A stretch of DNA of 64,000 nucleotides from Hamiltosporidium tvaerminnensis FI-OER-3-3. Its lineage: Eukaryota > Fungi > Microsporidia. Positions within the stretch are counted from its first letter, which is position 1; each line of letters starts with the position of its first letter. A program made the translations under genes and the position numbers. Below are positions 1 to 64,000 of the stretch, piece after piece. The notes under the pieces were generated by a model that saw only the letters and a list, made by a program, of their open reading frames with translations, had not been told where the DNA came from and searched no databases. The stretch covers positions 310,001 through 374,000 of the forward strand of contig CM061254.1 in assembly GCA_022605425.2 (NCBI GenBank). The letters are read 5' to 3'.

Positions 1-329
1 ATAAAAAAAATTTCAAAGTTGTATAGTAAAAGAAATGATGAATAGGAGATTGTTGAAACTTCCAAATTTCTTTAAAAACGCAAAATCAAGAAAGACCGCA
101 GTGATGTCTGCTCCTACATTCGTGACACAACTGCATCGTAAGACAAAAAGAAAATGAAAATTCATGGAGATATAAGAAATCAGCGAGCAAATGAGTTCTA
201 TGTGTAAAAAATTTTAAATAAGACGAAATCCACGCAAAATGTTATGCACCAAGCCTTCAGAATAAATTATACGTTATAAATCGCAACACATTAATGTTGA
301 ATATGTATGAGTAACAAGTTGTATAACAG

Positions 330-1010
330 AAATTAAAAAAATATATTAATCCACAATAATAGAAGTATATATGAAATTTAGATTGTAAAATGAACAAATT
401 ACCGCCTAATGGGTTCGAAATTAGACGAAAGTGTGATAATAATTTTAAAATAAAAAAAACATGAATCCTAGACATTATTGGAACCATTTTTGCTTTTTTT
501 GATAATTATACAACATATATAATCTTAATCGTGAATATTTTAAATAATATGAACAAACGTCATATGAGATGTCCCTGAAGAATCATAAAATTCTTATAAG
601 AAAAGATTCAAATTCACACACTGGATCCAACAAGACTAAAAGGGTTCTTCGGATCGACAAATACACAAAGTAAACCCTAATACCGAACAAAACAGACAAC
701 CTTTTCACAAATCTTTCACACGAAGCAAGTATACATGAACAACTCATACTCAAACAAACTTAAATGTTAGTATGAAAAGAAATATAATCGATTCGAAACT
801 AACTATTGATACAAATGTGTACATAATGTTGTTTACGAATAACATCAACAAAACATTGGTTCTTTCCTCTCCAAGTACACTATGGTGGGATTCACAAAAA
901 CTCATTGTATATTGACGATTATGACATTCAATTTTAAATAATTCGATCAAATATGCCTAGCATAAATCTTGACACTGGTAGATCATTTAATTATACAAGC
1001 ATGGTTTATA
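330..1010 (+). pseudogene. Possible heavily decayed Ty3/Gypsy-type pol remnant (RNase H end / integrase)
   Basis: By-eye translation gives fragments such as IHEQLI (~733) and ILTLVDHLIIQAWFI (~967-1010), resembling the integrase H-x-H and 'ILTxVDxFSKxAW' motifs. Many stops and frameshifts; boundaries approximate. Confidence 0.3.
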
Positions 1011-4000
1011 TATAACGAATGAAGTTAGTCTCAGAGAATTAGATCCCTCTACAATAACATAATCTGAACATTGTTTTAAATATAAATTGCAGATTATAAA
1101 CATGTGAACAAAGTAATATACAACAAGACCGAAAAATATCCTCAATAAGTTTTGATTATATTCTTTCTGTATTTTTTTTCTTATTGAATATTGACTTTCA
1201 ATTTCATATGAATATATCTAAAAATATTAGGAGGATATATAGAGCAACATAACTTTTAAAGATTTATATAAATATGTTTACAAATATTTAAGCTGATTGT
1301 GCGTTAATGAAAGCATTTTAAAAATTTTAAAAATTTACATTGTTAGAATATAAAAAGATTATTTACTGCATTTTTTTGAATTTTATTTTCAAAGATGATA
1401 TACCATGAAGAAATAAACAGATTTATAATGTATTTCCAATTCGTTAAATTAGTTGTAATGCAGTTATAAAATGAATTATAAACTCTTGCGATATAATGAT
1501 CTCGTTTTTATACAGATCAGGCAACAATCAAATATTGCAGATAATCAAGAACTAAATACAGAAGAAGTAAAAGACTTACGAATAATAAACACATATGATT
1601 AATTCTAAAATTTCTATAAATTTGTTTTTGATTTGAATAATTTCTCAAAACATATTTTCTATCGTTTTCATAACACAAAGGTGCTTTTTTTCAAAAAATT
1701 TAGTAACAGAGATTAAATATAGCTAGAACAAATATGTTTAATATTGATATAACACACAGCAGAAAACACAACTAAATACCTTATTTACAAAGAATTGCAG
1801 AAATTTACATTTCCTTTTTAAATATCGAATGCCAAACGAACCGAATCGGATACATAAACAAGAAATTGTTTTCTCATAAATCCATCCTAGTTATATTAAA
1901 AATTTATGCCCGTATATCTATCTATTGCAATATATTCATATGTTGAATTTGATGTTTAAAATGAATCATCATTGAAGCCGATAGCTTATTTATAAATAAA
2001 ATCCATCATAATCGTTCCATGCATCATATTAAATGCATTTAAAGCCTATAGACGAGCGAATCTTTAATACATAATCTTTATTTTCGAGATACTATTTTTA
2101 TTTTGTCAGAAAGTCTTGTACGCCAAATATATTGTACTCGAAATAATCACTAGAAATCTTTTTACGACAAAGATATCACATAAATGATGTTATATTTTTT
2201 AAATGTCGAAAACAACACTTTAAGAATATTTTTAAATCACATTTAATAGACAAAATATCGTAATTTCATAAATCATATTACATAGCCATATTTTATAATT
2301 TGTTTCATTTGAAACGAACAGCTATATGAATTACTAGACTCAAAGTGCAAATTCGTACTTGTACTAAATTATTCGGTTTCATACCAATGAGAATAAATTT
2401 TCTCTTTATGGGTTGCTGCAAAAATTCAGTATAATTATACAAACCTTCGCAATAATTGTGGATATATTTATTTTGATCTTATATGTAGGAATAGTATGTG
2501 ATTGTTGTTATTTAATGATACAGTTGAAATGGAGTCAAGACAAATTTTTATTTTTTTTGTTTATAAAATTTACTTTTCGGAAAGATTCGAGAAAAAACTT
2601 TTTTTGAGAGATCTAGATAAATTTTTTTCAAATAATTTATATATCACGTAATAAATCAAATTTATATTTAATTCATAGTTTTAACTTTGTATTATAGACT
2701 AATATTATAAGTCGGAAATATGATTTAGTTATAATTATTTAAAGAAAATGTTAAAGTTCAAAAAATGGCAAACCTTTGCCAAAAGATACATTATTTTTAA
2801 AACATATTAAAATTTATGATTCTTTTATAAAATACAATAAATATTTGTTAACGAATCATCTGTTATTCGATAATTTAAATTCGATTTGGTTTTTCTGGAA
2901 TTTATTTGGAACTAAATATGGAATTTTTTAATAGTCATATAGATTAATTATTCATGTACGAAGAACAAAAAATATACCTTTTAGTGAAAATACAAAAATC
3001 TTATCCAAAAAAAAAACAGATTTACATTTATTATTCGATTTTCCTCGTTGTAAACCAATTTTAAATTAGATTTCTATATTCCGAATTTGGGTTTCCAATA
3101 TTCAAAATATATTTTTCTACGTTGACATTTTAACACCAAATAATCTCCTCATATTTATTTCACAACAAGGCAAAATAAAAATTTTTCGGTTATTTTTTAA
3201 ATCTCATACCTGAATACCTGTAAAAAAATATTTCTTTTCGAAGATTCAATACATTTTACAAATATTCAAACAAATATTCTCTATGTATAACTTAGTGTAA
3301 AATTTTGTTTTCTATTCATGTTGTCTTTAGTAGAATACTTTAACACAATGCTACAGTTGAAACCCTTTTTTTAGCATTAAAAAGACTTGGTTTCCAATTT
3401 TTAGATAATATTAAGTTCGCAATGATAAATTGATATTAAAAGTTTCTAAAGTCATTGCATACTTAACATAATCATGTTTAAGATACGCAAAAAAACGTAA
3501 GTATCAAACATAGTGAAACTTAGCATAACAATGACATCAAACGAGAATGGAATCCGCATACAATTTATATCTATAAAATATAATTGTACTAAGATTCACT
3601 AAAAGAGATAAATACATAATATACCTAGATTTGTTTTTCAATAAAGTTGAGAAAAGATTCCCACTCTTCGAATAAAATTTTGAAAAATCTCCCGCAACTC
3701 TTAAAATTTACTACGAAAATAGTTTCAAGGCTATCTGGTCATAGATCATAAAATATTTTAGATATAATTAATGTATCACCCAGTTTATAAAGAGCAATAC
3801 TCCTTCATAAAATCGTTACTATTATTTGAGTTTTACACCATATTCAACTCATTAAACTTAATTTGCTTTGAATATAATGCATGCTTTTCCATAATTGCCA
3901 TCTAAAAAGGCTCTAGAACAGCTCTAAAATCTAATTTAGATATAAATTTTTGTAAATTTACGGCATATTTGTGCTAAACAAAATACATATATACTTCATA

Positions 4001-5492
4001 ATACTCTCATCTAAAAATTAACAATACTAATATTGTCTCTTTATTCGTATTTCAGAGCAATTCTTTACCATATATGTGTTGATTTAAGCAAACATTGTGC
4101 AGAATGATGGTCTACGATTTTCATTAAATATACTTTTCGAAATTTGTAATATTTTTTAAATTAAAATTTTAATATAAAAAAAGTAAATAGAAGATTTATT
4201 AGATGACTAAAATGTAAAATTAATTAATCATTTATTACTTATTTTTTTTATATAACAGATTTATAAAAATCTGTAAAGTTTGACGAATGTTATCTAACCT
4301 TGCCTATATTTCAGAAACTACCAGGCTATATATAATAGATAACAAGCTGATATGCTATATATATTTGTGTATATATTTAAACATATAAGAAAAAAAGACA
4401 CTTTATGTTCCTGAGAAACACACTATATTTATTATATCAAACTGTCATCAAAAAGTTAATTTTAAACATAATTATAGCATTATTTGAGGAAAACAATGTT
4501 TTCTTATTCATTATTTAAAAATAATCGAAGCATATATAACAGTGTATCAGTTTATTTTCCAAGTCTTAGAAAGTAAATATGCTTATAATTTGTATTAGAA
4601 TAAAATCTTGCATTTTGAAAAAAAAAATTAAATATATCTTTAAAATATAAACCTAACGTATAATAAGTAAGAATAAAAAAGCCAATCATTAGAATATTGT
4701 TACAGATATGACTTTTTATGCCAAACCAAATGCACCCTACATTAGATCGAATTCAAAATGGTATTTTTTAGTTACAACATAAATATATCAAACAATTAAA
4801 GAGTTGCAATTCAAAAGTGATATTATCAACCAACATGCAAGCTTCATTAACGAATTATATACATTCTTTGTAACTATACTAAATCTTTCGGACAAATTTA
4901 TCAGATTAAATTTAGATTCCCGATCTTAACAAGCTCCTAACTTCATATATACGCTGTTTTATGTACAAATACAAGAATTCAATAAAGAAGTCAGGCAGAC
5001 TTGGAATCGAGTTATTTATAAACGAATACGCATTTATTTCCTTATTAAATATCGAAAAGAGTCGTTGCGAAAGTTTTATACAGGGGCCTAGAATAAGATA
5101 AAAATTTCTAATAAATCGAGGCTAACTATCCAGAAATAACACTAACAGTTCGGTAAATTATAAATGATACTCGACGTTTGAGTTCTATATTTTATGTTAT
5201 GAGTGACTATTTCTTTAATTTTAAATGTTTGTCCGAAAATAGTCTCTGGAAATTATTGGGCAATATATTATAGTATTTTTGCAGATCTTCTGCATGTAAA
5301 AAACAAATTTACAAATAAATTTTACCAAACTTTTATTTAGCTGTCATATAAAAGGCATTGGTTAAGCGATTAAATGCAAATCTAGGCTAGATTTATTTAT
5401 CTTAAGTTACAGATTATATATTAAAAAATATACGTTAATATATTGCCTCGTCCAGAAGAGATATTGACTAAACTCAAAGCTAAATTTCTCTA

Positions 5493-5721
5493 CAATACCC
5501 GGGCAGAATTAGCTCGATATATTCTCTGTTTGTCGTAAAAAGTGACTCAAAGGGACTAGTCTTCTAGTTTGGGGTTAGGCGTAGGGCTAACAGCCCACCC
5601 TTTAAAACCACCTTGTTACGAAACCTAAAAGTAAACAAACCCACTTAAAAGACCAGTGGGCAGTATCACCGAGGGGAGCCCAGGCTCGTACAGGGCTATA
5701 GTACCGATCATTATAATGATG
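5493..5721 (+). mobile_element. Short RTE-derived non-autonomous element (SINE-like), copy 1
   Basis: Colinear with copies at 15777, 23463 and 25180: gggcagaatt...attctctgtttgtcgtaaaaagtgactcaaagggact...ggggttaggcgtagggctaacagcccaccc...cccaggctcgtacagggctatagtaccgat, then an atgatg tail. Possible degenerate TSD ctcaaagctaa / ctaaaagcgaa. Confidence 0.8.
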
Positions 5722-8700
5722 CTAAAAGCGAATTATAATTTTTTATAAGACGTTTTACCATTTAATTTTTCGTTTGCTTTTAAACTACGTTAATGAAAGT
5801 ATATATCAAAACGGTAACTAGATTTATTTAACTTTATGTGTTCATTTCAAACCTCATTTTAATATTTTTGTTTTTGCTAATATTTATATTTTATTGATCG
5901 TTATATAAACAAAAAACATGCAATGTTTACATAAATGCATTTAATTAATGTTATATACACATAGAAAACAGCTTCATTTAAAAGGAAAGCCTGCTTAGAA
6001 AGTTTTTTTTAAAATTTGAGTTCTCTTTTTCGATTTTATCAAAAATTTAATAGATAATTACTATGCCATATTTTAGAGCATAAACTTATAATGATGTTTC
6101 CAAAGTTTTCGACATTTAAAAAACTATTTATATATAGATAGAATGCATACTAAGAAAAAACTAGATCTGAAACATCAATCACATTTAATAAACACATATT
6201 TAAAGAATTTCTTAAAAAGTCTGCTTCAAAAATTTTTATCTTTGATGAATGAAGAATTTAAAATATTTTTGTTACATCGTATGTTTGTTTCCGACTCGCA
6301 AAATAACGGTTTATGCTTTGATATTTTTTTTATATTTCTATTTTTTAATTTTTTTTCATTTTATACTTTTCTTTTTATTTGAACTGTAAATATTTTAATA
6401 AAACTATGCGATGATTTTACTTCTCGATAGTAAAAATCATTAAGATAAAATATATTCTTTTAGATTTTTTAACGAAATCACGCGAAACAATGAATAAATT
6501 CTTTTTCTATGTATTTGACTGTCATTATAAATTTCTTTATGAATTAAGAATATGTTTCATAACAGAAGTATGCTTCGGATAAGTTTCTATTCAGAATTTG
6601 ATCTGTTATAGATAATTACATTTAAAGATGTGGCATCTTAAGAAAATAAATAATCCGAGTATTACTAAAATTATTAAGTTAAAATAAATAACAAAAAGGC
6701 TGCACCCAAAAATGTTCGAATATTTGTTTGAAAGCAGCTTTTTATCTCTGAATGTATCATAATATAGATCTAGTTTTTTTCATCGACAAATACACCTGAA
6801 AATTAAGAAATGAGATCCAATATGAATACAGAAATTTCAAAAATAGCTCATATACAAAAAAACGAATGTGTTAGTTAATTCTTGAGAACAAAAAAAGTAA
6901 CTAACAATTTAAAAGACGCTTAGCATAAATTATTCTGTTATCTCATTACTTATAAATAATCTCGTTTTAATTATTGCATTTTATTATAATGATTCGGAAA
7001 TTATAATTTTATAAGAATTTAAGATATTTTAAACGATTCTATGATTTTAAACGTAAAATTAGCTCGCAGCTATTAAATTTAAATATCCCAAATCGTTAGT
7101 GTTCTACCTCGCCTCAGTTTTATACATATACTTTTTCAAAAAATTCTAAATATACATTAAACAATGCCATTTCCGGGTCTGTTTATTTCAGAGTGCTCTA
7201 TTTGAGTGACAATATGAAATAAAGTTTATTTTTACTAAATTATTAAGGGTTCTGGTTTGCAAGAGGATACTTTACACTAATAAACACAGCAAATCTCTTA
7301 TATCAATCTATCCATTTGGTTATAATAACTAAATAAATTTCAAGTAGAAATGCCAAAAAATATACTTAAGTTTAAAAGTATTAACTTTACATAACATATA
7401 TGAATTTCTTGTATAAAATTTACGATATAAAGTAATAAATATATTTTAAATTATTACTGCTGATTTCAAAAGCCCTATGAAACAATATAAATACTTTATA
7501 CTTTTTTATTCTAATTTATGTATAATACAATTTTTATGGTAAATAGCAACTCGAAAAGACATGGCTAGCCTTTTTAACTTATTTATTACATTTTTTTAGC
7601 AAACTCGAAATAATATATACTTTGAATTAGGTATTTTTTTATTCTAAATACACAGAAGTTAAAGAAAATAAGAGATTATTAACTTGGTACTAATCGAGAT
7701 TTTTTTCCTCCAATTCCGATTCCAAAAAATAATTTAACTTGTTTGAGCAATGTATAAAGCTTATTATTAAATGGCAAATGTACTTTAGTACCAATTCAAC
7801 GCCTTAATATAATTTCTTGAAGAAATACAGAAGATTATAAATTTCATTGTATGAATCGATAATTAAAAAAATTTTTAAAAAGAAATATTCTTGACTTCTA
7901 ATTCAAAATTCCAAAAGTGTCTAACACAAAAAATTCTCTTCAGCACCGAGATGTACAAGACGCTTGAAATAAATTATTGAGTATAAAAAGTTAACATGAA
8001 TTTTAACTGTATTTGCTTATATGTTTTATAAAGTACAAAAAATATATTTTTTTACTTGATAATTTCTATGTAAAACAGAAATGAAATTATTAAAAATTTC
8101 TTGAAGAACAATTCAACGTTTCTTAAAATAACTTGAAGCAATTATATCCCACGCTATTAGAAAAAACATTATCCCTTTTTTTGCTACAAAATCAAAATAT
8201 ATAAAACAATATAGACGTAAAAAATTGTTCTTCTATTTTTTATATGAAACCTTTTTCACGATTGATAAACTTTAATATTTTGTAGAGTTTAATCTTGTCA
8301 TTCTCAAATTTGTTCAATATAAGAATTACAAATTTTTATTTATAAGTTATATATTGAATCTTATAGTTAAAAACTTACTTTTCTGTTATTATATAAATGT
8401 GATATGTTATAAAGATAACTATATTTGCTGAACTTAAACAATTTTTTTAACCACAGAACCTAATTATAAGATTAAAAGCCAGTATATAAAGCATAAAATA
8501 GTATATTATAACCAATTATTGTTCTTTATTAAATTCAATTAGATTTTTAAAAATATTAAAAGTGCGATTAAACAAAAAAACTACTTCCAAGTATATCATT
8601 AAAGGATACAGTCCCATAATTTTTAAAAATTTGATTTTTTTCTATCAAATCATAATAACTTGTATAAATCAGACACTTTCACAATAAAATTTTTTAAAAT

Positions 8701-11499
8701 AAAAAAAAACTATAAATATTTCATATGATTTTTTTTAAAAATTAAAAATCTTTGAATTTGCTTTTATTTTTTAAATTTCATACGAGCAATTGAAAAAGAC
8801 TGATATTTTCTTATATAAAAACATTACGATTAAAAACATATACAGATATGGCATACCAACAAAGTTTCAACGATAAATCTGCATTTTAGTTTTCATATTC
8901 ATTTTTTAAACTTTAATTACGAAGTATCGTACATTCCACTAATTTTATTATTCGAATATCCGGAAGAAATGCAATCATTAAACAAATAATCTAGTTATTA
9001 AGATACAATAAACCTATAATTGATGATTTCATCCGAGAATTTTTTTGGTTTACTTTTTTTTGATGTTTTGCGAACATTTCATTCCTATGATCTATAAGTT
9101 GATCAAAAAAATGTCAAAAGTACAATAATTCATAGAATATAGTACAAAGACAAAACGTTTACAAGACCTAGAACTCGCTTTTATAAACACGAGCGTCCAG
9201 CAGGTTTGAAAAATATATCTTATTTCAAAAGCATCTAAGAAAAAATATAGCAGCAGCGAATATTTTTTTATAATTAGGTTTTAACTTATATTTAGCGAAA
9301 ATAAACAATTGGGTTTTATAGTAAGAATCTATTACATGTAAAAATTGCATCTTAAAGGCAGTTATAAAATTTCGACCACTTCTTATAAAATACTATTCGG
9401 GTTTCTAAATGTTTTATCTTATTATAATTCTTATTTTAGCGCCATTGAATAATATTTAATTGCAAAATGCATTTGTACCTAAAAAAATGAAAATATAGTA
9501 CTATATGGTATATATTAAAAATTTCATTTTGAAAAAGATGTTTTTTTGGGTGTGTTTATTTAATTCTTGGCTATAAATAGCACAATAGCATATTTTTTAA
9601 CACATGTTATAGACCAAGAAATCCTATAAGATACATTGATCGATTTTTTATTCAAAAATATCGCTATGTATTTTTAATCCCAGAATCGATTTCAGATTTG
9701 TAAAAATTACTAACATAATATATGGATTCTAATTTATTTGTTAATCTGATTTAATTTGTCAATAATTACATAGTTTCGAGCTTCAAGTACTATATGATAA
9801 ATTTTAAAAAGTATCCAATGATAAAACCAAATTCATGTTTGCTAGATATCCGATTTACTCTAGACCAAATAAAAGCTTAATATGTACAAAAGGCATATAT
9901 AAATTAATTAATAGACTTTTTTTTGTTTATAAAACCAATTTTACAAGAATAAACACAAACCAAAATTCAAAGTTATCGTACGAAAATCATTTCTTTTGTA
10001 TTCTATTGGTTGTACAATAATGAATATTACCGCTTAATTCTCGTTTAATCCTTTAAATAAAACATATCAGATATATCTTTGGTTTATAAACATTTTACCT
10101 AACTTTCTTTTCATTTCTCTATTTAAATAGATACAAGGACCAAACTAACGTCTTCTTTGCGACTTTCTATATCGTTATTAGACCATTTTTTTTTGTTAAA
10201 GGCTGCTTACGAATTACATGTCTAAAAAATCGTTCTCCACAAATTCTTTGCTCTTAATTTTGGTTTTTTTATGAACGCTATTTAAAATAACAGTTTGGAA
10301 TATCTCGGTAACTATTACTCGGTAACCATTTTTTGAATATAAATTTTAAGCCTTCTACTTTAGCTATAATGTTCACTTGTATGAGTTGATAGAAGCAAAA
10401 CATCGAGTCGAATTTATTTTCATAACAGTTTTGACTTAAATTGTTTTAAATCTATTTTTGATAAAAAGAAACGATAAAATATCATCATATTTATCCGATT
10501 AAAGTATTTGTGTTCTTAAAGGTAGTATTTTAAATTTTCGAAATGAACATAAATTTAAGGTACAAGGTTTTATTTTAAACATTTACAAAATCGTTTCAAT
10601 GCTAAAAAGTTAGCCTTAAGTCAATAATATTTACATTTCTTTGCAGTGTAAGGATTTCACCATTAATACAATGTATTATATTATTTTCATAAATAAAATA
10701 ACTAGAAAGGACCTTTACATCATATCGATATAGTAAAGGCATGTTGCGTCTAATCTAATATAAAACATTTTTGTTCTATGTATAAATGACATAGAATAGC
10801 ATTCTGATTTTAAAATAATATCTTAATCAAAATTGACGAAAGAAACAAAAGGTAAAATAGAGCTATAAGCAAAAAGAGAGGCTTTCGAGTGCAAATTTAT
10901 CCAGAAAAATGCTTCATTTTATTACAGCGGTATTCTGTAGACATTATAATTTGGATTTTAAGAAAGGATAGGAAGCTTAGTGTGCTGTCCTACATAAATT
11001 TTTTTTGTACACAATGAAATTTGAAAGTATAATAAATCATCATGCATTGTGATAAAGTTTGGGAGTAGGTCTATGGTGTTCGCTTTGTGTTGACAACAGG
11101 ATAAAACCAAAAAACATATATAATACAACATTTTATTGTAAAGTAACAATTCAATAATATCCAGAAATGATAATGAAATAGAAGATGCAGCATAAAAACA
11201 CTTTTCTACAGCTTAAATTCTTTAGCGAATAAAATAATGTACCAAACGACGCTTTTGGATTTAAAGCGGCAATATTTAGACTTATTACAACATCGAATGC
11301 TTTTGCGCAAATAAATTATAAAGATACTTAACAGAAAAAACATACATTTTATACGGCTTACGGAACGGACTGCCCTCAAATAAAAATCAGCTGAACTATT
11401 GAGAAATGCACACATATTCAATAGATTTGGAACATTGTCTTTTTTAAGTACTAATATCTGACTTAAAGGTCATAGCCATTTTAATTAAATTTCGGATAA

Positions 11500-13712
11500 A
11501 TGTTCCGACTATTGACCAATATACAGTATGCCAAACCGATAGAATCTTACGACGAAATGCGCAACAAAAGTCGTTGAGTTTAAAGTGCAAGGAAGAAGTA
11601 TATCACCAGATAACCTGTTAGAATCGGTAAGAGGAAAGCAGCGCATGAGAGAGCAGAACTAACTGAACATTGCCTTAAATAAAGATAAGAAAACAAACTT
11701 AAGACAACGTGGATTGATCTCAAAAAAGCGTATAGTTCAATAGATCATGCGTTTTCTTCACAGTATATCGAAAACATGTATTTACGGATAAGATCGTAAA
11801 TTTATTGAAGTAATAATATCGAAATACAGAATTGATACCAGAATAGGGCTTGAAAAAATCATGACCCAAAAGATTGATAGAGTTATTTTGCAAGGGAATA
11901 GTTTGTCACTATTGCTGTTTGTGCTGCGTATTTTTCTTTCAGCTGAAAGCTTAGCGAGAAATACACAAAGAGACAATACTAACAGATGCAGAATCTAACT
12001 CTACTAATCATCTCATTTTTTAGAGATGAACTTAAGCTCCTTTTGCCAAAGAGTTTAATGCTGGAGGAGATGACAGATGAGGTTAAAAAGTTTTTGAATA
12101 ATACAGTATTAGAAAAACCAAATTTTGTCAGCCATAAAGGACTCGTGTTGGAAAGATACTGATACTCTTTTTGGAGGTATAGGTGTTTTTCATATCTTGG
12201 AATAATATATGATAGCAGAGGAATCTCAACCTGTAAATCGTTCGAAGAAGTACAAAGCGAAATGATATTAAGTTGAATGACTTTGACGCATATGATTGGA
12301 TACAAAAGATTTCATTTCTGCAATCAATCAACATGCAATATCGTTAATCAACTATCACATAGGAATACTTCGACTGGAATTTGCTGACTTCTCTAGGTTA
12401 GATGATACAGTACAGACAGCGGGGGTAAAGAATAAGATACATTTACGCTCAAGGGGTAAAGAGTCTCTATATCTTTATAGAGCAGAACTTGGAAGAGGTC
12501 TTTATAATGTTGAGTTGCGAAACGAAGATATGCTTTTGCAACTTCTGAATAGTTGGGGAAAAGTAAAAAAATATAAACTAACAGAGTAGCAATTTCCAAA
12601 ATGGAGAATATCAATAAAACCAATTTTGTACAAATAAAAGGCTTCCTAAAAGTAAAATATTGATCGGAAAAAGGAGTCACTAGGAGGAAGTGCGAGGAAA
12701 CTTTACTTGCAACATTATTTAACGAAATAGAAAAAATAAAACTTCAATCAAATTTATATAAGGCTAGAGAAAACGAGCTTGTAAGTGTAAGTGAGTCTTT
12801 GAGATGGTTAAAGGAATTAAAGTGTGACCATGTGATGAAGCAGTATTCTGCTATATCTAGAATAGAAATGTATTCAGGGGCGCAGAAAGTGTGTTTCACC
12901 CTGCAATCAATCAAAACAACAGTCGTTCATTTTCAGCCCTCGATATGAAAAAATGCTTGGTCAGGACTATATTAGAGACAAAATAAAGCGGTAAGATGCA
13001 TACACTTACTCCTACTAAATATATAAAAATTCAAGTCCTTATAACGAATTAGAAGTCACTCGGTCCAAAAATCTTTATAACGAGTATGCAGAGATATGAG
13101 GGGAAACTGGATATAAATTGATGTCGAGATTCGGTGTAAAGACTCGATATATTTATTTTTGATAGGAGAAAAAACAAGATTCACTCATTGAAGTTGGAAT
13201 AACTTCACAAGGCTAACTTCAAACAGTCTAAACGGAGAAACTTAGAAAATATGACCTATTAGTAAATGAGCTGGATTTTATTTATAAGCGTAGTGTTGAG
13301 ATAATCCCTTATGGGATGACCTAGGCGGTATTGGCACAAAATACTATAATTCACTCCTTAGAAGACCGCAAATCCTCCATAAGGATGGGGTTACATCCTG
13401 TCGATTGTACTTAAAAAGACAGTCGAAACACTATCTTCATATCGACGAAGACGACTTGAGTCGTGACCAATTGCTGTGGAGAGTTTGGAAAGTTTGTTAA
13501 TAGGTATTATTAAGTGAGCCGAGATGTAAAACAACCAATACCCTTTTTTAAGCAAGTAGACAACGAGGAAGATGGGGCTAAAAAATAAAATACAAAACAA
13601 ATACGAAACACTTATTTTAGAAGACAAATACAGTGAAGGATACAAGATAAATATTAACCAAGAGTCGGATTTAGAGAAAGATAACGAAGGGCTAAATGTT
13701 TGGAATAATTAA
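11500..13712 (+). mobile_element. Decayed, 5'-truncated R4/Dong-clade non-LTR retrotransposon (RT, CCHC finger, restriction-like endonuclease)
   Basis: Motifs in the expected order across frames: WIDLKKAYSSIDH (~11710), QGNSLSLLLFVL (11891), NHL..(DD)LKL (~12006), YLG (~12193), AINQHAISLINYHIG and LYLYRAELGRGL (ORF 12296-12589), a degenerate C-x2-C..H region (~12890-12935), RQN for RHN (~12976), LIEVGI (~13184) and EKLRKYD (~13235). Many stops and frameshifts. Confidence 0.9.
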
Positions 13713-15776
13713 TCCATACGAGATAAATTTAAAAAACCCAGATTTTAATGGAATACTTTTTAAGGATAAATGATATTTAAATAAATTATGCTTTCGAAAA
13801 AACAATCAAAATAGTTATTTTACAATTTTTTTTAGAATTAAAACCGAAAAAAAAATCTAGTACAATAAATACAGTTTTGATTACGCTTATAGTTCATGCA
13901 TTAAACTCAAGATTTAAGGTTTTACTTTTATTAAAATGTTAAGTTTTTTAGTGAAAATTTAACTAGCAACTAGCTCTTTACAAATAAATATGAATGGAAT
14001 TAAACAATCATAACAATAAATATGCCTCAGAATTTCCTTAATAACACTCATATGTTTTTTAAATTGCAAGAATAATTCCGAAACGAACTTTCAAAGGATA
14101 AAAAGTACTGATAATGTAAAATTTTAGCAATGCATATTTTCCATTATTGATTTAGCGGCATTCAAAAAAAAAGAAGATATTTTTCAGAAATATTTTTTTG
14201 ATTTTTTAAATAACTATAAATCTCATTATTTCCAAAATATGGCAAACAATTTTTTTTTGGTTTTCTTTTACTAAATAGATATATTTTTTTAAATATAAAA
14301 TTAAATACATTGAAGCAACAAATCATACTGTCGAAGGAACTTAAACGCCAAATAAAAGTTTAAGATTGTATTCGAATAGAGTAACGTAACGATGATTATC
14401 TTTGGAGCGAAAGGGCCATATATATTGGAACAATACTTTGTAAATGGGCATTAATATTTTATCATTTTAAAAAAATTGTTTAATCTGAATGTGTGTTAAA
14501 GTAAAATACATGAACTTGTTGGAATTGTACGTTTGATGATTTGACTGATTATAAAGGTTTTATGGCGGATTTCAGCCTAATATTTTTCTAACAAGCGCGT
14601 TGTTGTGTTTCATTCAGGCTTATAAACACAGGTTTTTTCTTACTAAAATAGCAAAATAGATAATAAAATAATTCCATGCAAATTTTCCATATCAAAAAAT
14701 ATGATATATCCTGTTTCTGTAGCATAATCATTTTTTTAGATATTTCTAGGCATCTCAACAGATCAAAACAAACAAACAAAAACAATATCTGTAACAAATG
14801 TGATACGCAAGTAAAATTGTCAGTAAAAAGGCTCTAATTTTGCGAATGAATTCCTTAATATATCGATTTTGCAAATCAAATTGTTGTAATAATGTATTGA
14901 TTCATACCAGTGTGAAAAATATCCAGTACTCATAAATTACTTGATGATAGAATTGGGGTATTTTGAAGTTATTATTTTTTCACAAACCACAATTCTCTTT
15001 TAACTGCTAAAACCCCCAAAAATAACTTTTTTATATACCCATAAAAATTCTTTTAGGAAAAAACTAAACATATTTCGTTTGGCAAAAGCTTTAAGGCTAG
15101 GAAATTTTCTTTACAAAGAATATACTAATCATTATTACTTTAAAATAAATCAAGGATATATTTTAAAGACAAACATTCAAGAATCGTTGAATCGATAAAG
15201 TACCTTTACGTTCATTTAGACTATAGTTAAGGCGAATATTAGTGGATGTATGTGTCTCTACGTGTGGTGTATAAATTCTATAATTTAATGGCTTCGCAGT
15301 TTTGAAAATTATAATTTATAATAATGTTTTGAATTACCACCAATAAATGCTCTAGAAATCTCTAATAGCAAAATTAAAGAACATATTTTATCGAAGCGAG
15401 CAAGCTCTATCAATACTTTATAATAATATTGTTTATATCGATTGGCTTGGTGGTTCTGATCTTAAACAGTACCCTGCTATATTGCCATACTTTTTTTTGG
15501 CTTTCTATATTGAAATATACATGCTTTGTTCTTCTGCTTAATGAAAAAAAACATGTAACAATTAAGGCACTATACTTGCGATTTAGTAAATTATAAATAT
15601 TAAGCTAAATATTTTTTTAGGTTAAGATCATGAAAATAAAAAATTTGCATATAATTAATATTTTGAAAGCGCCTCCGCAAATCTAATATTTCAATCATGT
15701 AATAACATCACATTTCAACAATATTCGGGTAAAATATATATCGTTTTATTCTATAATATATAATAAAAATTCCTCT

Positions 15777-15938
15777 CCATGCCGGGAACAGAATTGGCTT
15801 GGAGTATTCACTGCTTGCTTTTTTTGGGTACGTTGGGCGTAAGGCTAACAACTCCACTAGAAAAATCAGGTAGGTGTATTTATTACCCAGAAAGGCCAAG
15901 GCTCGTACAGTAACTTTAGTGCCGATGATCCTGATGAT
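15777..15938 (+). mobile_element. Short RTE-derived non-autonomous element, copy 2 (internally deleted)
   Basis: ccatgccgggaacagaattggcttggagtattcactgcttg...gttgggcgtaaggctaacaactc...aggccaaggctcgtacag...tagtgccgatgatcctgatgat. Lacks the GTCGTAAGAGGCGAC hairpin and part of the middle. Flanked by aataaaaat at 15762-15770 and 15942-15950. Confidence 0.8.
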
Positions 15939-18900
15939 ATAAATAAAAATCTACGTGTATAGATCTAAAGAGTAAATAAAAAATTTTTTAACTACGTTAA
16001 ATGGACAAACAGTTACAGTGAGATTTTTACATAAAAATTGCGTATATCTCTAATTGCTGTTGATTTTACTTATACGAAGTTATAGTGTAACCGAGAATAC
16101 TAAAAACAGATTTTTAGGCTTTTATAGAGTGCAAATGCGATTCCCGGTTGATGCGCTTTTTATCTTTCGTGCGGAAAGTTTGCGAGAAATGCCGACCAAA
16201 CAAACAAAATTGTATTAGGACTCCATAACATGGCGAAGCCCTGATTCATCGTCGGATTGTGTATAAATGGTTAGCAAGGAGCGAGCTATTTAATAAATAG
16301 ATAGGATTCAAAGGTTCTCTTAATATATCTATAAATACGTTAATTACCCTGAATAGTGCTATAGTGTGTTTTTCGCTCGAAATAAGACCACAGATTATTC
16401 TCACATCTATTTATTCCGTTCTTGTTGTATTTGCGACAATTTTGTTTAAGTTCGGGGTTCGTTCTGTTATTGTCAAATTTAAATTAAATATGGTGTAAAA
16501 ATTCTGAATTGAATAATTTTTTTTGTGAAACAAGCAAATTCAATTAGCTTTCATTTTGGCTCGGTATTAGAATATATCGTGGATCACTTTATCGTTGCAA
16601 ATAAATAGCAAAAAATATTTTTAGTGATTATAAGACAACATATCAAACATCAATACAAAGTATCAGGGCTCATATGTTTGAATTATTAGACAATATATTT
16701 TTTTTCATTTGCATCCATAATTTATATTCCTTTTTTTTAGAAAAAAGGAAATCGCGTAAAAAATTTTATAAATATATACAGCAGATCAAACCTACGAAAA
16801 TTTTTAGTTTATATGATTTAAGTAGTTATAATCCGAGCTCTCTGTTTATATATCTATGCTTTACTTAACAAGTGATTTCATACTATAATTTCGGTTAAAA
16901 TTTATACTGAATCTATTAAAATTCCAATCGTTTCTTTTATGCAATCTTCAAACATCAAGTAAGCAAAAAATAGAAACGTTACACCAGTTCGAAATTTTTA
17001 TAAGATTTTAAACAATTTCAAAGCTCGATTGTTTAATTTTTTTCAAACAGACGTATTAGAGCTTATATTTGTGACGAATTTGAATTTCTTAGAAGGATTT
17101 TATCACCACCGGATGGTAGATTTATGATATTTATTGTATTTATAGAGAGAAATAAACCAACATAAACATACGAAGTATATTAAATGCTCAAAAAGCAATC
17201 TTTGCTTAAAAAGCCCGAAAAAAATATGCATATCAGAGAAATATATTATGACAAGGTTTGACCAAATTTTATTTGAAATTGTTTTTAGAGTTTTTTTTTG
17301 AAACCATTTTAACCAATATACGACACGATAGTGAAAACTATAGTTAATTATCTTAAAGAACTTAATATTTCAAAATTTGTATAAAATTTCGATTGCAAAA
17401 ATAGCTTTATCATAAGCATAAATATATGTTAATAGAACTTACGGAAAACTAAGGAAATCCCAAATTATTAGAATCAATACATTTATTCAGTGATCAAATA
17501 CGATTAAAAATAGAAAACTCTTATGCTAATCAATTATATAGGGGTTACGGGCAATTCAAATAATTGGGTATTATGTATAATGCCCGAGGCAAATTGGAAT
17601 TTGAAAAATTTTTTATGTCATTAAAAAAATCCGAAATATTAATAATAGAAAAAATTTCAGAAAGAAACATATAACCTAGCTTAAAATCTCTAATTTAATA
17701 TACGCAACCTTTAAAAAGTTGACGGGAGAGTGTTAGTCTTATATTTCGAAAGAGGCTGCACCGATGCAAGAAACATTATGGTATTTGTTCTTGACAAAAC
17801 AGATACTTTTAGATTATTGAGCACTAAAAATAGAATCTTGTTTTGGGTTTGCGCGAGGAACCAATCTACAATATGTAGTTTAAACTTTTTTTTATTTTGA
17901 AGAAATTCCAAAAGACGTCAGCTATTAAGTGAATGTGCACGAATGTTATTTAAGACCGCGTGCGAAGGTTAGTAATCGATAGATTTTCAAACTGAATGGT
18001 ATCTGATAACTGTAAAAGCTATAAAATAAAGGGCTTTGTGCCTCGAATTTCACAGAAGGAAACTGTTCTAATAATGTAAACCGTATAGGAATAAATGTTT
18101 TTCAAATGTAAATGTTTTTCGTTATAATTACTTTTTTTCTATAATGTTTTTACTTTAGTAATATTTCTTCTTATTTTTGTATATAATAAAATAATTATAT
18201 TAAAATTCTCAAATAAACCAATTTTTTTGGCATTATAATAATGATAATGCCCAATTTTTTAATTTTCCCGTAACATATATATTGCTTTTAATTCTGAAAT
18301 ATTTATTTCTTTTATATGAATAATTCAGGAATCTTTTTGTGTTATTAAACTAGTTTATCTTAGTTTTTTTTATATATGAAAATTTATTTTTAGATGACCG
18401 TTGCCTAAACAGATTATGACATTCTGACCAGGTATTAAATTGACATATTATTTTCAGGTAAAATCCGTGTGAAAATACATCTTGAATGGTTTACTACATT
18501 GAAATATTTCGAAGTGAGTTAAGATTTAGGCTCTTAATAAGAAAAAAACCTTTTGAAAATCAAATAAAAAGCCTAAACTAGGAAAAACAAAATCGATTTG
18601 GATCAGCAAATTTCCATTATAATATCTTTAGAATTGTATATTTTTGCCAACAAAAAAAATTCTAGCACTATTTTTCACTGATTTTTTTTGATTCTATTTA
18701 TTATAAAGACCCGGGTTGCAGTATAGCTGTTGTGCATATTTTTGGATGCTAAACCAAGTGTCAATTGTTCGAGATATTATAGTTTTGTAAAGAAAGTTTC
18801 AAGAATATGATAAGCAATTTAAAAAATACGAGTCATACGATTGGAATTGTTGGTTAGTAATATGTAAAGTGCAATTTGGGTTAATTTGTATCAATATAGT

Positions 18901-21900
18901 ATTTTTTCACCTTTTCTAATCTATGATGAACGATTTTAAAACACAAAGAATTCTAGTTTAAACATATAAAATGTGAATTTCAAGATCGCATAATATTAGC
19001 CTTATCCATATTAAATTTTTTATTTTAAGACAAAAGAAAAACTATAAATTTGATCTTCTCGAATACGTTCAAGCGAAAATTAAAATATTTTTAGGGTTTT
19101 CGTTGCTTATGATCTTTTTTATAAATAAACATAAAGGTTTATGGATAATTAGATTGTGGTTGATTTTTATGTATAAATGTGAAGTAAATCAAAACTAAAA
19201 TATAAAAATGAGATAAGTACTATTATAAAATAGATAATCTTTTACAGAATCATAAATCTTAACTTAATTTATTTATTTTTTATTTGTGCTTAAAATGATA
19301 ACCATTTTTGTAAACTGTTCTAAAAAAACCTTTTATTTTGACTTAAAGATTAAAATTATATGAACTAATAAAGAGCAAATTTAAACTTGCATTGTCGGAT
19401 ATATACTTTACACAATCTTTGTCACATTCTTAAATATCTCTTTTATAAGAAATATGTTAAATTGTATGACACATACCTGCAATGAATTATAAAAACTCGG
19501 TGACCGATATAACACCCTTAAAGATAAAGGATTACTCAATGCTGACATAAAGCGTAAAATCTCGCTATACCGATATAATGCTAAGGAAGTCTTTTTTTAC
19601 TAAGCTAACAATATTTATGATTCTTTTAGAAGTTCAATAACATTTTAATTTATATATTTTATTGAACAACTATCTTTCAAATTACATACTTATAACCCGA
19701 ATGTACTTTTTTGACTTTTATTTTTTCTTATTTATTTCTAAGTCATTTGTAAAAAATGGATATATGCGATTTTATTAGAACAGATTAGAGGATAATATAA
19801 AGTTAAACAAGTCAACGAAATTATCAAACTAATTCATATAGTTACAATAAAGGTTTTGTCTTAAATAGAATATTATCGCACGCTATTCAAAATTATGTCT
19901 ATAATTGTATATTTTTTAAATTATATTTTGCAACCTTGCTTCAAAATATATTTGATTTATTAAGAATTTTTAGTTTAAGTAAGATATTTTTTTCCGTAGA
20001 ACAAAGATAACTTTATTTGTAAAAATATGATAAATGAATTTTCATTAAAGATAACTAAATAAGTTTAGAAATCGCTTTAAAGATTTTGGTAAAGAAACCT
20101 AACAGGCTCATTTATTAGTTATGTGAGTGTATAACCATATTTGATACAAAAATATATGTTTTTCTATCTCATATCTGCTCTAATGTATCTTTAAAGATAC
20201 CTTATACGAGCAGATGCTCTTATATTCAATGTATGTAAAATCGAACAATTTCAAAAGAACAATAAACTATAAATTTTCTATTCTAATAAAATAAAAAGAA
20301 AAAGGAAAAAAACAATGAATTTGCTAAGTTTAAAAAAAATACTAAACGATAGAAAGTTCATATATAAAAAAACCAATCCCTCTTTTATATTAAAAAATCG
20401 GTTTTTTATGCATCACATGATTTATTAGGCGATATTTTGTAAATAATATAGTTTTATCACTTAAAGAAAATTCCAATTTACCTAACACTTTTTTAAAGAA
20501 TATTTAGGAGCTACAACATATATGTAAAATTCTAAATGAAAAAAATCTTAAAGTTTACCTGGTAAACGTTGCAAATATGGTATTTGTTTGTTTTACAAAT
20601 GTTTCGCAGCTAATTTAAGATGTGATTGCAAAGAAATGTTTATAAAACAAGAGTAAAATCAAAATAAACAATAAAGCTTTGTATGATTATTTTAATTATG
20701 ATTGAAAATAAATATTGTTTTGCTCTTAGCGTTTCTATACTAAGGCATAAATATATTACAAAGGAAACTAATTGATGCAAATAAATATTATATTTCATTA
20801 AAGTAGTTAAAAAGCCGGTATATTGAATATAATTTGAAAACACTATATGTAACTCATAAAGCATTTTGTGATGCATTTACTTTCTACTGTTTATACACCG
20901 ACGTATCTCTTTGTTTAATATTTGTGGTAGAACAAATGTTTAACGATTTTTCTAACGAACGATAACGATTTAAAATATTGCTACATTTAATTTTAAAATG
21001 TGATCTAAATATAAGATTCTTACACCCTGATATTATTTATTCTATTTGTTTTTTCTATACATAGATATGTATTTAACTATAATTTTTGATTTTTTTTAAT
21101 AATTTATCCTAACAACCCAAGTGTACGTGTGCTTCATCAAATTTCAAAATAATATTGTAAGAATTGAAATCAACATAAGTATAGATCAATATACTTTTCA
21201 AAATACAGCGCACGTATTTTTAAAATATATTTAATATTTGTTATATATCATCAAACATCATATTTTAACTAACATATTTTTCAATTCGTTTTTTAGATTT
21301 TGTTGCTCGAACGCTATGCTATTGAAATATATCAAAAAATTTAAACAATAATAAAATATTCTAAAAATGCGAAAAACAATTTATTAAGTCTTATTTCTAA
21401 TAAAATAAAAATATTATGTTATTTAAGGTAAAGTGATTTAGGTATGATTTGTGTGTTTATAAATATAATATAATCGCCAAATATAAATCGCATATGTTCA
21501 ATAGCACTGCATTTAGCTTTATTTTGCAGGTTCTGACATATTGAATGATTTTCTTGAGATTTTTACGTATAATATCTTAAAGAAATTTTTACATGTTGTG
21601 TCGAAAATTAGAAATATTTTGACATAGTATAGCTCAGAATTCTTCTTTCGGATTCGCCGCATTTAATAGTTCGTGCATTTTAAATTTTTTAAATTTTTAA
21701 ATTTGAGAAAAACATATAAAACCAGGCCTCCTTAGATATATTTAGACACAAAATCAACCTCTGAGCTAATATAATACTTAGTTTAGCTTTTTTTTCTGAA
21801 TTAAATTTAATAGAAAAATTCTACCTGTTTGTTTTTATCGTTATTGTTCCTTATCTTTTACTGCGTTCGACAAGTATACGGTTCTATTTATTTCTCATGC

Positions 21901-23462
21901 CCTTAGGTTCCATACTTATTTTATTTAGGTACAGATATATTTAATTTATTACCAGCGGAATTCAAACTTTAATTTTACACTAATAAATTTATTCTATACA
22001 AAAAGTATGCCAAGATTATAAATTTAAAATTTAAATAAAAAGATTTATAATTCATAATTAAACCTTTATGCGCATCAAATAAATGATGATGTTCTTGCAA
22101 TTTAGGATCAATATGCTGTCAGCATATTCAAAATAAAAAATTCTTCAATATTTTATTGAAATAGTTAATCTAGGATATGTTGTTATGTTTATAAATTTTA
22201 TATTTTAAAATTTTTAACATAGTCCCAAAACAGCTGTTCGTAACCTTTATGAAGTTTTATTTCCTACGGTTGTAATATCATAAAGTATGACAACTACAAA
22301 AAATCCAAATATACATAAGATTTTTATAACTTAAATTTTTCTAACGTTTTAGTAAATTTATTCATAAATAACAAAATTGCCATTTTATAAATACATTTCT
22401 CAAATCACAATCAATCTATCGAACTTATAAACACAGCTATCAATTTTAAGGTACAATCATGCAGGCAAAATATATTTATAAATAGTTCTAACACCATTAT
22501 GTTTTTTTTAATTTGGATTTTGGCGTAAAAAAAACAACTTTCTACTGATTTAATAGAACCGAAAGCAACAGTGCCTTTTTCTCTTTAAAACGTAGAACCT
22601 ATCCATTGGCTTTGTATTTTATTTTATATTCTAAATCTTAAAATAGTATAATTTCTATAACTTTTTCATTAAGGTCAAATATTCAAAACCTAAAACTTTG
22701 CGCTTGTATAAATTGCTTTACTTTGAATTTACTATTTGAATTTTTGAAAAGTATAATAGATAAATTTTAAGTTCCGTTTATTGCTTAGAGTTGGTATTCT
22801 AACTGAGCGTGCATAGAACCAATAAGATATTGAGTTTCTGTAAAAGTAGGCGGATCTCTATGTTAATTTTGAACGATTTGTGCTGAAAGAACCAATAAAA
22901 CAATATTTGATAGAATGCGAAGAAAAGCCAAAAATTTTAAAAACGAATAGCTATACGTTAATCTATAGCTTGAAAACTTACATCCAAAGCCCACTATAAA
23001 TTTTGATAAACTTAAAACAGTTTAAGCGCGAGGCTCATGATAAATTCAAAATCGTTTTTTTTGAAATTATAAAATTAGCCGGAATGTAGTAAATCTAAAA
23101 AAGACAAAATACTTCCTAGCATATTCTAATATTATCGTACCAATAGCACCTCTGCTCAGAATTTTTGATTTAATAAAAGATGAAAATTTTATCATTTAAA
23201 ACATCAGTATTCGGATGAAGCATCGAACTTAAATTAGAATATGGGTATCAACATAAAAAAATACAATATATTCAGAAGATAGTAAAAAAAACAAATTAAC
23301 CGTATTGCATTGTCAGACTATGGTTCTAAAATAATTGAATTTCTGCGTTGTGCCCTTTCCTTGCATTTATACAAGAACTCAAGTATAAATGATCGATATT
23401 CTAACTATCGTATGACATTCGGAATTTTTTGTTTTGATACATATTAGGTAAAGGGTTTTCTA

Positions 23463-23692
23463 CCATGCCGGGAGCAGACTTCGCTTTGAGTATTCTCAGC
23501 TGTCGTAAGAGGCGACTAAAAGAGACTGATCCTCCATGTTGGAGTTGGGCATAGGGCTAACAACTCACCCTTTAAAACTACCGGTTACAAACTCAATAAG
23601 TATACAAAGCCACTGGAAAAAGATCGGTTGGCGCTATTATAAGGTAGGCCAAGGCTCGAACAAGGCTGTAGTGCCAAGGATGAATGAATGAG
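23463..23692 (+). mobile_element. Short RTE-derived non-autonomous element, copy 3 (best preserved core)
   Basis: ccatgccgggagcagacttcgctttgagtattctcagctgtcgtaagaggcgactaaaagagactgatcctccatgttggagttgggcatagggctaacaactcaccc...aggccaaggctcgaacaaggctgtagtgcc followed by a (GAAT)n-like tail. The 3' end matches the typical RTE-clade GGCTGTAG(C/T)GCC + short microsatellite terminus. Confidence 0.85.
23467..23525 (+). ncRNA. Candidate structured (ribozyme-like) pseudoknotted RNA module at the 5' end of the RTE-derived element
   Basis: Stem GYCRR/TTGGC with a GAGCAGAA loop, a downstream TCTGCT-like segment complementary to that loop, hairpin GTCG-TAAGAGG-CGAC, then TAA and a purine run that can pair with TTCTC. 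Pair-preserving changes occur between copies. Activity not demonstrated. Confidence 0.5.
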
Positions 23693-25179
23693 TTAGTTCA
23701 AAAGTACCTTATGAAACCTTTTCGAATCCCCAATTTATATATTTAGTTATTTTACATTCATTTATTATGATGAATCAGTCTGTTCAACTTGCGATATATT
23801 GAATGAGTCTTTTGCCTATCAAGAATTACGGCATATTACTTAGATCAATAGAAAGATTGTAAATCTTGCAATATAGAACACAAACAATATATTTTATAAC
23901 ATCTATGTATTTTAATACTTTATTTTCCACGCTAATTGTTTAAAAAATATGTTTTATTTTATAAGGCAGTTTAAAGAGCTTTTCATAATATACACACAAA
24001 AAATATTGAAATCTTTTACTTTCTGAGATAATGATTTGCCTTATGTACGCCATAATTAGATATATAAAATTCTATCGTTTGCTTCGTAATAAAATGGATT
24101 TTAAGAGTTATAATAGTAAGTAAACATGGATGCGACATATAAGTAACAAAGATATGAAATTTAAGAAATTTGGAATTAATTAGGCTTATGAAATATAAAA
24201 TGATATTGTTCTATTATGCACGATAACGCATTTGGATTATTATTGTATACATTTTCCTATAATAGAACCTATATCTAATGAGCCCGTATAATTTTTCTTT
24301 AGATATTTCTAACGATTTTTATGAGTTATTTAACGCAAAGAATAACATCGGGAACGAAATCATTATTTTTTAGCTATTTTAAATTTTAAAACTAATATAA
24401 ATTTTTCTTTAGGTTTCGAATTTATTTGAAAACAAACATATAAGATCTTTAAGCATAAGTTTGGGATATTACAATATATTGATAATGTACCTCATCAATG
24501 AAACTCTTATTTATATTAATTGTGTTTTGGAGTATAGTAAAAACTCATGAATTCTTTTATTGTGTTTCTATTTGATCTAAAGTGTGGCTAAATATATATT
24601 GGTAGTACCTAATTAGTGTTTTGAAATTGTATCAAACAAATTTAAATAATATTTTAACTAGCTTTCGAATAATTCATTATTTCAAGGTAACCAGCACATT
24701 TAACACATATCTATTATAAATATTTATTCGCTAAGATAGCACAAAATTTTGCATGATTATATAAATTTTACAAGTTAATTAGACAATTGTTGCAATCATA
24801 AGTTGTTTAGAACGTAGAACAAAATGTGATCTTCTCATTGTACTAGAAAAAAGGTTCTTGAAGAAAAAAATCTATAGAAACAATAATTGAAATTTTATTC
24901 AAGTGAATGAATCAGTAGCATTCAATAAAATTGTCCATTTTAAATTATAAAAAAAATTCAAAAGTGTTCTAAGCGATTTTATTAAAAAGAGATATATATT
25001 TCATTATAGACCATTATATCTTTTACCTATTCTACCTTACATATTTTTTAGCATATGTTTTTTAATAGCAAAACAAATGAGTTGAATACTTGCAGTATAT
25101 TCTAAGCTTGGATCAGGGCTTTGTTTTTCTCTTATCGAACTTGTGGATTGAATAAAATAATAAAATAAAAATATCTGCA

Positions 25180-25410
25180 CCATGTCAAGAGCAGAATTGG
25201 CTTGAAGTATTCTTTGCTTGTCGTAAGAGGTGACTAAAGGGACTGGTCCTCTATGTTAGGCGTAGGCTTAACAACTCACTCTTCAAAATCACTTGTTACG
25301 AATCCAAAATAAAGAAACTAAACTACTGAAAAGAGATCGATTGGCAGTATTACTAAAGGAGAAAGAGGTCTATACAGGGCTGCAGTGCCTATGATAAAGT
25401 AATAGAAGAT
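25180..25410 (+). mobile_element. Short RTE-derived non-autonomous element, copy 4, with 14-bp target-site duplication
   Basis: ccatgtcaagagcagaattggcttgaagtattctttgcttgtcgtaagaggtgactaaagggactggtcctc...tacagggctgcagtgcctatgat. Exact direct repeat aaataaaaatatct at 25163-25176 and 25411-25424. Confidence 0.85.
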
Positions 25411-28400
25411 AAATAAAAATATCTTGCTATGCTTCTATATACTAAATTTATATTTTTTTTGGAAAACATTTTTTTAGATATCATAGAAACACCTAGCTTC
25501 TAATTTAATATTTTTTTGTTTTATAATTATCAAATTTATGTCTACTGATTTGATAAAACTATAAAAGAAAATCTATAGTGGCGTAAAACTTTACTTAGGT
25601 CAGTATAATTACACCATTTGTTTTTCCATTTCATATTTTCATTAAACTCTACTACATTTAAGTTTAAAAAGTTCTTTTCTTTAAATAAAAATTTGAATAA
25701 AATTTTGAATGCTTGCAGTGACTGGATGTCAAACTAAGGTATTCTTTAAGATTGGAATATGTAAAAATTATATCCCGAATTTTTTAAAGATTTTTTGCAA
25801 TCTTACTATAATTTACTGTTGTAGAAGCTTTGACATATCTCGCTGTTTATATCGTTTATTGCGCAAAATTTTAATATTTTTCTATTGATTCTATAATTAG
25901 GTGGAGAAAGTATCACTCTATTAAAACAATCTGATGGGCAATAAGTTTATTTAAATAGTGTGAATATCATTATTGCCTTTTTACTCGAATATAAACCACA
26001 ATGGATCTATAAGATAAGACATAATAATATTAGTTACAATGGATAAAATAAGCAAATAGAAAACTACCATTTTTAATCTTCGAAACTGAAGAGTTAAATA
26101 TGACTGGAATAAGAGAGAGGATTCTTTAATCAGTTTGAAAGATCTCTAGATTATACAAAGCAAGAAGCATAGCGGAGTTCATCATAAACTTTTCAAGCAA
26201 GAAAATTTTAGATACAAAATATTGTAAAGAAAGTGAATGTCTAGGATCAATATATTTAACGTAAATATTTACTATTTTTAGAATTATTAAAAAATCGAGA
26301 CAAATTATGAGCGTCGCTTTTCGATTGCTAGAATTGTGTCGTAAGCCATACCGAATCACTGCCAATTATCTGCTCTCCTGTTAAATTTAATGCTTCGTTA
26401 ATTTTTCTTTTTAAATTGTGGCTCACTTTTTTACTTAAGCCAGGGCTTTTGGTTTGAAAATGAAGCCTTTCGTTAACTGTAACCCAATCGCCTAAACTTA
26501 TTTTCTATTATCAAACTAATAACAAAGTGGCAGTTTTTATTATTTTTTTTATACGCAAAGGAAATAATAACATTAACCTAGAAACCTTTTCATATATTTT
26601 TTCACAATAGATATATTTAATATCTATCGCGGATCTACTTTAAAAAGAAAACCGTAATTTTGTACACACATTAACATTTCTAACATATGGAACACCTGCC
26701 ATCATTCATTGAACTCTAACTACGCGACAGAGTAATTAAGTTTTAGCATTTCTTGTCTTGGAACAGTCATTAAACCAATCTCTTTACAAATTTTAAAATA
26801 TAACCTGATTATATATCAAATAATAGTTCTGAAAATATATCCGCGAGAAAGACTTTTATTTTTACTATATATTTTGAAAGTCATATAATTTCTTCTATTT
26901 GATAATTAAAATTGAATTTCAAAGGCATAATTTGTTTATAGAATAAAATTGGTAAACGAAACACATGGTGTTTATTAATTTATGTACGATCTTGTAAAAT
27001 AATTTACTTACGAAAATTTATATACAAAGAGATATAACTTTACTTAAATTATTGTTTGGTAAATAAAAACAGGGTATATAGTTTTGTATTTTTCTATATC
27101 AAAATACATTTTACAGTTAATTATAACTCATAAACACGGTATGTTCGAAAATAAAGAAACATTACAAGAATTTGAAGTAGATTTTCTAACTAGTTGGTTG
27201 TAAGAAATAAAAAAATATTATTTTAAAAAGTTTAGATGTATCTAAGATTCTGAGTCTTTTTTTATGCTTTATAAAATTGTTTTCGACAAAATAGGTTTCA
27301 CAAAAAAAATATATTTAGCTGGATGAAAAACAAATTTTTTTTCAACATTAAAAAAATAAAAAAAAGCTTTTCATGTTTAGACATAATTGTATCGATTCGT
27401 TAAAAGTAAAATGTGTTTCAGTTATTTAACATGAATGCTCCAAAAGACAAAAATATTTTAATTATTATCTTTTCAAAAAACTATAGTATAAATTTCGATG
27501 TTTTTTGATGAATTTAATACGCCTTTAGTGTTTATTATGCAGGTTTTTTAAATTTTCATATAATAATTCTTTTATAACAGAATTTATTGGCAACAAGCCG
27601 ACATAGCTCTATATTTTAGCTTATATTTTTGGTGAAGGAAAACAAATCGCATGTAAAGTTTTATATATATAAAAATCTAGTTAACATTTTTTGCGGCATT
27701 AATATAAAATTTTTGAACAGAAAAGAGTTTGCGATTCGTCTATTTTTTTCATCAGTTTCTATATTCATAAAAAAATCGGGTTTATAAAGTATTATGGGCA
27801 TAGACATGTTCTCTTTGTTGTTTTTTCTTCATCTTATGGTTTAATCCTTATCTGGCCCAAAATATATCTCAAACTATGAAACTATAATGAATTAATTTAT
27901 TTTAAAAAACCAAACCCGTAAGTGTTAATAAATATTATACAAAATGCTTCTTAATATCATGTCTATACCCTTAAACTAATTTTGTTTCAAATCAAAGACC
28001 CGGATCGAAAAACAGTTATTGATTGTAAGACTATCCTTTAGATTTTAAAATACAAATCATTGTGCAAATGTCTTTTATTTTTTGGGATATATGTTAGAAA
28101 ATAGATTTATAAGTGAATATTATAATAGAATTATAATGTACATAACATTAAGTGTTTTTAAGCTGCATATAACAAAGTTTTGCCATGTGAGCCATAAAAA
28201 CGTGTATTTCAATCTAGTTAAATCAAATAAAGTCTAAAATTTCAATCGAATATTAGCGAAAAAATGTGCTTATAATAGACTTAAGCCTTTAATTCGTTAA
28301 TTTTAAATCTAAAATTTGAAAATATATGTGTCTAGAAAAATTGAGAATCTTAAGGTTGGAAATATAAAGAACTTTTATTTAGCATTCAATAATGGTTGCC

Positions 28401-31400
28401 TTATTTATAGTCTTGTTAAGAATTAGAAACTGTCTGTTAATATTTTTTCTAGAAAATTTGGGCTGTTCTGTCAAACCTGATTTATAAAATTTTTCGAAAA
28501 ATAATTTAATTCCATAATCGATTTCCAGCAATATATTTATATGTTAAATTTTGTTTTATATTCAATTTTTTTAAGAATATTATATTTCCCAAATTGTTTT
28601 TTTGTGTTTCTACATTAAGCTTCTAATGTACATAATTATGATGAATTTATAGCTTTTAAAAATTAATTTATTAGTTTATCTAAATAAAAAAATACTTTGA
28701 GTTGGTGGCTTTAATACTACTTTGAAGCGTGTCTATTTAGAAAATACACATGTAAAAGGTTTAACCCTTGCAACTTTAAGTATTTCTGTATTTGTTACAA
28801 GAACTGAATTATGAGCAGGTGAAATATACACATATGACGTTATTGTTTATTTCCCAAAATTACTGCCAAACTGTTATTATAATTAAGTTGATATTTTGGG
28901 CCTTGGTTACCAACAGCTGTTTATCAATTTAAAAGAAAGATCTAATTTACATTACAGTTAAAGCTTCATCTATAAAATGATTAGGTAAAAGTGGAAATAC
29001 ATTAAGATATCACCAAAATTATTTTAGCCTAAATATTATTGATTTGCTTTATATTTCTCTGAATTAATGCAAAAATCTATAAAAAATAAATGTTTAAGTC
29101 TTATACAAATATTTTAATTATAAAAATAAGAAAATAACTTATAAAAAAAATTTAAGTTTTGCTTAGAGTATTTTAAGACAGAGAAATACTTTATAAATTT
29201 TTTTCGTCTTGATTTAACTAGTTTTCTAAAACCCTAAACTTTATCAATATGATATTTTTTATGCGTTGATATATTTTTCCGAATAAGAAATTATTAGTAG
29301 GCCTTTGCTAAGCCTTTTTTGCTGCAAATGATTAAAATAATAGCTAATGAATTTATCGTTGAGATCATAATAAAGAAAAGACAAGTAGAAAATGTTAATC
29401 TCCTGCATTTAAAGTTCTTTGGTTCTAAACATTTACTGATATTTTTTCTACGAAAAAGAATACACTATTGAGATGATCTTATATTTTTGAAATTTATTTC
29501 TTTGCTGCTTATTTTTTAGAAAAATACAGTGGATAAAGCTTTCATATGAAATTCTTATATTGTCTAGAAAACAAATGTTTTAAGAGCCCTATCTTAATCA
29601 GATAAATTACTTAATTTATTTACCTTGGGTCTTTGGTATGATATCACTTATGAACAAAAAGCATTGTTTATCGTAAGACACAACTTATTTGGTTAAATAC
29701 TAGAGGAATAAAAGGCAAAGTTAATGTTACGCAACTTATACGAGTGTATTCGTTGAAAATATCTGATTCTAATATTATTGCATATTCAAGAAGAGAAATA
29801 AATATTCTCTACATAAATGACGGTAAAATATTCCTAGAAAGTATTTTTTTTATTACAATAAATAATGCGTTATATATCAATGGATAAAATGTATTTCATT
29901 TTTGACCTGCATTTTTTTCTTGTTTGCAAATCGAAATATTTTTTTGTTTTGAGTAATAGAAAATATTATTTAGTTTCTTGTTAAGAAATGTAATTATTAG
30001 TTTACTTGGTTAGTGCTCAGAGAACATTTTCTTTGAATTTCTTTAAAGAAGTATGTGAATATCTGCTATTTATATATTATTTATTTCTGCATCTATAAAA
30101 TAGGATTAGAGTGTGCGTTTTTCGGTTTTAGTTAAAAAGAACATAAACTTTTCGATTTTGGCAAAAATTATTTTTTTGTTTCATTTAGAATATATACACA
30201 TGCTGTATTTCTTGTAAAAAATTTTTAGCAAGCTTTAGATACGATTTTATAATATTTGAAATCAACAGCAAGAGATAAAATGAACTTTAATTTAGTAGTA
30301 AAGACCAGTTTATTTATAAAGTTTAAACCTTGGTGTTTTTATAGCACTTTATATTAGAATGATCTACTATGTTTCCCGGTTGTACGCATTAATTCTCGGA
30401 ATAGGCTTCTTTGGGGCGATTTGCCTACAATAGCAATTTTTTGAAGTGAGGTGTTAAAGCAATAGTCATATAAATGCGAATAGCCTTAGTCTAGGACTTC
30501 CATATTGTATATTTTGAGAACTCTAAGGTTATAAAGGTTTTGGGAAATACCTCAGCAAGGCTGTTCTTTACTTCATACTACAATTTTAGTTTTTTTTCTT
30601 TCTTCAACCAGTTCATCTGATCTAATTCCTTCAATATGCAGTTCTCTTCTTATGAAAACTAAAAATCAAATGCGAATTTTTAAAACATATCTCGTAGGAG
30701 TGATTCTGGGTTTTTTATAGTATTTTCCTTATATTGGATAATCTAAAGAAAATTTATATTTTAAAACGTATGCAATGTGTATACAGAATGAAATTACAAT
30801 AGAATTCAACTGTTTATATACAAATGTAAATTTCATAGTAGCTATATAAGTTAGTAACTAGAAGTATATGAAAAAGTTGATATTAAATAAGATACACGTT
30901 TACTGTACTAACTTCTATATATACTAGAGAATTATATAATGTTTTTTTCATAAAAATAATATAGAAAAAATAAATAACCTTTATCATAGAGTAGTCACCA
31001 GACTTTTGATACAAATCAAGTCCAACCGTTAAATGTTTTTTATAAAAATCCATCTATAGCCTACATATATTTTCGGAGTGATTGCTAAATTTTGCAAATA
31101 TAACTATTATCAATTTGATATCGAATATAACTTTCTGATCTAAGGATCGAGTTACTATTAAGAACGAATTCGTTCGTAAAACAACCGAATTTCTTTTACA
31201 AGTAGAAGTCTTTAATTAACATAAATTAAATTTTGTCTTAGTATATTACACTAATTTTTTTGATATATCAAAAGGTATTATCAAAGTAGTTGGTATAGAT
31301 ATGCAGTTATGTCGTGTTTTTTTCATTAGATATTTCTACTCTATGAATATAATTTTATAGTATCTTAAAAATTCACAATATATGTTTTTTCTCGATAAAT

Positions 31401-34400
31401 TTTAAAGGCTTGGTTTGTAGATTCAAGGTGGCGAAACTAAGAACAAGATTTTTTGAATTGGCATAAACTATCTTTTTTTTGTTTTCTAAAGCTTTACCGT
31501 TTTGTTTTAAATTTTTACTAAATCTTCAAATTGTTATTTTTATTTAAATGCGATTGTATACTATTTTTGATTTTTAGTGTCAAGCCTATAGATAACACAA
31601 ATTTTGATTTTTGTTTCCTATAAAATCTTATATTTTAAAAAGTGAAGGTTTCTCTACAAAGATTATTTGATAGCTAGATTTTCAAATTATTTAAATTTGA
31701 AAACATTTAGATTGAGCTATTTGAGAGTAATTATTTTCTTTACGTTCTAAACCAAACCTTAAATATGTCAGAATTTATAATTCTGTAGTTTTTTTTACTT
31801 TCGCAGTCGAGCTGCATTCAACTTTAGTTCTAACGTTCGCTTTTTACATTCATTTTTTAATATATTTATAATTTTCTTGTTCTAATTGCTGATATTGTTT
31901 GTAATATTTTATAGAATAAAAATACATAAATGTTTTCAGGTTTTCGCATATGTTAACTGCTGGGCGTAAATGTTGACATTTTGATCTTGTGATATCATAT
32001 ATAACATATGATTGCCTCATGGGACAAAATTAGTCATTTCACATTCCATAATATGTAATGCTAGAATTGATTGATCTTGTTCTTACACATAGAAAAGATT
32101 TTAAGGAAAATTCAAAACCTTCTAAATAGATCATAATATCTTTCCAAGATCATTCTACATTTTTTCTTAAATATAAATTATCGTTAATTGTAATGATTTT
32201 TGGTTTCGAAATTGTATTAGAAAAATCAATTTAAATATTCCATATCTTGAATTCAATTCTATTGAGGAAATGCAAAAATTTAAATTTCAATGAATTTCTG
32301 ATTATAAAATTAAGTATTTTGAAAAGAAAAGGAACTGGATGAAATACAAAAGCGTTTATGAAATCTTAGTTAAAAAATAGGCTTTATATGTTTATTTTAT
32401 TTCCTTTTTGATAGTTTTGCATGATTTTATTATATTTTATTAATTTAGATTCGCTACCTTTCAAACTGAAACATAGATTACACATTGCTAATCTCTATAG
32501 AATCCAAAAACTTAGATTTAAATCTTATAAAAAACACAGCTCATGTTAATCAGAATAACTTCGAAAGAATAAATGAATTACGTTTATATTTTTATATTCT
32601 TTGGGAATCGATATATCATAGTTATTATTCTTGATGACGTTTTTCATTTAATTACGAGTAAATTTTTTTTTAAAAATATTTCTAAAGCAAATGAATCGAT
32701 TTGGAATAATCGAATACTAAAATATAGAGTTTGATTTTTCTAACACTAGTAATTATATGTTGATTTTTAGATTCTTAAATGAGCTTATGAGTCATTTGAT
32801 GCCATGTCAGCATATTTTTAGACATAAGAATTTTTTAGTTTTTTTGAATGTAGAATTATGCTAACTAGAAACTCGGGAAATTTCTTTTATTGACTTTCAG
32901 ATAGAACTAGTGGCAATATCTCTTAATAAATATTTATAGCATAAAAATACAATATTACTAGAGAATTACAACATAAATAATATCTAATCTTATTTATTTA
33001 AGCTTATATTTAAATTTATATAAAATATTTATTTTGTTAAACTGCTTAGTCATGTAAATGACTTCTGATATTGCACAAAAAAGGAAGAGTTGTAATGTTT
33101 TCGAAAAAAAAATGTTACAACTTCGACTAAACTATTTCTAATTTATTCAAAATTTCAATCAGTTATATTTTACTTAGAAATATATGAGTATTTTAATTAA
33201 ACTGTAATTTTGTAATTATAATTTTCTTAATTCTGAAAAATAGCATCTGTTATATTTCATAAACCGATGCTATTAAGTTTAAGATGTTTAAGTGTTTCTG
33301 CATATGTATATCTATCTGGATATGTTAGTATTTAAAAAGAACAAAAATATTAAAAAAAATCCGATAATATGTGAGGAAACGAAAAGTTTCTTTAATCTAT
33401 ACAGGATAATCTTAGGTACAACTTTTTAGCGTCTTTTAACAGAAGAAAGCATTAAAATCGATATACTTGCCTTTTACAGTCTTTGTATGCTCTTTTAATC
33501 AATCATAACCCGACATTATTGAGATCTTTCTATGTATTCGGTAAAGTTTGTATCCATAAAAAGTTCGACAGAAACTTTCACACCTTTTGCACACACTCAC
33601 ACCCCGCAAATAGTCTTTAACGAAACTGAGCTCTAAGCTAAGGAATTCAATTTATTGGTTAAATTATTATAATTTGCAGGATTAATTTTGCATACTATAA
33701 AGATGAAACATTTTATCTTTTTTTTAACTATGCAAAGAATCACGATTAGAATCAAAATATATGTCTTCTTTTTTCTTTAATATAGGTTTGTATTTAAAAT
33801 TAGAATTATATTATTGAATTTTTTCCAGTGTGTTGTGTCTATGGAAATATTGTTGTCGTATTTACATTCTATAGACTACATTTTTAAGTATATATTTTAA
33901 TAAAATAAAGTTTATTGCCTTTTGGATAACGAGATACTGTGAATTTAGTAGCAGTTTGGCAATAAAAATAGAATTGGTTATATAAAATATAGAGTTTGGG
34001 AAAAATTAAGCTTTTTTTAAATTGCTTTAATCAAAATTTAGGCGAACATAGCAAGATTTTATTTTTAGATAGTTTTTAAAATCTAACCAAATCGTATTCA
34101 GACAAATAAATGGCAAAATATAGCAGATATGACTTGAAAAAAATTATGTTTTTTCGTTTAAAATCACTGTAGAACTGTTTTGCAGGAAACAAAGAGTTCA
34201 AAGCATATACTTATGATAATAATCCGAGATTAAATTAAAAAAAACAATGCATTTATTTTTAGGAAAAAAATCTTTAACTGAATAATTAAATAAAAAACAC
34301 ATTTTTCGGTTTTGTTAAATAGTGCTGTACTGATCTCTTTTTTTTACACAAAGCAGCAACAAATATTTTTCAGGTTTTGATTTTTTTATTCCAGGGCCTT

Positions 34401-37400
34401 TTTCGGTATTGTTGAAGACTATTAACATTGATCAGTTTTATATTAAAATATTGTCAAAAAAGTCAACGATTCGTGATTTTTTTAAATTAAAATGATTAAA
34501 TTCTATTCTAGTAGGATTTTTATGAAATAGAAATTTTAAATCATAATTAGCGAACAACATGACTTTATATTATTATTATCTAGCATTATATGTATTGTTT
34601 CGTACACATCTTTTTAATTTATAAAAACACATTAAAAATTAATTTTTTTAATCATATTTACAAAATCAAGTAAGGTATGAGCGAATACATATCCACCCCA
34701 GGCTTTTGTGATTTAATTTGGAAATAACAAATCAAAGGTATATTATTTTTAACCTATTTTTTTGTTATAAATTAGCAATCCATCATATATTTGTTATAAT
34801 GCTTCTTTAAATGTGTAAATAAATTTTAAAAAATCTGTCCGTAATGTCAATCAGGGGATCAGACTGAAGAATAGAGTTATTGCACTGAATAGAATCGGTT
34901 TCTTATTTTCTTGCTATAAAGTTTGAGGCCTTACAAAAATAAAGGGAAAGACTTTTTGTGTTATAAGTCGAGATTACGAGGTGTGAATTCTGATCATAAA
35001 ATAACTTCTTAAAGTAAAAACACTAAAAATTTACTTTCATTATAAAGCTTTGTAAATCTAATTTATACTTCATATAAAAATCATTTTATAAGATAATAGT
35101 TTTCTCTCTGGTTATACTTATATTAAAAGTTTTTCAGGCATGAAATGGCAAATATTATAAATATACTTTAAAACTTCTGTAAAGGATGAATAATACGTCT
35201 TAAATATAACAATCCAAACGACAAAATGTATTGATATACTTTGACATATAAGTTGCAAAAATACACCATTTTTTAATGCGATTTCTGAGTACTTTTTTTG
35301 GGTCCAATTTTTATTTAAATACAAATTTATTTTATATTAAAAAGCATCAATTACAGAAAGATGTTGCCATCGTTTTTAGAGACGTAAATTAGTTTTTATA
35401 ACTTTTTTTCTTGTAAATCGTTTATTTCTTCTTCCTCGTTCTAATAAAATATATAAATGGATGTTTTAATACTTAATTTATTTCTAATTATAAAATTATT
35501 GCACAGATGAATTTCTCGAAGATTGAATACAAACAACATATTTCAATTTATAATGATTGTTAAGTCGAATTAATGGCTATGTTTTATCAAATTTACGAAA
35601 TTATAAAATTACACAAATTTAGATTCATAACGTTTTATGTTAAAAAAAATATTGATTTAAACTTTATTTGGGCATAACTAAAGAAGTTTTAAGCTAAATA
35701 TTATTTATTCGTTTTTTGAAAAAAAACCTATAATATTCATTAGAATAAAATTCAAAAAACAAAAAGAACCACAAACTCATAAAAAGAAACGTTTTATTAG
35801 CATGTGAAGTTTTAAAAATAAAATTTATAGACTTTTCTGATGGAATCACACTTCTTCTGAAATCCATTTTTCTGCTTCTAGAGTTTTTTTTAAAGTGTTT
35901 ATTCCTAGGTATGCTTTGGATGGCCGATGTAAGATTTTTTGTACGCTTTTATATCCCCAGTTGAAATTACAAAGAAAAGGAATATAAATTACTTTTAATA
36001 CATATTTTGTATATATAAACGACTTTCATGGTGTAAAATATACCTTTCCTTGATATAAATGGGATTTGGCTCTGATTTTTTTTATGTAAGTTGTTTATCT
36101 TAAATAATAAATTATTATTAAATTTTATGAAATATACAAAAGAATATGAGCAACCTATTTGTTGCTATCAAACACAATCAAAGCTCTTTATCAGGAACAA
36201 GAAATATTTTTAACATAGAGTCTAGTTGATTAATTTTATAATTTAATGCTTTTTAAAGCTGCGATTGCTTAAATAATTATGATATTTTTTTTAATATATT
36301 TTTTGCTTCATCTTCTAGGTATCTTTTCAAAATGAACTATCTATTCCTTTTATAATTTAATTTAAACTCTATTAGTCAGAAAAAATATATTTTACAGGTA
36401 TTTAAATTGTGCCATGTAAATAGAAAGTTCTGTACAATGTTCTATAAAAAATTGGTAATGGGCTTTTAATATAAACTGATCAAGAAAATTCTAAATATAA
36501 AAAATTGTTGCATTATAACGTGATTTAATAAAAATTTATTTTTTCTAACTTTTGCAAATATATATTTGAGGTATAATCATTACTGTATTTAAATAGATAA
36601 TATTGGTGGTTTTTTAGGTAATGCATTGTCTAATTCAAGTTCGGGGATCCTTTTTTGATGGTTTCTACATTTAGTTGCTCGAAGTTTCACCAAGATAACT
36701 TTTTTTCATATGATTACGGTATAATAAATTGTAGGAATATGTATATATTTAATTATATCTATAATTTTCTATTAAAAATATTTTAGGCTCTTTAATATTT
36801 TTTAATTTTTCGAGTCAACTTTGGAAAGTTAGCAAAAAGTAATTTTGCGCTTAGTTGCAAGCATGTATTTTTATCAATTAGCTCCTTAGATTCTATTTTT
36901 CCAAATATTTTCTTTTCTTACGTTTCTTATAATAAATATAAAGCCACATTCTTTTTAAAGAAATAAAAAAAACATCTCAAATTTGTGTAGGCTTTCTGAT
37001 CTACACAAAATTTAATTTTTTATTCAAGCTCAAGTTATTTAAGTAAATCGTTAATTGTATAGTTATTTTATTCGTTTATATTCTCGATTTGTGGTTTCTT
37101 TAATAGAATTTCGTTTGTATATATTTTTACATAATAGGTACTAAAAAATAGCAAGTCAGTATATCTATAAATCTTTTTTTATTTTAATAAATTTTTGAGA
37201 TTTTTTTTACAGCTAAAATGACAAAATCCATTTCAATGTTAACGTACTTTGAAATCTACTCTACATTTTTAGATTGATGTGTGGTTTTTGGTTTTTTTTG
37301 AAGCTATGATTTCAATTTGATAATAACTTTTTTTTAAATTAAAATATATTTTTTTGTAGATTAATTTATAAACTTTTTGATCATTTATCGTGATATTTTT

Positions 37401-40400
37401 AGCTTCTTTAAAAATATAATTTTGTAAACTGGTAACCATTGGTTTTCCACTTAATATATTTACTTTTTTCATTTTATTAGCGACAAAAGTCAAAAGGCTT
37501 TTAGCAAAAGACAAAATTACAAAATTATATTATACAGATGCGCCTGGACAAATTTATGAAAAAAACTATGATTCGTCTATTGATTCGGATCGCCTCATTA
37601 TTTATAGTTAATTAAACTTTTTTAGACTCTTTTATTTATCCTTTGCGAATATATTAAATGAAAAGAAAGATATGCATTTGTGATAATTCATATATTATAT
37701 CTCGGTTTTTCATTAGAAGCTAAAATTTTGGTTTATTGAATTTTTTTACTTGTTACGGCTGTTTAATATTTATACAAGCTTTTCATATTTAATAAATATA
37801 CATTTCAGAAAATAAATTTGAAAAAAATAGTTGTCAACTGAATAATAGCTAGAAATTAATTGATATATATATTCCTTGTGTTTAAAAAGGCTAATTTGAT
37901 GGTGAATCATTATTGCCCCGAATTTCTGTAAGTTTTATACGCTGTTAATTAACTTAGTAATTTTTTTGCATGAACATATATAATTTTGATGAGAACAGGG
38001 CTGAGACTGGTTATAATTTTCGATACTTTAAATATATAAAATCTTTTATAGCAAGAAATATTGTTGTCTTTATATAATAATTCCCATAAATTTATACAAA
38101 AATTGCGCATACGGAATCGAAAAAAAAACATAATCTTACTAATAAACTATCAATATATTAAATTTATTGTTTAAATTTAAAGCAAGAAGTAATTCATATT
38201 TTAGCATATATATTGATATTCCAATCGGAATTCTATTAAAAGTATTATAAAAGAGCATAAATGTATATTTTTAAAAGAATATAAAGATTTTAACATCGCT
38301 TATTTTAACAAAGTATATAGTATAGATATTTATTAATAACTTAGGCATAATATTACTCATTGAAACAAAATATATATTTATGTAACTATATTCTTAACAA
38401 AGATATTCTATACTTTATTTGTTTCTCTAAAAAACAACAGTTTTACATTTGTTTTAAAATAAAAAAATTGACCGAACTAACTCGTATTACTATGTGAGAA
38501 CTTATTTGGATGTTTTAAAATGTTTTAGAAGCAACTAAGAAAAAATAGAACGTGTAGCTTCAGTCTAATCAAACTAATTTAGATAGGATCCTTTAAATTT
38601 TAAATCTACTAATATTAATGTAATACTTAAATAAGAAAGAAAGAAAAAATGTTTTAAAAGAAGTTAAATACGTTCTGATTAAATCAGCAATAGTAAAACT
38701 CTAGCAAATACAAAAAATTTTAATGATACTGTTATTATTGAAGGCATCGTAGCGATCCCAAAATCTGTTGACATTTTTTTAGTTATATAATAGCAATGTA
38801 TTTAAAATTCTTTTTTACAAGCAAGCCTGCATATATTTCTACTATACTTAAAGTTTCTATTCGCAGTGGCATTTTTTACGATCAAAATTGGATAATTTAC
38901 CTTTATGTTGATGTATCGCTATTAGCCCGTCTGAATCTGTTTAAGGATTTTATTAGTTAAATCTTAAAGATTTTCAAGGAGAAAACATACTCGAGATATT
39001 TCCAGGCACTATATCTTAACAATATGGATTCCATTCTATGGATTTGATTATTTGAAATATAAAACAAGCAATTATAATTTTTCATTTGGTTTTAAATAGA
39101 GTTAGTATCATATTTAATTTTCGGGTAAAGTGTCTCCTTCAGATTGTTTTAAAAGTAATTCAAATTCTTTAATGCCTGCACAATCCTTTTAAATCCTAAA
39201 TATTTTACAATAAAAATGATTTGGAAATGGTAAGGGTGCACTCCTGCTATTTAGATTATTTCCAGAAGCTTGTGTTTGAGTTTGCTGCTTAAAAACTATT
39301 CATACACTTCTGATGATCGTACAAATGAAATACAAAAACATTTTTTTTTATTTTAATGAAGCAAATAAGATTTATTATTGCGAATGTTTTGTTAGGTCTT
39401 AAATATTGCTCTGGTTTGATATCTTAATAAAAAAATCAGTAGTATATTTATTTAAAAGTATCACTTTTTTAAATAGTGGCAAGTGTTATATTTGTTTTTA
39501 TGACATTAACAAAGTTCTAAGTTTAACATAAGTAACTGCTACCCGAACACCACACCAGCAATTCCTACGATACCTATGTCTCAAAGATTTTTATCTAAAA
39601 GTCTGAGAAGTTCATTAATATACGAGGCAGTTGCCCAATGATCGTTAATTTCTGTCGTATGCAGTGTGATAGAAAGCCCAACTCCCCCGCGGTTCCCTCG
39701 ATACCATGCATCATTTTCACTTACTCTATACTTGCCCAACCTAATAAACTTCTAGCTAAGATATACTTCACAGACTTAAATGGAGTCCACCTAGATAGTG
39801 CAATGTCATACAAACGGGTATAACCTGCTACCTAGCCTTCCCGGCTTTATAGGTTATATATTTTATATCTCCCAGGCACTATGTATTCTAACCTGTGAGA
39901 GCAATATTGGGTTTATATGTTTTTAAGTGGCAATTACATACAGGTTCAGCTACAGTCTGCAATCTAGTTACATAAAAAACTGCAAATAAATTTTAGGAGA
40001 AGTTCGCCATTTTGTAAACCGCTCCTCCTCATAATAACTCCCATGAAATAACCAAAGATGTAGTGTTGTTTTATTTGCCCCAAAAATTCAAACAGATATC
40101 TTAATACCAGTTTCACATACTCATCGCCAAGCAGAAAGTTTTTAATGTGGGGTTATCTTCCCATCACAAGGCAAATTATAAAATAAATATACATTTTATC
40201 TTAAAATATTCACTTCTAAGATATTGAAATGACTATTATTTAGATACAAAAATTATCATCAGGTCACAAAAATATGATAAGAAGTATAAAAATTAATTTT
40301 TGTTTATTCCAAAATGTTCTTTGTGATTCTAACTCATTAACTTGTGCAATGAATTTTTTAATATGCTCTATTCTATAGATATTTCTAGAGTCTATTCGTA

Positions 40401-43282
40401 ATAGGAAAATATATTTCTTGTAAATAAGCAGATTTCAAATCAGAAGCTGTTAGAGCGTCAATTTGTAGAAAATAATGCTGTGGTTTGTTCGTTATTTTAT
40501 ATATTAGGGCACGGACATTAAATCGTATTTCTCTAATTCAGCTAATAAAAAAAAGTTGTATCAGAATTTTCAGGTTGATGACGATATCTATTTTAAAAAT
40601 TATAAGAAATTAATCGAATAGCCAACGAAATTTATTATCCAGAAAACGTTACTTGTATGTATAAAAAACGGTAATATATCGGAATTATTAATTTTTTAAG
40701 AAAATTTACTCGAACTTTTTGATAAAAGTATTTTTCGTTGTTTAATCTAGATCATGATTTTCGATTGAGCATCATCTATTCAAAATATAAATATGGTAAA
40801 TTTTTGATTTGCCATAACAAAAAGATTCTTGTGCCTGATTCATCTAATGAAATTTTGATTTAATTCTTAAAGCATGGGATAATATAGACGTACCAAGTTA
40901 CGATACAATTAATAGTAATGTATTAATTCTATATAATCATTGTACTCAACCTTACATGCAAAAAATAATATGTGTGCTCTTTCCTGGATGTCCTCAATAA
41001 TTAAATTTAGTTCATTCATTTAAAAATTTTCTTCCACACTGGTTATCGATTTCATAATAAATATATGTTTATAAATTCTTTATGGATTGAATATCTCATC
41101 ATAGGTCTAAACATTATTTAAGGATTTATGAACTAATTATCTACAAAAAATAACATGTATATCACGAATCTTTATGACTAAACCCCGCATTTAAATAAAT
41201 GTTGTGTAAAACAATCCGTTATAAGAAGAAATGGTAATTGCTTATTTTGCGAACAATGTATCCGAAATCAAAATTCGACATTAATAAATTTGTGAAATTA
41301 TAATCCACGAAAAACGACTGAAAAGAAATATAAGTTTAAAAAGCTCACTGTTTTGGAATATGTGCTTTAAATTAAATATCTAATCAGAACACTAGCGATT
41401 AAGATTGATAAATATTCGTACAAATCATAAAAAATTATACTTTATTTGCTTATGAGTAAAAGAGATGAAAATAAGTAAAAGTCATAGGGTGAAACATCCT
41501 AAACTATGACAAAAATTTAACAATATAATATTTTTGATGATTAATAGAGAGTCTATAAGATGTTAGAAATACATAGGAAAAGATTTTATACCTTCAAATC
41601 TTTAAAAAAGCTATCGTTAATAGTTTGCTTGGTAAATCTATAATAGGTCATATGGGATAATGATTTGAATAGTTTTAATTCACAAAGTTGATTGTTCTAA
41701 AAGAATATCCAAAAAAATAGAATTTATTTTAAGAATAAAGAACCTGACAACAGTCTAGTATTTTGAGGATTTTATGTATTTAGAAATAAAAAAAATATAA
41801 TTGAATATTTAAAAAGGTTTTACTACAATTCGTTTATGATATTGTAACAAATCATATTCTATGTAATATTCTTTTATGGTTTTAATTAAGTCTTTTTAAA
41901 TTACCATAATAACTTTCAATCAGAATTATATTTGTCAGACGATTTTGAAAATTTTATAATTTAGGTTTGATAAGTAATCTTGTTATCATTTATTGTCCAA
42001 AATCTAAGGTGCAAATCTAGTCAACTGAAAAATCAAATATAATTTTTGATGTTTCATTCGAAATATAGATAGAATCACGTTGGTTATCAATTTTAATTTA
42101 AAGGCAGAAAGCATAATTATAACGACCTTGTATTGTATTTTAGACTTCTTATTCATAATATTAATTTAAAATAGAAGTACTAGTATAAATAAGCGATAGG
42201 TTCTCGTATAAAAGATAAATATATATAGATGTTTAACTTAGAAATTTTACTTCAATTGAAGATAAAATTCTAGTGAGATTCATATACTTAAAATGTTTAT
42301 TGGTAGACAAAACTTTTATCGTTTAACGATCAAATATTTCATATAATAGAATATATGAGAATCTAATTATCATTATTTTTTCCATTTACGTAATTATTTC
42401 TTTGTAAAAATGCTTTTATAGTTTTTATATTAATTTTTATGTTTTAGTTGTGTATGAATTTAACATATAATTTAATATTAAATCTTTCGGATTCTAAAAA
42501 ATAGAAGAATATTTTTTAAATCAATGAAATTATAACTTTTGCAAATTACAAAAAAAATGGCACAAAAACATGATTAATTTGTTACTTTAAGCACCAGAAA
42601 GGAATTCATAAGACATATAAAGTTTAAATCACTTGAGATTTTCATTATAGATATTTTAACATAAAAAGGCCAGGGAAATAAGAAATATTTTTCAAATAGT
42701 CAGTCATATCTGTACAATGTATGCGTATTGCTTACCGAAAAGGTTTGGATATGAAATATTTACGCTTAAAAAACTTAAATTAAAAAAAAATATGGAAATA
42801 CTTTGCTAAATATCTATTTTGATTGGGTAAAGATGTTTTTTATCGAGCACAAATATCAAAGGAACTACGAATTCAGCATAGAAAAATGCCTTTTAAAAAT
42901 TAAGGTACAGTATACAGTGAAAATGATGAGGAGACATTTTAAATGTAAGTACAGTGGAATTATTTGATCTTTGATTTACAATAAAATTTAAAAGTCCTAG
43001 GAAGGATTCACAGCAAAATATAAATATGAACAAATAAGAAAAACTTAAGAAAGCTGTAAACGCGTTACGTTTTAAAAAAATGAACCAAAAAATACAGCAT
43101 TTATAAACATAACTAGAACATTTTAAAAAAATTCAAATAGAATTTGAAGAATAATTTTTTTAGAAAAGTAAATTATTACAAATATTTTAACCAATAGAAA
43201 TTTATTTTATTTATATTGTAAAGTGAAAAATGCATTTTTAGAAATATTAAAACAGAAACTTTATTTTTTTTTCAATTTTTTT

Positions 43283-43999
43283 TTACTCTTTTTGCCTTTT
43301 ATTCATATTAATATCAATAACTTCTCCACTTTCGCTTTCCTCTTCAGTTACTTCGCCTCTGGCAATTTTCTCCTTTTTTTCTTTCTCTCCTTTTTTATAC
43401 AAAACTTCTTTGATTTTACAATTCAGTTCTTCATCAACTTCTCTTGAAATTCCTTTCATTTTAATGAGAAATTCGACACATTTTTCATATTCTTCCATAA
43501 ATTCATAGCAAGTTGCCATCTTGTAAAAAACTTCTGATTCACTCAATGTATTCTTTCCAGCACATTTCTTTATTTCGACGATAGAAGAAACGTATTCAGT
43601 GATTGCACCAGTGAAATCATTATTTAATAATAAAATATCTCCTAAGAGATAAAATGTCTGAGCCAAATCATTATGATCCTTGTTGGCTATAAAAACTGAT
43701 TTGCTGATTTCTAAAACGTCCCATGCAATGTTTAAATCATCATCTCTGCTACTTCCTACCGTTCTTTTGCTTACCATTTTTTCTAATTCGTTTACAAAAT
43801 GTTCTTCACTTCCCCTGATTAATGAAGCTGCATATTCTAAATATATTTTACAAAGATTCGGGTCATTTTGATCGTAGATATTTTCTGCTGCAGACAATAC
43901 TTCGGAATAAACTTCTGATGCCATGTCATATTCATTGTGTGCCATGCATACTCTTGCTTTCTCAAGAGAAGGAAATTTGTCGACAATATTTTGTTCCAT
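43283..43999 (-). CDS. NASP: Histone H3/H4 (and H1) chaperone, NASP/Sim3/Hif1 family (SHNi-TPR), 238 aa
   Basis: TPR helices including DDDLNIAWDVLEISKSVF and LAQTFYLLGDILLLNNDFTGAITEY (SHNi-TPR signature), a coiled-coil/acidic region, and a C-terminal VIDINMNKRQK similar to the NASP terminal NLS motif. CCCC lies directly before the ATG. Confidence 0.85.
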   Translation of the reverse strand: MEQNIVDKFPSLEKARVCMAHNEYDMASEVYSEVLSAAENIYDQNDPNLCKIYLEYAASLIRGSEEHFVNELEKMVSKRTVGSSRDDDLNIAWDVLEISKSVFIANKDHNDLAQTFYLLGDILLLNNDFTGAITEYVSSIVEIKKCAGKNTLSESEVFYKMATCYEFMEEYEKCVEFLIKMKGISREVDEELNCKIKEVLYKKGEKEKKEKIARGEVTEEESESGEVIDINMNKRQKE

Positions 44000-44004
44000 G
44001 GGGG
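44000..44004 (-). promoter_or_regulatory. Microsporidian-type CCC motif immediately upstream of the NASP start codon
   Basis: Minus strand reads ...gctataCCCCCATG. CCC/GGG-like motifs next to start codons are an established microsporidian feature. Confidence 0.65.
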
Positions 44005-44033
44005 TATAGCGGACTAAGGTAGAAATTATATTT

Positions 44034-44148
44034 TTAGAAAAAAACGAAAAAAAAGTTTTGTTAAATTAAAGGTTGCATAATATGGGTTTATTAGAAAAAA
44101 CGAAAATTTTTTTCTATTAAATTAAGGGTTGCAAATATGAGGGTTTAT
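44034..44148. repeat. Imperfect tandem duplication (2 x ~57 bp) in the NASP upstream region
   Basis: ttagaaaaaa(a)cgaaaa...ttaaattaa(a/g)ggttgca(t)aatatg(a)gggttta occurs at 44034-44090 and 44091-44148. Confidence 0.8.
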
Positions 44149-44435
44149 TAAAAATTTTAATTAATTTAAGATATAGCAACGGTTTGTTTATGCAAATTAG
44201 ATATTATTAAAAATATCGTATAAAATAAGAACCACCTAGATAATCATTTTATTGATATTTATAAGTAAAAAAAATATATATTTCCAAAAAATATTATTAA
44301 TAAATCATTTAAAAAAATTCTCACTTTTGATGAAAAAAATCAATTCACACTTAAAGAATCACTTTAAATTTAAATTAAATCTACTTGATAATATTTTAAT
44401 AAATAAAATTCTGAATTTGTTAACTCTCTTAAATT

Positions 44436-46565
44436 TTATTTTATAATATCATAACAAATGACATTACTATAAAGATCAAGAATGCCTTTAAATTGCTTTT
44501 GTAAATTTTTCTGTATTTTAAAACAATCTTCCTCGTTAAGCATTTTTCTATCAATTAAACATCTTAAAAGTAAATCAATTATCTGAACGGATTTAAAACT
44601 TATAATAAATTTGTTGATAGCATTTATTACAGCTTCTTTGCGTGTGAAAATAATTTCAATAATTTCTGACAAAATTTCACTACAAAAATTATCTTCTAAA
44701 ATACTGTAAATTACTGTATAATCACTGTTATTTAAGATTTCTTTATTTATGAGTAAAGAAATTGTTTGTAGATAATTTTTATCTTCGATGCTTCTTTGAA
44801 TTAAAAAAATTGTTTGAATTAAATTTTCTTTTGATTTTTTTATAGCGGTTTGGTGAGATTCTGTTATATCAATAAAAAAATTAATTTGGCCATCAGAAGT
44901 GCCCGTGTAAAGACCGTTGTGGTAGAATAAAGACCAGATTTTTGTATTTTGTGTGTCGAGTGTGTTTAAGCATTTCAATTTTTTTGTGTCCCAAATTTTT
45001 ATTATTCCGTTGAGGTCACTAGAAATTACTTGAGTGTCGTTATTGAAAACTAGGCATTTGACCACAGCTGTTGTATGTCCGTGAAGTATTTGGCTGTCAT
45101 ACGTATCAAGATTGTGGATTTGAACAGTTGTATCAGAAGATGATGAAGCAAGTATATTTTGTCCAAAAGAGACTGACCAAATACCTCGTGTATGTGATTT
45201 TATGCTTTTTAAAATAGTTCCATTAAAATCAAAAATATTTATACTTTTGTCTTGTGAGCCAGTGGCAATCATTTTACGATATTTTGAAATTTCCAAAGAA
45301 TTGATTTCTTTAGAATGAACTTGTTTGGTAAAAATGGTTTTGATTTTATCATTTTTAATTTTAAAAATTTGTAATGTTTTATCTTTTCCAGCCGTGGCTA
45401 TCAAATCTTTAAAAATGGCTGTTCCATTTATAGAATCGGTATGCGTTTTTAATTTTTTAATTTTTTTTATTTTCTTACCTTCAATTCTCCAAATTATTGC
45501 TGTCTTATCACGAGAACCACTTATTAAATACTCGTCTGACAAATCTAGACTAAGTATGGCGTCCCTGTGTCCCTTAAGTAAATAGGATTTACACGCAAAT
45601 TTTCCATTTTCATTAAAATCATTTAAATCCAAATATCTGAGTATTTCACTATTTGTAGAAATAAAAATTCTCTTTTTATTATCCATTTTCATATCTGTAA
45701 TTTCATCTGCATTTCCAGTCAAAATATATTTAATTTTGAAATCTTTCAAATCTACAATTATAAAATCATATTCATTGGTAACTAAAATTAAATTATCAAA
45801 ATATATTTCTGTTCTGATAATTTCACAATAAACATTTAAAAGTTTCTTCGGCGTACGATTGTTTTGTAAAAAATATATTTTATTATTATTTATTCCATAT
45901 AATTGATTTTCATAATTAAAAATTAAAAAATCTTTTTTTAATTCCAAGGTTTCGATTACAGAAGAAGTTATAAACTCATAAATAAAAAGTTTTCCAGAAA
46001 CAAACGAAATATAAACAGTAATACACGGATTTACTGTATTCTCTGCACAGTAAATACTTCTTATTGGTTCATTAAATTCATGCGTTTTTAAAATATTACT
46101 TGTCAAATCATAATATAGCACGGTTCCAATCTCATCAACGACAAATATTTTTTTATTTTTGATTTCTAAAAATTTATACGAATTTTTATTTTTAAATAAA
46201 ATTTCTATTTTTCGAGTCGTAAAACAAAATCTACGAACACATTTATCGCTACAAAGAAAAATAAGAAAATCTTCTATTCCTTTCATACATAATATTGTAT
46301 AATTTTGTATATTATTTTTATAAATAAGATTTCCAAATAAGTCGATAATATTCAAAGCGGAATCATAAGTAATTATTTTATTATTATGAATGGTAAATAA
46401 AAGAATTTTCTTTAAAAATTTAATTTCTTCGACTTTAAAAGTCGTTAAATTCGTTATTCTGATTGAAGAATCAAAAATTGTATAAAAATTTATTTCATTC
46501 ACATAAAAATATGGCGTGTCAGATATCGGAATAAAGGAACGATCAATTTGAAGAATTGATATCAT
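44436..46565 (-). CDS. UTP13: U3 snoRNP / SSU processome WD40 protein Utp13 (TBL3), 709 aa
   Basis: Tandem WD40 propellers with Utp13-typical segments: ILTGNADEITDMK, LKGHRDAILSLD, LISGSRDKTAIIW, HSKEINSLEIS..IATGSQDK, HTRGIWSVSF, GHTTAVVK. Helical C-terminal domain. CCCCACA precedes the ATG. Confidence 0.88.
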   Translation of the reverse strand: MISILQIDRSFIPISDTPYFYVNEINFYTIFDSSIRITNLTTFKVEEIKFLKKILLFTIHNNKIITYDSALNIIDLFGNLIYKNNIQNYTILCMKGIEDFLIFLCSDKCVRRFCFTTRKIEILFKNKNSYKFLEIKNKKIFVVDEIGTVLYYDLTSNILKTHEFNEPIRSIYCAENTVNPCITVYISFVSGKLFIYEFITSSVIETLELKKDFLIFNYENQLYGINNNKIYFLQNNRTPKKLLNVYCEIIRTEIYFDNLILVTNEYDFIIVDLKDFKIKYILTGNADEITDMKMDNKKRIFISTNSEILRYLDLNDFNENGKFACKSYLLKGHRDAILSLDLSDEYLISGSRDKTAIIWRIEGKKIKKIKKLKTHTDSINGTAIFKDLIATAGKDKTLQIFKIKNDKIKTIFTKQVHSKEINSLEISKYRKMIATGSQDKSINIFDFNGTILKSIKSHTRGIWSVSFGQNILASSSSDTTVQIHNLDTYDSQILHGHTTAVVKCLVFNNDTQVISSDLNGIIKIWDTKKLKCLNTLDTQNTKIWSLFYHNGLYTGTSDGQINFFIDITESHQTAIKKSKENLIQTIFLIQRSIEDKNYLQTISLLINKEILNNSDYTVIYSILEDNFCSEILSEIIEIIFTRKEAVINAINKFIISFKSVQIIDLLLRCLIDRKMLNEEDCFKIQKNLQKQFKGILDLYSNVICYDIIK

Positions 46566-46568
46566 TGT

Positions 46569-46572
46569 GGGG
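46569..46572 (-). promoter_or_regulatory. CCC motif upstream of the Utp13 start codon
   Basis: Minus strand reads atttaaagCCCCacaATG, preceded by an AT-rich tract. Confidence 0.6.
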
Positions 46573-46717
46573 CTTTAAATAAAAATTATCTTCAAATTTT
46601 TTTTAAAATTTTTTTATTTTTATAAATTAATGGCGCTTTAAAAAACTGATAATTTAAGAAAAATAAAAAGAATTTACCAGTAAAAATTTATAAATCAAAG
46701 TTAAATAAAAAAATAAG

Positions 46718-46932
46718 AATAATAAGAATTATTAGTGTTACTACGAATAATATGAAATATGAAAAAAATAAAAATAATAAGAATTATTAGTGTTAATACG
46801 AATATAAAAAAAACATAAAATATTTAAGAATTATAAGAATAATACGAATTATTAGTGTTAATACGAATATAAAGGATATATGACACATTAAAAAAATAAA
46901 AATAATACGAATTATTGGTGATACTACGAATA
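46718..46932. repeat. Four copies of a 32-bp repeat separated by 23-33 bp A-rich spacers
   Basis: aataata(a/c)gaattatt(a/g)gtg(t/a)ta(c/a)tacgaata starts at 46718, 46773, 46838 and 46901. Spacers are 23, 33 and 31 bp. Confidence 0.85.
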
Positions 46933-48712
46933 ATAAAGATGCTTACTCATATAATTTAAACGTAAGGAAATATTTTTTTATTCTCAACAAAAATTTGCAT
47001 TAAAAAATGTGCTTTTTTCTTGAGACACGAATAATGAAAGTGGATTTATAATTTTGTTCTTCAATTTCTTTATTATTCTGGTATTTTTCTTTCTTAGATA
47101 ATTTTTAAATTTGAAGAATTTCAGTTGGTTTTTTTTTTAAAAAATTGTTCTTGTAGTATGAAATATTTTTTAATTTGGGTAATGAAATTTGTTTTTCAAA
47201 TGAATGAATGCATTTGGTTTATAAATGACAATTTTGATGTTCGAAATGAATTTTTTACGTATAAAAAATACCGAAAAACTTTACTTTTCTTACTGATCAA
47301 GCTATTTATCTTTATCAAAGGTTTTTTGTAGATAAATAAAATAAAATTGGATTAAATTTTTATCTTGAATTGGTATATTACTTTTTCCAAACATTTAAAT
47401 TGAAAATATTTTATCTGAACATAAGAATATATTATGACTATATTTCGGAACGAAAGCTTAAAGAGTTTACAGAGAATTCTCGTACTTGAAAAGTGACGTT
47501 TAAATAATATTTATATTCTTTCCAAGTCTATAAATTTATTATTAAGGCCTCTGTGCAGACTTTAAATAGTTTAAAATAACAAAAATGAGGTTCATTCTGT
47601 GAAACACTTTCAATTTTACAGTATTCTGAAATCATATTAAAATTAAAAGATGTTTTGAATAAAAATTTGTCGGTTTTTTACCGCTTAGATAAAAACCGGT
47701 CTGAATATGATTTATGAGACATTAATACGTCGATTTTTAGGGGAAATAAATTTGACAAACTAAGAAATTAAAAGTTTCTTGGAAAATAAAATTTTCATCT
47801 TGATTGATTGTAGATTTAATATTTTTAAGAATCGTTTATCAAACTTAAAGTTAGGTTGATTGTATTCATTGGAGATTTATAAACACATTAGAAATTGAAT
47901 GGACTATTCGTTGCATTTATGACGATATAACTTGTAATCAAAAAGTTTTTTTATTATTGAAATGAAAAGTAAAAAATGAAGTAAATAACTCATTTCATTT
48001 CGATCTCGTTTAAGTCTTACTGTGATAATACTCATTTCATCATACAAAATTTATTTTTAAAATTTTACTTCGATGCAAAAAACTAAGATTCGCTTATTTT
48101 ATATATTTGTTTGTTAAAATAAAAGAAACTCTGATATTTCATCCTTAAACGATACGAAATATAAATTTAGACGAATATTTGAGGACAATGTTGTCTCTTT
48201 TTAATAAATTTTATTAAATACAGGCAATACTTAGGTTGAAAAAACTCGAGATAATTTGTAGCTATAAAATAATACAAAGCAATTCGTATAAATTATATCA
48301 TAAATCTTTGTATTTTTTAGACACGCACAATACATTCTGTGGTTGTATAAATTAATATGTTATATCTGCCATATTCAAAAAATATTTTTGTGGTTTCGTT
48401 ATAAATAACATCTCATTTGAAAAGTATTTTTATTACATTGTAAATTCTAAATATACAGAATTATGTGATATACGCGTTTCTTTTTGTATCTAAGAGAATC
48501 ATTTAAGATTTCAAAATCTATTTTTTTTTCGAGATTTAACTAAATATAGATCGTAGAGATTGCAAATATTCTTAAATATCTACTTAAATAATATAAGGAT
48601 TTATTATAAACCGACTATATAAGTTTAAAACATTTAAAAGTTTTAACAAAAAAATGCTATATTATGAAAAAGTGTGACGTCAAGTGAATGTACTAAAAAG
48701 ATGGAAACAATT

Positions 48713-48872
48713 ATAAGCTATATGAGTATTTTTGAGACGTCGATAAAATTATCACTCATGACGAGTATAAATAAAAAGGTGTTTTGGATAAGCTATATGA
48801 GTATTTTTGAGACATTCGATAAAATCACTCATGACGAGTATAAATTCAAAAGTGTTTTTGATAGGCTATATA
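48713..48872. repeat. Tandem repeat, ~74-bp unit, 2 copies plus a partial third
   Basis: ataagctatatgagtatttttgagac...cgataaaat..cactcatgacgagtataaat...gtgtttt.g starts at 48713 and 48788; partial ataggctata at 48861. Confidence 0.85.
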
Positions 48873-51800
48873 CTTCATAATTTTAAATTTGTGAATAAAA
48901 GATCGAAAGTTTAAAATTGTAAAAATACTAAAAAAAACAAAAATATATTGAAAAATATTATCATATAAGGTTGTTCTGCAATTTATTTGTATTGAAAGGC
49001 GAGAATATGTTTTTTAATTTCGAAAATAATCAAATATTTAAAGATTTGATTTGCGAGTAAATGCGGGTTTTTTATTTTTATTGCCTTTTTTTAAGAATCG
49101 TTTCCTTTATTTAGGAAAATGAATAATTTCTTGTCATAATATTAAAGCAAATTGTATGATTGAAACACTTATTATAATATATGGACCCAATAAAGAGCAT
49201 TATAATATTCTTAGCGATTTAAAAAAATCAAAGTTGTTATAATATTAATATTTTTTTTAAATTTCACATAAAATACAAGGCGTCTTCCTGGAGAAAATAA
49301 GCATGTCATTTCCATGTTTAGTACTCAAAATTCCTTAAATTAAGTTTCAGAAAGTTTTTATATATTTTTTAAATATTTATTACAGGAGCGGCTATCCGAA
49401 TTTTATAATACCAATATTCAAAATGAATACAGGCGGGTATAAGATCAAAATACAACACAATAATATGTATAGACTTGCCCCTAGCTGGACATAAATGAAT
49501 TCGATTTTATATTAATAATGGATGCGATAAATGATATATTTACAAAAAACCATTACTACAAATATTTTTTTAAATAAAAATTTGTGGTTAGCATTGAGTT
49601 ATTAGTACACGCTAGTATTGAAGTTGGGGTCAAATCAATATAAGCAGTCGCGTACTTCGATCATGACGCAACCACGATCGTGCATATAGCTCCACTCGTC
49701 TAACACCAATGAGCAAGCTTATTATAAATTTGTGTGTACCAGCATTTTCCTGTGGGTAGATCCTTCAATAATGATGATATATTCCAAATTTTAAGAATTT
49801 TTGTCAAGGTGGATACCCTTTAAAGTGTTTATTCTACCGGGGCTGTGCATGCTCATAATTTTTGTTTCCGTGATTGTATAGTTTAAAACCTTGTTTATTT
49901 TTCTAAATTTTTATTAAATAATATGTTTTTTACTTCCCAGTATGAATGCGAAACCGTTAAACCTGAGCTTCCTTTTTGGCCGTATAAAAAGTAAATGTTT
50001 GGATAGATTAATGATAAATTTAAATAGTTATTGTATGGATTTGAATTAGTTTTGAGTATATACGAGCGTTGGAAATGTCGTAGAGAATGCAATAATTCAA
50101 ATGTCTCAAATTTCTGATATAAATCGATAAATATCCTTAACCAATGATACCCTCTTACATATCAAAAGGTCTGAGAAGTCTGATTTGCTTAGACTCATTT
50201 GTCGTAGATAAAATTTTACTGTTGACTGTTTATTTGTGTGTGAAATCAGTCAAAACGGTAATATTAGAGTTAAATCCGGCGAGGGAATCTGCGTATAATG
50301 ATAATTTTTTTAGAGAGACCTAGGGTGATTTGTTAGAGAGAGGGTTTGGTTTATTTTAGCGAAAGGAAAATTTTGGAAATGGATGAATGTAAATTAACAA
50401 CAGAAAGTACAACAGGATTTTTCCTTCGGAAGATTATTTAATTTTTTTGAAAGTAGAAAAAAAATCAAAATGTTTTTTTCTGTGCTGTTGGAAGGAGCTA
50501 TTAATATACTTGTCGAAATTACTGAGACTTCTATTCTGTTTAAAACAACCCAGCATTTCGAATTGATAGAAATCTTATATACACCAAAAGGTACCAGGCT
50601 TCGTCATATTAGTGTTAATTTTTCTATTTATATTAGAATCTGAAATAGGAGTAAATAGAATGCCATCGAGCGAACATAGGATGCCATCAAAGAGAGACTT
50701 GCTAATTTAAACAGTTACTGTATTTTTTTTGCCTGTTATCGAGATTTTTTTTGGCGTAGGCATTTTTCTAGGGTGTAAATCTCAAATTCGATATTTCACC
50801 GAGAGTTAAAGGTGTATTTTACTCGGATCGAGGGGTTCTGTGGTGTATATAATTTCTAACTGCTTCCGAAAAACATTATTATTTGTTCCTAGGGGATAGA
50901 TAGGACACGTTTTATTTCACTTTTTTGTAATATGTGAGAAATTTGTGAAAAAATGACTTAATTTTTGTACATTGATTTATTACATTCACTATTTTTATTT
51001 GATTATAGCAAGAAAATCTAAAGTTGAAAGGTTTATGACGCAAAATCGTATTACTTCATAGATTGATAGTTATTTTGATTGATTTTTGCAAAAAGATATC
51101 TTGGACAGAAGATTTACCGAGAGTGCGAGCTAATGATTAACCCTAATTTAACCTTCCCCAACCCTAAATAGGCCTTCGAATCCATGGCCGATTAGAGGTT
51201 GAATGATATAAAAATACTTAAATTTTAAGATTCTAAACAAAATTTTTTTTAATAGTTGCAATATTTGAATTTGTTTTTTTTGATTTTTAAAATGTAAAAC
51301 ATATGGCTTTTTATAAACTACGGAGGTGTTATTTTTTCATAAAAAGAAAATATTTTAAATTTCCTGTCTATATATTCTAACTAAAATATATATAAATATT
51401 CAAATAAAAAGATGTAAAGAACCGTTTTTAAAGACGATCCTATGTAATATTTGCTTAAAGTATAATTTTCATAGCCAGTTGTAGTTTTCAACTGCATATT
51501 ATGTTATATTATATGTTAGTAAAAAAAATATTCTAATAATGCGAATTACATATCGAAATGGAAAGCGGATAAAGTCTAATGGAAGAAAATTTATGATAGA
51601 TATCTGCTAGAAAAAATTTCGCGTTGCACGGGTAAAAATGACGTTTTATTTAGAGGATAGAGCCAGTTATATAAACGAAGTCTTTTATCTTGGTACCTCG
51701 AAAAAGGTTACGGCATCCGGAAAAGTTGCCAAAAGGATCATCTCATTGATCGAAATATACTTTAGACCCGAGTATCTTATTAAAAATTGGAACACTAATT

Positions 51801-52039
51801 CATATTTTTTAACAAATAAGATGTCAAAAATATTTCTATGAGAAAAAAAACAAGCTGTTTAGATGAATAATGCTAAAGCTATAGGGAACTCTTTTTAAGT
51901 TCATATAAAAAATGAAACCGAACTAAAACCATTATGAATTGAACCGTAAAAACCTGCAACTAATGTATTAGTGTCCAAATAAAATATTTTAATTATTGTT
52001 TTGCATTCGCAGTTTCTATCTTGCCATAATATTATTTCT

Positions 52040-53818
52040 TGTCGAACCTATTCCACAACCAAATTTAAAAAAAATAAGAAATAACTTTTAATAACTTAAT
52101 TTTTTCAGTAAACTCTTCTATAATCAGAATTCACATTTGGTTGTTTATATTCCTGTCTTGAAGAGGAAAATCTATCGTCTTTTTAACAGGTAGAATTTCT
52201 TAAAAGGAAATAGTTTGTGACAAATCTGGAATTAGAAGACTTAAAAAACTTTAAAATTTCGAGAAACATACCTCAAGTATGAATCTCAATCAAAAATAGG
52301 TTTTTAAAGAAACAAGCGATATATACATCGAAAATGGTAAAGTATATGGGACAACTGTCACCCGTATTCTTAAGAAGTTATAGCAGATGATAGTAAAGAA
52401 AGGCACGCCAATGTTTTCTTCTATACATCTTAATGTTCATCTTAGTATAAAATAAATGCACCGGTAACCCATCTGAAAGTAATGCGATTAAACAAGAGAG
52501 AACGGAATACAGTGTAAAGGTTTGACATTGCCGGAATTATCAACATTTAAAGCAAAATACTGCAATTTAGACGATCACTGCCAATTATTCATAGGAAAGA
52601 ATTCAGATTGTTCTTGTTGATATATAGAAATTCTCAATTGATAATGGAAACTATAATTCTTCTCATAAATCTTTAAATAGCTTCTAAGTTTTTATTTGGG
52701 GTACCTTTTCAAAAAAATTCGGCAGCCGGTATTGTAAACGAACTTGGAAATTTTATTTTCTTTGAAAGTGCTCTTAGTATTTCAGAAAAAAAATAATAAA
52801 AGGGGTTTGTAAACGAACAAATATGTGTTTCTCACTGCATTTCTTTTATTAAAGAAAGAGAAAGTCACCTAAAAAATCTAAGGTAAGATGAGGGATGCAA
52901 CCAGACAACTATACGTAACCTGGCTATAAATTTAAGAACATTCTGGAAAATGGGATCGATTTATAATAGAAAATCATAATACCTACAATCAAACCCAGAG
53001 CAGGGCAAGAAACATGATCCCAACGGAAGCACTTATGGTCGGATATGCAAAAATGTTGTTAAATACTAAGAAAACCCAATTTATTAAGAATATTCTGCAT
53101 GTTCTGGTATAAAGAAATATCTCAAAAATACAGATCCAAACATAGAAATGACATGTGATGAAGATCAAGTAACTGTTATTAATAAGGTCTCTCGTAAAAA
53201 AGATATGCTTCTAACGATTTAATTAAATATCGAGACGAATATTTAAATCGTATGAAAAATGATGTAGATGTATACGGCTTTCGCTTTAAATTTTATAATG
53301 GTGATTTGGTGCTATCAAAGAGAGATTTAGATAGCACTAAAAAACTAAAAAAATGGTTGGCTTCTATGAAGAAAGGCTTTGGAAAGTTGTTTCCGTAGGT
53401 GGCATATGTGACTTTTTATTAGAAAGTGACGGCCCATAAAAAATTGTGTGCAAAACTAGTATTCAGATGTATCAATGGGATGAATTGTCTCATATTGACA
53501 AAAATATGAATAATTAGAACCTCACTTTTTAAAAATATAGTTCTTATCTTTTAGAATAGAATTTTTTAATATTTTTTTTTCTATTTTACTCTTTAATGAC
53601 TGTTTTTTTCTTTTTTTTCTTATTTCTATTTCGTAAAAATAAAAAAAAATACGAAAATAAGAAAAATCTTAAAAGAAGAAAAAAAGGCTTAAAAAATAAT
53701 TGGAGTAAATTTATGAATATATTTAAACAAAATTGACACATATAATATTTTTAGAGCTTTCAGTGCGAACTTTTTTTGTGGTTGTATAATTGGCAATGGT
53801 TGTGGAATAGGTTCGGCA
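52040..53818 (+). mobile_element. Ginger/TDD-like DNA transposon (retroviral-type integrase between TIRs), 1,779 bp, coding region decayed
   Basis: TIRs TGTCGAACCTATTCCACAACCA (52040-52061) and TGGTTGTGGAATAGGTTCGGCA (53797-53818) match 21/22. TG...CA ends and a TTTCT 5-bp TSD (52035-52039 and 53819-53823). Internal rve-integrase remnants are present. Confidence 0.85.
52590..53045 (+). pseudogene. Decayed rve (DDE) integrase core, KRBA2/SCAND3/Ginger-like
   Basis: Fragments ERIQIVLVDI (52595), SKFLFGVPFQKNSAAGIVNELGNF (52683), (DN)..GFVNEQI (~52800) and IKERESHL..DEGCNQTTIRNL (~52848-52920) correspond to the consensus ERxQIDLVD / SKF..A.PL..K.A..V / DNGxEF / GRPRHPQSQGxVERxNQT. Confidence 0.8.
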
Positions 53819-56149
53819 TTTCTTACATGAATATATTTTAACCATGCTATATCACCTTTCTCTTGCCATGCCAAAACACTCTATCTAACATTATTCAAAT
53901 ATTTAACAATAAATATCGTATATTAATATGGTCTCAGGATTTTTCTCATCATTCTTGTTAACTTGCACAGATCGAAGTAAGCAACTAATATAAGGAATAA
54001 AAAAAAAACAAATATCGTTAAATCTTATAGTTTTTTTTCCTAAAATTTATTTAAGTAGCTTAGATGTTATTTTTTTATTTTTATTGAAATATAGAGAAGT
54101 GTCAATTATAGCGAATCAGTAAAATAACCCGGAGATAATAAACAAAGCAAATAAATATAAATTACATTGAAATAAATTTCTTGGGTTTTCTTTATTGATT
54201 TTCTGGTTTCTTTTGGTATTGTTTTATTGCGATTTTTTATTTTTTCTGAAAACAGTCGTTTCTTACCAAAAAATACAAAATTTAATTTTTTTTAGTCCCA
54301 AAGGAACTGAAAGTGAGAAAATTCAGCTAAATCCTACATTGGACAGTGGTTATATTATATAGGATGACTAATAGGAAGAAATGTGATATTTCAAATTCGA
54401 AAGCTTTTTATTAGATATTCAACTCAATGAGATTTTATTTGTGGTGTGCCGCGTTAGGTCGTATGGCATGCTAAAATGATTTCTAAATATTTTAAACAAA
54501 TGATTTTTAATGTCTTTGATAGTTATAAAAAAAAATTAATGTTACCTAACAAGAAGATAGGCCCATTTACACTATTATGAAAAAAATTTTAACCGGCTAT
54601 ACGAAAAAAGTATACTTTTGGAATAATCGAATGTGATTTTGAATTATCTTAATCTTTAAATTGCCTTAAGATACAATATAAATATCAGATTTAAAAGCAA
54701 ACATCAATTAAAGTATTTCCAAAAACTTTGAAATGTTTAAAAGCCGAAAATAAAACCTATGGAAAACTCTCGAAAGCTATGATTTTCACAATTTTTAGAG
54801 ATCAAAATGTGAATAAAGCATAAAAAAAGTATTTCGAAGAAATATATATCCATCGTTTTTGTCTTGAGGTAATATTAATGTCAAAATATATATTGACCCA
54901 ATATTTTGTGTCAGAGTATGTTTTCGTGACAAAACCTCAATTTCAATGGAGTGTGATATGAAAATTTATGAATGTACATTTTATTTCAATTAGAACATAA
55001 TATTTAAATATATTATCAAAAAATAATGACAAAATATTTCAAGGGGCTGTAAAATATTTTATTAAAACTCATAAATTAAATATTTTTTTTAAATTATAAA
55101 GAATTATTATATCGAAATTTTTGTTTATCAAGAAATATAACAGTTATGAATTTTTTATTGAAAATTTTGATTTATTCCTCCTTCAATTATTCCTCTTAAA
55201 AATCGAAAACTTACGCGTTTTATATATCTTTACACAAGTCAATTAAAATGATTACTGAAATTTATATAATTGAGTTTATAAACTGAAAAAGTCTTGATAT
55301 ATTTCTTGTAAGACTGCTTTGTGTAAAATATTTAAAAAAATAATCAATCTTTTACTCATACTTTAATTTAAAAAGGTACATCGTTTTACATACACCTAAG
55401 AGGCATTCAAAAACTATACAATTATATCCGTTCTATTGTTTTTTTAATTAAAATTAAATTCTAGAATTAAAAAATGTATTCTTGAATACAAACAATTTAA
55501 TTATTTCTATTTTGGTTAAATAATAATGCAATATTTCTAATCGCTCTCATATTTCTTTTTTGGGTACAAAACTTACAAGTATCGATATTTTTTCGGTTTT
55601 TTGACCAACAACCTTTTTTTGCAAAATTTAATTGATTTAATAAAATATTTGAAAGTTATTGATTTTTGCTCTTATATATCTAGTTATAATTAAAAGAATG
55701 TTTTCTATATTAGAGCAGATGTCATAAAGATTATTTTTTATGAAAGTTTTGGCAAGAAGCTTTTTACAGATGAATTTTTCATTTTAAATAATCTAAGAAT
55801 ATTTAGTAAGATCTTTAAATTAGATTATATTAATTAAGATTTTCTAAATTATAGATGATTCTTTATGTTTCGATAAAATTATGAACTATTTGTAACATTT
55901 TAAAAGTCTATTATGCTTTTTTATAAGTATATGTAAGTAAAATTTATTTTATTATGAAATTGTTTAATCCATTTCTATTATCTTATTTTTTATAGATTCT
56001 GAAAAGTTGTAAGAAATTAGTAAATATTTTATAATTCCTCTTTGAATTAAGCATTGTCTAGGTCATAAAATAAATTAATTTCTATATTATTCCTTTATTT
56101 GGTAGAGGATGGATAACTATTTAAAAATTATCTAGGTTGCAATTAATAT

Positions 56150-56750
56150 ATGAAGCCGGAGGGCTAATCATTGTAGGGTTCTTGAAGTGATAAAAATGAT
56201 CCAAATTAGCTGTTGTTTCATGAAAGTAGGTATATGTCGATATGGTCTAAAGGGTGAATTCTCTTTTATAGACGTGGTTTATTGTTTTTATGTAATTTAA
56301 TCCGAGGTCAAGGCTAACAACTTATAGGTAATTTCCACTGAAACATAAAAAATGAGCCTTGTTCGCCTGATTTTCAAACTTGGGGGGGGGGGGGGTTTAG
56401 CTCGAAAAAACACTTTCTAGAAGCCAGGAAGACCTGGTTGCGTCTAAACCTAATGGTTAAAATTGCAAAATCAGGTAGAATTCATGTAAGTCAAATATAT
56501 ATTGAAGCTAGGTGGTTTTGTTGTTCGAAGAGTGTAGTAGTGGTTGAAATGCCGCAGATACTGGGATGTATAAGATGGGATTCAGCTTGCGATCCTACTA
56601 AATTCAGCATACATAAACGAGATTCTGCCAACTTCTCCGTCCTTTAAATAGAGTCTGAATACATATAGATTACGAACTTTAGGATGGCGGTATTGTAATC
56701 AATGCCGATATAGTGTTGGTAAAATAGTTATTTATGTTAAACGGAAAGAT
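56150..56750 (-). pseudogene. Possible decayed APE endonuclease fragment of a non-LTR retrotransposon
   Basis: GC-richer island. Minus-strand fragments FPFNIN, ICIQT, FNIYL, LGLDA..SW and PTF....LDHF occur in the order of the APE motifs (xWNxN, ICxQET, xxY, GDFN..W, PT....LD). Weak, with many disruptions. Confidence 0.3.
56382..56395. repeat. G14 homopolymer
   Basis: 14 consecutive G in an otherwise very AT-rich window. Confidence 0.9.
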
Positions 56751-56927
56751 GCGGTATTGTTGCGAAAAAAATATAAGCTCTACTGATTTTATAAAAATAA
56801 TTAATATTTGTTAAGTATTGTTCCGTTTAAATTTTAAAAATTTATCTTAGACCTATTTAGTTATTTGGTTACAATTATATCAAGAAAGAATATTAAAAAC
56901 ATTACTTGATGCATGTAAATGCCTGGT

Positions 56928-58462
56928 TTATTTAAAACTGAATATGGCATTCTTGTTAAATAAATTATTAATTTCGTTTCTGAATTCTGGGGCCAAATCA
57001 AAATTAATTTTCTCAAACATAACATTCCATAAAAACCTAATCGCACATTTATAAAATTTGGCCGAAATTCTCAATATTTTCATACTATCTAAGCTGAACT
57101 CATTTGCTAATATTTTTATTAAGCATTTTACAAAAAGATCGTAGTATAGAAGAAACTCTTTTTGGTGCAGAGTAAAAGCAATTTTCGTATTTATTTCCTG
57201 TATATAAAATCTTAATTCCGTTAAAATATTTTTATACATTATAATCCATTTAATTGTATCTAATCTTGTAAAACTTAAGCGATCAAAACCTAAGTACCTA
57301 GAAATCTGTGCAAATATTTTCTTGTTGCTAATTGTATCAACAGAATTATTCCATAAAAAAACATGTATTTTGACATATTCTTTAACGTCTAACATAAAGA
57401 ACAAATCGAAATATACTTTTTTTAAAGGGATGTTTGTAAAACGAGACTCATCAGCATTTTTTGAAACCAATTTACTTCTAAAGGAAAGATAAATTGGAAT
57501 AAAAATATCATCAGTTTTTAAACTCTCGAAAAATAAAATAAGAAAGTGAAAATGGTTTCTTGATCAGATAAAATTATTTTACAATTTTTTTTCTGATATA
57601 ATCGGCCTTTGTTAGGAAAATATATTTTTTCTTCTTCGATAGTCTCTCTGGATCTTGAACAGATAATATGGATAATAAATAAATTTCGAAACAAATGAAA
57701 AGGTTTTAGATCAGATTGAAGATATTTATCATTGATGAATGTACCAAATCCAAAAAGTTCTGGAAAAAAAGAAATATATAGCGACCTTTTAAAGTCATTC
57801 CATTGAAAAAGAATTAGTTTTTTTGTTTCATCAAAAATCCAAGCTAAGTCAGTTTCAGATGAAGAATGACAATAAAATCGCTCATATAATTCTAATCTTT
57901 TCAAATATAATTTAATATGTGAAATTAAAGTATAAAAATGAATTCCATTTACAGAAAAAATATGATGCAGTTCTTCACACATTTTAACAAAAACATATTC
58001 TATTTTTTGAGGTGACTTGGAATGAAACAGAAGCATATTGTCTATGGATAAAGAAAACTCGGAAGCTTTACGGGAACATGCTTGATTTGAATTATCCATT
58101 AAATTTTGTATAGAACACGGTGGCAATAATATTTGTGGTTCCTGATAAGAGAATTCTCCTTTTAAAAGAGCTGTGATTTTCGGATAGAATGAAGCCTTGT
58201 TTTTATCACCTTCAAGATGTGGCGTTGCTACAGTTTCTGAAGTTGCATTTGATTTAATTTTTTTTTCTTTTTCCGAATCTGGATTATCGCAATTATTATA
58301 TATTTTTTGTCTTTTGCATTTTTGAAACTCATAAATCATATCTTCTTCGCTTTCGGTATCTGTAATCAAACATCTTTCGGTATTAACTCTAATAATATCT
58401 GTGGCTAGTAAGGATTTGATTAACATTGAACTTAGTTGTACATAAAAAATTCGATTTATCAT
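56928..58462 (-). pseudogene. Lineage-specific putative secreted protein (~511 aa if repaired), split by one frameshift near 57562
   Basis: ORF 58462-57518 (314 aa, hydrophobic N-terminus) overlaps a second frame that is open from 57563 to 56928. Adding one base at tct gat^ca aga gives ...ILSDSRNHFHFLILFFESLK... and a continuous ORF. Confidence 0.7.
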
Positions 58463-60129
58463 GGATAAAAAATAGTTCCTAGTTTTTTATAAATGGAATT
58501 TAAATAATATATTAAATATTAAACAAATTAAATTGCTCTATTAAGATTGCTCTTCGAATTTAAATTATTATTTGATTTTGAGAAATAAGAGAAAGCTGTA
58601 TATTATCACATATTATGAATTAAGAACATTCTAATTTTAGTGATTTTGAATCATTTTAATTACCAAGAAAGTATTTTAAATTAGCGCAATTAATATTAGA
58701 AACTAGACAAAGAAATATTAATATTTTAGATTAAATCGTGATTTAAATTGATTTTTTTTATAAATCTTGTAAACTATACAAATATTTTTATCAGATAGTT
58801 AAAATCAAGTTGATACTCCAAAATGTTTGAATTAAAATCAACTCATATTCAGCATTCATTATTTGTGTTGACTTATAAAAGAAATCAGGAATACTTTAAA
58901 ATTAAATCTATTAAAATGCAGTTTTACTATTTGCGAATTTTAAATCAAAACATATTCTACTGTTATAAATTTGATACTATATTTTTATTTTTAAAGATAT
59001 ATTTCAAAAAAATATAACTGACTAGGTTTCATCCTAATATTCCTAGTCATTTAATTCCTAAAATTGTTTTAATAAAATGCAGAGGAGTTTATTCAAATAT
59101 ATGATTAAAACAATGTTTTAATGCTCATCGTAAACAATTACTATATTTTTCAAAAAAAGGTCGAAATACTGATACTAAATTTCAAAACATACAGAGCTGA
59201 ATGTGTTAGAACGAAAAAGTTTTTATAGTAATGCGAGATAAAAAATAAAATTGAATTATTCGAGAGTTTATTTGAGTAACTTGAAGTTAAAATTTATAGT
59301 CTGTTTTCGAGTATATAAATCATATTTGAAATAAAATAAATGTCTTGTTTTTTTACAAAAGTAATATGTGTGATTTTTTTTTAAGAACTATATCTAGACT
59401 TTGACTCTCACTTAGACAAATGCTCTTAGACAATTTATCAAAATCCCTTAGATATCTAAATCGAAAAGTATTTCCCTTGGAATTTAAGATTTGCCGTTTA
59501 ATGCGAAAAAATTTCTAGATTTTCTGTATCATAGATTGCCTGGTGTGTGATTGTAAATAGACACTCACTTTAGATTCCCAAATAGACCACATCATATGAA
59601 CATATTCTGCTGCTTCAAAATAAAAAAAACATCTAGCCAAAATCACATAGCCGTCATAATGTCATACTAACAAATATTCCCCGTGGCGTAGTTTTTTTAA
59701 ATTATTGAAAGGTAAGTATTTTGCCTACCCAGGCTCAGTCACTACCATAGTGAATAAAGGTAGATTTACATATTTTTAAATCGAATTTTTTATAGCTGCA
59801 GCCGAAATCTTCGAATATATTGAATTAAAAACTATTAATTAAGGTTTGAAAAAAGTTTCGGCTTTCTATAAACTATCTTTTACTCATAGCAATTCTCTAT
59901 AGAACAATCAGAAAATTGATTTTTGTCGTTTCAGAGATTTAAAAAATGACGATTGCACTATTATACCAAATTTTTATACAAATCAATATTTACCAAAAAA
60001 TTTGATTTGTATCAAAATTAAAGTCTTATATATAAAAGATTTTTTTATACGATATAACAACAATATCAAGATAAAAGACATGTAAATTTATTTGTAAAAT
60101 TATAAATACGAATATAAAATCAAGTTGGT

Positions 60130-61953
60130 TTAATGATAATATAACTTCATCAATAAATAATGCACATATTTTAGGATTTTTCGACTTCTCTCGAGATAGA
60201 AATTGTCTCGCAATTTATGGTGACTATAAATAATTTTTGAATGAGTCCATTTTATCATAGTTTCTAATCTAAACAAAACCTCAATAAATTCCTCGTTTTC
60301 GATTTCAATTTTCTCCTTATTATCGTAGTTAGTCGAAATCTTTATTAAATCTTCATTAAAATCTGAATATATTGTGGAGAAATTCGATATCTTTTTCATT
60401 AAATTATAAGTTCCAATATATTGTCTAATCAAATCCATGTCTTTTAAATTCAAAAAAAACTTTTTGAAAAAATATTTTTGATTTGAAAACGATGACTCCG
60501 AAGAACTCATAACGTTGGATTTATAGAATTCTATGGCACTGGTCGCATATTTATTATTGAAATCGCGTAAAAATACACATTGGCAAAGAATGTTTAATTG
60601 CAGACAATAAATCTTTTTTTTATGACGTAATCTCTTAATACCTCCTATATCATTAAAATATATCAAGCTACCTATAATAATATAAAAGTGTTTCCTGCTA
60701 TCAAAGTTTTCGATTCCAAAAAGCAAATTATAAAAGATAAATCGAAGTGAAAAAACAAAACTATTATATTTGAAACAAAAAATATTTTTAAGTCCAACGA
60801 AATCAACAAGATTTGAATGCCAGATTTCTAATAATTTAAACATAAAACTAACATAAACCACATGATTTTTTTTAACAACTATCGAGCCTTTGTTGTAGGA
60901 ATAAATAAAAAAATAAATTTCATTTAAAATACGATATTTTTTTAAGTTTGAAATATTTTCTTCGAAATTCCTTAAATCTAATTCCCTGAGAAAATTATTC
61001 ATTTGTTCGTTTGATAAATTTTTCATATTTTTTTTTTCAAAACAAATTATCTTTTTTGCAAATTCAAAATAAGGAATTAAATCTTCGTGTCTTTTTATTC
61101 GTTTATATTGCATTGAATGTATTTTCCGGGAAAGTAGATTTTCAAAACACCTTTCTTCTGCAAATCTTAAAAAATTAGAGGATATATCTTCACATGTATT
61201 TTTAGAAATAATCTCTTCGATGGTTTCGTGCAAATAACCAATATTCCGAATTGCCTTTATTTTATCAGAATCGCTGATCGGTGGAAATTTATGACGTTTA
61301 TTAAAATTTTGTTTGACATTCAAGTTCAGTAATGTATCTTTCCTTTTTTTCTGATTAAGTTCATTTTTTTGTAAAAACCTAATATTTTTGCTTTTTTCTA
61401 TATCTTCTCCACATACCGTATTTTCTTTTCTGTTTTCATTTTCTTGTGGTATTTTATGTGTCAAATCGGATTTGGAATAGTAATTATGAGATTGTTTATT
61501 ACTAACTTGTACATATTCAACCTTACCTTCTAATACGTTTTTTAAAATGCATTTATTAGTAATGGATGTTTTACCTTTTTGCAGCGTATTATCAGACGAT
61601 GTATTATTTGGTTGAACACTGTTTTCTGAATAATCTACATTGTATTTTTCAATTTCTGATGTCGAAAAGTCTACCAATACATCCGCAAATAATGGATCGG
61701 GTTCTGTTTTTTCGCTTCCCAGGCAAAAACCTTCGTCATATGTATATGAATAGTTTTCGAATCCTGATTCTAAATTAGGATCATTGTATTCCTCCTCATC
61801 TATTAAAAACAAACTTTCGGATGAAAAAGTATTAGAATATTCGTTTATTTCAAACCTATCACGTTCTTGAGAATTATCTGATAAATGTCCTAACCAACTA
61901 CATAGAGTTTTTTTAGGAATAAAAATCAACAAAAGTTTTAAAATAAGTTTCAT
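60130..61953 (-). CDS. Hypothetical secreted protein, 607 aa (signal peptide, acidic/low-complexity N-half, helical C-half)
   Basis: Long intact ORF in AT-rich DNA. N-terminus MKLILKLLLIFIPKKTLCS is signal-peptide-like, and there is a KKRK...KRHK basic cluster. No recognisable family. Confidence 0.85.
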   Translation of the reverse strand: MKLILKLLLIFIPKKTLCSWLGHLSDNSQERDRFEINEYSNTFSSESLFLIDEEEYNDPNLESGFENYSYTYDEGFCLGSEKTEPDPLFADVLVDFSTSEIEKYNVDYSENSVQPNNTSSDNTLQKGKTSITNKCILKNVLEGKVEYVQVSNKQSHNYYSKSDLTHKIPQENENRKENTVCGEDIEKSKNIRFLQKNELNQKKRKDTLLNLNVKQNFNKRHKFPPISDSDKIKAIRNIGYLHETIEEIISKNTCEDISSNFLRFAEERCFENLLSRKIHSMQYKRIKRHEDLIPYFEFAKKIICFEKKNMKNLSNEQMNNFLRELDLRNFEENISNLKKYRILNEIYFFIYSYNKGSIVVKKNHVVYVSFMFKLLEIWHSNLVDFVGLKNIFCFKYNSFVFSLRFIFYNLLFGIENFDSRKHFYIIIGSLIYFNDIGGIKRLRHKKKIYCLQLNILCQCVFLRDFNNKYATSAIEFYKSNVMSSSESSFSNQKYFFKKFFLNLKDMDLIRQYIGTYNLMKKISNFSTIYSDFNEDLIKISTNYDNKEKIEIENEEFIEVLFRLETMIKWTHSKIIYSHHKLRDNFYLERSRKILKYVHYLLMKLYYH

Positions 61954-63464
61954 TACGGTTTTCCTTTGGAAAATATTTATAAAAAAAAGTAACTAAAATC
62001 AAAATCATATTGAAATTTTTGACAGGATATATGATTGTTGATTCATATTTATATGTCTTAGTTAAAATAACATAGTATAGATTTATTATTATTTGAATTT
62101 AGTAATTTAAAATAACTGTTGTACTTTATAATGTCCTTTTCTGTCTGAAAAGATGACGATTGTTTCAAACTTGAATTTAATTAATTGCATTTAAAATTTA
62201 GCAAATAAAAAGGTATAAGAAGAAATGTTGGTAGCGCAAAAAAAGGCTGCAAACGACGCTAATGAAATGAATAAAATTGCAAAGTGATGCAAAACTGTAA
62301 GAAACGCCTACCAGTGAATTCCGTATCTTTCTCTCCTATACAAAAAAAACACATACATCACCATGCCAAACATGCAGATACATGCAAAATATTGGAATTG
62401 ACATCTTATCTTTCACTTATACACTCTTTCGCAATTCGGTTGATCTCTGCGGGCGAACCATCGTATATAATGACAAAACTCTGTATTCTAGCCATTCCTT
62501 AATGTAAAAGTCTAATTACATGGCAAATGATATACGATTCCGTTGTCGACTTGAAGAAATAGCCTCACACTGTTTTTTTTTTTCGGTACAGACAAGATTT
62601 AAAATAATGCTTCATGACGCGTAGAACGAGCCACACTGGTACTTTAATGGGAAATTCGGCTGCATATTAACTCTCGACGGTAAAAAGAATGGGCATAGAC
62701 TGAGATAAGAAGAGAGTAAAATCGGTAGAAGATGAAGAGCAATGTAAATTCACCGGTTTTATCGCTGATTCCTGCACCTTTAACCACACTTCCGAGTAAA
62801 TGAACCAACGTGGTTTAACTTTGTGTAAAATTAGAGAAATCTTGTGGTAACAATTTTAAAAGTGGTCCTCCAAACTCAAAAACATCCATATAAATTTTCT
62901 CATAGTAGAACCTTGAATCTCATTAAACAAGTAGTTCGTAATATTCTGAGCCCTATATATCTGAGTAAATTACGGACGCCGTGCATATCATACAAACAGC
63001 GCAGGTATGCTATGACGATGCAACACGCATATAGAAGCCCAGATACGCTTGGATAAAAACATATAGCGTTAAATATCAGAGTTGGTACTGCCCAAAGCTC
63101 ATCTTGAAAAGTTTTAGACAAGATAGGATCTCTATTTCAGAAACGAAGAGCATTAAGAAAATCATAAGAATGTTCAATTTAAACCTCTGAAATGTAACTG
63201 ATATTTCCGAGGCTTTGTTAAGAAAAATGTGTCTTCATGTGTTTAAGAGAAAAAATTACGATGCATAAAATTCGGAATTCTTCCGAAAGAAGAATCGTGT
63301 TTTAGATTTTCCGAGGTCGATTTTATCTTAAGTTATCTGAGCTCGTTAAATTCGAGCATATGATTGGTCTTAAAGGAATTTGTGGATATTTATCTACTAT
63401 ATTGATAAAAATAAAGGCAAAGTCACGTATTCTTGTTATTTTATCCAATTTGTATCAGATAATT

Positions 63465-64000
63465 ATCCGACAATCTCCCCTTTTCTTGATGAGTTGGTAA
63501 GTATACATAATTGGCTTCTCAAAAAAGAAAGCTTCTGAAATTGAGGTTATTTATAATCTTTTCATCAAGAAATAAACAACACTTTTAGAATATATTTATT
63601 ATATGTGTAGGTTATATGTTTATAAGGTATATTCTATGCTGATTAGGACTAGTATTTGTCACATATTTGATCCTGAAACGAATTTGATAAAGAAGCTCTG
63701 AGTACAGGTCAATCATATCTGTGTCAAACCTCTATGAGTTAACGAAGAATGTTTTTAACGAAAGTCGTTTAACTTGAAGTACAAGGGCGAAAGTTGCTTG
63801 CCTAGAACCAATTAGTAACGGTAAGCAGTGTGCAGAGAGGAAAAAATCGGGCTCTATTGAACATTGCCTTGAATAAAAAATATGGAAACAATCTTAGAGG
63901 AACGTAGATTAATGTAAAAAGCTTATGATTTTATAGATCATACAAATTTTACTCAATGCATTGAAAACCTTTATTTACCAAATCGATCCTGAAAATTTTC
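63465..64000 (+). mobile_element. Second decayed R4/Dong-type RT fragment, truncated by the window end
   Basis: Nucleotide and peptide similarity to 11505-11790, e.g. tgaacattgcctt(g/a)aataaa, aaaaagc(t/g)tat and atagatcat. Upstream fragments such as HNWLL, VIYNLFIKK, TYLILK and YRSIISVSNLYELT match RT domains 0-2. Confidence 0.8.

Follow-up and report, generated by a model that had tools for sequence, protein, structure and literature searches.

A short retroelement family of Hamiltosporidium tvaerminnensis composed of the two ends of a decayed RTE-like LINE

The window, a 64,000-nucleotide stretch of contig CM061254.1 of Hamiltosporidium tvaerminnensis FI-OER-3-3, contains four copies of a short repeat, all on the forward strand and with 77-91% identity to the family consensus over their alignable parts (Table 1). 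A first-pass annotation of this DNA had claimed four colinear copies with a common 5' start, a common 3' end with a GAT/GAAT-type tail, and target site duplications (TSDs). Alignment of all four to the family consensus bore out their colinearity, and the common 3' end with its tail was found in the copies. A shared 5' start also exists, but it had been placed too far inward, as the true 5' end of the element is TTCCCCACC, ~7 nt upstream of 'accatgccggg'. The TSDs could be upheld for copy 4, and for copy 2 with an indel, but not for copies 1 and 3. Copy 2 was considered as a member of a shorter subfamily and rejected as such, its structure occurring in no other genomic copy. No reads from three RNA raw-read runs fell on positions 22800-25900 of the window, a result that has no bearing on expression either way. 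The contigs of run X6, for which no library type is recorded, showed the repeat only.

Table 1. Copies of the short element in the window and their TSDs (positions are those of the window)
Feature	Position	Strand	Description
Copy 1	5486..5721	+	Full length; old subfamily, 81% to subfamily-A consensus; tail GATCATTATAATGATG; without clear TSD
Copy 2	15770..15936	+	One-off internal deletions; retains 48 nt at the 5' end, a piece from the middle, and the 3' module; tail GATGATCCTGATG
Copy 2 TSD			~13 bp, one indel; ATATAATAAAAAT / ATATAAATAAAAAT
Copy 3	23456..23691	+	Full length; subfamily A, 91% to consensus; tail AAGGATGAATGAATGA; without clear TSD
Copy 4	25177..25410	+	5' end ~4-6 nt short; old subfamily, 77% to consensus
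Copy 4 upstream TSD	25163..25176	+	AAATAAAAATATCT
Copy 4 downstream TSD	25411..25424	+	Exact 14-bp repeat of AAATAAAAATATCT

The four copies belong to a family of ~260 or more non-coding copies of ~235 bp in the H. tvaerminnensis assembly. A first look at the whole genome yielded 326 candidates. The 5' 20-mer of the element, with up to three mismatches, had 278 genome matches (131 on the + strand and 147 on the - strand) versus a single match for the reversed control, and the 3' 23-mer, with up to two mismatches, had 111 versus none in the control. With these numbers, the pattern seen in the four copies is far beyond chance. TSDs of 10-17 bp (mode 12-14) were detected in 31 of 41 copies, such that the further copies with shared termini and TSDs that had been sought genome-wide are indeed present. 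A base profile of the TSD site was compiled from the 27 copies that met the score and flank cut-offs. T occupied position -1 in 20 and A position +1 in 22 of these, the usual TSD start lying at the boundary between T and A(T/A), and T was also enriched ~10 nt upstream of the TSD (19/27). Insertion just upstream of genes was not seen: none of the 41 copies had the start of an ORF of at least 100 aa within 100 bp downstream, the nearest being 586 bp away.

Spread of the repeat by larger segmental duplication was also checked, and it accounts for a few copy pairs only. The pairs L061/L063, L003/L004 and L013/L024 do lie inside larger duplicated blocks, which would fit a non-mobile origin, whereas the DNA neighboring most copies differs and is unrelated right from the element ends. 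Matches to the 5' motif were present on every contig listed and in both orientations. A DNA transposon or MITE is likewise at odds with TSDs that vary from 10 to 17 bp, with the absence of terminal inverted repeats, and with a simple-repeat tail at one end only. We therefore regard it as most improbable that the copies are pieces of segmental duplications or members of a DNA transposon or MITE family.

In L005, a decayed LINE 3' end adjoins a short copy, and this arrangement led to the parent LINE. None of the best 30 RVT_1 loci was similar to the short element, these belonging to other LINE families, and all 12 of the 12 sampled loci with the tail motif were short copies with no LINE. The parent LINE is ~3.1 kb long and is represented by 14 full-length copies (3.03-3.10 kb) with identical start and end points and by ~9 5'-truncated copies, at 74-82% identity; three LINE loci were examined in full. 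Positions 1-168 of the short-element consensus correspond to the 5' end of the 3097-bp LINE copy at L074:1181-4277 (L074:1181-1348, 84%), and positions 160-232 correspond to its 3' end (L074:4205-4277, 78%). Both modules map likewise to a second full-length copy, L076:1163-4220, which has a TSD of ~13 bp, and head identity is 81-84% over the two LINE copies. The proposal of the first-pass annotation that the repeat is a bipartite element, an RTE 5' UTR joined to an RTE 3' end, is thereby supported. An autonomous RTE with both termini had been sought as well; the 3.1-kb LINE shares both, but none of the copies scored has an intact ORF.

The 5' module comprises LINE nt 1 to ~160-168, that is, the whole 5' UTR, and stops where endonuclease coding begins. 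Its start, as read from the alignment, is CCC-rich; an ATG lies at nt 10, and a mini-ORF of 14 codons is present. In the 3' module (~73-75 nt), 19 codons from the end of the LINE ORF (...EAKARTGL) are followed by its TAG stop and by a GATG/GAAT simple-repeat tail of 10-20 nt; in the LINE this tail is of the GATG/GAAT/GATAA type. The junction of the two modules is identical in all short copies aligned. Because the copies carry the true 5' end of the LINE together with one fixed junction, it is a specific deletion derivative that has been amplified. The short element is thus an internally deleted LINE derivative of the RIME/NARTc type, and very probably it arose once, through a ~2.86-kb internal deletion in the 3.1-kb RTE-like LINE, and has since been mobilised by the LINE machinery.

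A canonical SINE would instead combine a Pol III head derived from tRNA, 5S or 7SL RNA with a tail as its only LINE-derived part. The element is indeed short, non-coding and abundant, with TSDs and a tail shared with a LINE, but such a head is missing. The ARAGORN tRNA search of seven loci was empty and Rfam gave no match at the gathering score, with chance-level matches only at E up to 10, in agreement with the earlier remark that no tRNA-like A/B boxes are evident. Moreover, the LINE 5' end aligns colinearly with the entire head (nt 1-168), 81-84% of positions being identical, which makes a canonical SINE highly improbable.

The parent LINE has a single endonuclease and reverse-transcriptase frame, which is broken, with only the 14-codon mini-ORF upstream. 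Its pieces are colinear with an intact 989-aa protein (P0106) over residues 31-141 (45% identity), 176-318 (40%) and 940-989, and the match reaches the C-terminus of that protein, EAKTRTGL. P0106 has Exo_endo_phos (25-257) and RVT_1 (548-776) domains; it and its kin are insect proteins of 950-990 aa with both domains, encoded on contigs of ~3.0-3.6 kb. The nearest named relatives are insect proteins that carry the label 'endonuclease-reverse transcriptase' and are unclassified, and the interior of the LINE is similar to the reverse transcriptases of other LINEs in the same genome. Pfam returned a weak RVT_1 match and nothing else on the decayed LINE pieces, and a word search with the endonuclease piece found only H. 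tvaerminnensis hypothetical proteins and one JGI hypothetical protein. A search of the ESM Atlas provided leads only. The hallmarks of RTE elements are a single ORF of ~990 aa for AP endonuclease and reverse transcriptase, a 5' UTR, an extremely short simple-repeat 3' UTR, and TSDs (PMC2887409). The parent LINE has a single ORF in which AP endonuclease precedes reverse transcriptase, no ORF1 of normal size, a length of ~3.1 kb, a very short simple-repeat 3' UTR, and a TSD. By this architecture, and by its insect relatives at ~39-45% identity, we consider it RTE-like.

Transcription of the short element would begin at nt 1. Pol II would probably carry it out, guided by signals in the 5' module in the same way as for the parent element. 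The endonuclease/reverse transcriptase of the LINE would then bind the shared 3' module in trans, and the RNA would be copied into AT-rich DNA through target-primed reverse transcription. Such an insertion would leave the 10-17-bp TSDs, with the repeat tail probably base-pairing with the nicked target. A promoter within the 5' module is suggested by the precise shared 5' end alone. Microsporidian start codons have a CCC-like motif just upstream (PMC2803860), and the CCC-rich start of the element with its ATG at nt 10 resembles this motif. Only tentatively, and as the less probable case, do we suggest that the ~160-nt 5' module is a self-contained start signal, taking the form of a compact internal Pol II promoter or, less likely, of an unrecognised self-cleaving RNA. 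If true, this would explain why the short derivative outnumbers the parent LINE ~tenfold, and organisms without genetic tools would gain a transcription start that is portable and defined by sequence.

The first-pass annotation had raised RNA self-processing as a possible source of the defined 5' end. In this reading, an HDV-like or twister ribozyme in the 5' module would free the element from read-through transcripts without an internal promoter. There is precedent for this in L1Tc, whose initial 77 nt, shared with NARTc and RIME, serve as an internal Pol II promoter and also as an HDV-like ribozyme (PMC1874656 and PMC4035085), and one exact 5' terminus is common to the LINE and the short copies. 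The data from H. tvaerminnensis did not bear it out. Rfam was empty for the window at the gathering score, and for three element 5' regions (L007, L006 and the L074 5' end) it returned chance-level matches only at E up to 10, with no ribozyme family among them; this search used covariance models of known families, and divergent or new ribozymes are outside its reach. Fold stability was like that of shuffled sequence (z = -1.33), and, as read from the alignment, a possible 5'-closing helix of the subfamily-A consensus is lost in L074. A ribozyme that sets the 5' end is accordingly very doubtful.

Both partners have decayed. When 42 candidates for the C-terminal piece of the LINE were scored, nearly all were interrupted by stops, the longest open frame being 203 aa, or 192 aa inside this LINE family, and no autonomous partner with an intact ORF was found among these 42 candidates in this assembly. 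With LINE copies so riddled with stops, the pair of LINE and short element appears to be extinct in this assembly. Direct observations cover the copy numbers, the TSDs, the shared termini with their single junction, and the decay of all LINE copies; on this footing the family appears to be a fossil, with ~260 or more short copies versus ~23 LINE copies and no intact partner. Subfamily-A copies, towards which the sample of copies was skewed, diverge by a median of 7.5% from their own consensus and look somewhat younger than the surviving LINEs (18-26% pairwise). For this reason, the LINE behind the last burst of the short element may be lost, or may have been a different relative.

A quarter of the genome of this large-genome microsporidian has been assigned to 'other/unclassified' repeat (PMC10542269). 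With the pair now defined, ~260 or more short and 23 LINE copies can be annotated and dated. No such element in microsporidia was described in the papers searched, consistent with the statement of the first-pass annotation to that effect. Elements of the RIME/NARTc kind are already known and the mechanism as such is conventional; the microsporidian case is apparently undescribed. With this family, microsporidia join the lineages in which a LINE gave rise to a parasitic deletion derivative that retains its 5' UTR. Insect elements are the closest intact kin of the LINE, in line with the transposon exchange between microsporidia and animals reported earlier, although an identity of only ~40% makes this likeness no evidence for recent transfer.

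Among known systems, RIME/ingi and NARTc/L1Tc of trypanosomes are the counterparts, in which short non-autonomous retroposons are internal deletions of a long autonomous element (PMC3820030). As in RIME and NARTc, the H. tvaerminnensis element joins a LINE 5' end to its 3' end, has neither coding capacity nor a Pol III head, is flanked by TSDs, has precisely the 5' terminus of the LINE, and would be mobilised in trans. It differs in that the parent is RTE-like rather than ingi/L1Tc, the tail is a simple repeat rather than poly(A), and a Pr77-type promoter/ribozyme signature was not detected. Given the decay of both partners, it is nearer to the extinct SIDER/DIRE state than to active RIME.

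The parent also resembles lepidopteran RTEs (PMC2887409) in its length of ~3.1 kb and its single AP endonuclease and reverse-transcriptase frame of ~990 aa. As in RTE LINEs, a few bases separate the stop codon from the simple-repeat tail, and, as in RTE-related short retroposons, coding sequence for the C-terminus of the ORF forms part of the tail of the short element. The TSD start is compatible with the tail repeat, as in RTE elements, and the T found ~10 nt upstream of the TSD (19/27) is reminiscent of a published RTE insertion signature. Unlike in RTE-related retroposons, the TSDs begin with A and not T, and the host is a microsporidian. SINEs of the Au-like, Bov-tA and AfroSINE types (PMC6007223) have tRNA-type Pol III heads, whereas the head here is the LINE's own 5' UTR. 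Finally, 5'-truncated RTE copies were once taken for SINEs (Malik and Eickbush 1998, as cited in PMC2887409). Like these, the present copies are short, are flanked by TSDs and preserve the 3' end intact with its simple-repeat tail; unlike them, all keep the true 5' end of the LINE and one fixed junction.

We have found that the ~235-bp short element of H. tvaerminnensis is composed of the two ends of a 3.1-kb RTE-like LINE, in agreement with the bipartite origin (RTE 5′ UTR plus RTE 3′ end) proposed in the first-pass annotation. In two full-length LINE copies (loci L074 and L076), both modules of the element are placed at the LINE termini. Positions 1-168 of the short-element consensus match L074:1181-1348 at 84% and positions 160-232 match L074:4205-4277 at 78%; in L076, positions 18-159 match 1163-1306 and positions 161-236 match 4145-4220. 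A query with the whole 3097-bp LINE recovered 14 copies of full length, 3.03-3.10 kb long and 74-82% identical, plus about 9 that are truncated at the 5′ end; short copies aligned solely to LINE positions 1-168 and 3025-3097. The single junction was identical in every short copy aligned, and therefore a single deletion derivative was amplified. Around a GAAA-rich stretch the two LINE matches overlap by ~9 nt, which is compatible with either a microhomology-mediated deletion or a reverse transcriptase (RT) template switch.

The parent was first met as a decayed LINE 3′ end adjoining a short copy in locus L005, and a search with this piece returned about 24 LINE 3′ regions, all ending at the short element's end. 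Two other sets of candidate parents were rejected: the 30 genomic loci with the strongest RVT_1 matches, none of which was similar to the short element, and 12 fetched tail-motif places, all of which were short copies.

All four colinear plus-strand copies previously reported in the window were recovered (Table). Their 3′ end is as described, with ...GGCTCG(C/T)ACAGGGCTGTAGTGCC leading into a simple-repeat tail of the GATG/GAAT type, and the true 5′ end, TTCCCCACC or variants, lies ~7 nt upstream of the motif formerly taken as the start. The target-site duplications (TSDs) that had been claimed hold for copies 2 and 4 and are unclear for copies 1 and 3. Copy 2 was rejected as a subfamily, its structure being unique among genomic copies. 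The window (G000:C9:310001-374000; 25.7% G + C) belongs to an assembly of 21,638,905 bp in 17 contigs, the published values being 21.64 Mb, 17 contigs and 26.6% GC (PMC10542269). No ORF ≥110 aa occurs on either strand in the first 43 kb (window 1-43000), which places all four copies in a gene desert. This desert is large by microsporidian standards, and all five window ORFs ≥110 aa lie between 43.2 and 62 kb.

Coordinates of short-element copies in the window, matches of LINE pieces to P0106 (an intact 989-aa endonuclease and reverse-transcriptase protein), and contig-end LINEs in the assembly (G000)
Feature	Position	Strand	Remark
Copy 1	5486-5721	+	No clear TSD
Copy 2	15770-15936	+	~13-bp TSD with one indel; internally deleted
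Copy 3	23456-23691	+	No clear TSD
Copy 4	25177-25410	+	Exact 14-bp TSD at 25163-25176 and 25411-25424
LINE piece vs P0106	Residues 31-141		45%, E 3e-32
LINE piece vs P0106	Residues 176-318		40%, E 9e-33
LINE piece vs P0106	Residues 940-989		Reaches C-terminal EAKTRTGL
Contig-end LINEs	C9:2559, C9:6055, C4:7827, C7:16249	+	Loci L031, L034-L040, L042 as group
Contig-end LINEs	C13:50903, C13:59462, C14:50722	+	Same group
Contig-end LINEs	C2:1800794, C3:1392065	-	Same group

A genome search with copy 3, as the first-pass annotation had advised, revealed a large family of 326 first-look candidates, 40 of which were scored and showed near full-length coverage at 83-88% identity. Matches to a 20-nt motif located in the 5′ part (≤3 mismatches) numbered 278 (131 plus, 147 minus) versus one for the reversed control, and those to a 23-nt tail motif (≤2 mismatches) 111 versus none. 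Once the 14 full-length LINEs are taken away from the 278 matches, at least about 260 short copies remain. Flanking sequences turn unrelated precisely at the element ends, and location within larger duplications, the circumstance named earlier as arguing against a mobile family, applies to only a few pairs of copies. Multi-kb blocks carrying short elements are themselves duplicated: L061 (G000:C1:1620500-1626100) and L063 (1689000-1694600), ~68 kb apart, are 94.8% identical over 5.6 kb, with L062 (G000:C1:1656600-1662250) listed alongside them, and the inverted pairs L003/L004 (C8) and L013/L024 (C1) are 99.3% and 96.7% identical. These blocks fit the large multicopy repeats of the H. tvaerminnensis genome paper. 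At L073:2465-2511 (G000:C12:295664-295710), 850 bp 3′ of an unrelated LINE ORF, an isolated stretch of ~47 nt matches the 3′ module at 72% and is probably an ancient tail piece truncated at its 5′ end.

Read in frame, the short element's 3′ module encodes ...LEKDRWAVLLREAKARTGL followed by TAG, and the corresponding LINE frame ends in ...EAKTRAGL and a stop. The best protein matches of the LINE are H. tvaerminnensis hypothetical proteins. A profile built on C-terminal pieces of the LINE found 8196 relatives in a library of 1.84 billion proteins, the full-length ones being 954-989 aa, on 3.0-3.1-kb contigs, with Exo_endo_phos and RVT_1 domains, and the best named ones being cockroach 'endonuclease-reverse transcriptase' proteins (39% identity). 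The LINE pieces are colinear with P0106. Relatives of P0106 number in the hundreds (950-1030 aa, on contigs of 3.1-3.6 kb), and those with names are from flies, butterflies and cockroaches; the LINE interior is also similar to RT sequences from two other LINE families in the assembly. Because the alignment of the first piece starts at P0106 residue 31, the LINE ORF must begin at about nt 150, and therefore the 5′ module of the short element is essentially the entire 5′ UTR. The LINE combines the hallmarks published for RTE elements (PMC2887409): a single AP + RT frame of about 990 aa, a total length of ~3.1 kb, a 5′ UTR of ~150 nt, TSDs, and a stop codon placed 10-20 bp from the simple-repeat tail. 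We term it RTE-like, its clade membership being assigned by architecture. RepeatModeler-level calls of RTE-X and RTE-BovB have been reported in a microsporidian genome (PMC13174016).

The LINE sharing both termini, which the first-pass annotation had advised seeking in autonomous form, has no surviving autonomous copy in the assembly: among all 42 C-terminal candidates scored, nearly all carry several stops, and open frames reach 203 aa at most, or 192 aa if only members of this LINE family are counted. Subfamily A short copies are a median 7.5% from their own consensus and LINE copies differ pairwise by 18-26%, so, judging from sequence divergence, the most recent burst of short elements may postdate the LINE copies that survive. 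The remaining copies retrieved, window copies 1 and 4 among them, share 76-88% identity with the subfamily A consensus, and the tails of copies outside subfamily A (GCCGA...GAT) are nearer to the LINE tail. Other LINE families may still be retrotransposing, although the RTE-like family looks dead: many of their copies are apparently intact (open frames of ~1250-1300 aa, e.g. C12:292565-293284), and >60 places in the genome score about 100 bits against RVT_1. Several further RT-bearing families, whose open frames measure 843-939 aa, are found near contig ends (within about 2-60 kb) and point inward (plus at left ends, minus at right ends), some ending in poly(A), which would fit telomere- or subtelomere-associated retrotransposons.

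Short copies bear the hallmarks of retroposition: TSDs, a tail and dispersal in both orientations. The LINE protein would have mobilised them in trans via the shared 3′ module, which is predicted to fold into two hairpins, and the repeat tail may pair with the nicked T|A-rich target to help priming. An automatic search detected TSDs of 10-17 bp, mostly 12-14, in 31 of 41 non-redundant copies. In the 27 of these that passed score and flank cut-offs, T directly precedes the TSD in 20, T is enriched at -10 (19/27), and A is the first TSD base in 22, the last partly through ambiguity with the final bases of the tail; from so small a sample the profile is suggestive. Insertion just upstream of start codons is not a trait of the element, since none of the 41 copies has an ORF start ≤100 bp downstream. 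Transcription would start at nt 1 from signals within the 5′ module, on two grounds: LINE and short copies have one exact 5′ end in common, and a derivative keeping just these ~160 nt was amplified about tenfold over its parent. The first bases of the element are TTCCCCACCATG; a known signal for transcription in microsporidia is a CCC-like motif immediately before the start codon, with 5′ UTRs <7 nt (PMC2803860), and this resemblance is only a lead. RNA self-processing by a self-cleaving ribozyme, the alternative source of the defined 5′ end suggested earlier, has a precedent in L1Tc/NARTc (PMC1874656, PMC4035085), but family-match and fold checks on the element gave nothing in its favour and it is left without support.

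The usual definition of a SINE requires a Pol III head (PMC6007223); the short element has none, in line with the first-pass annotation, which had seen no evident tRNA-like A/B boxes. Neither SINEs nor such derivatives are mentioned in the microsporidian transposon papers searched, PMC4202319 (with zero occurrences of 'SINEs'), PMC7313128, PMC10542269 and PMC13174016, which is consistent, in a comparison drawn from the literature, with an element previously undescribed in microsporidia. The finding is solid and of use for annotation, and the mechanism is conventional. As an internally deleted LINE derivative, the short element resembles the trypanosome pairs RIME/ingi and NARTc/L1Tc (PMC3820030), and it adds to this already known kind a member whose parent is an RTE-like LINE.
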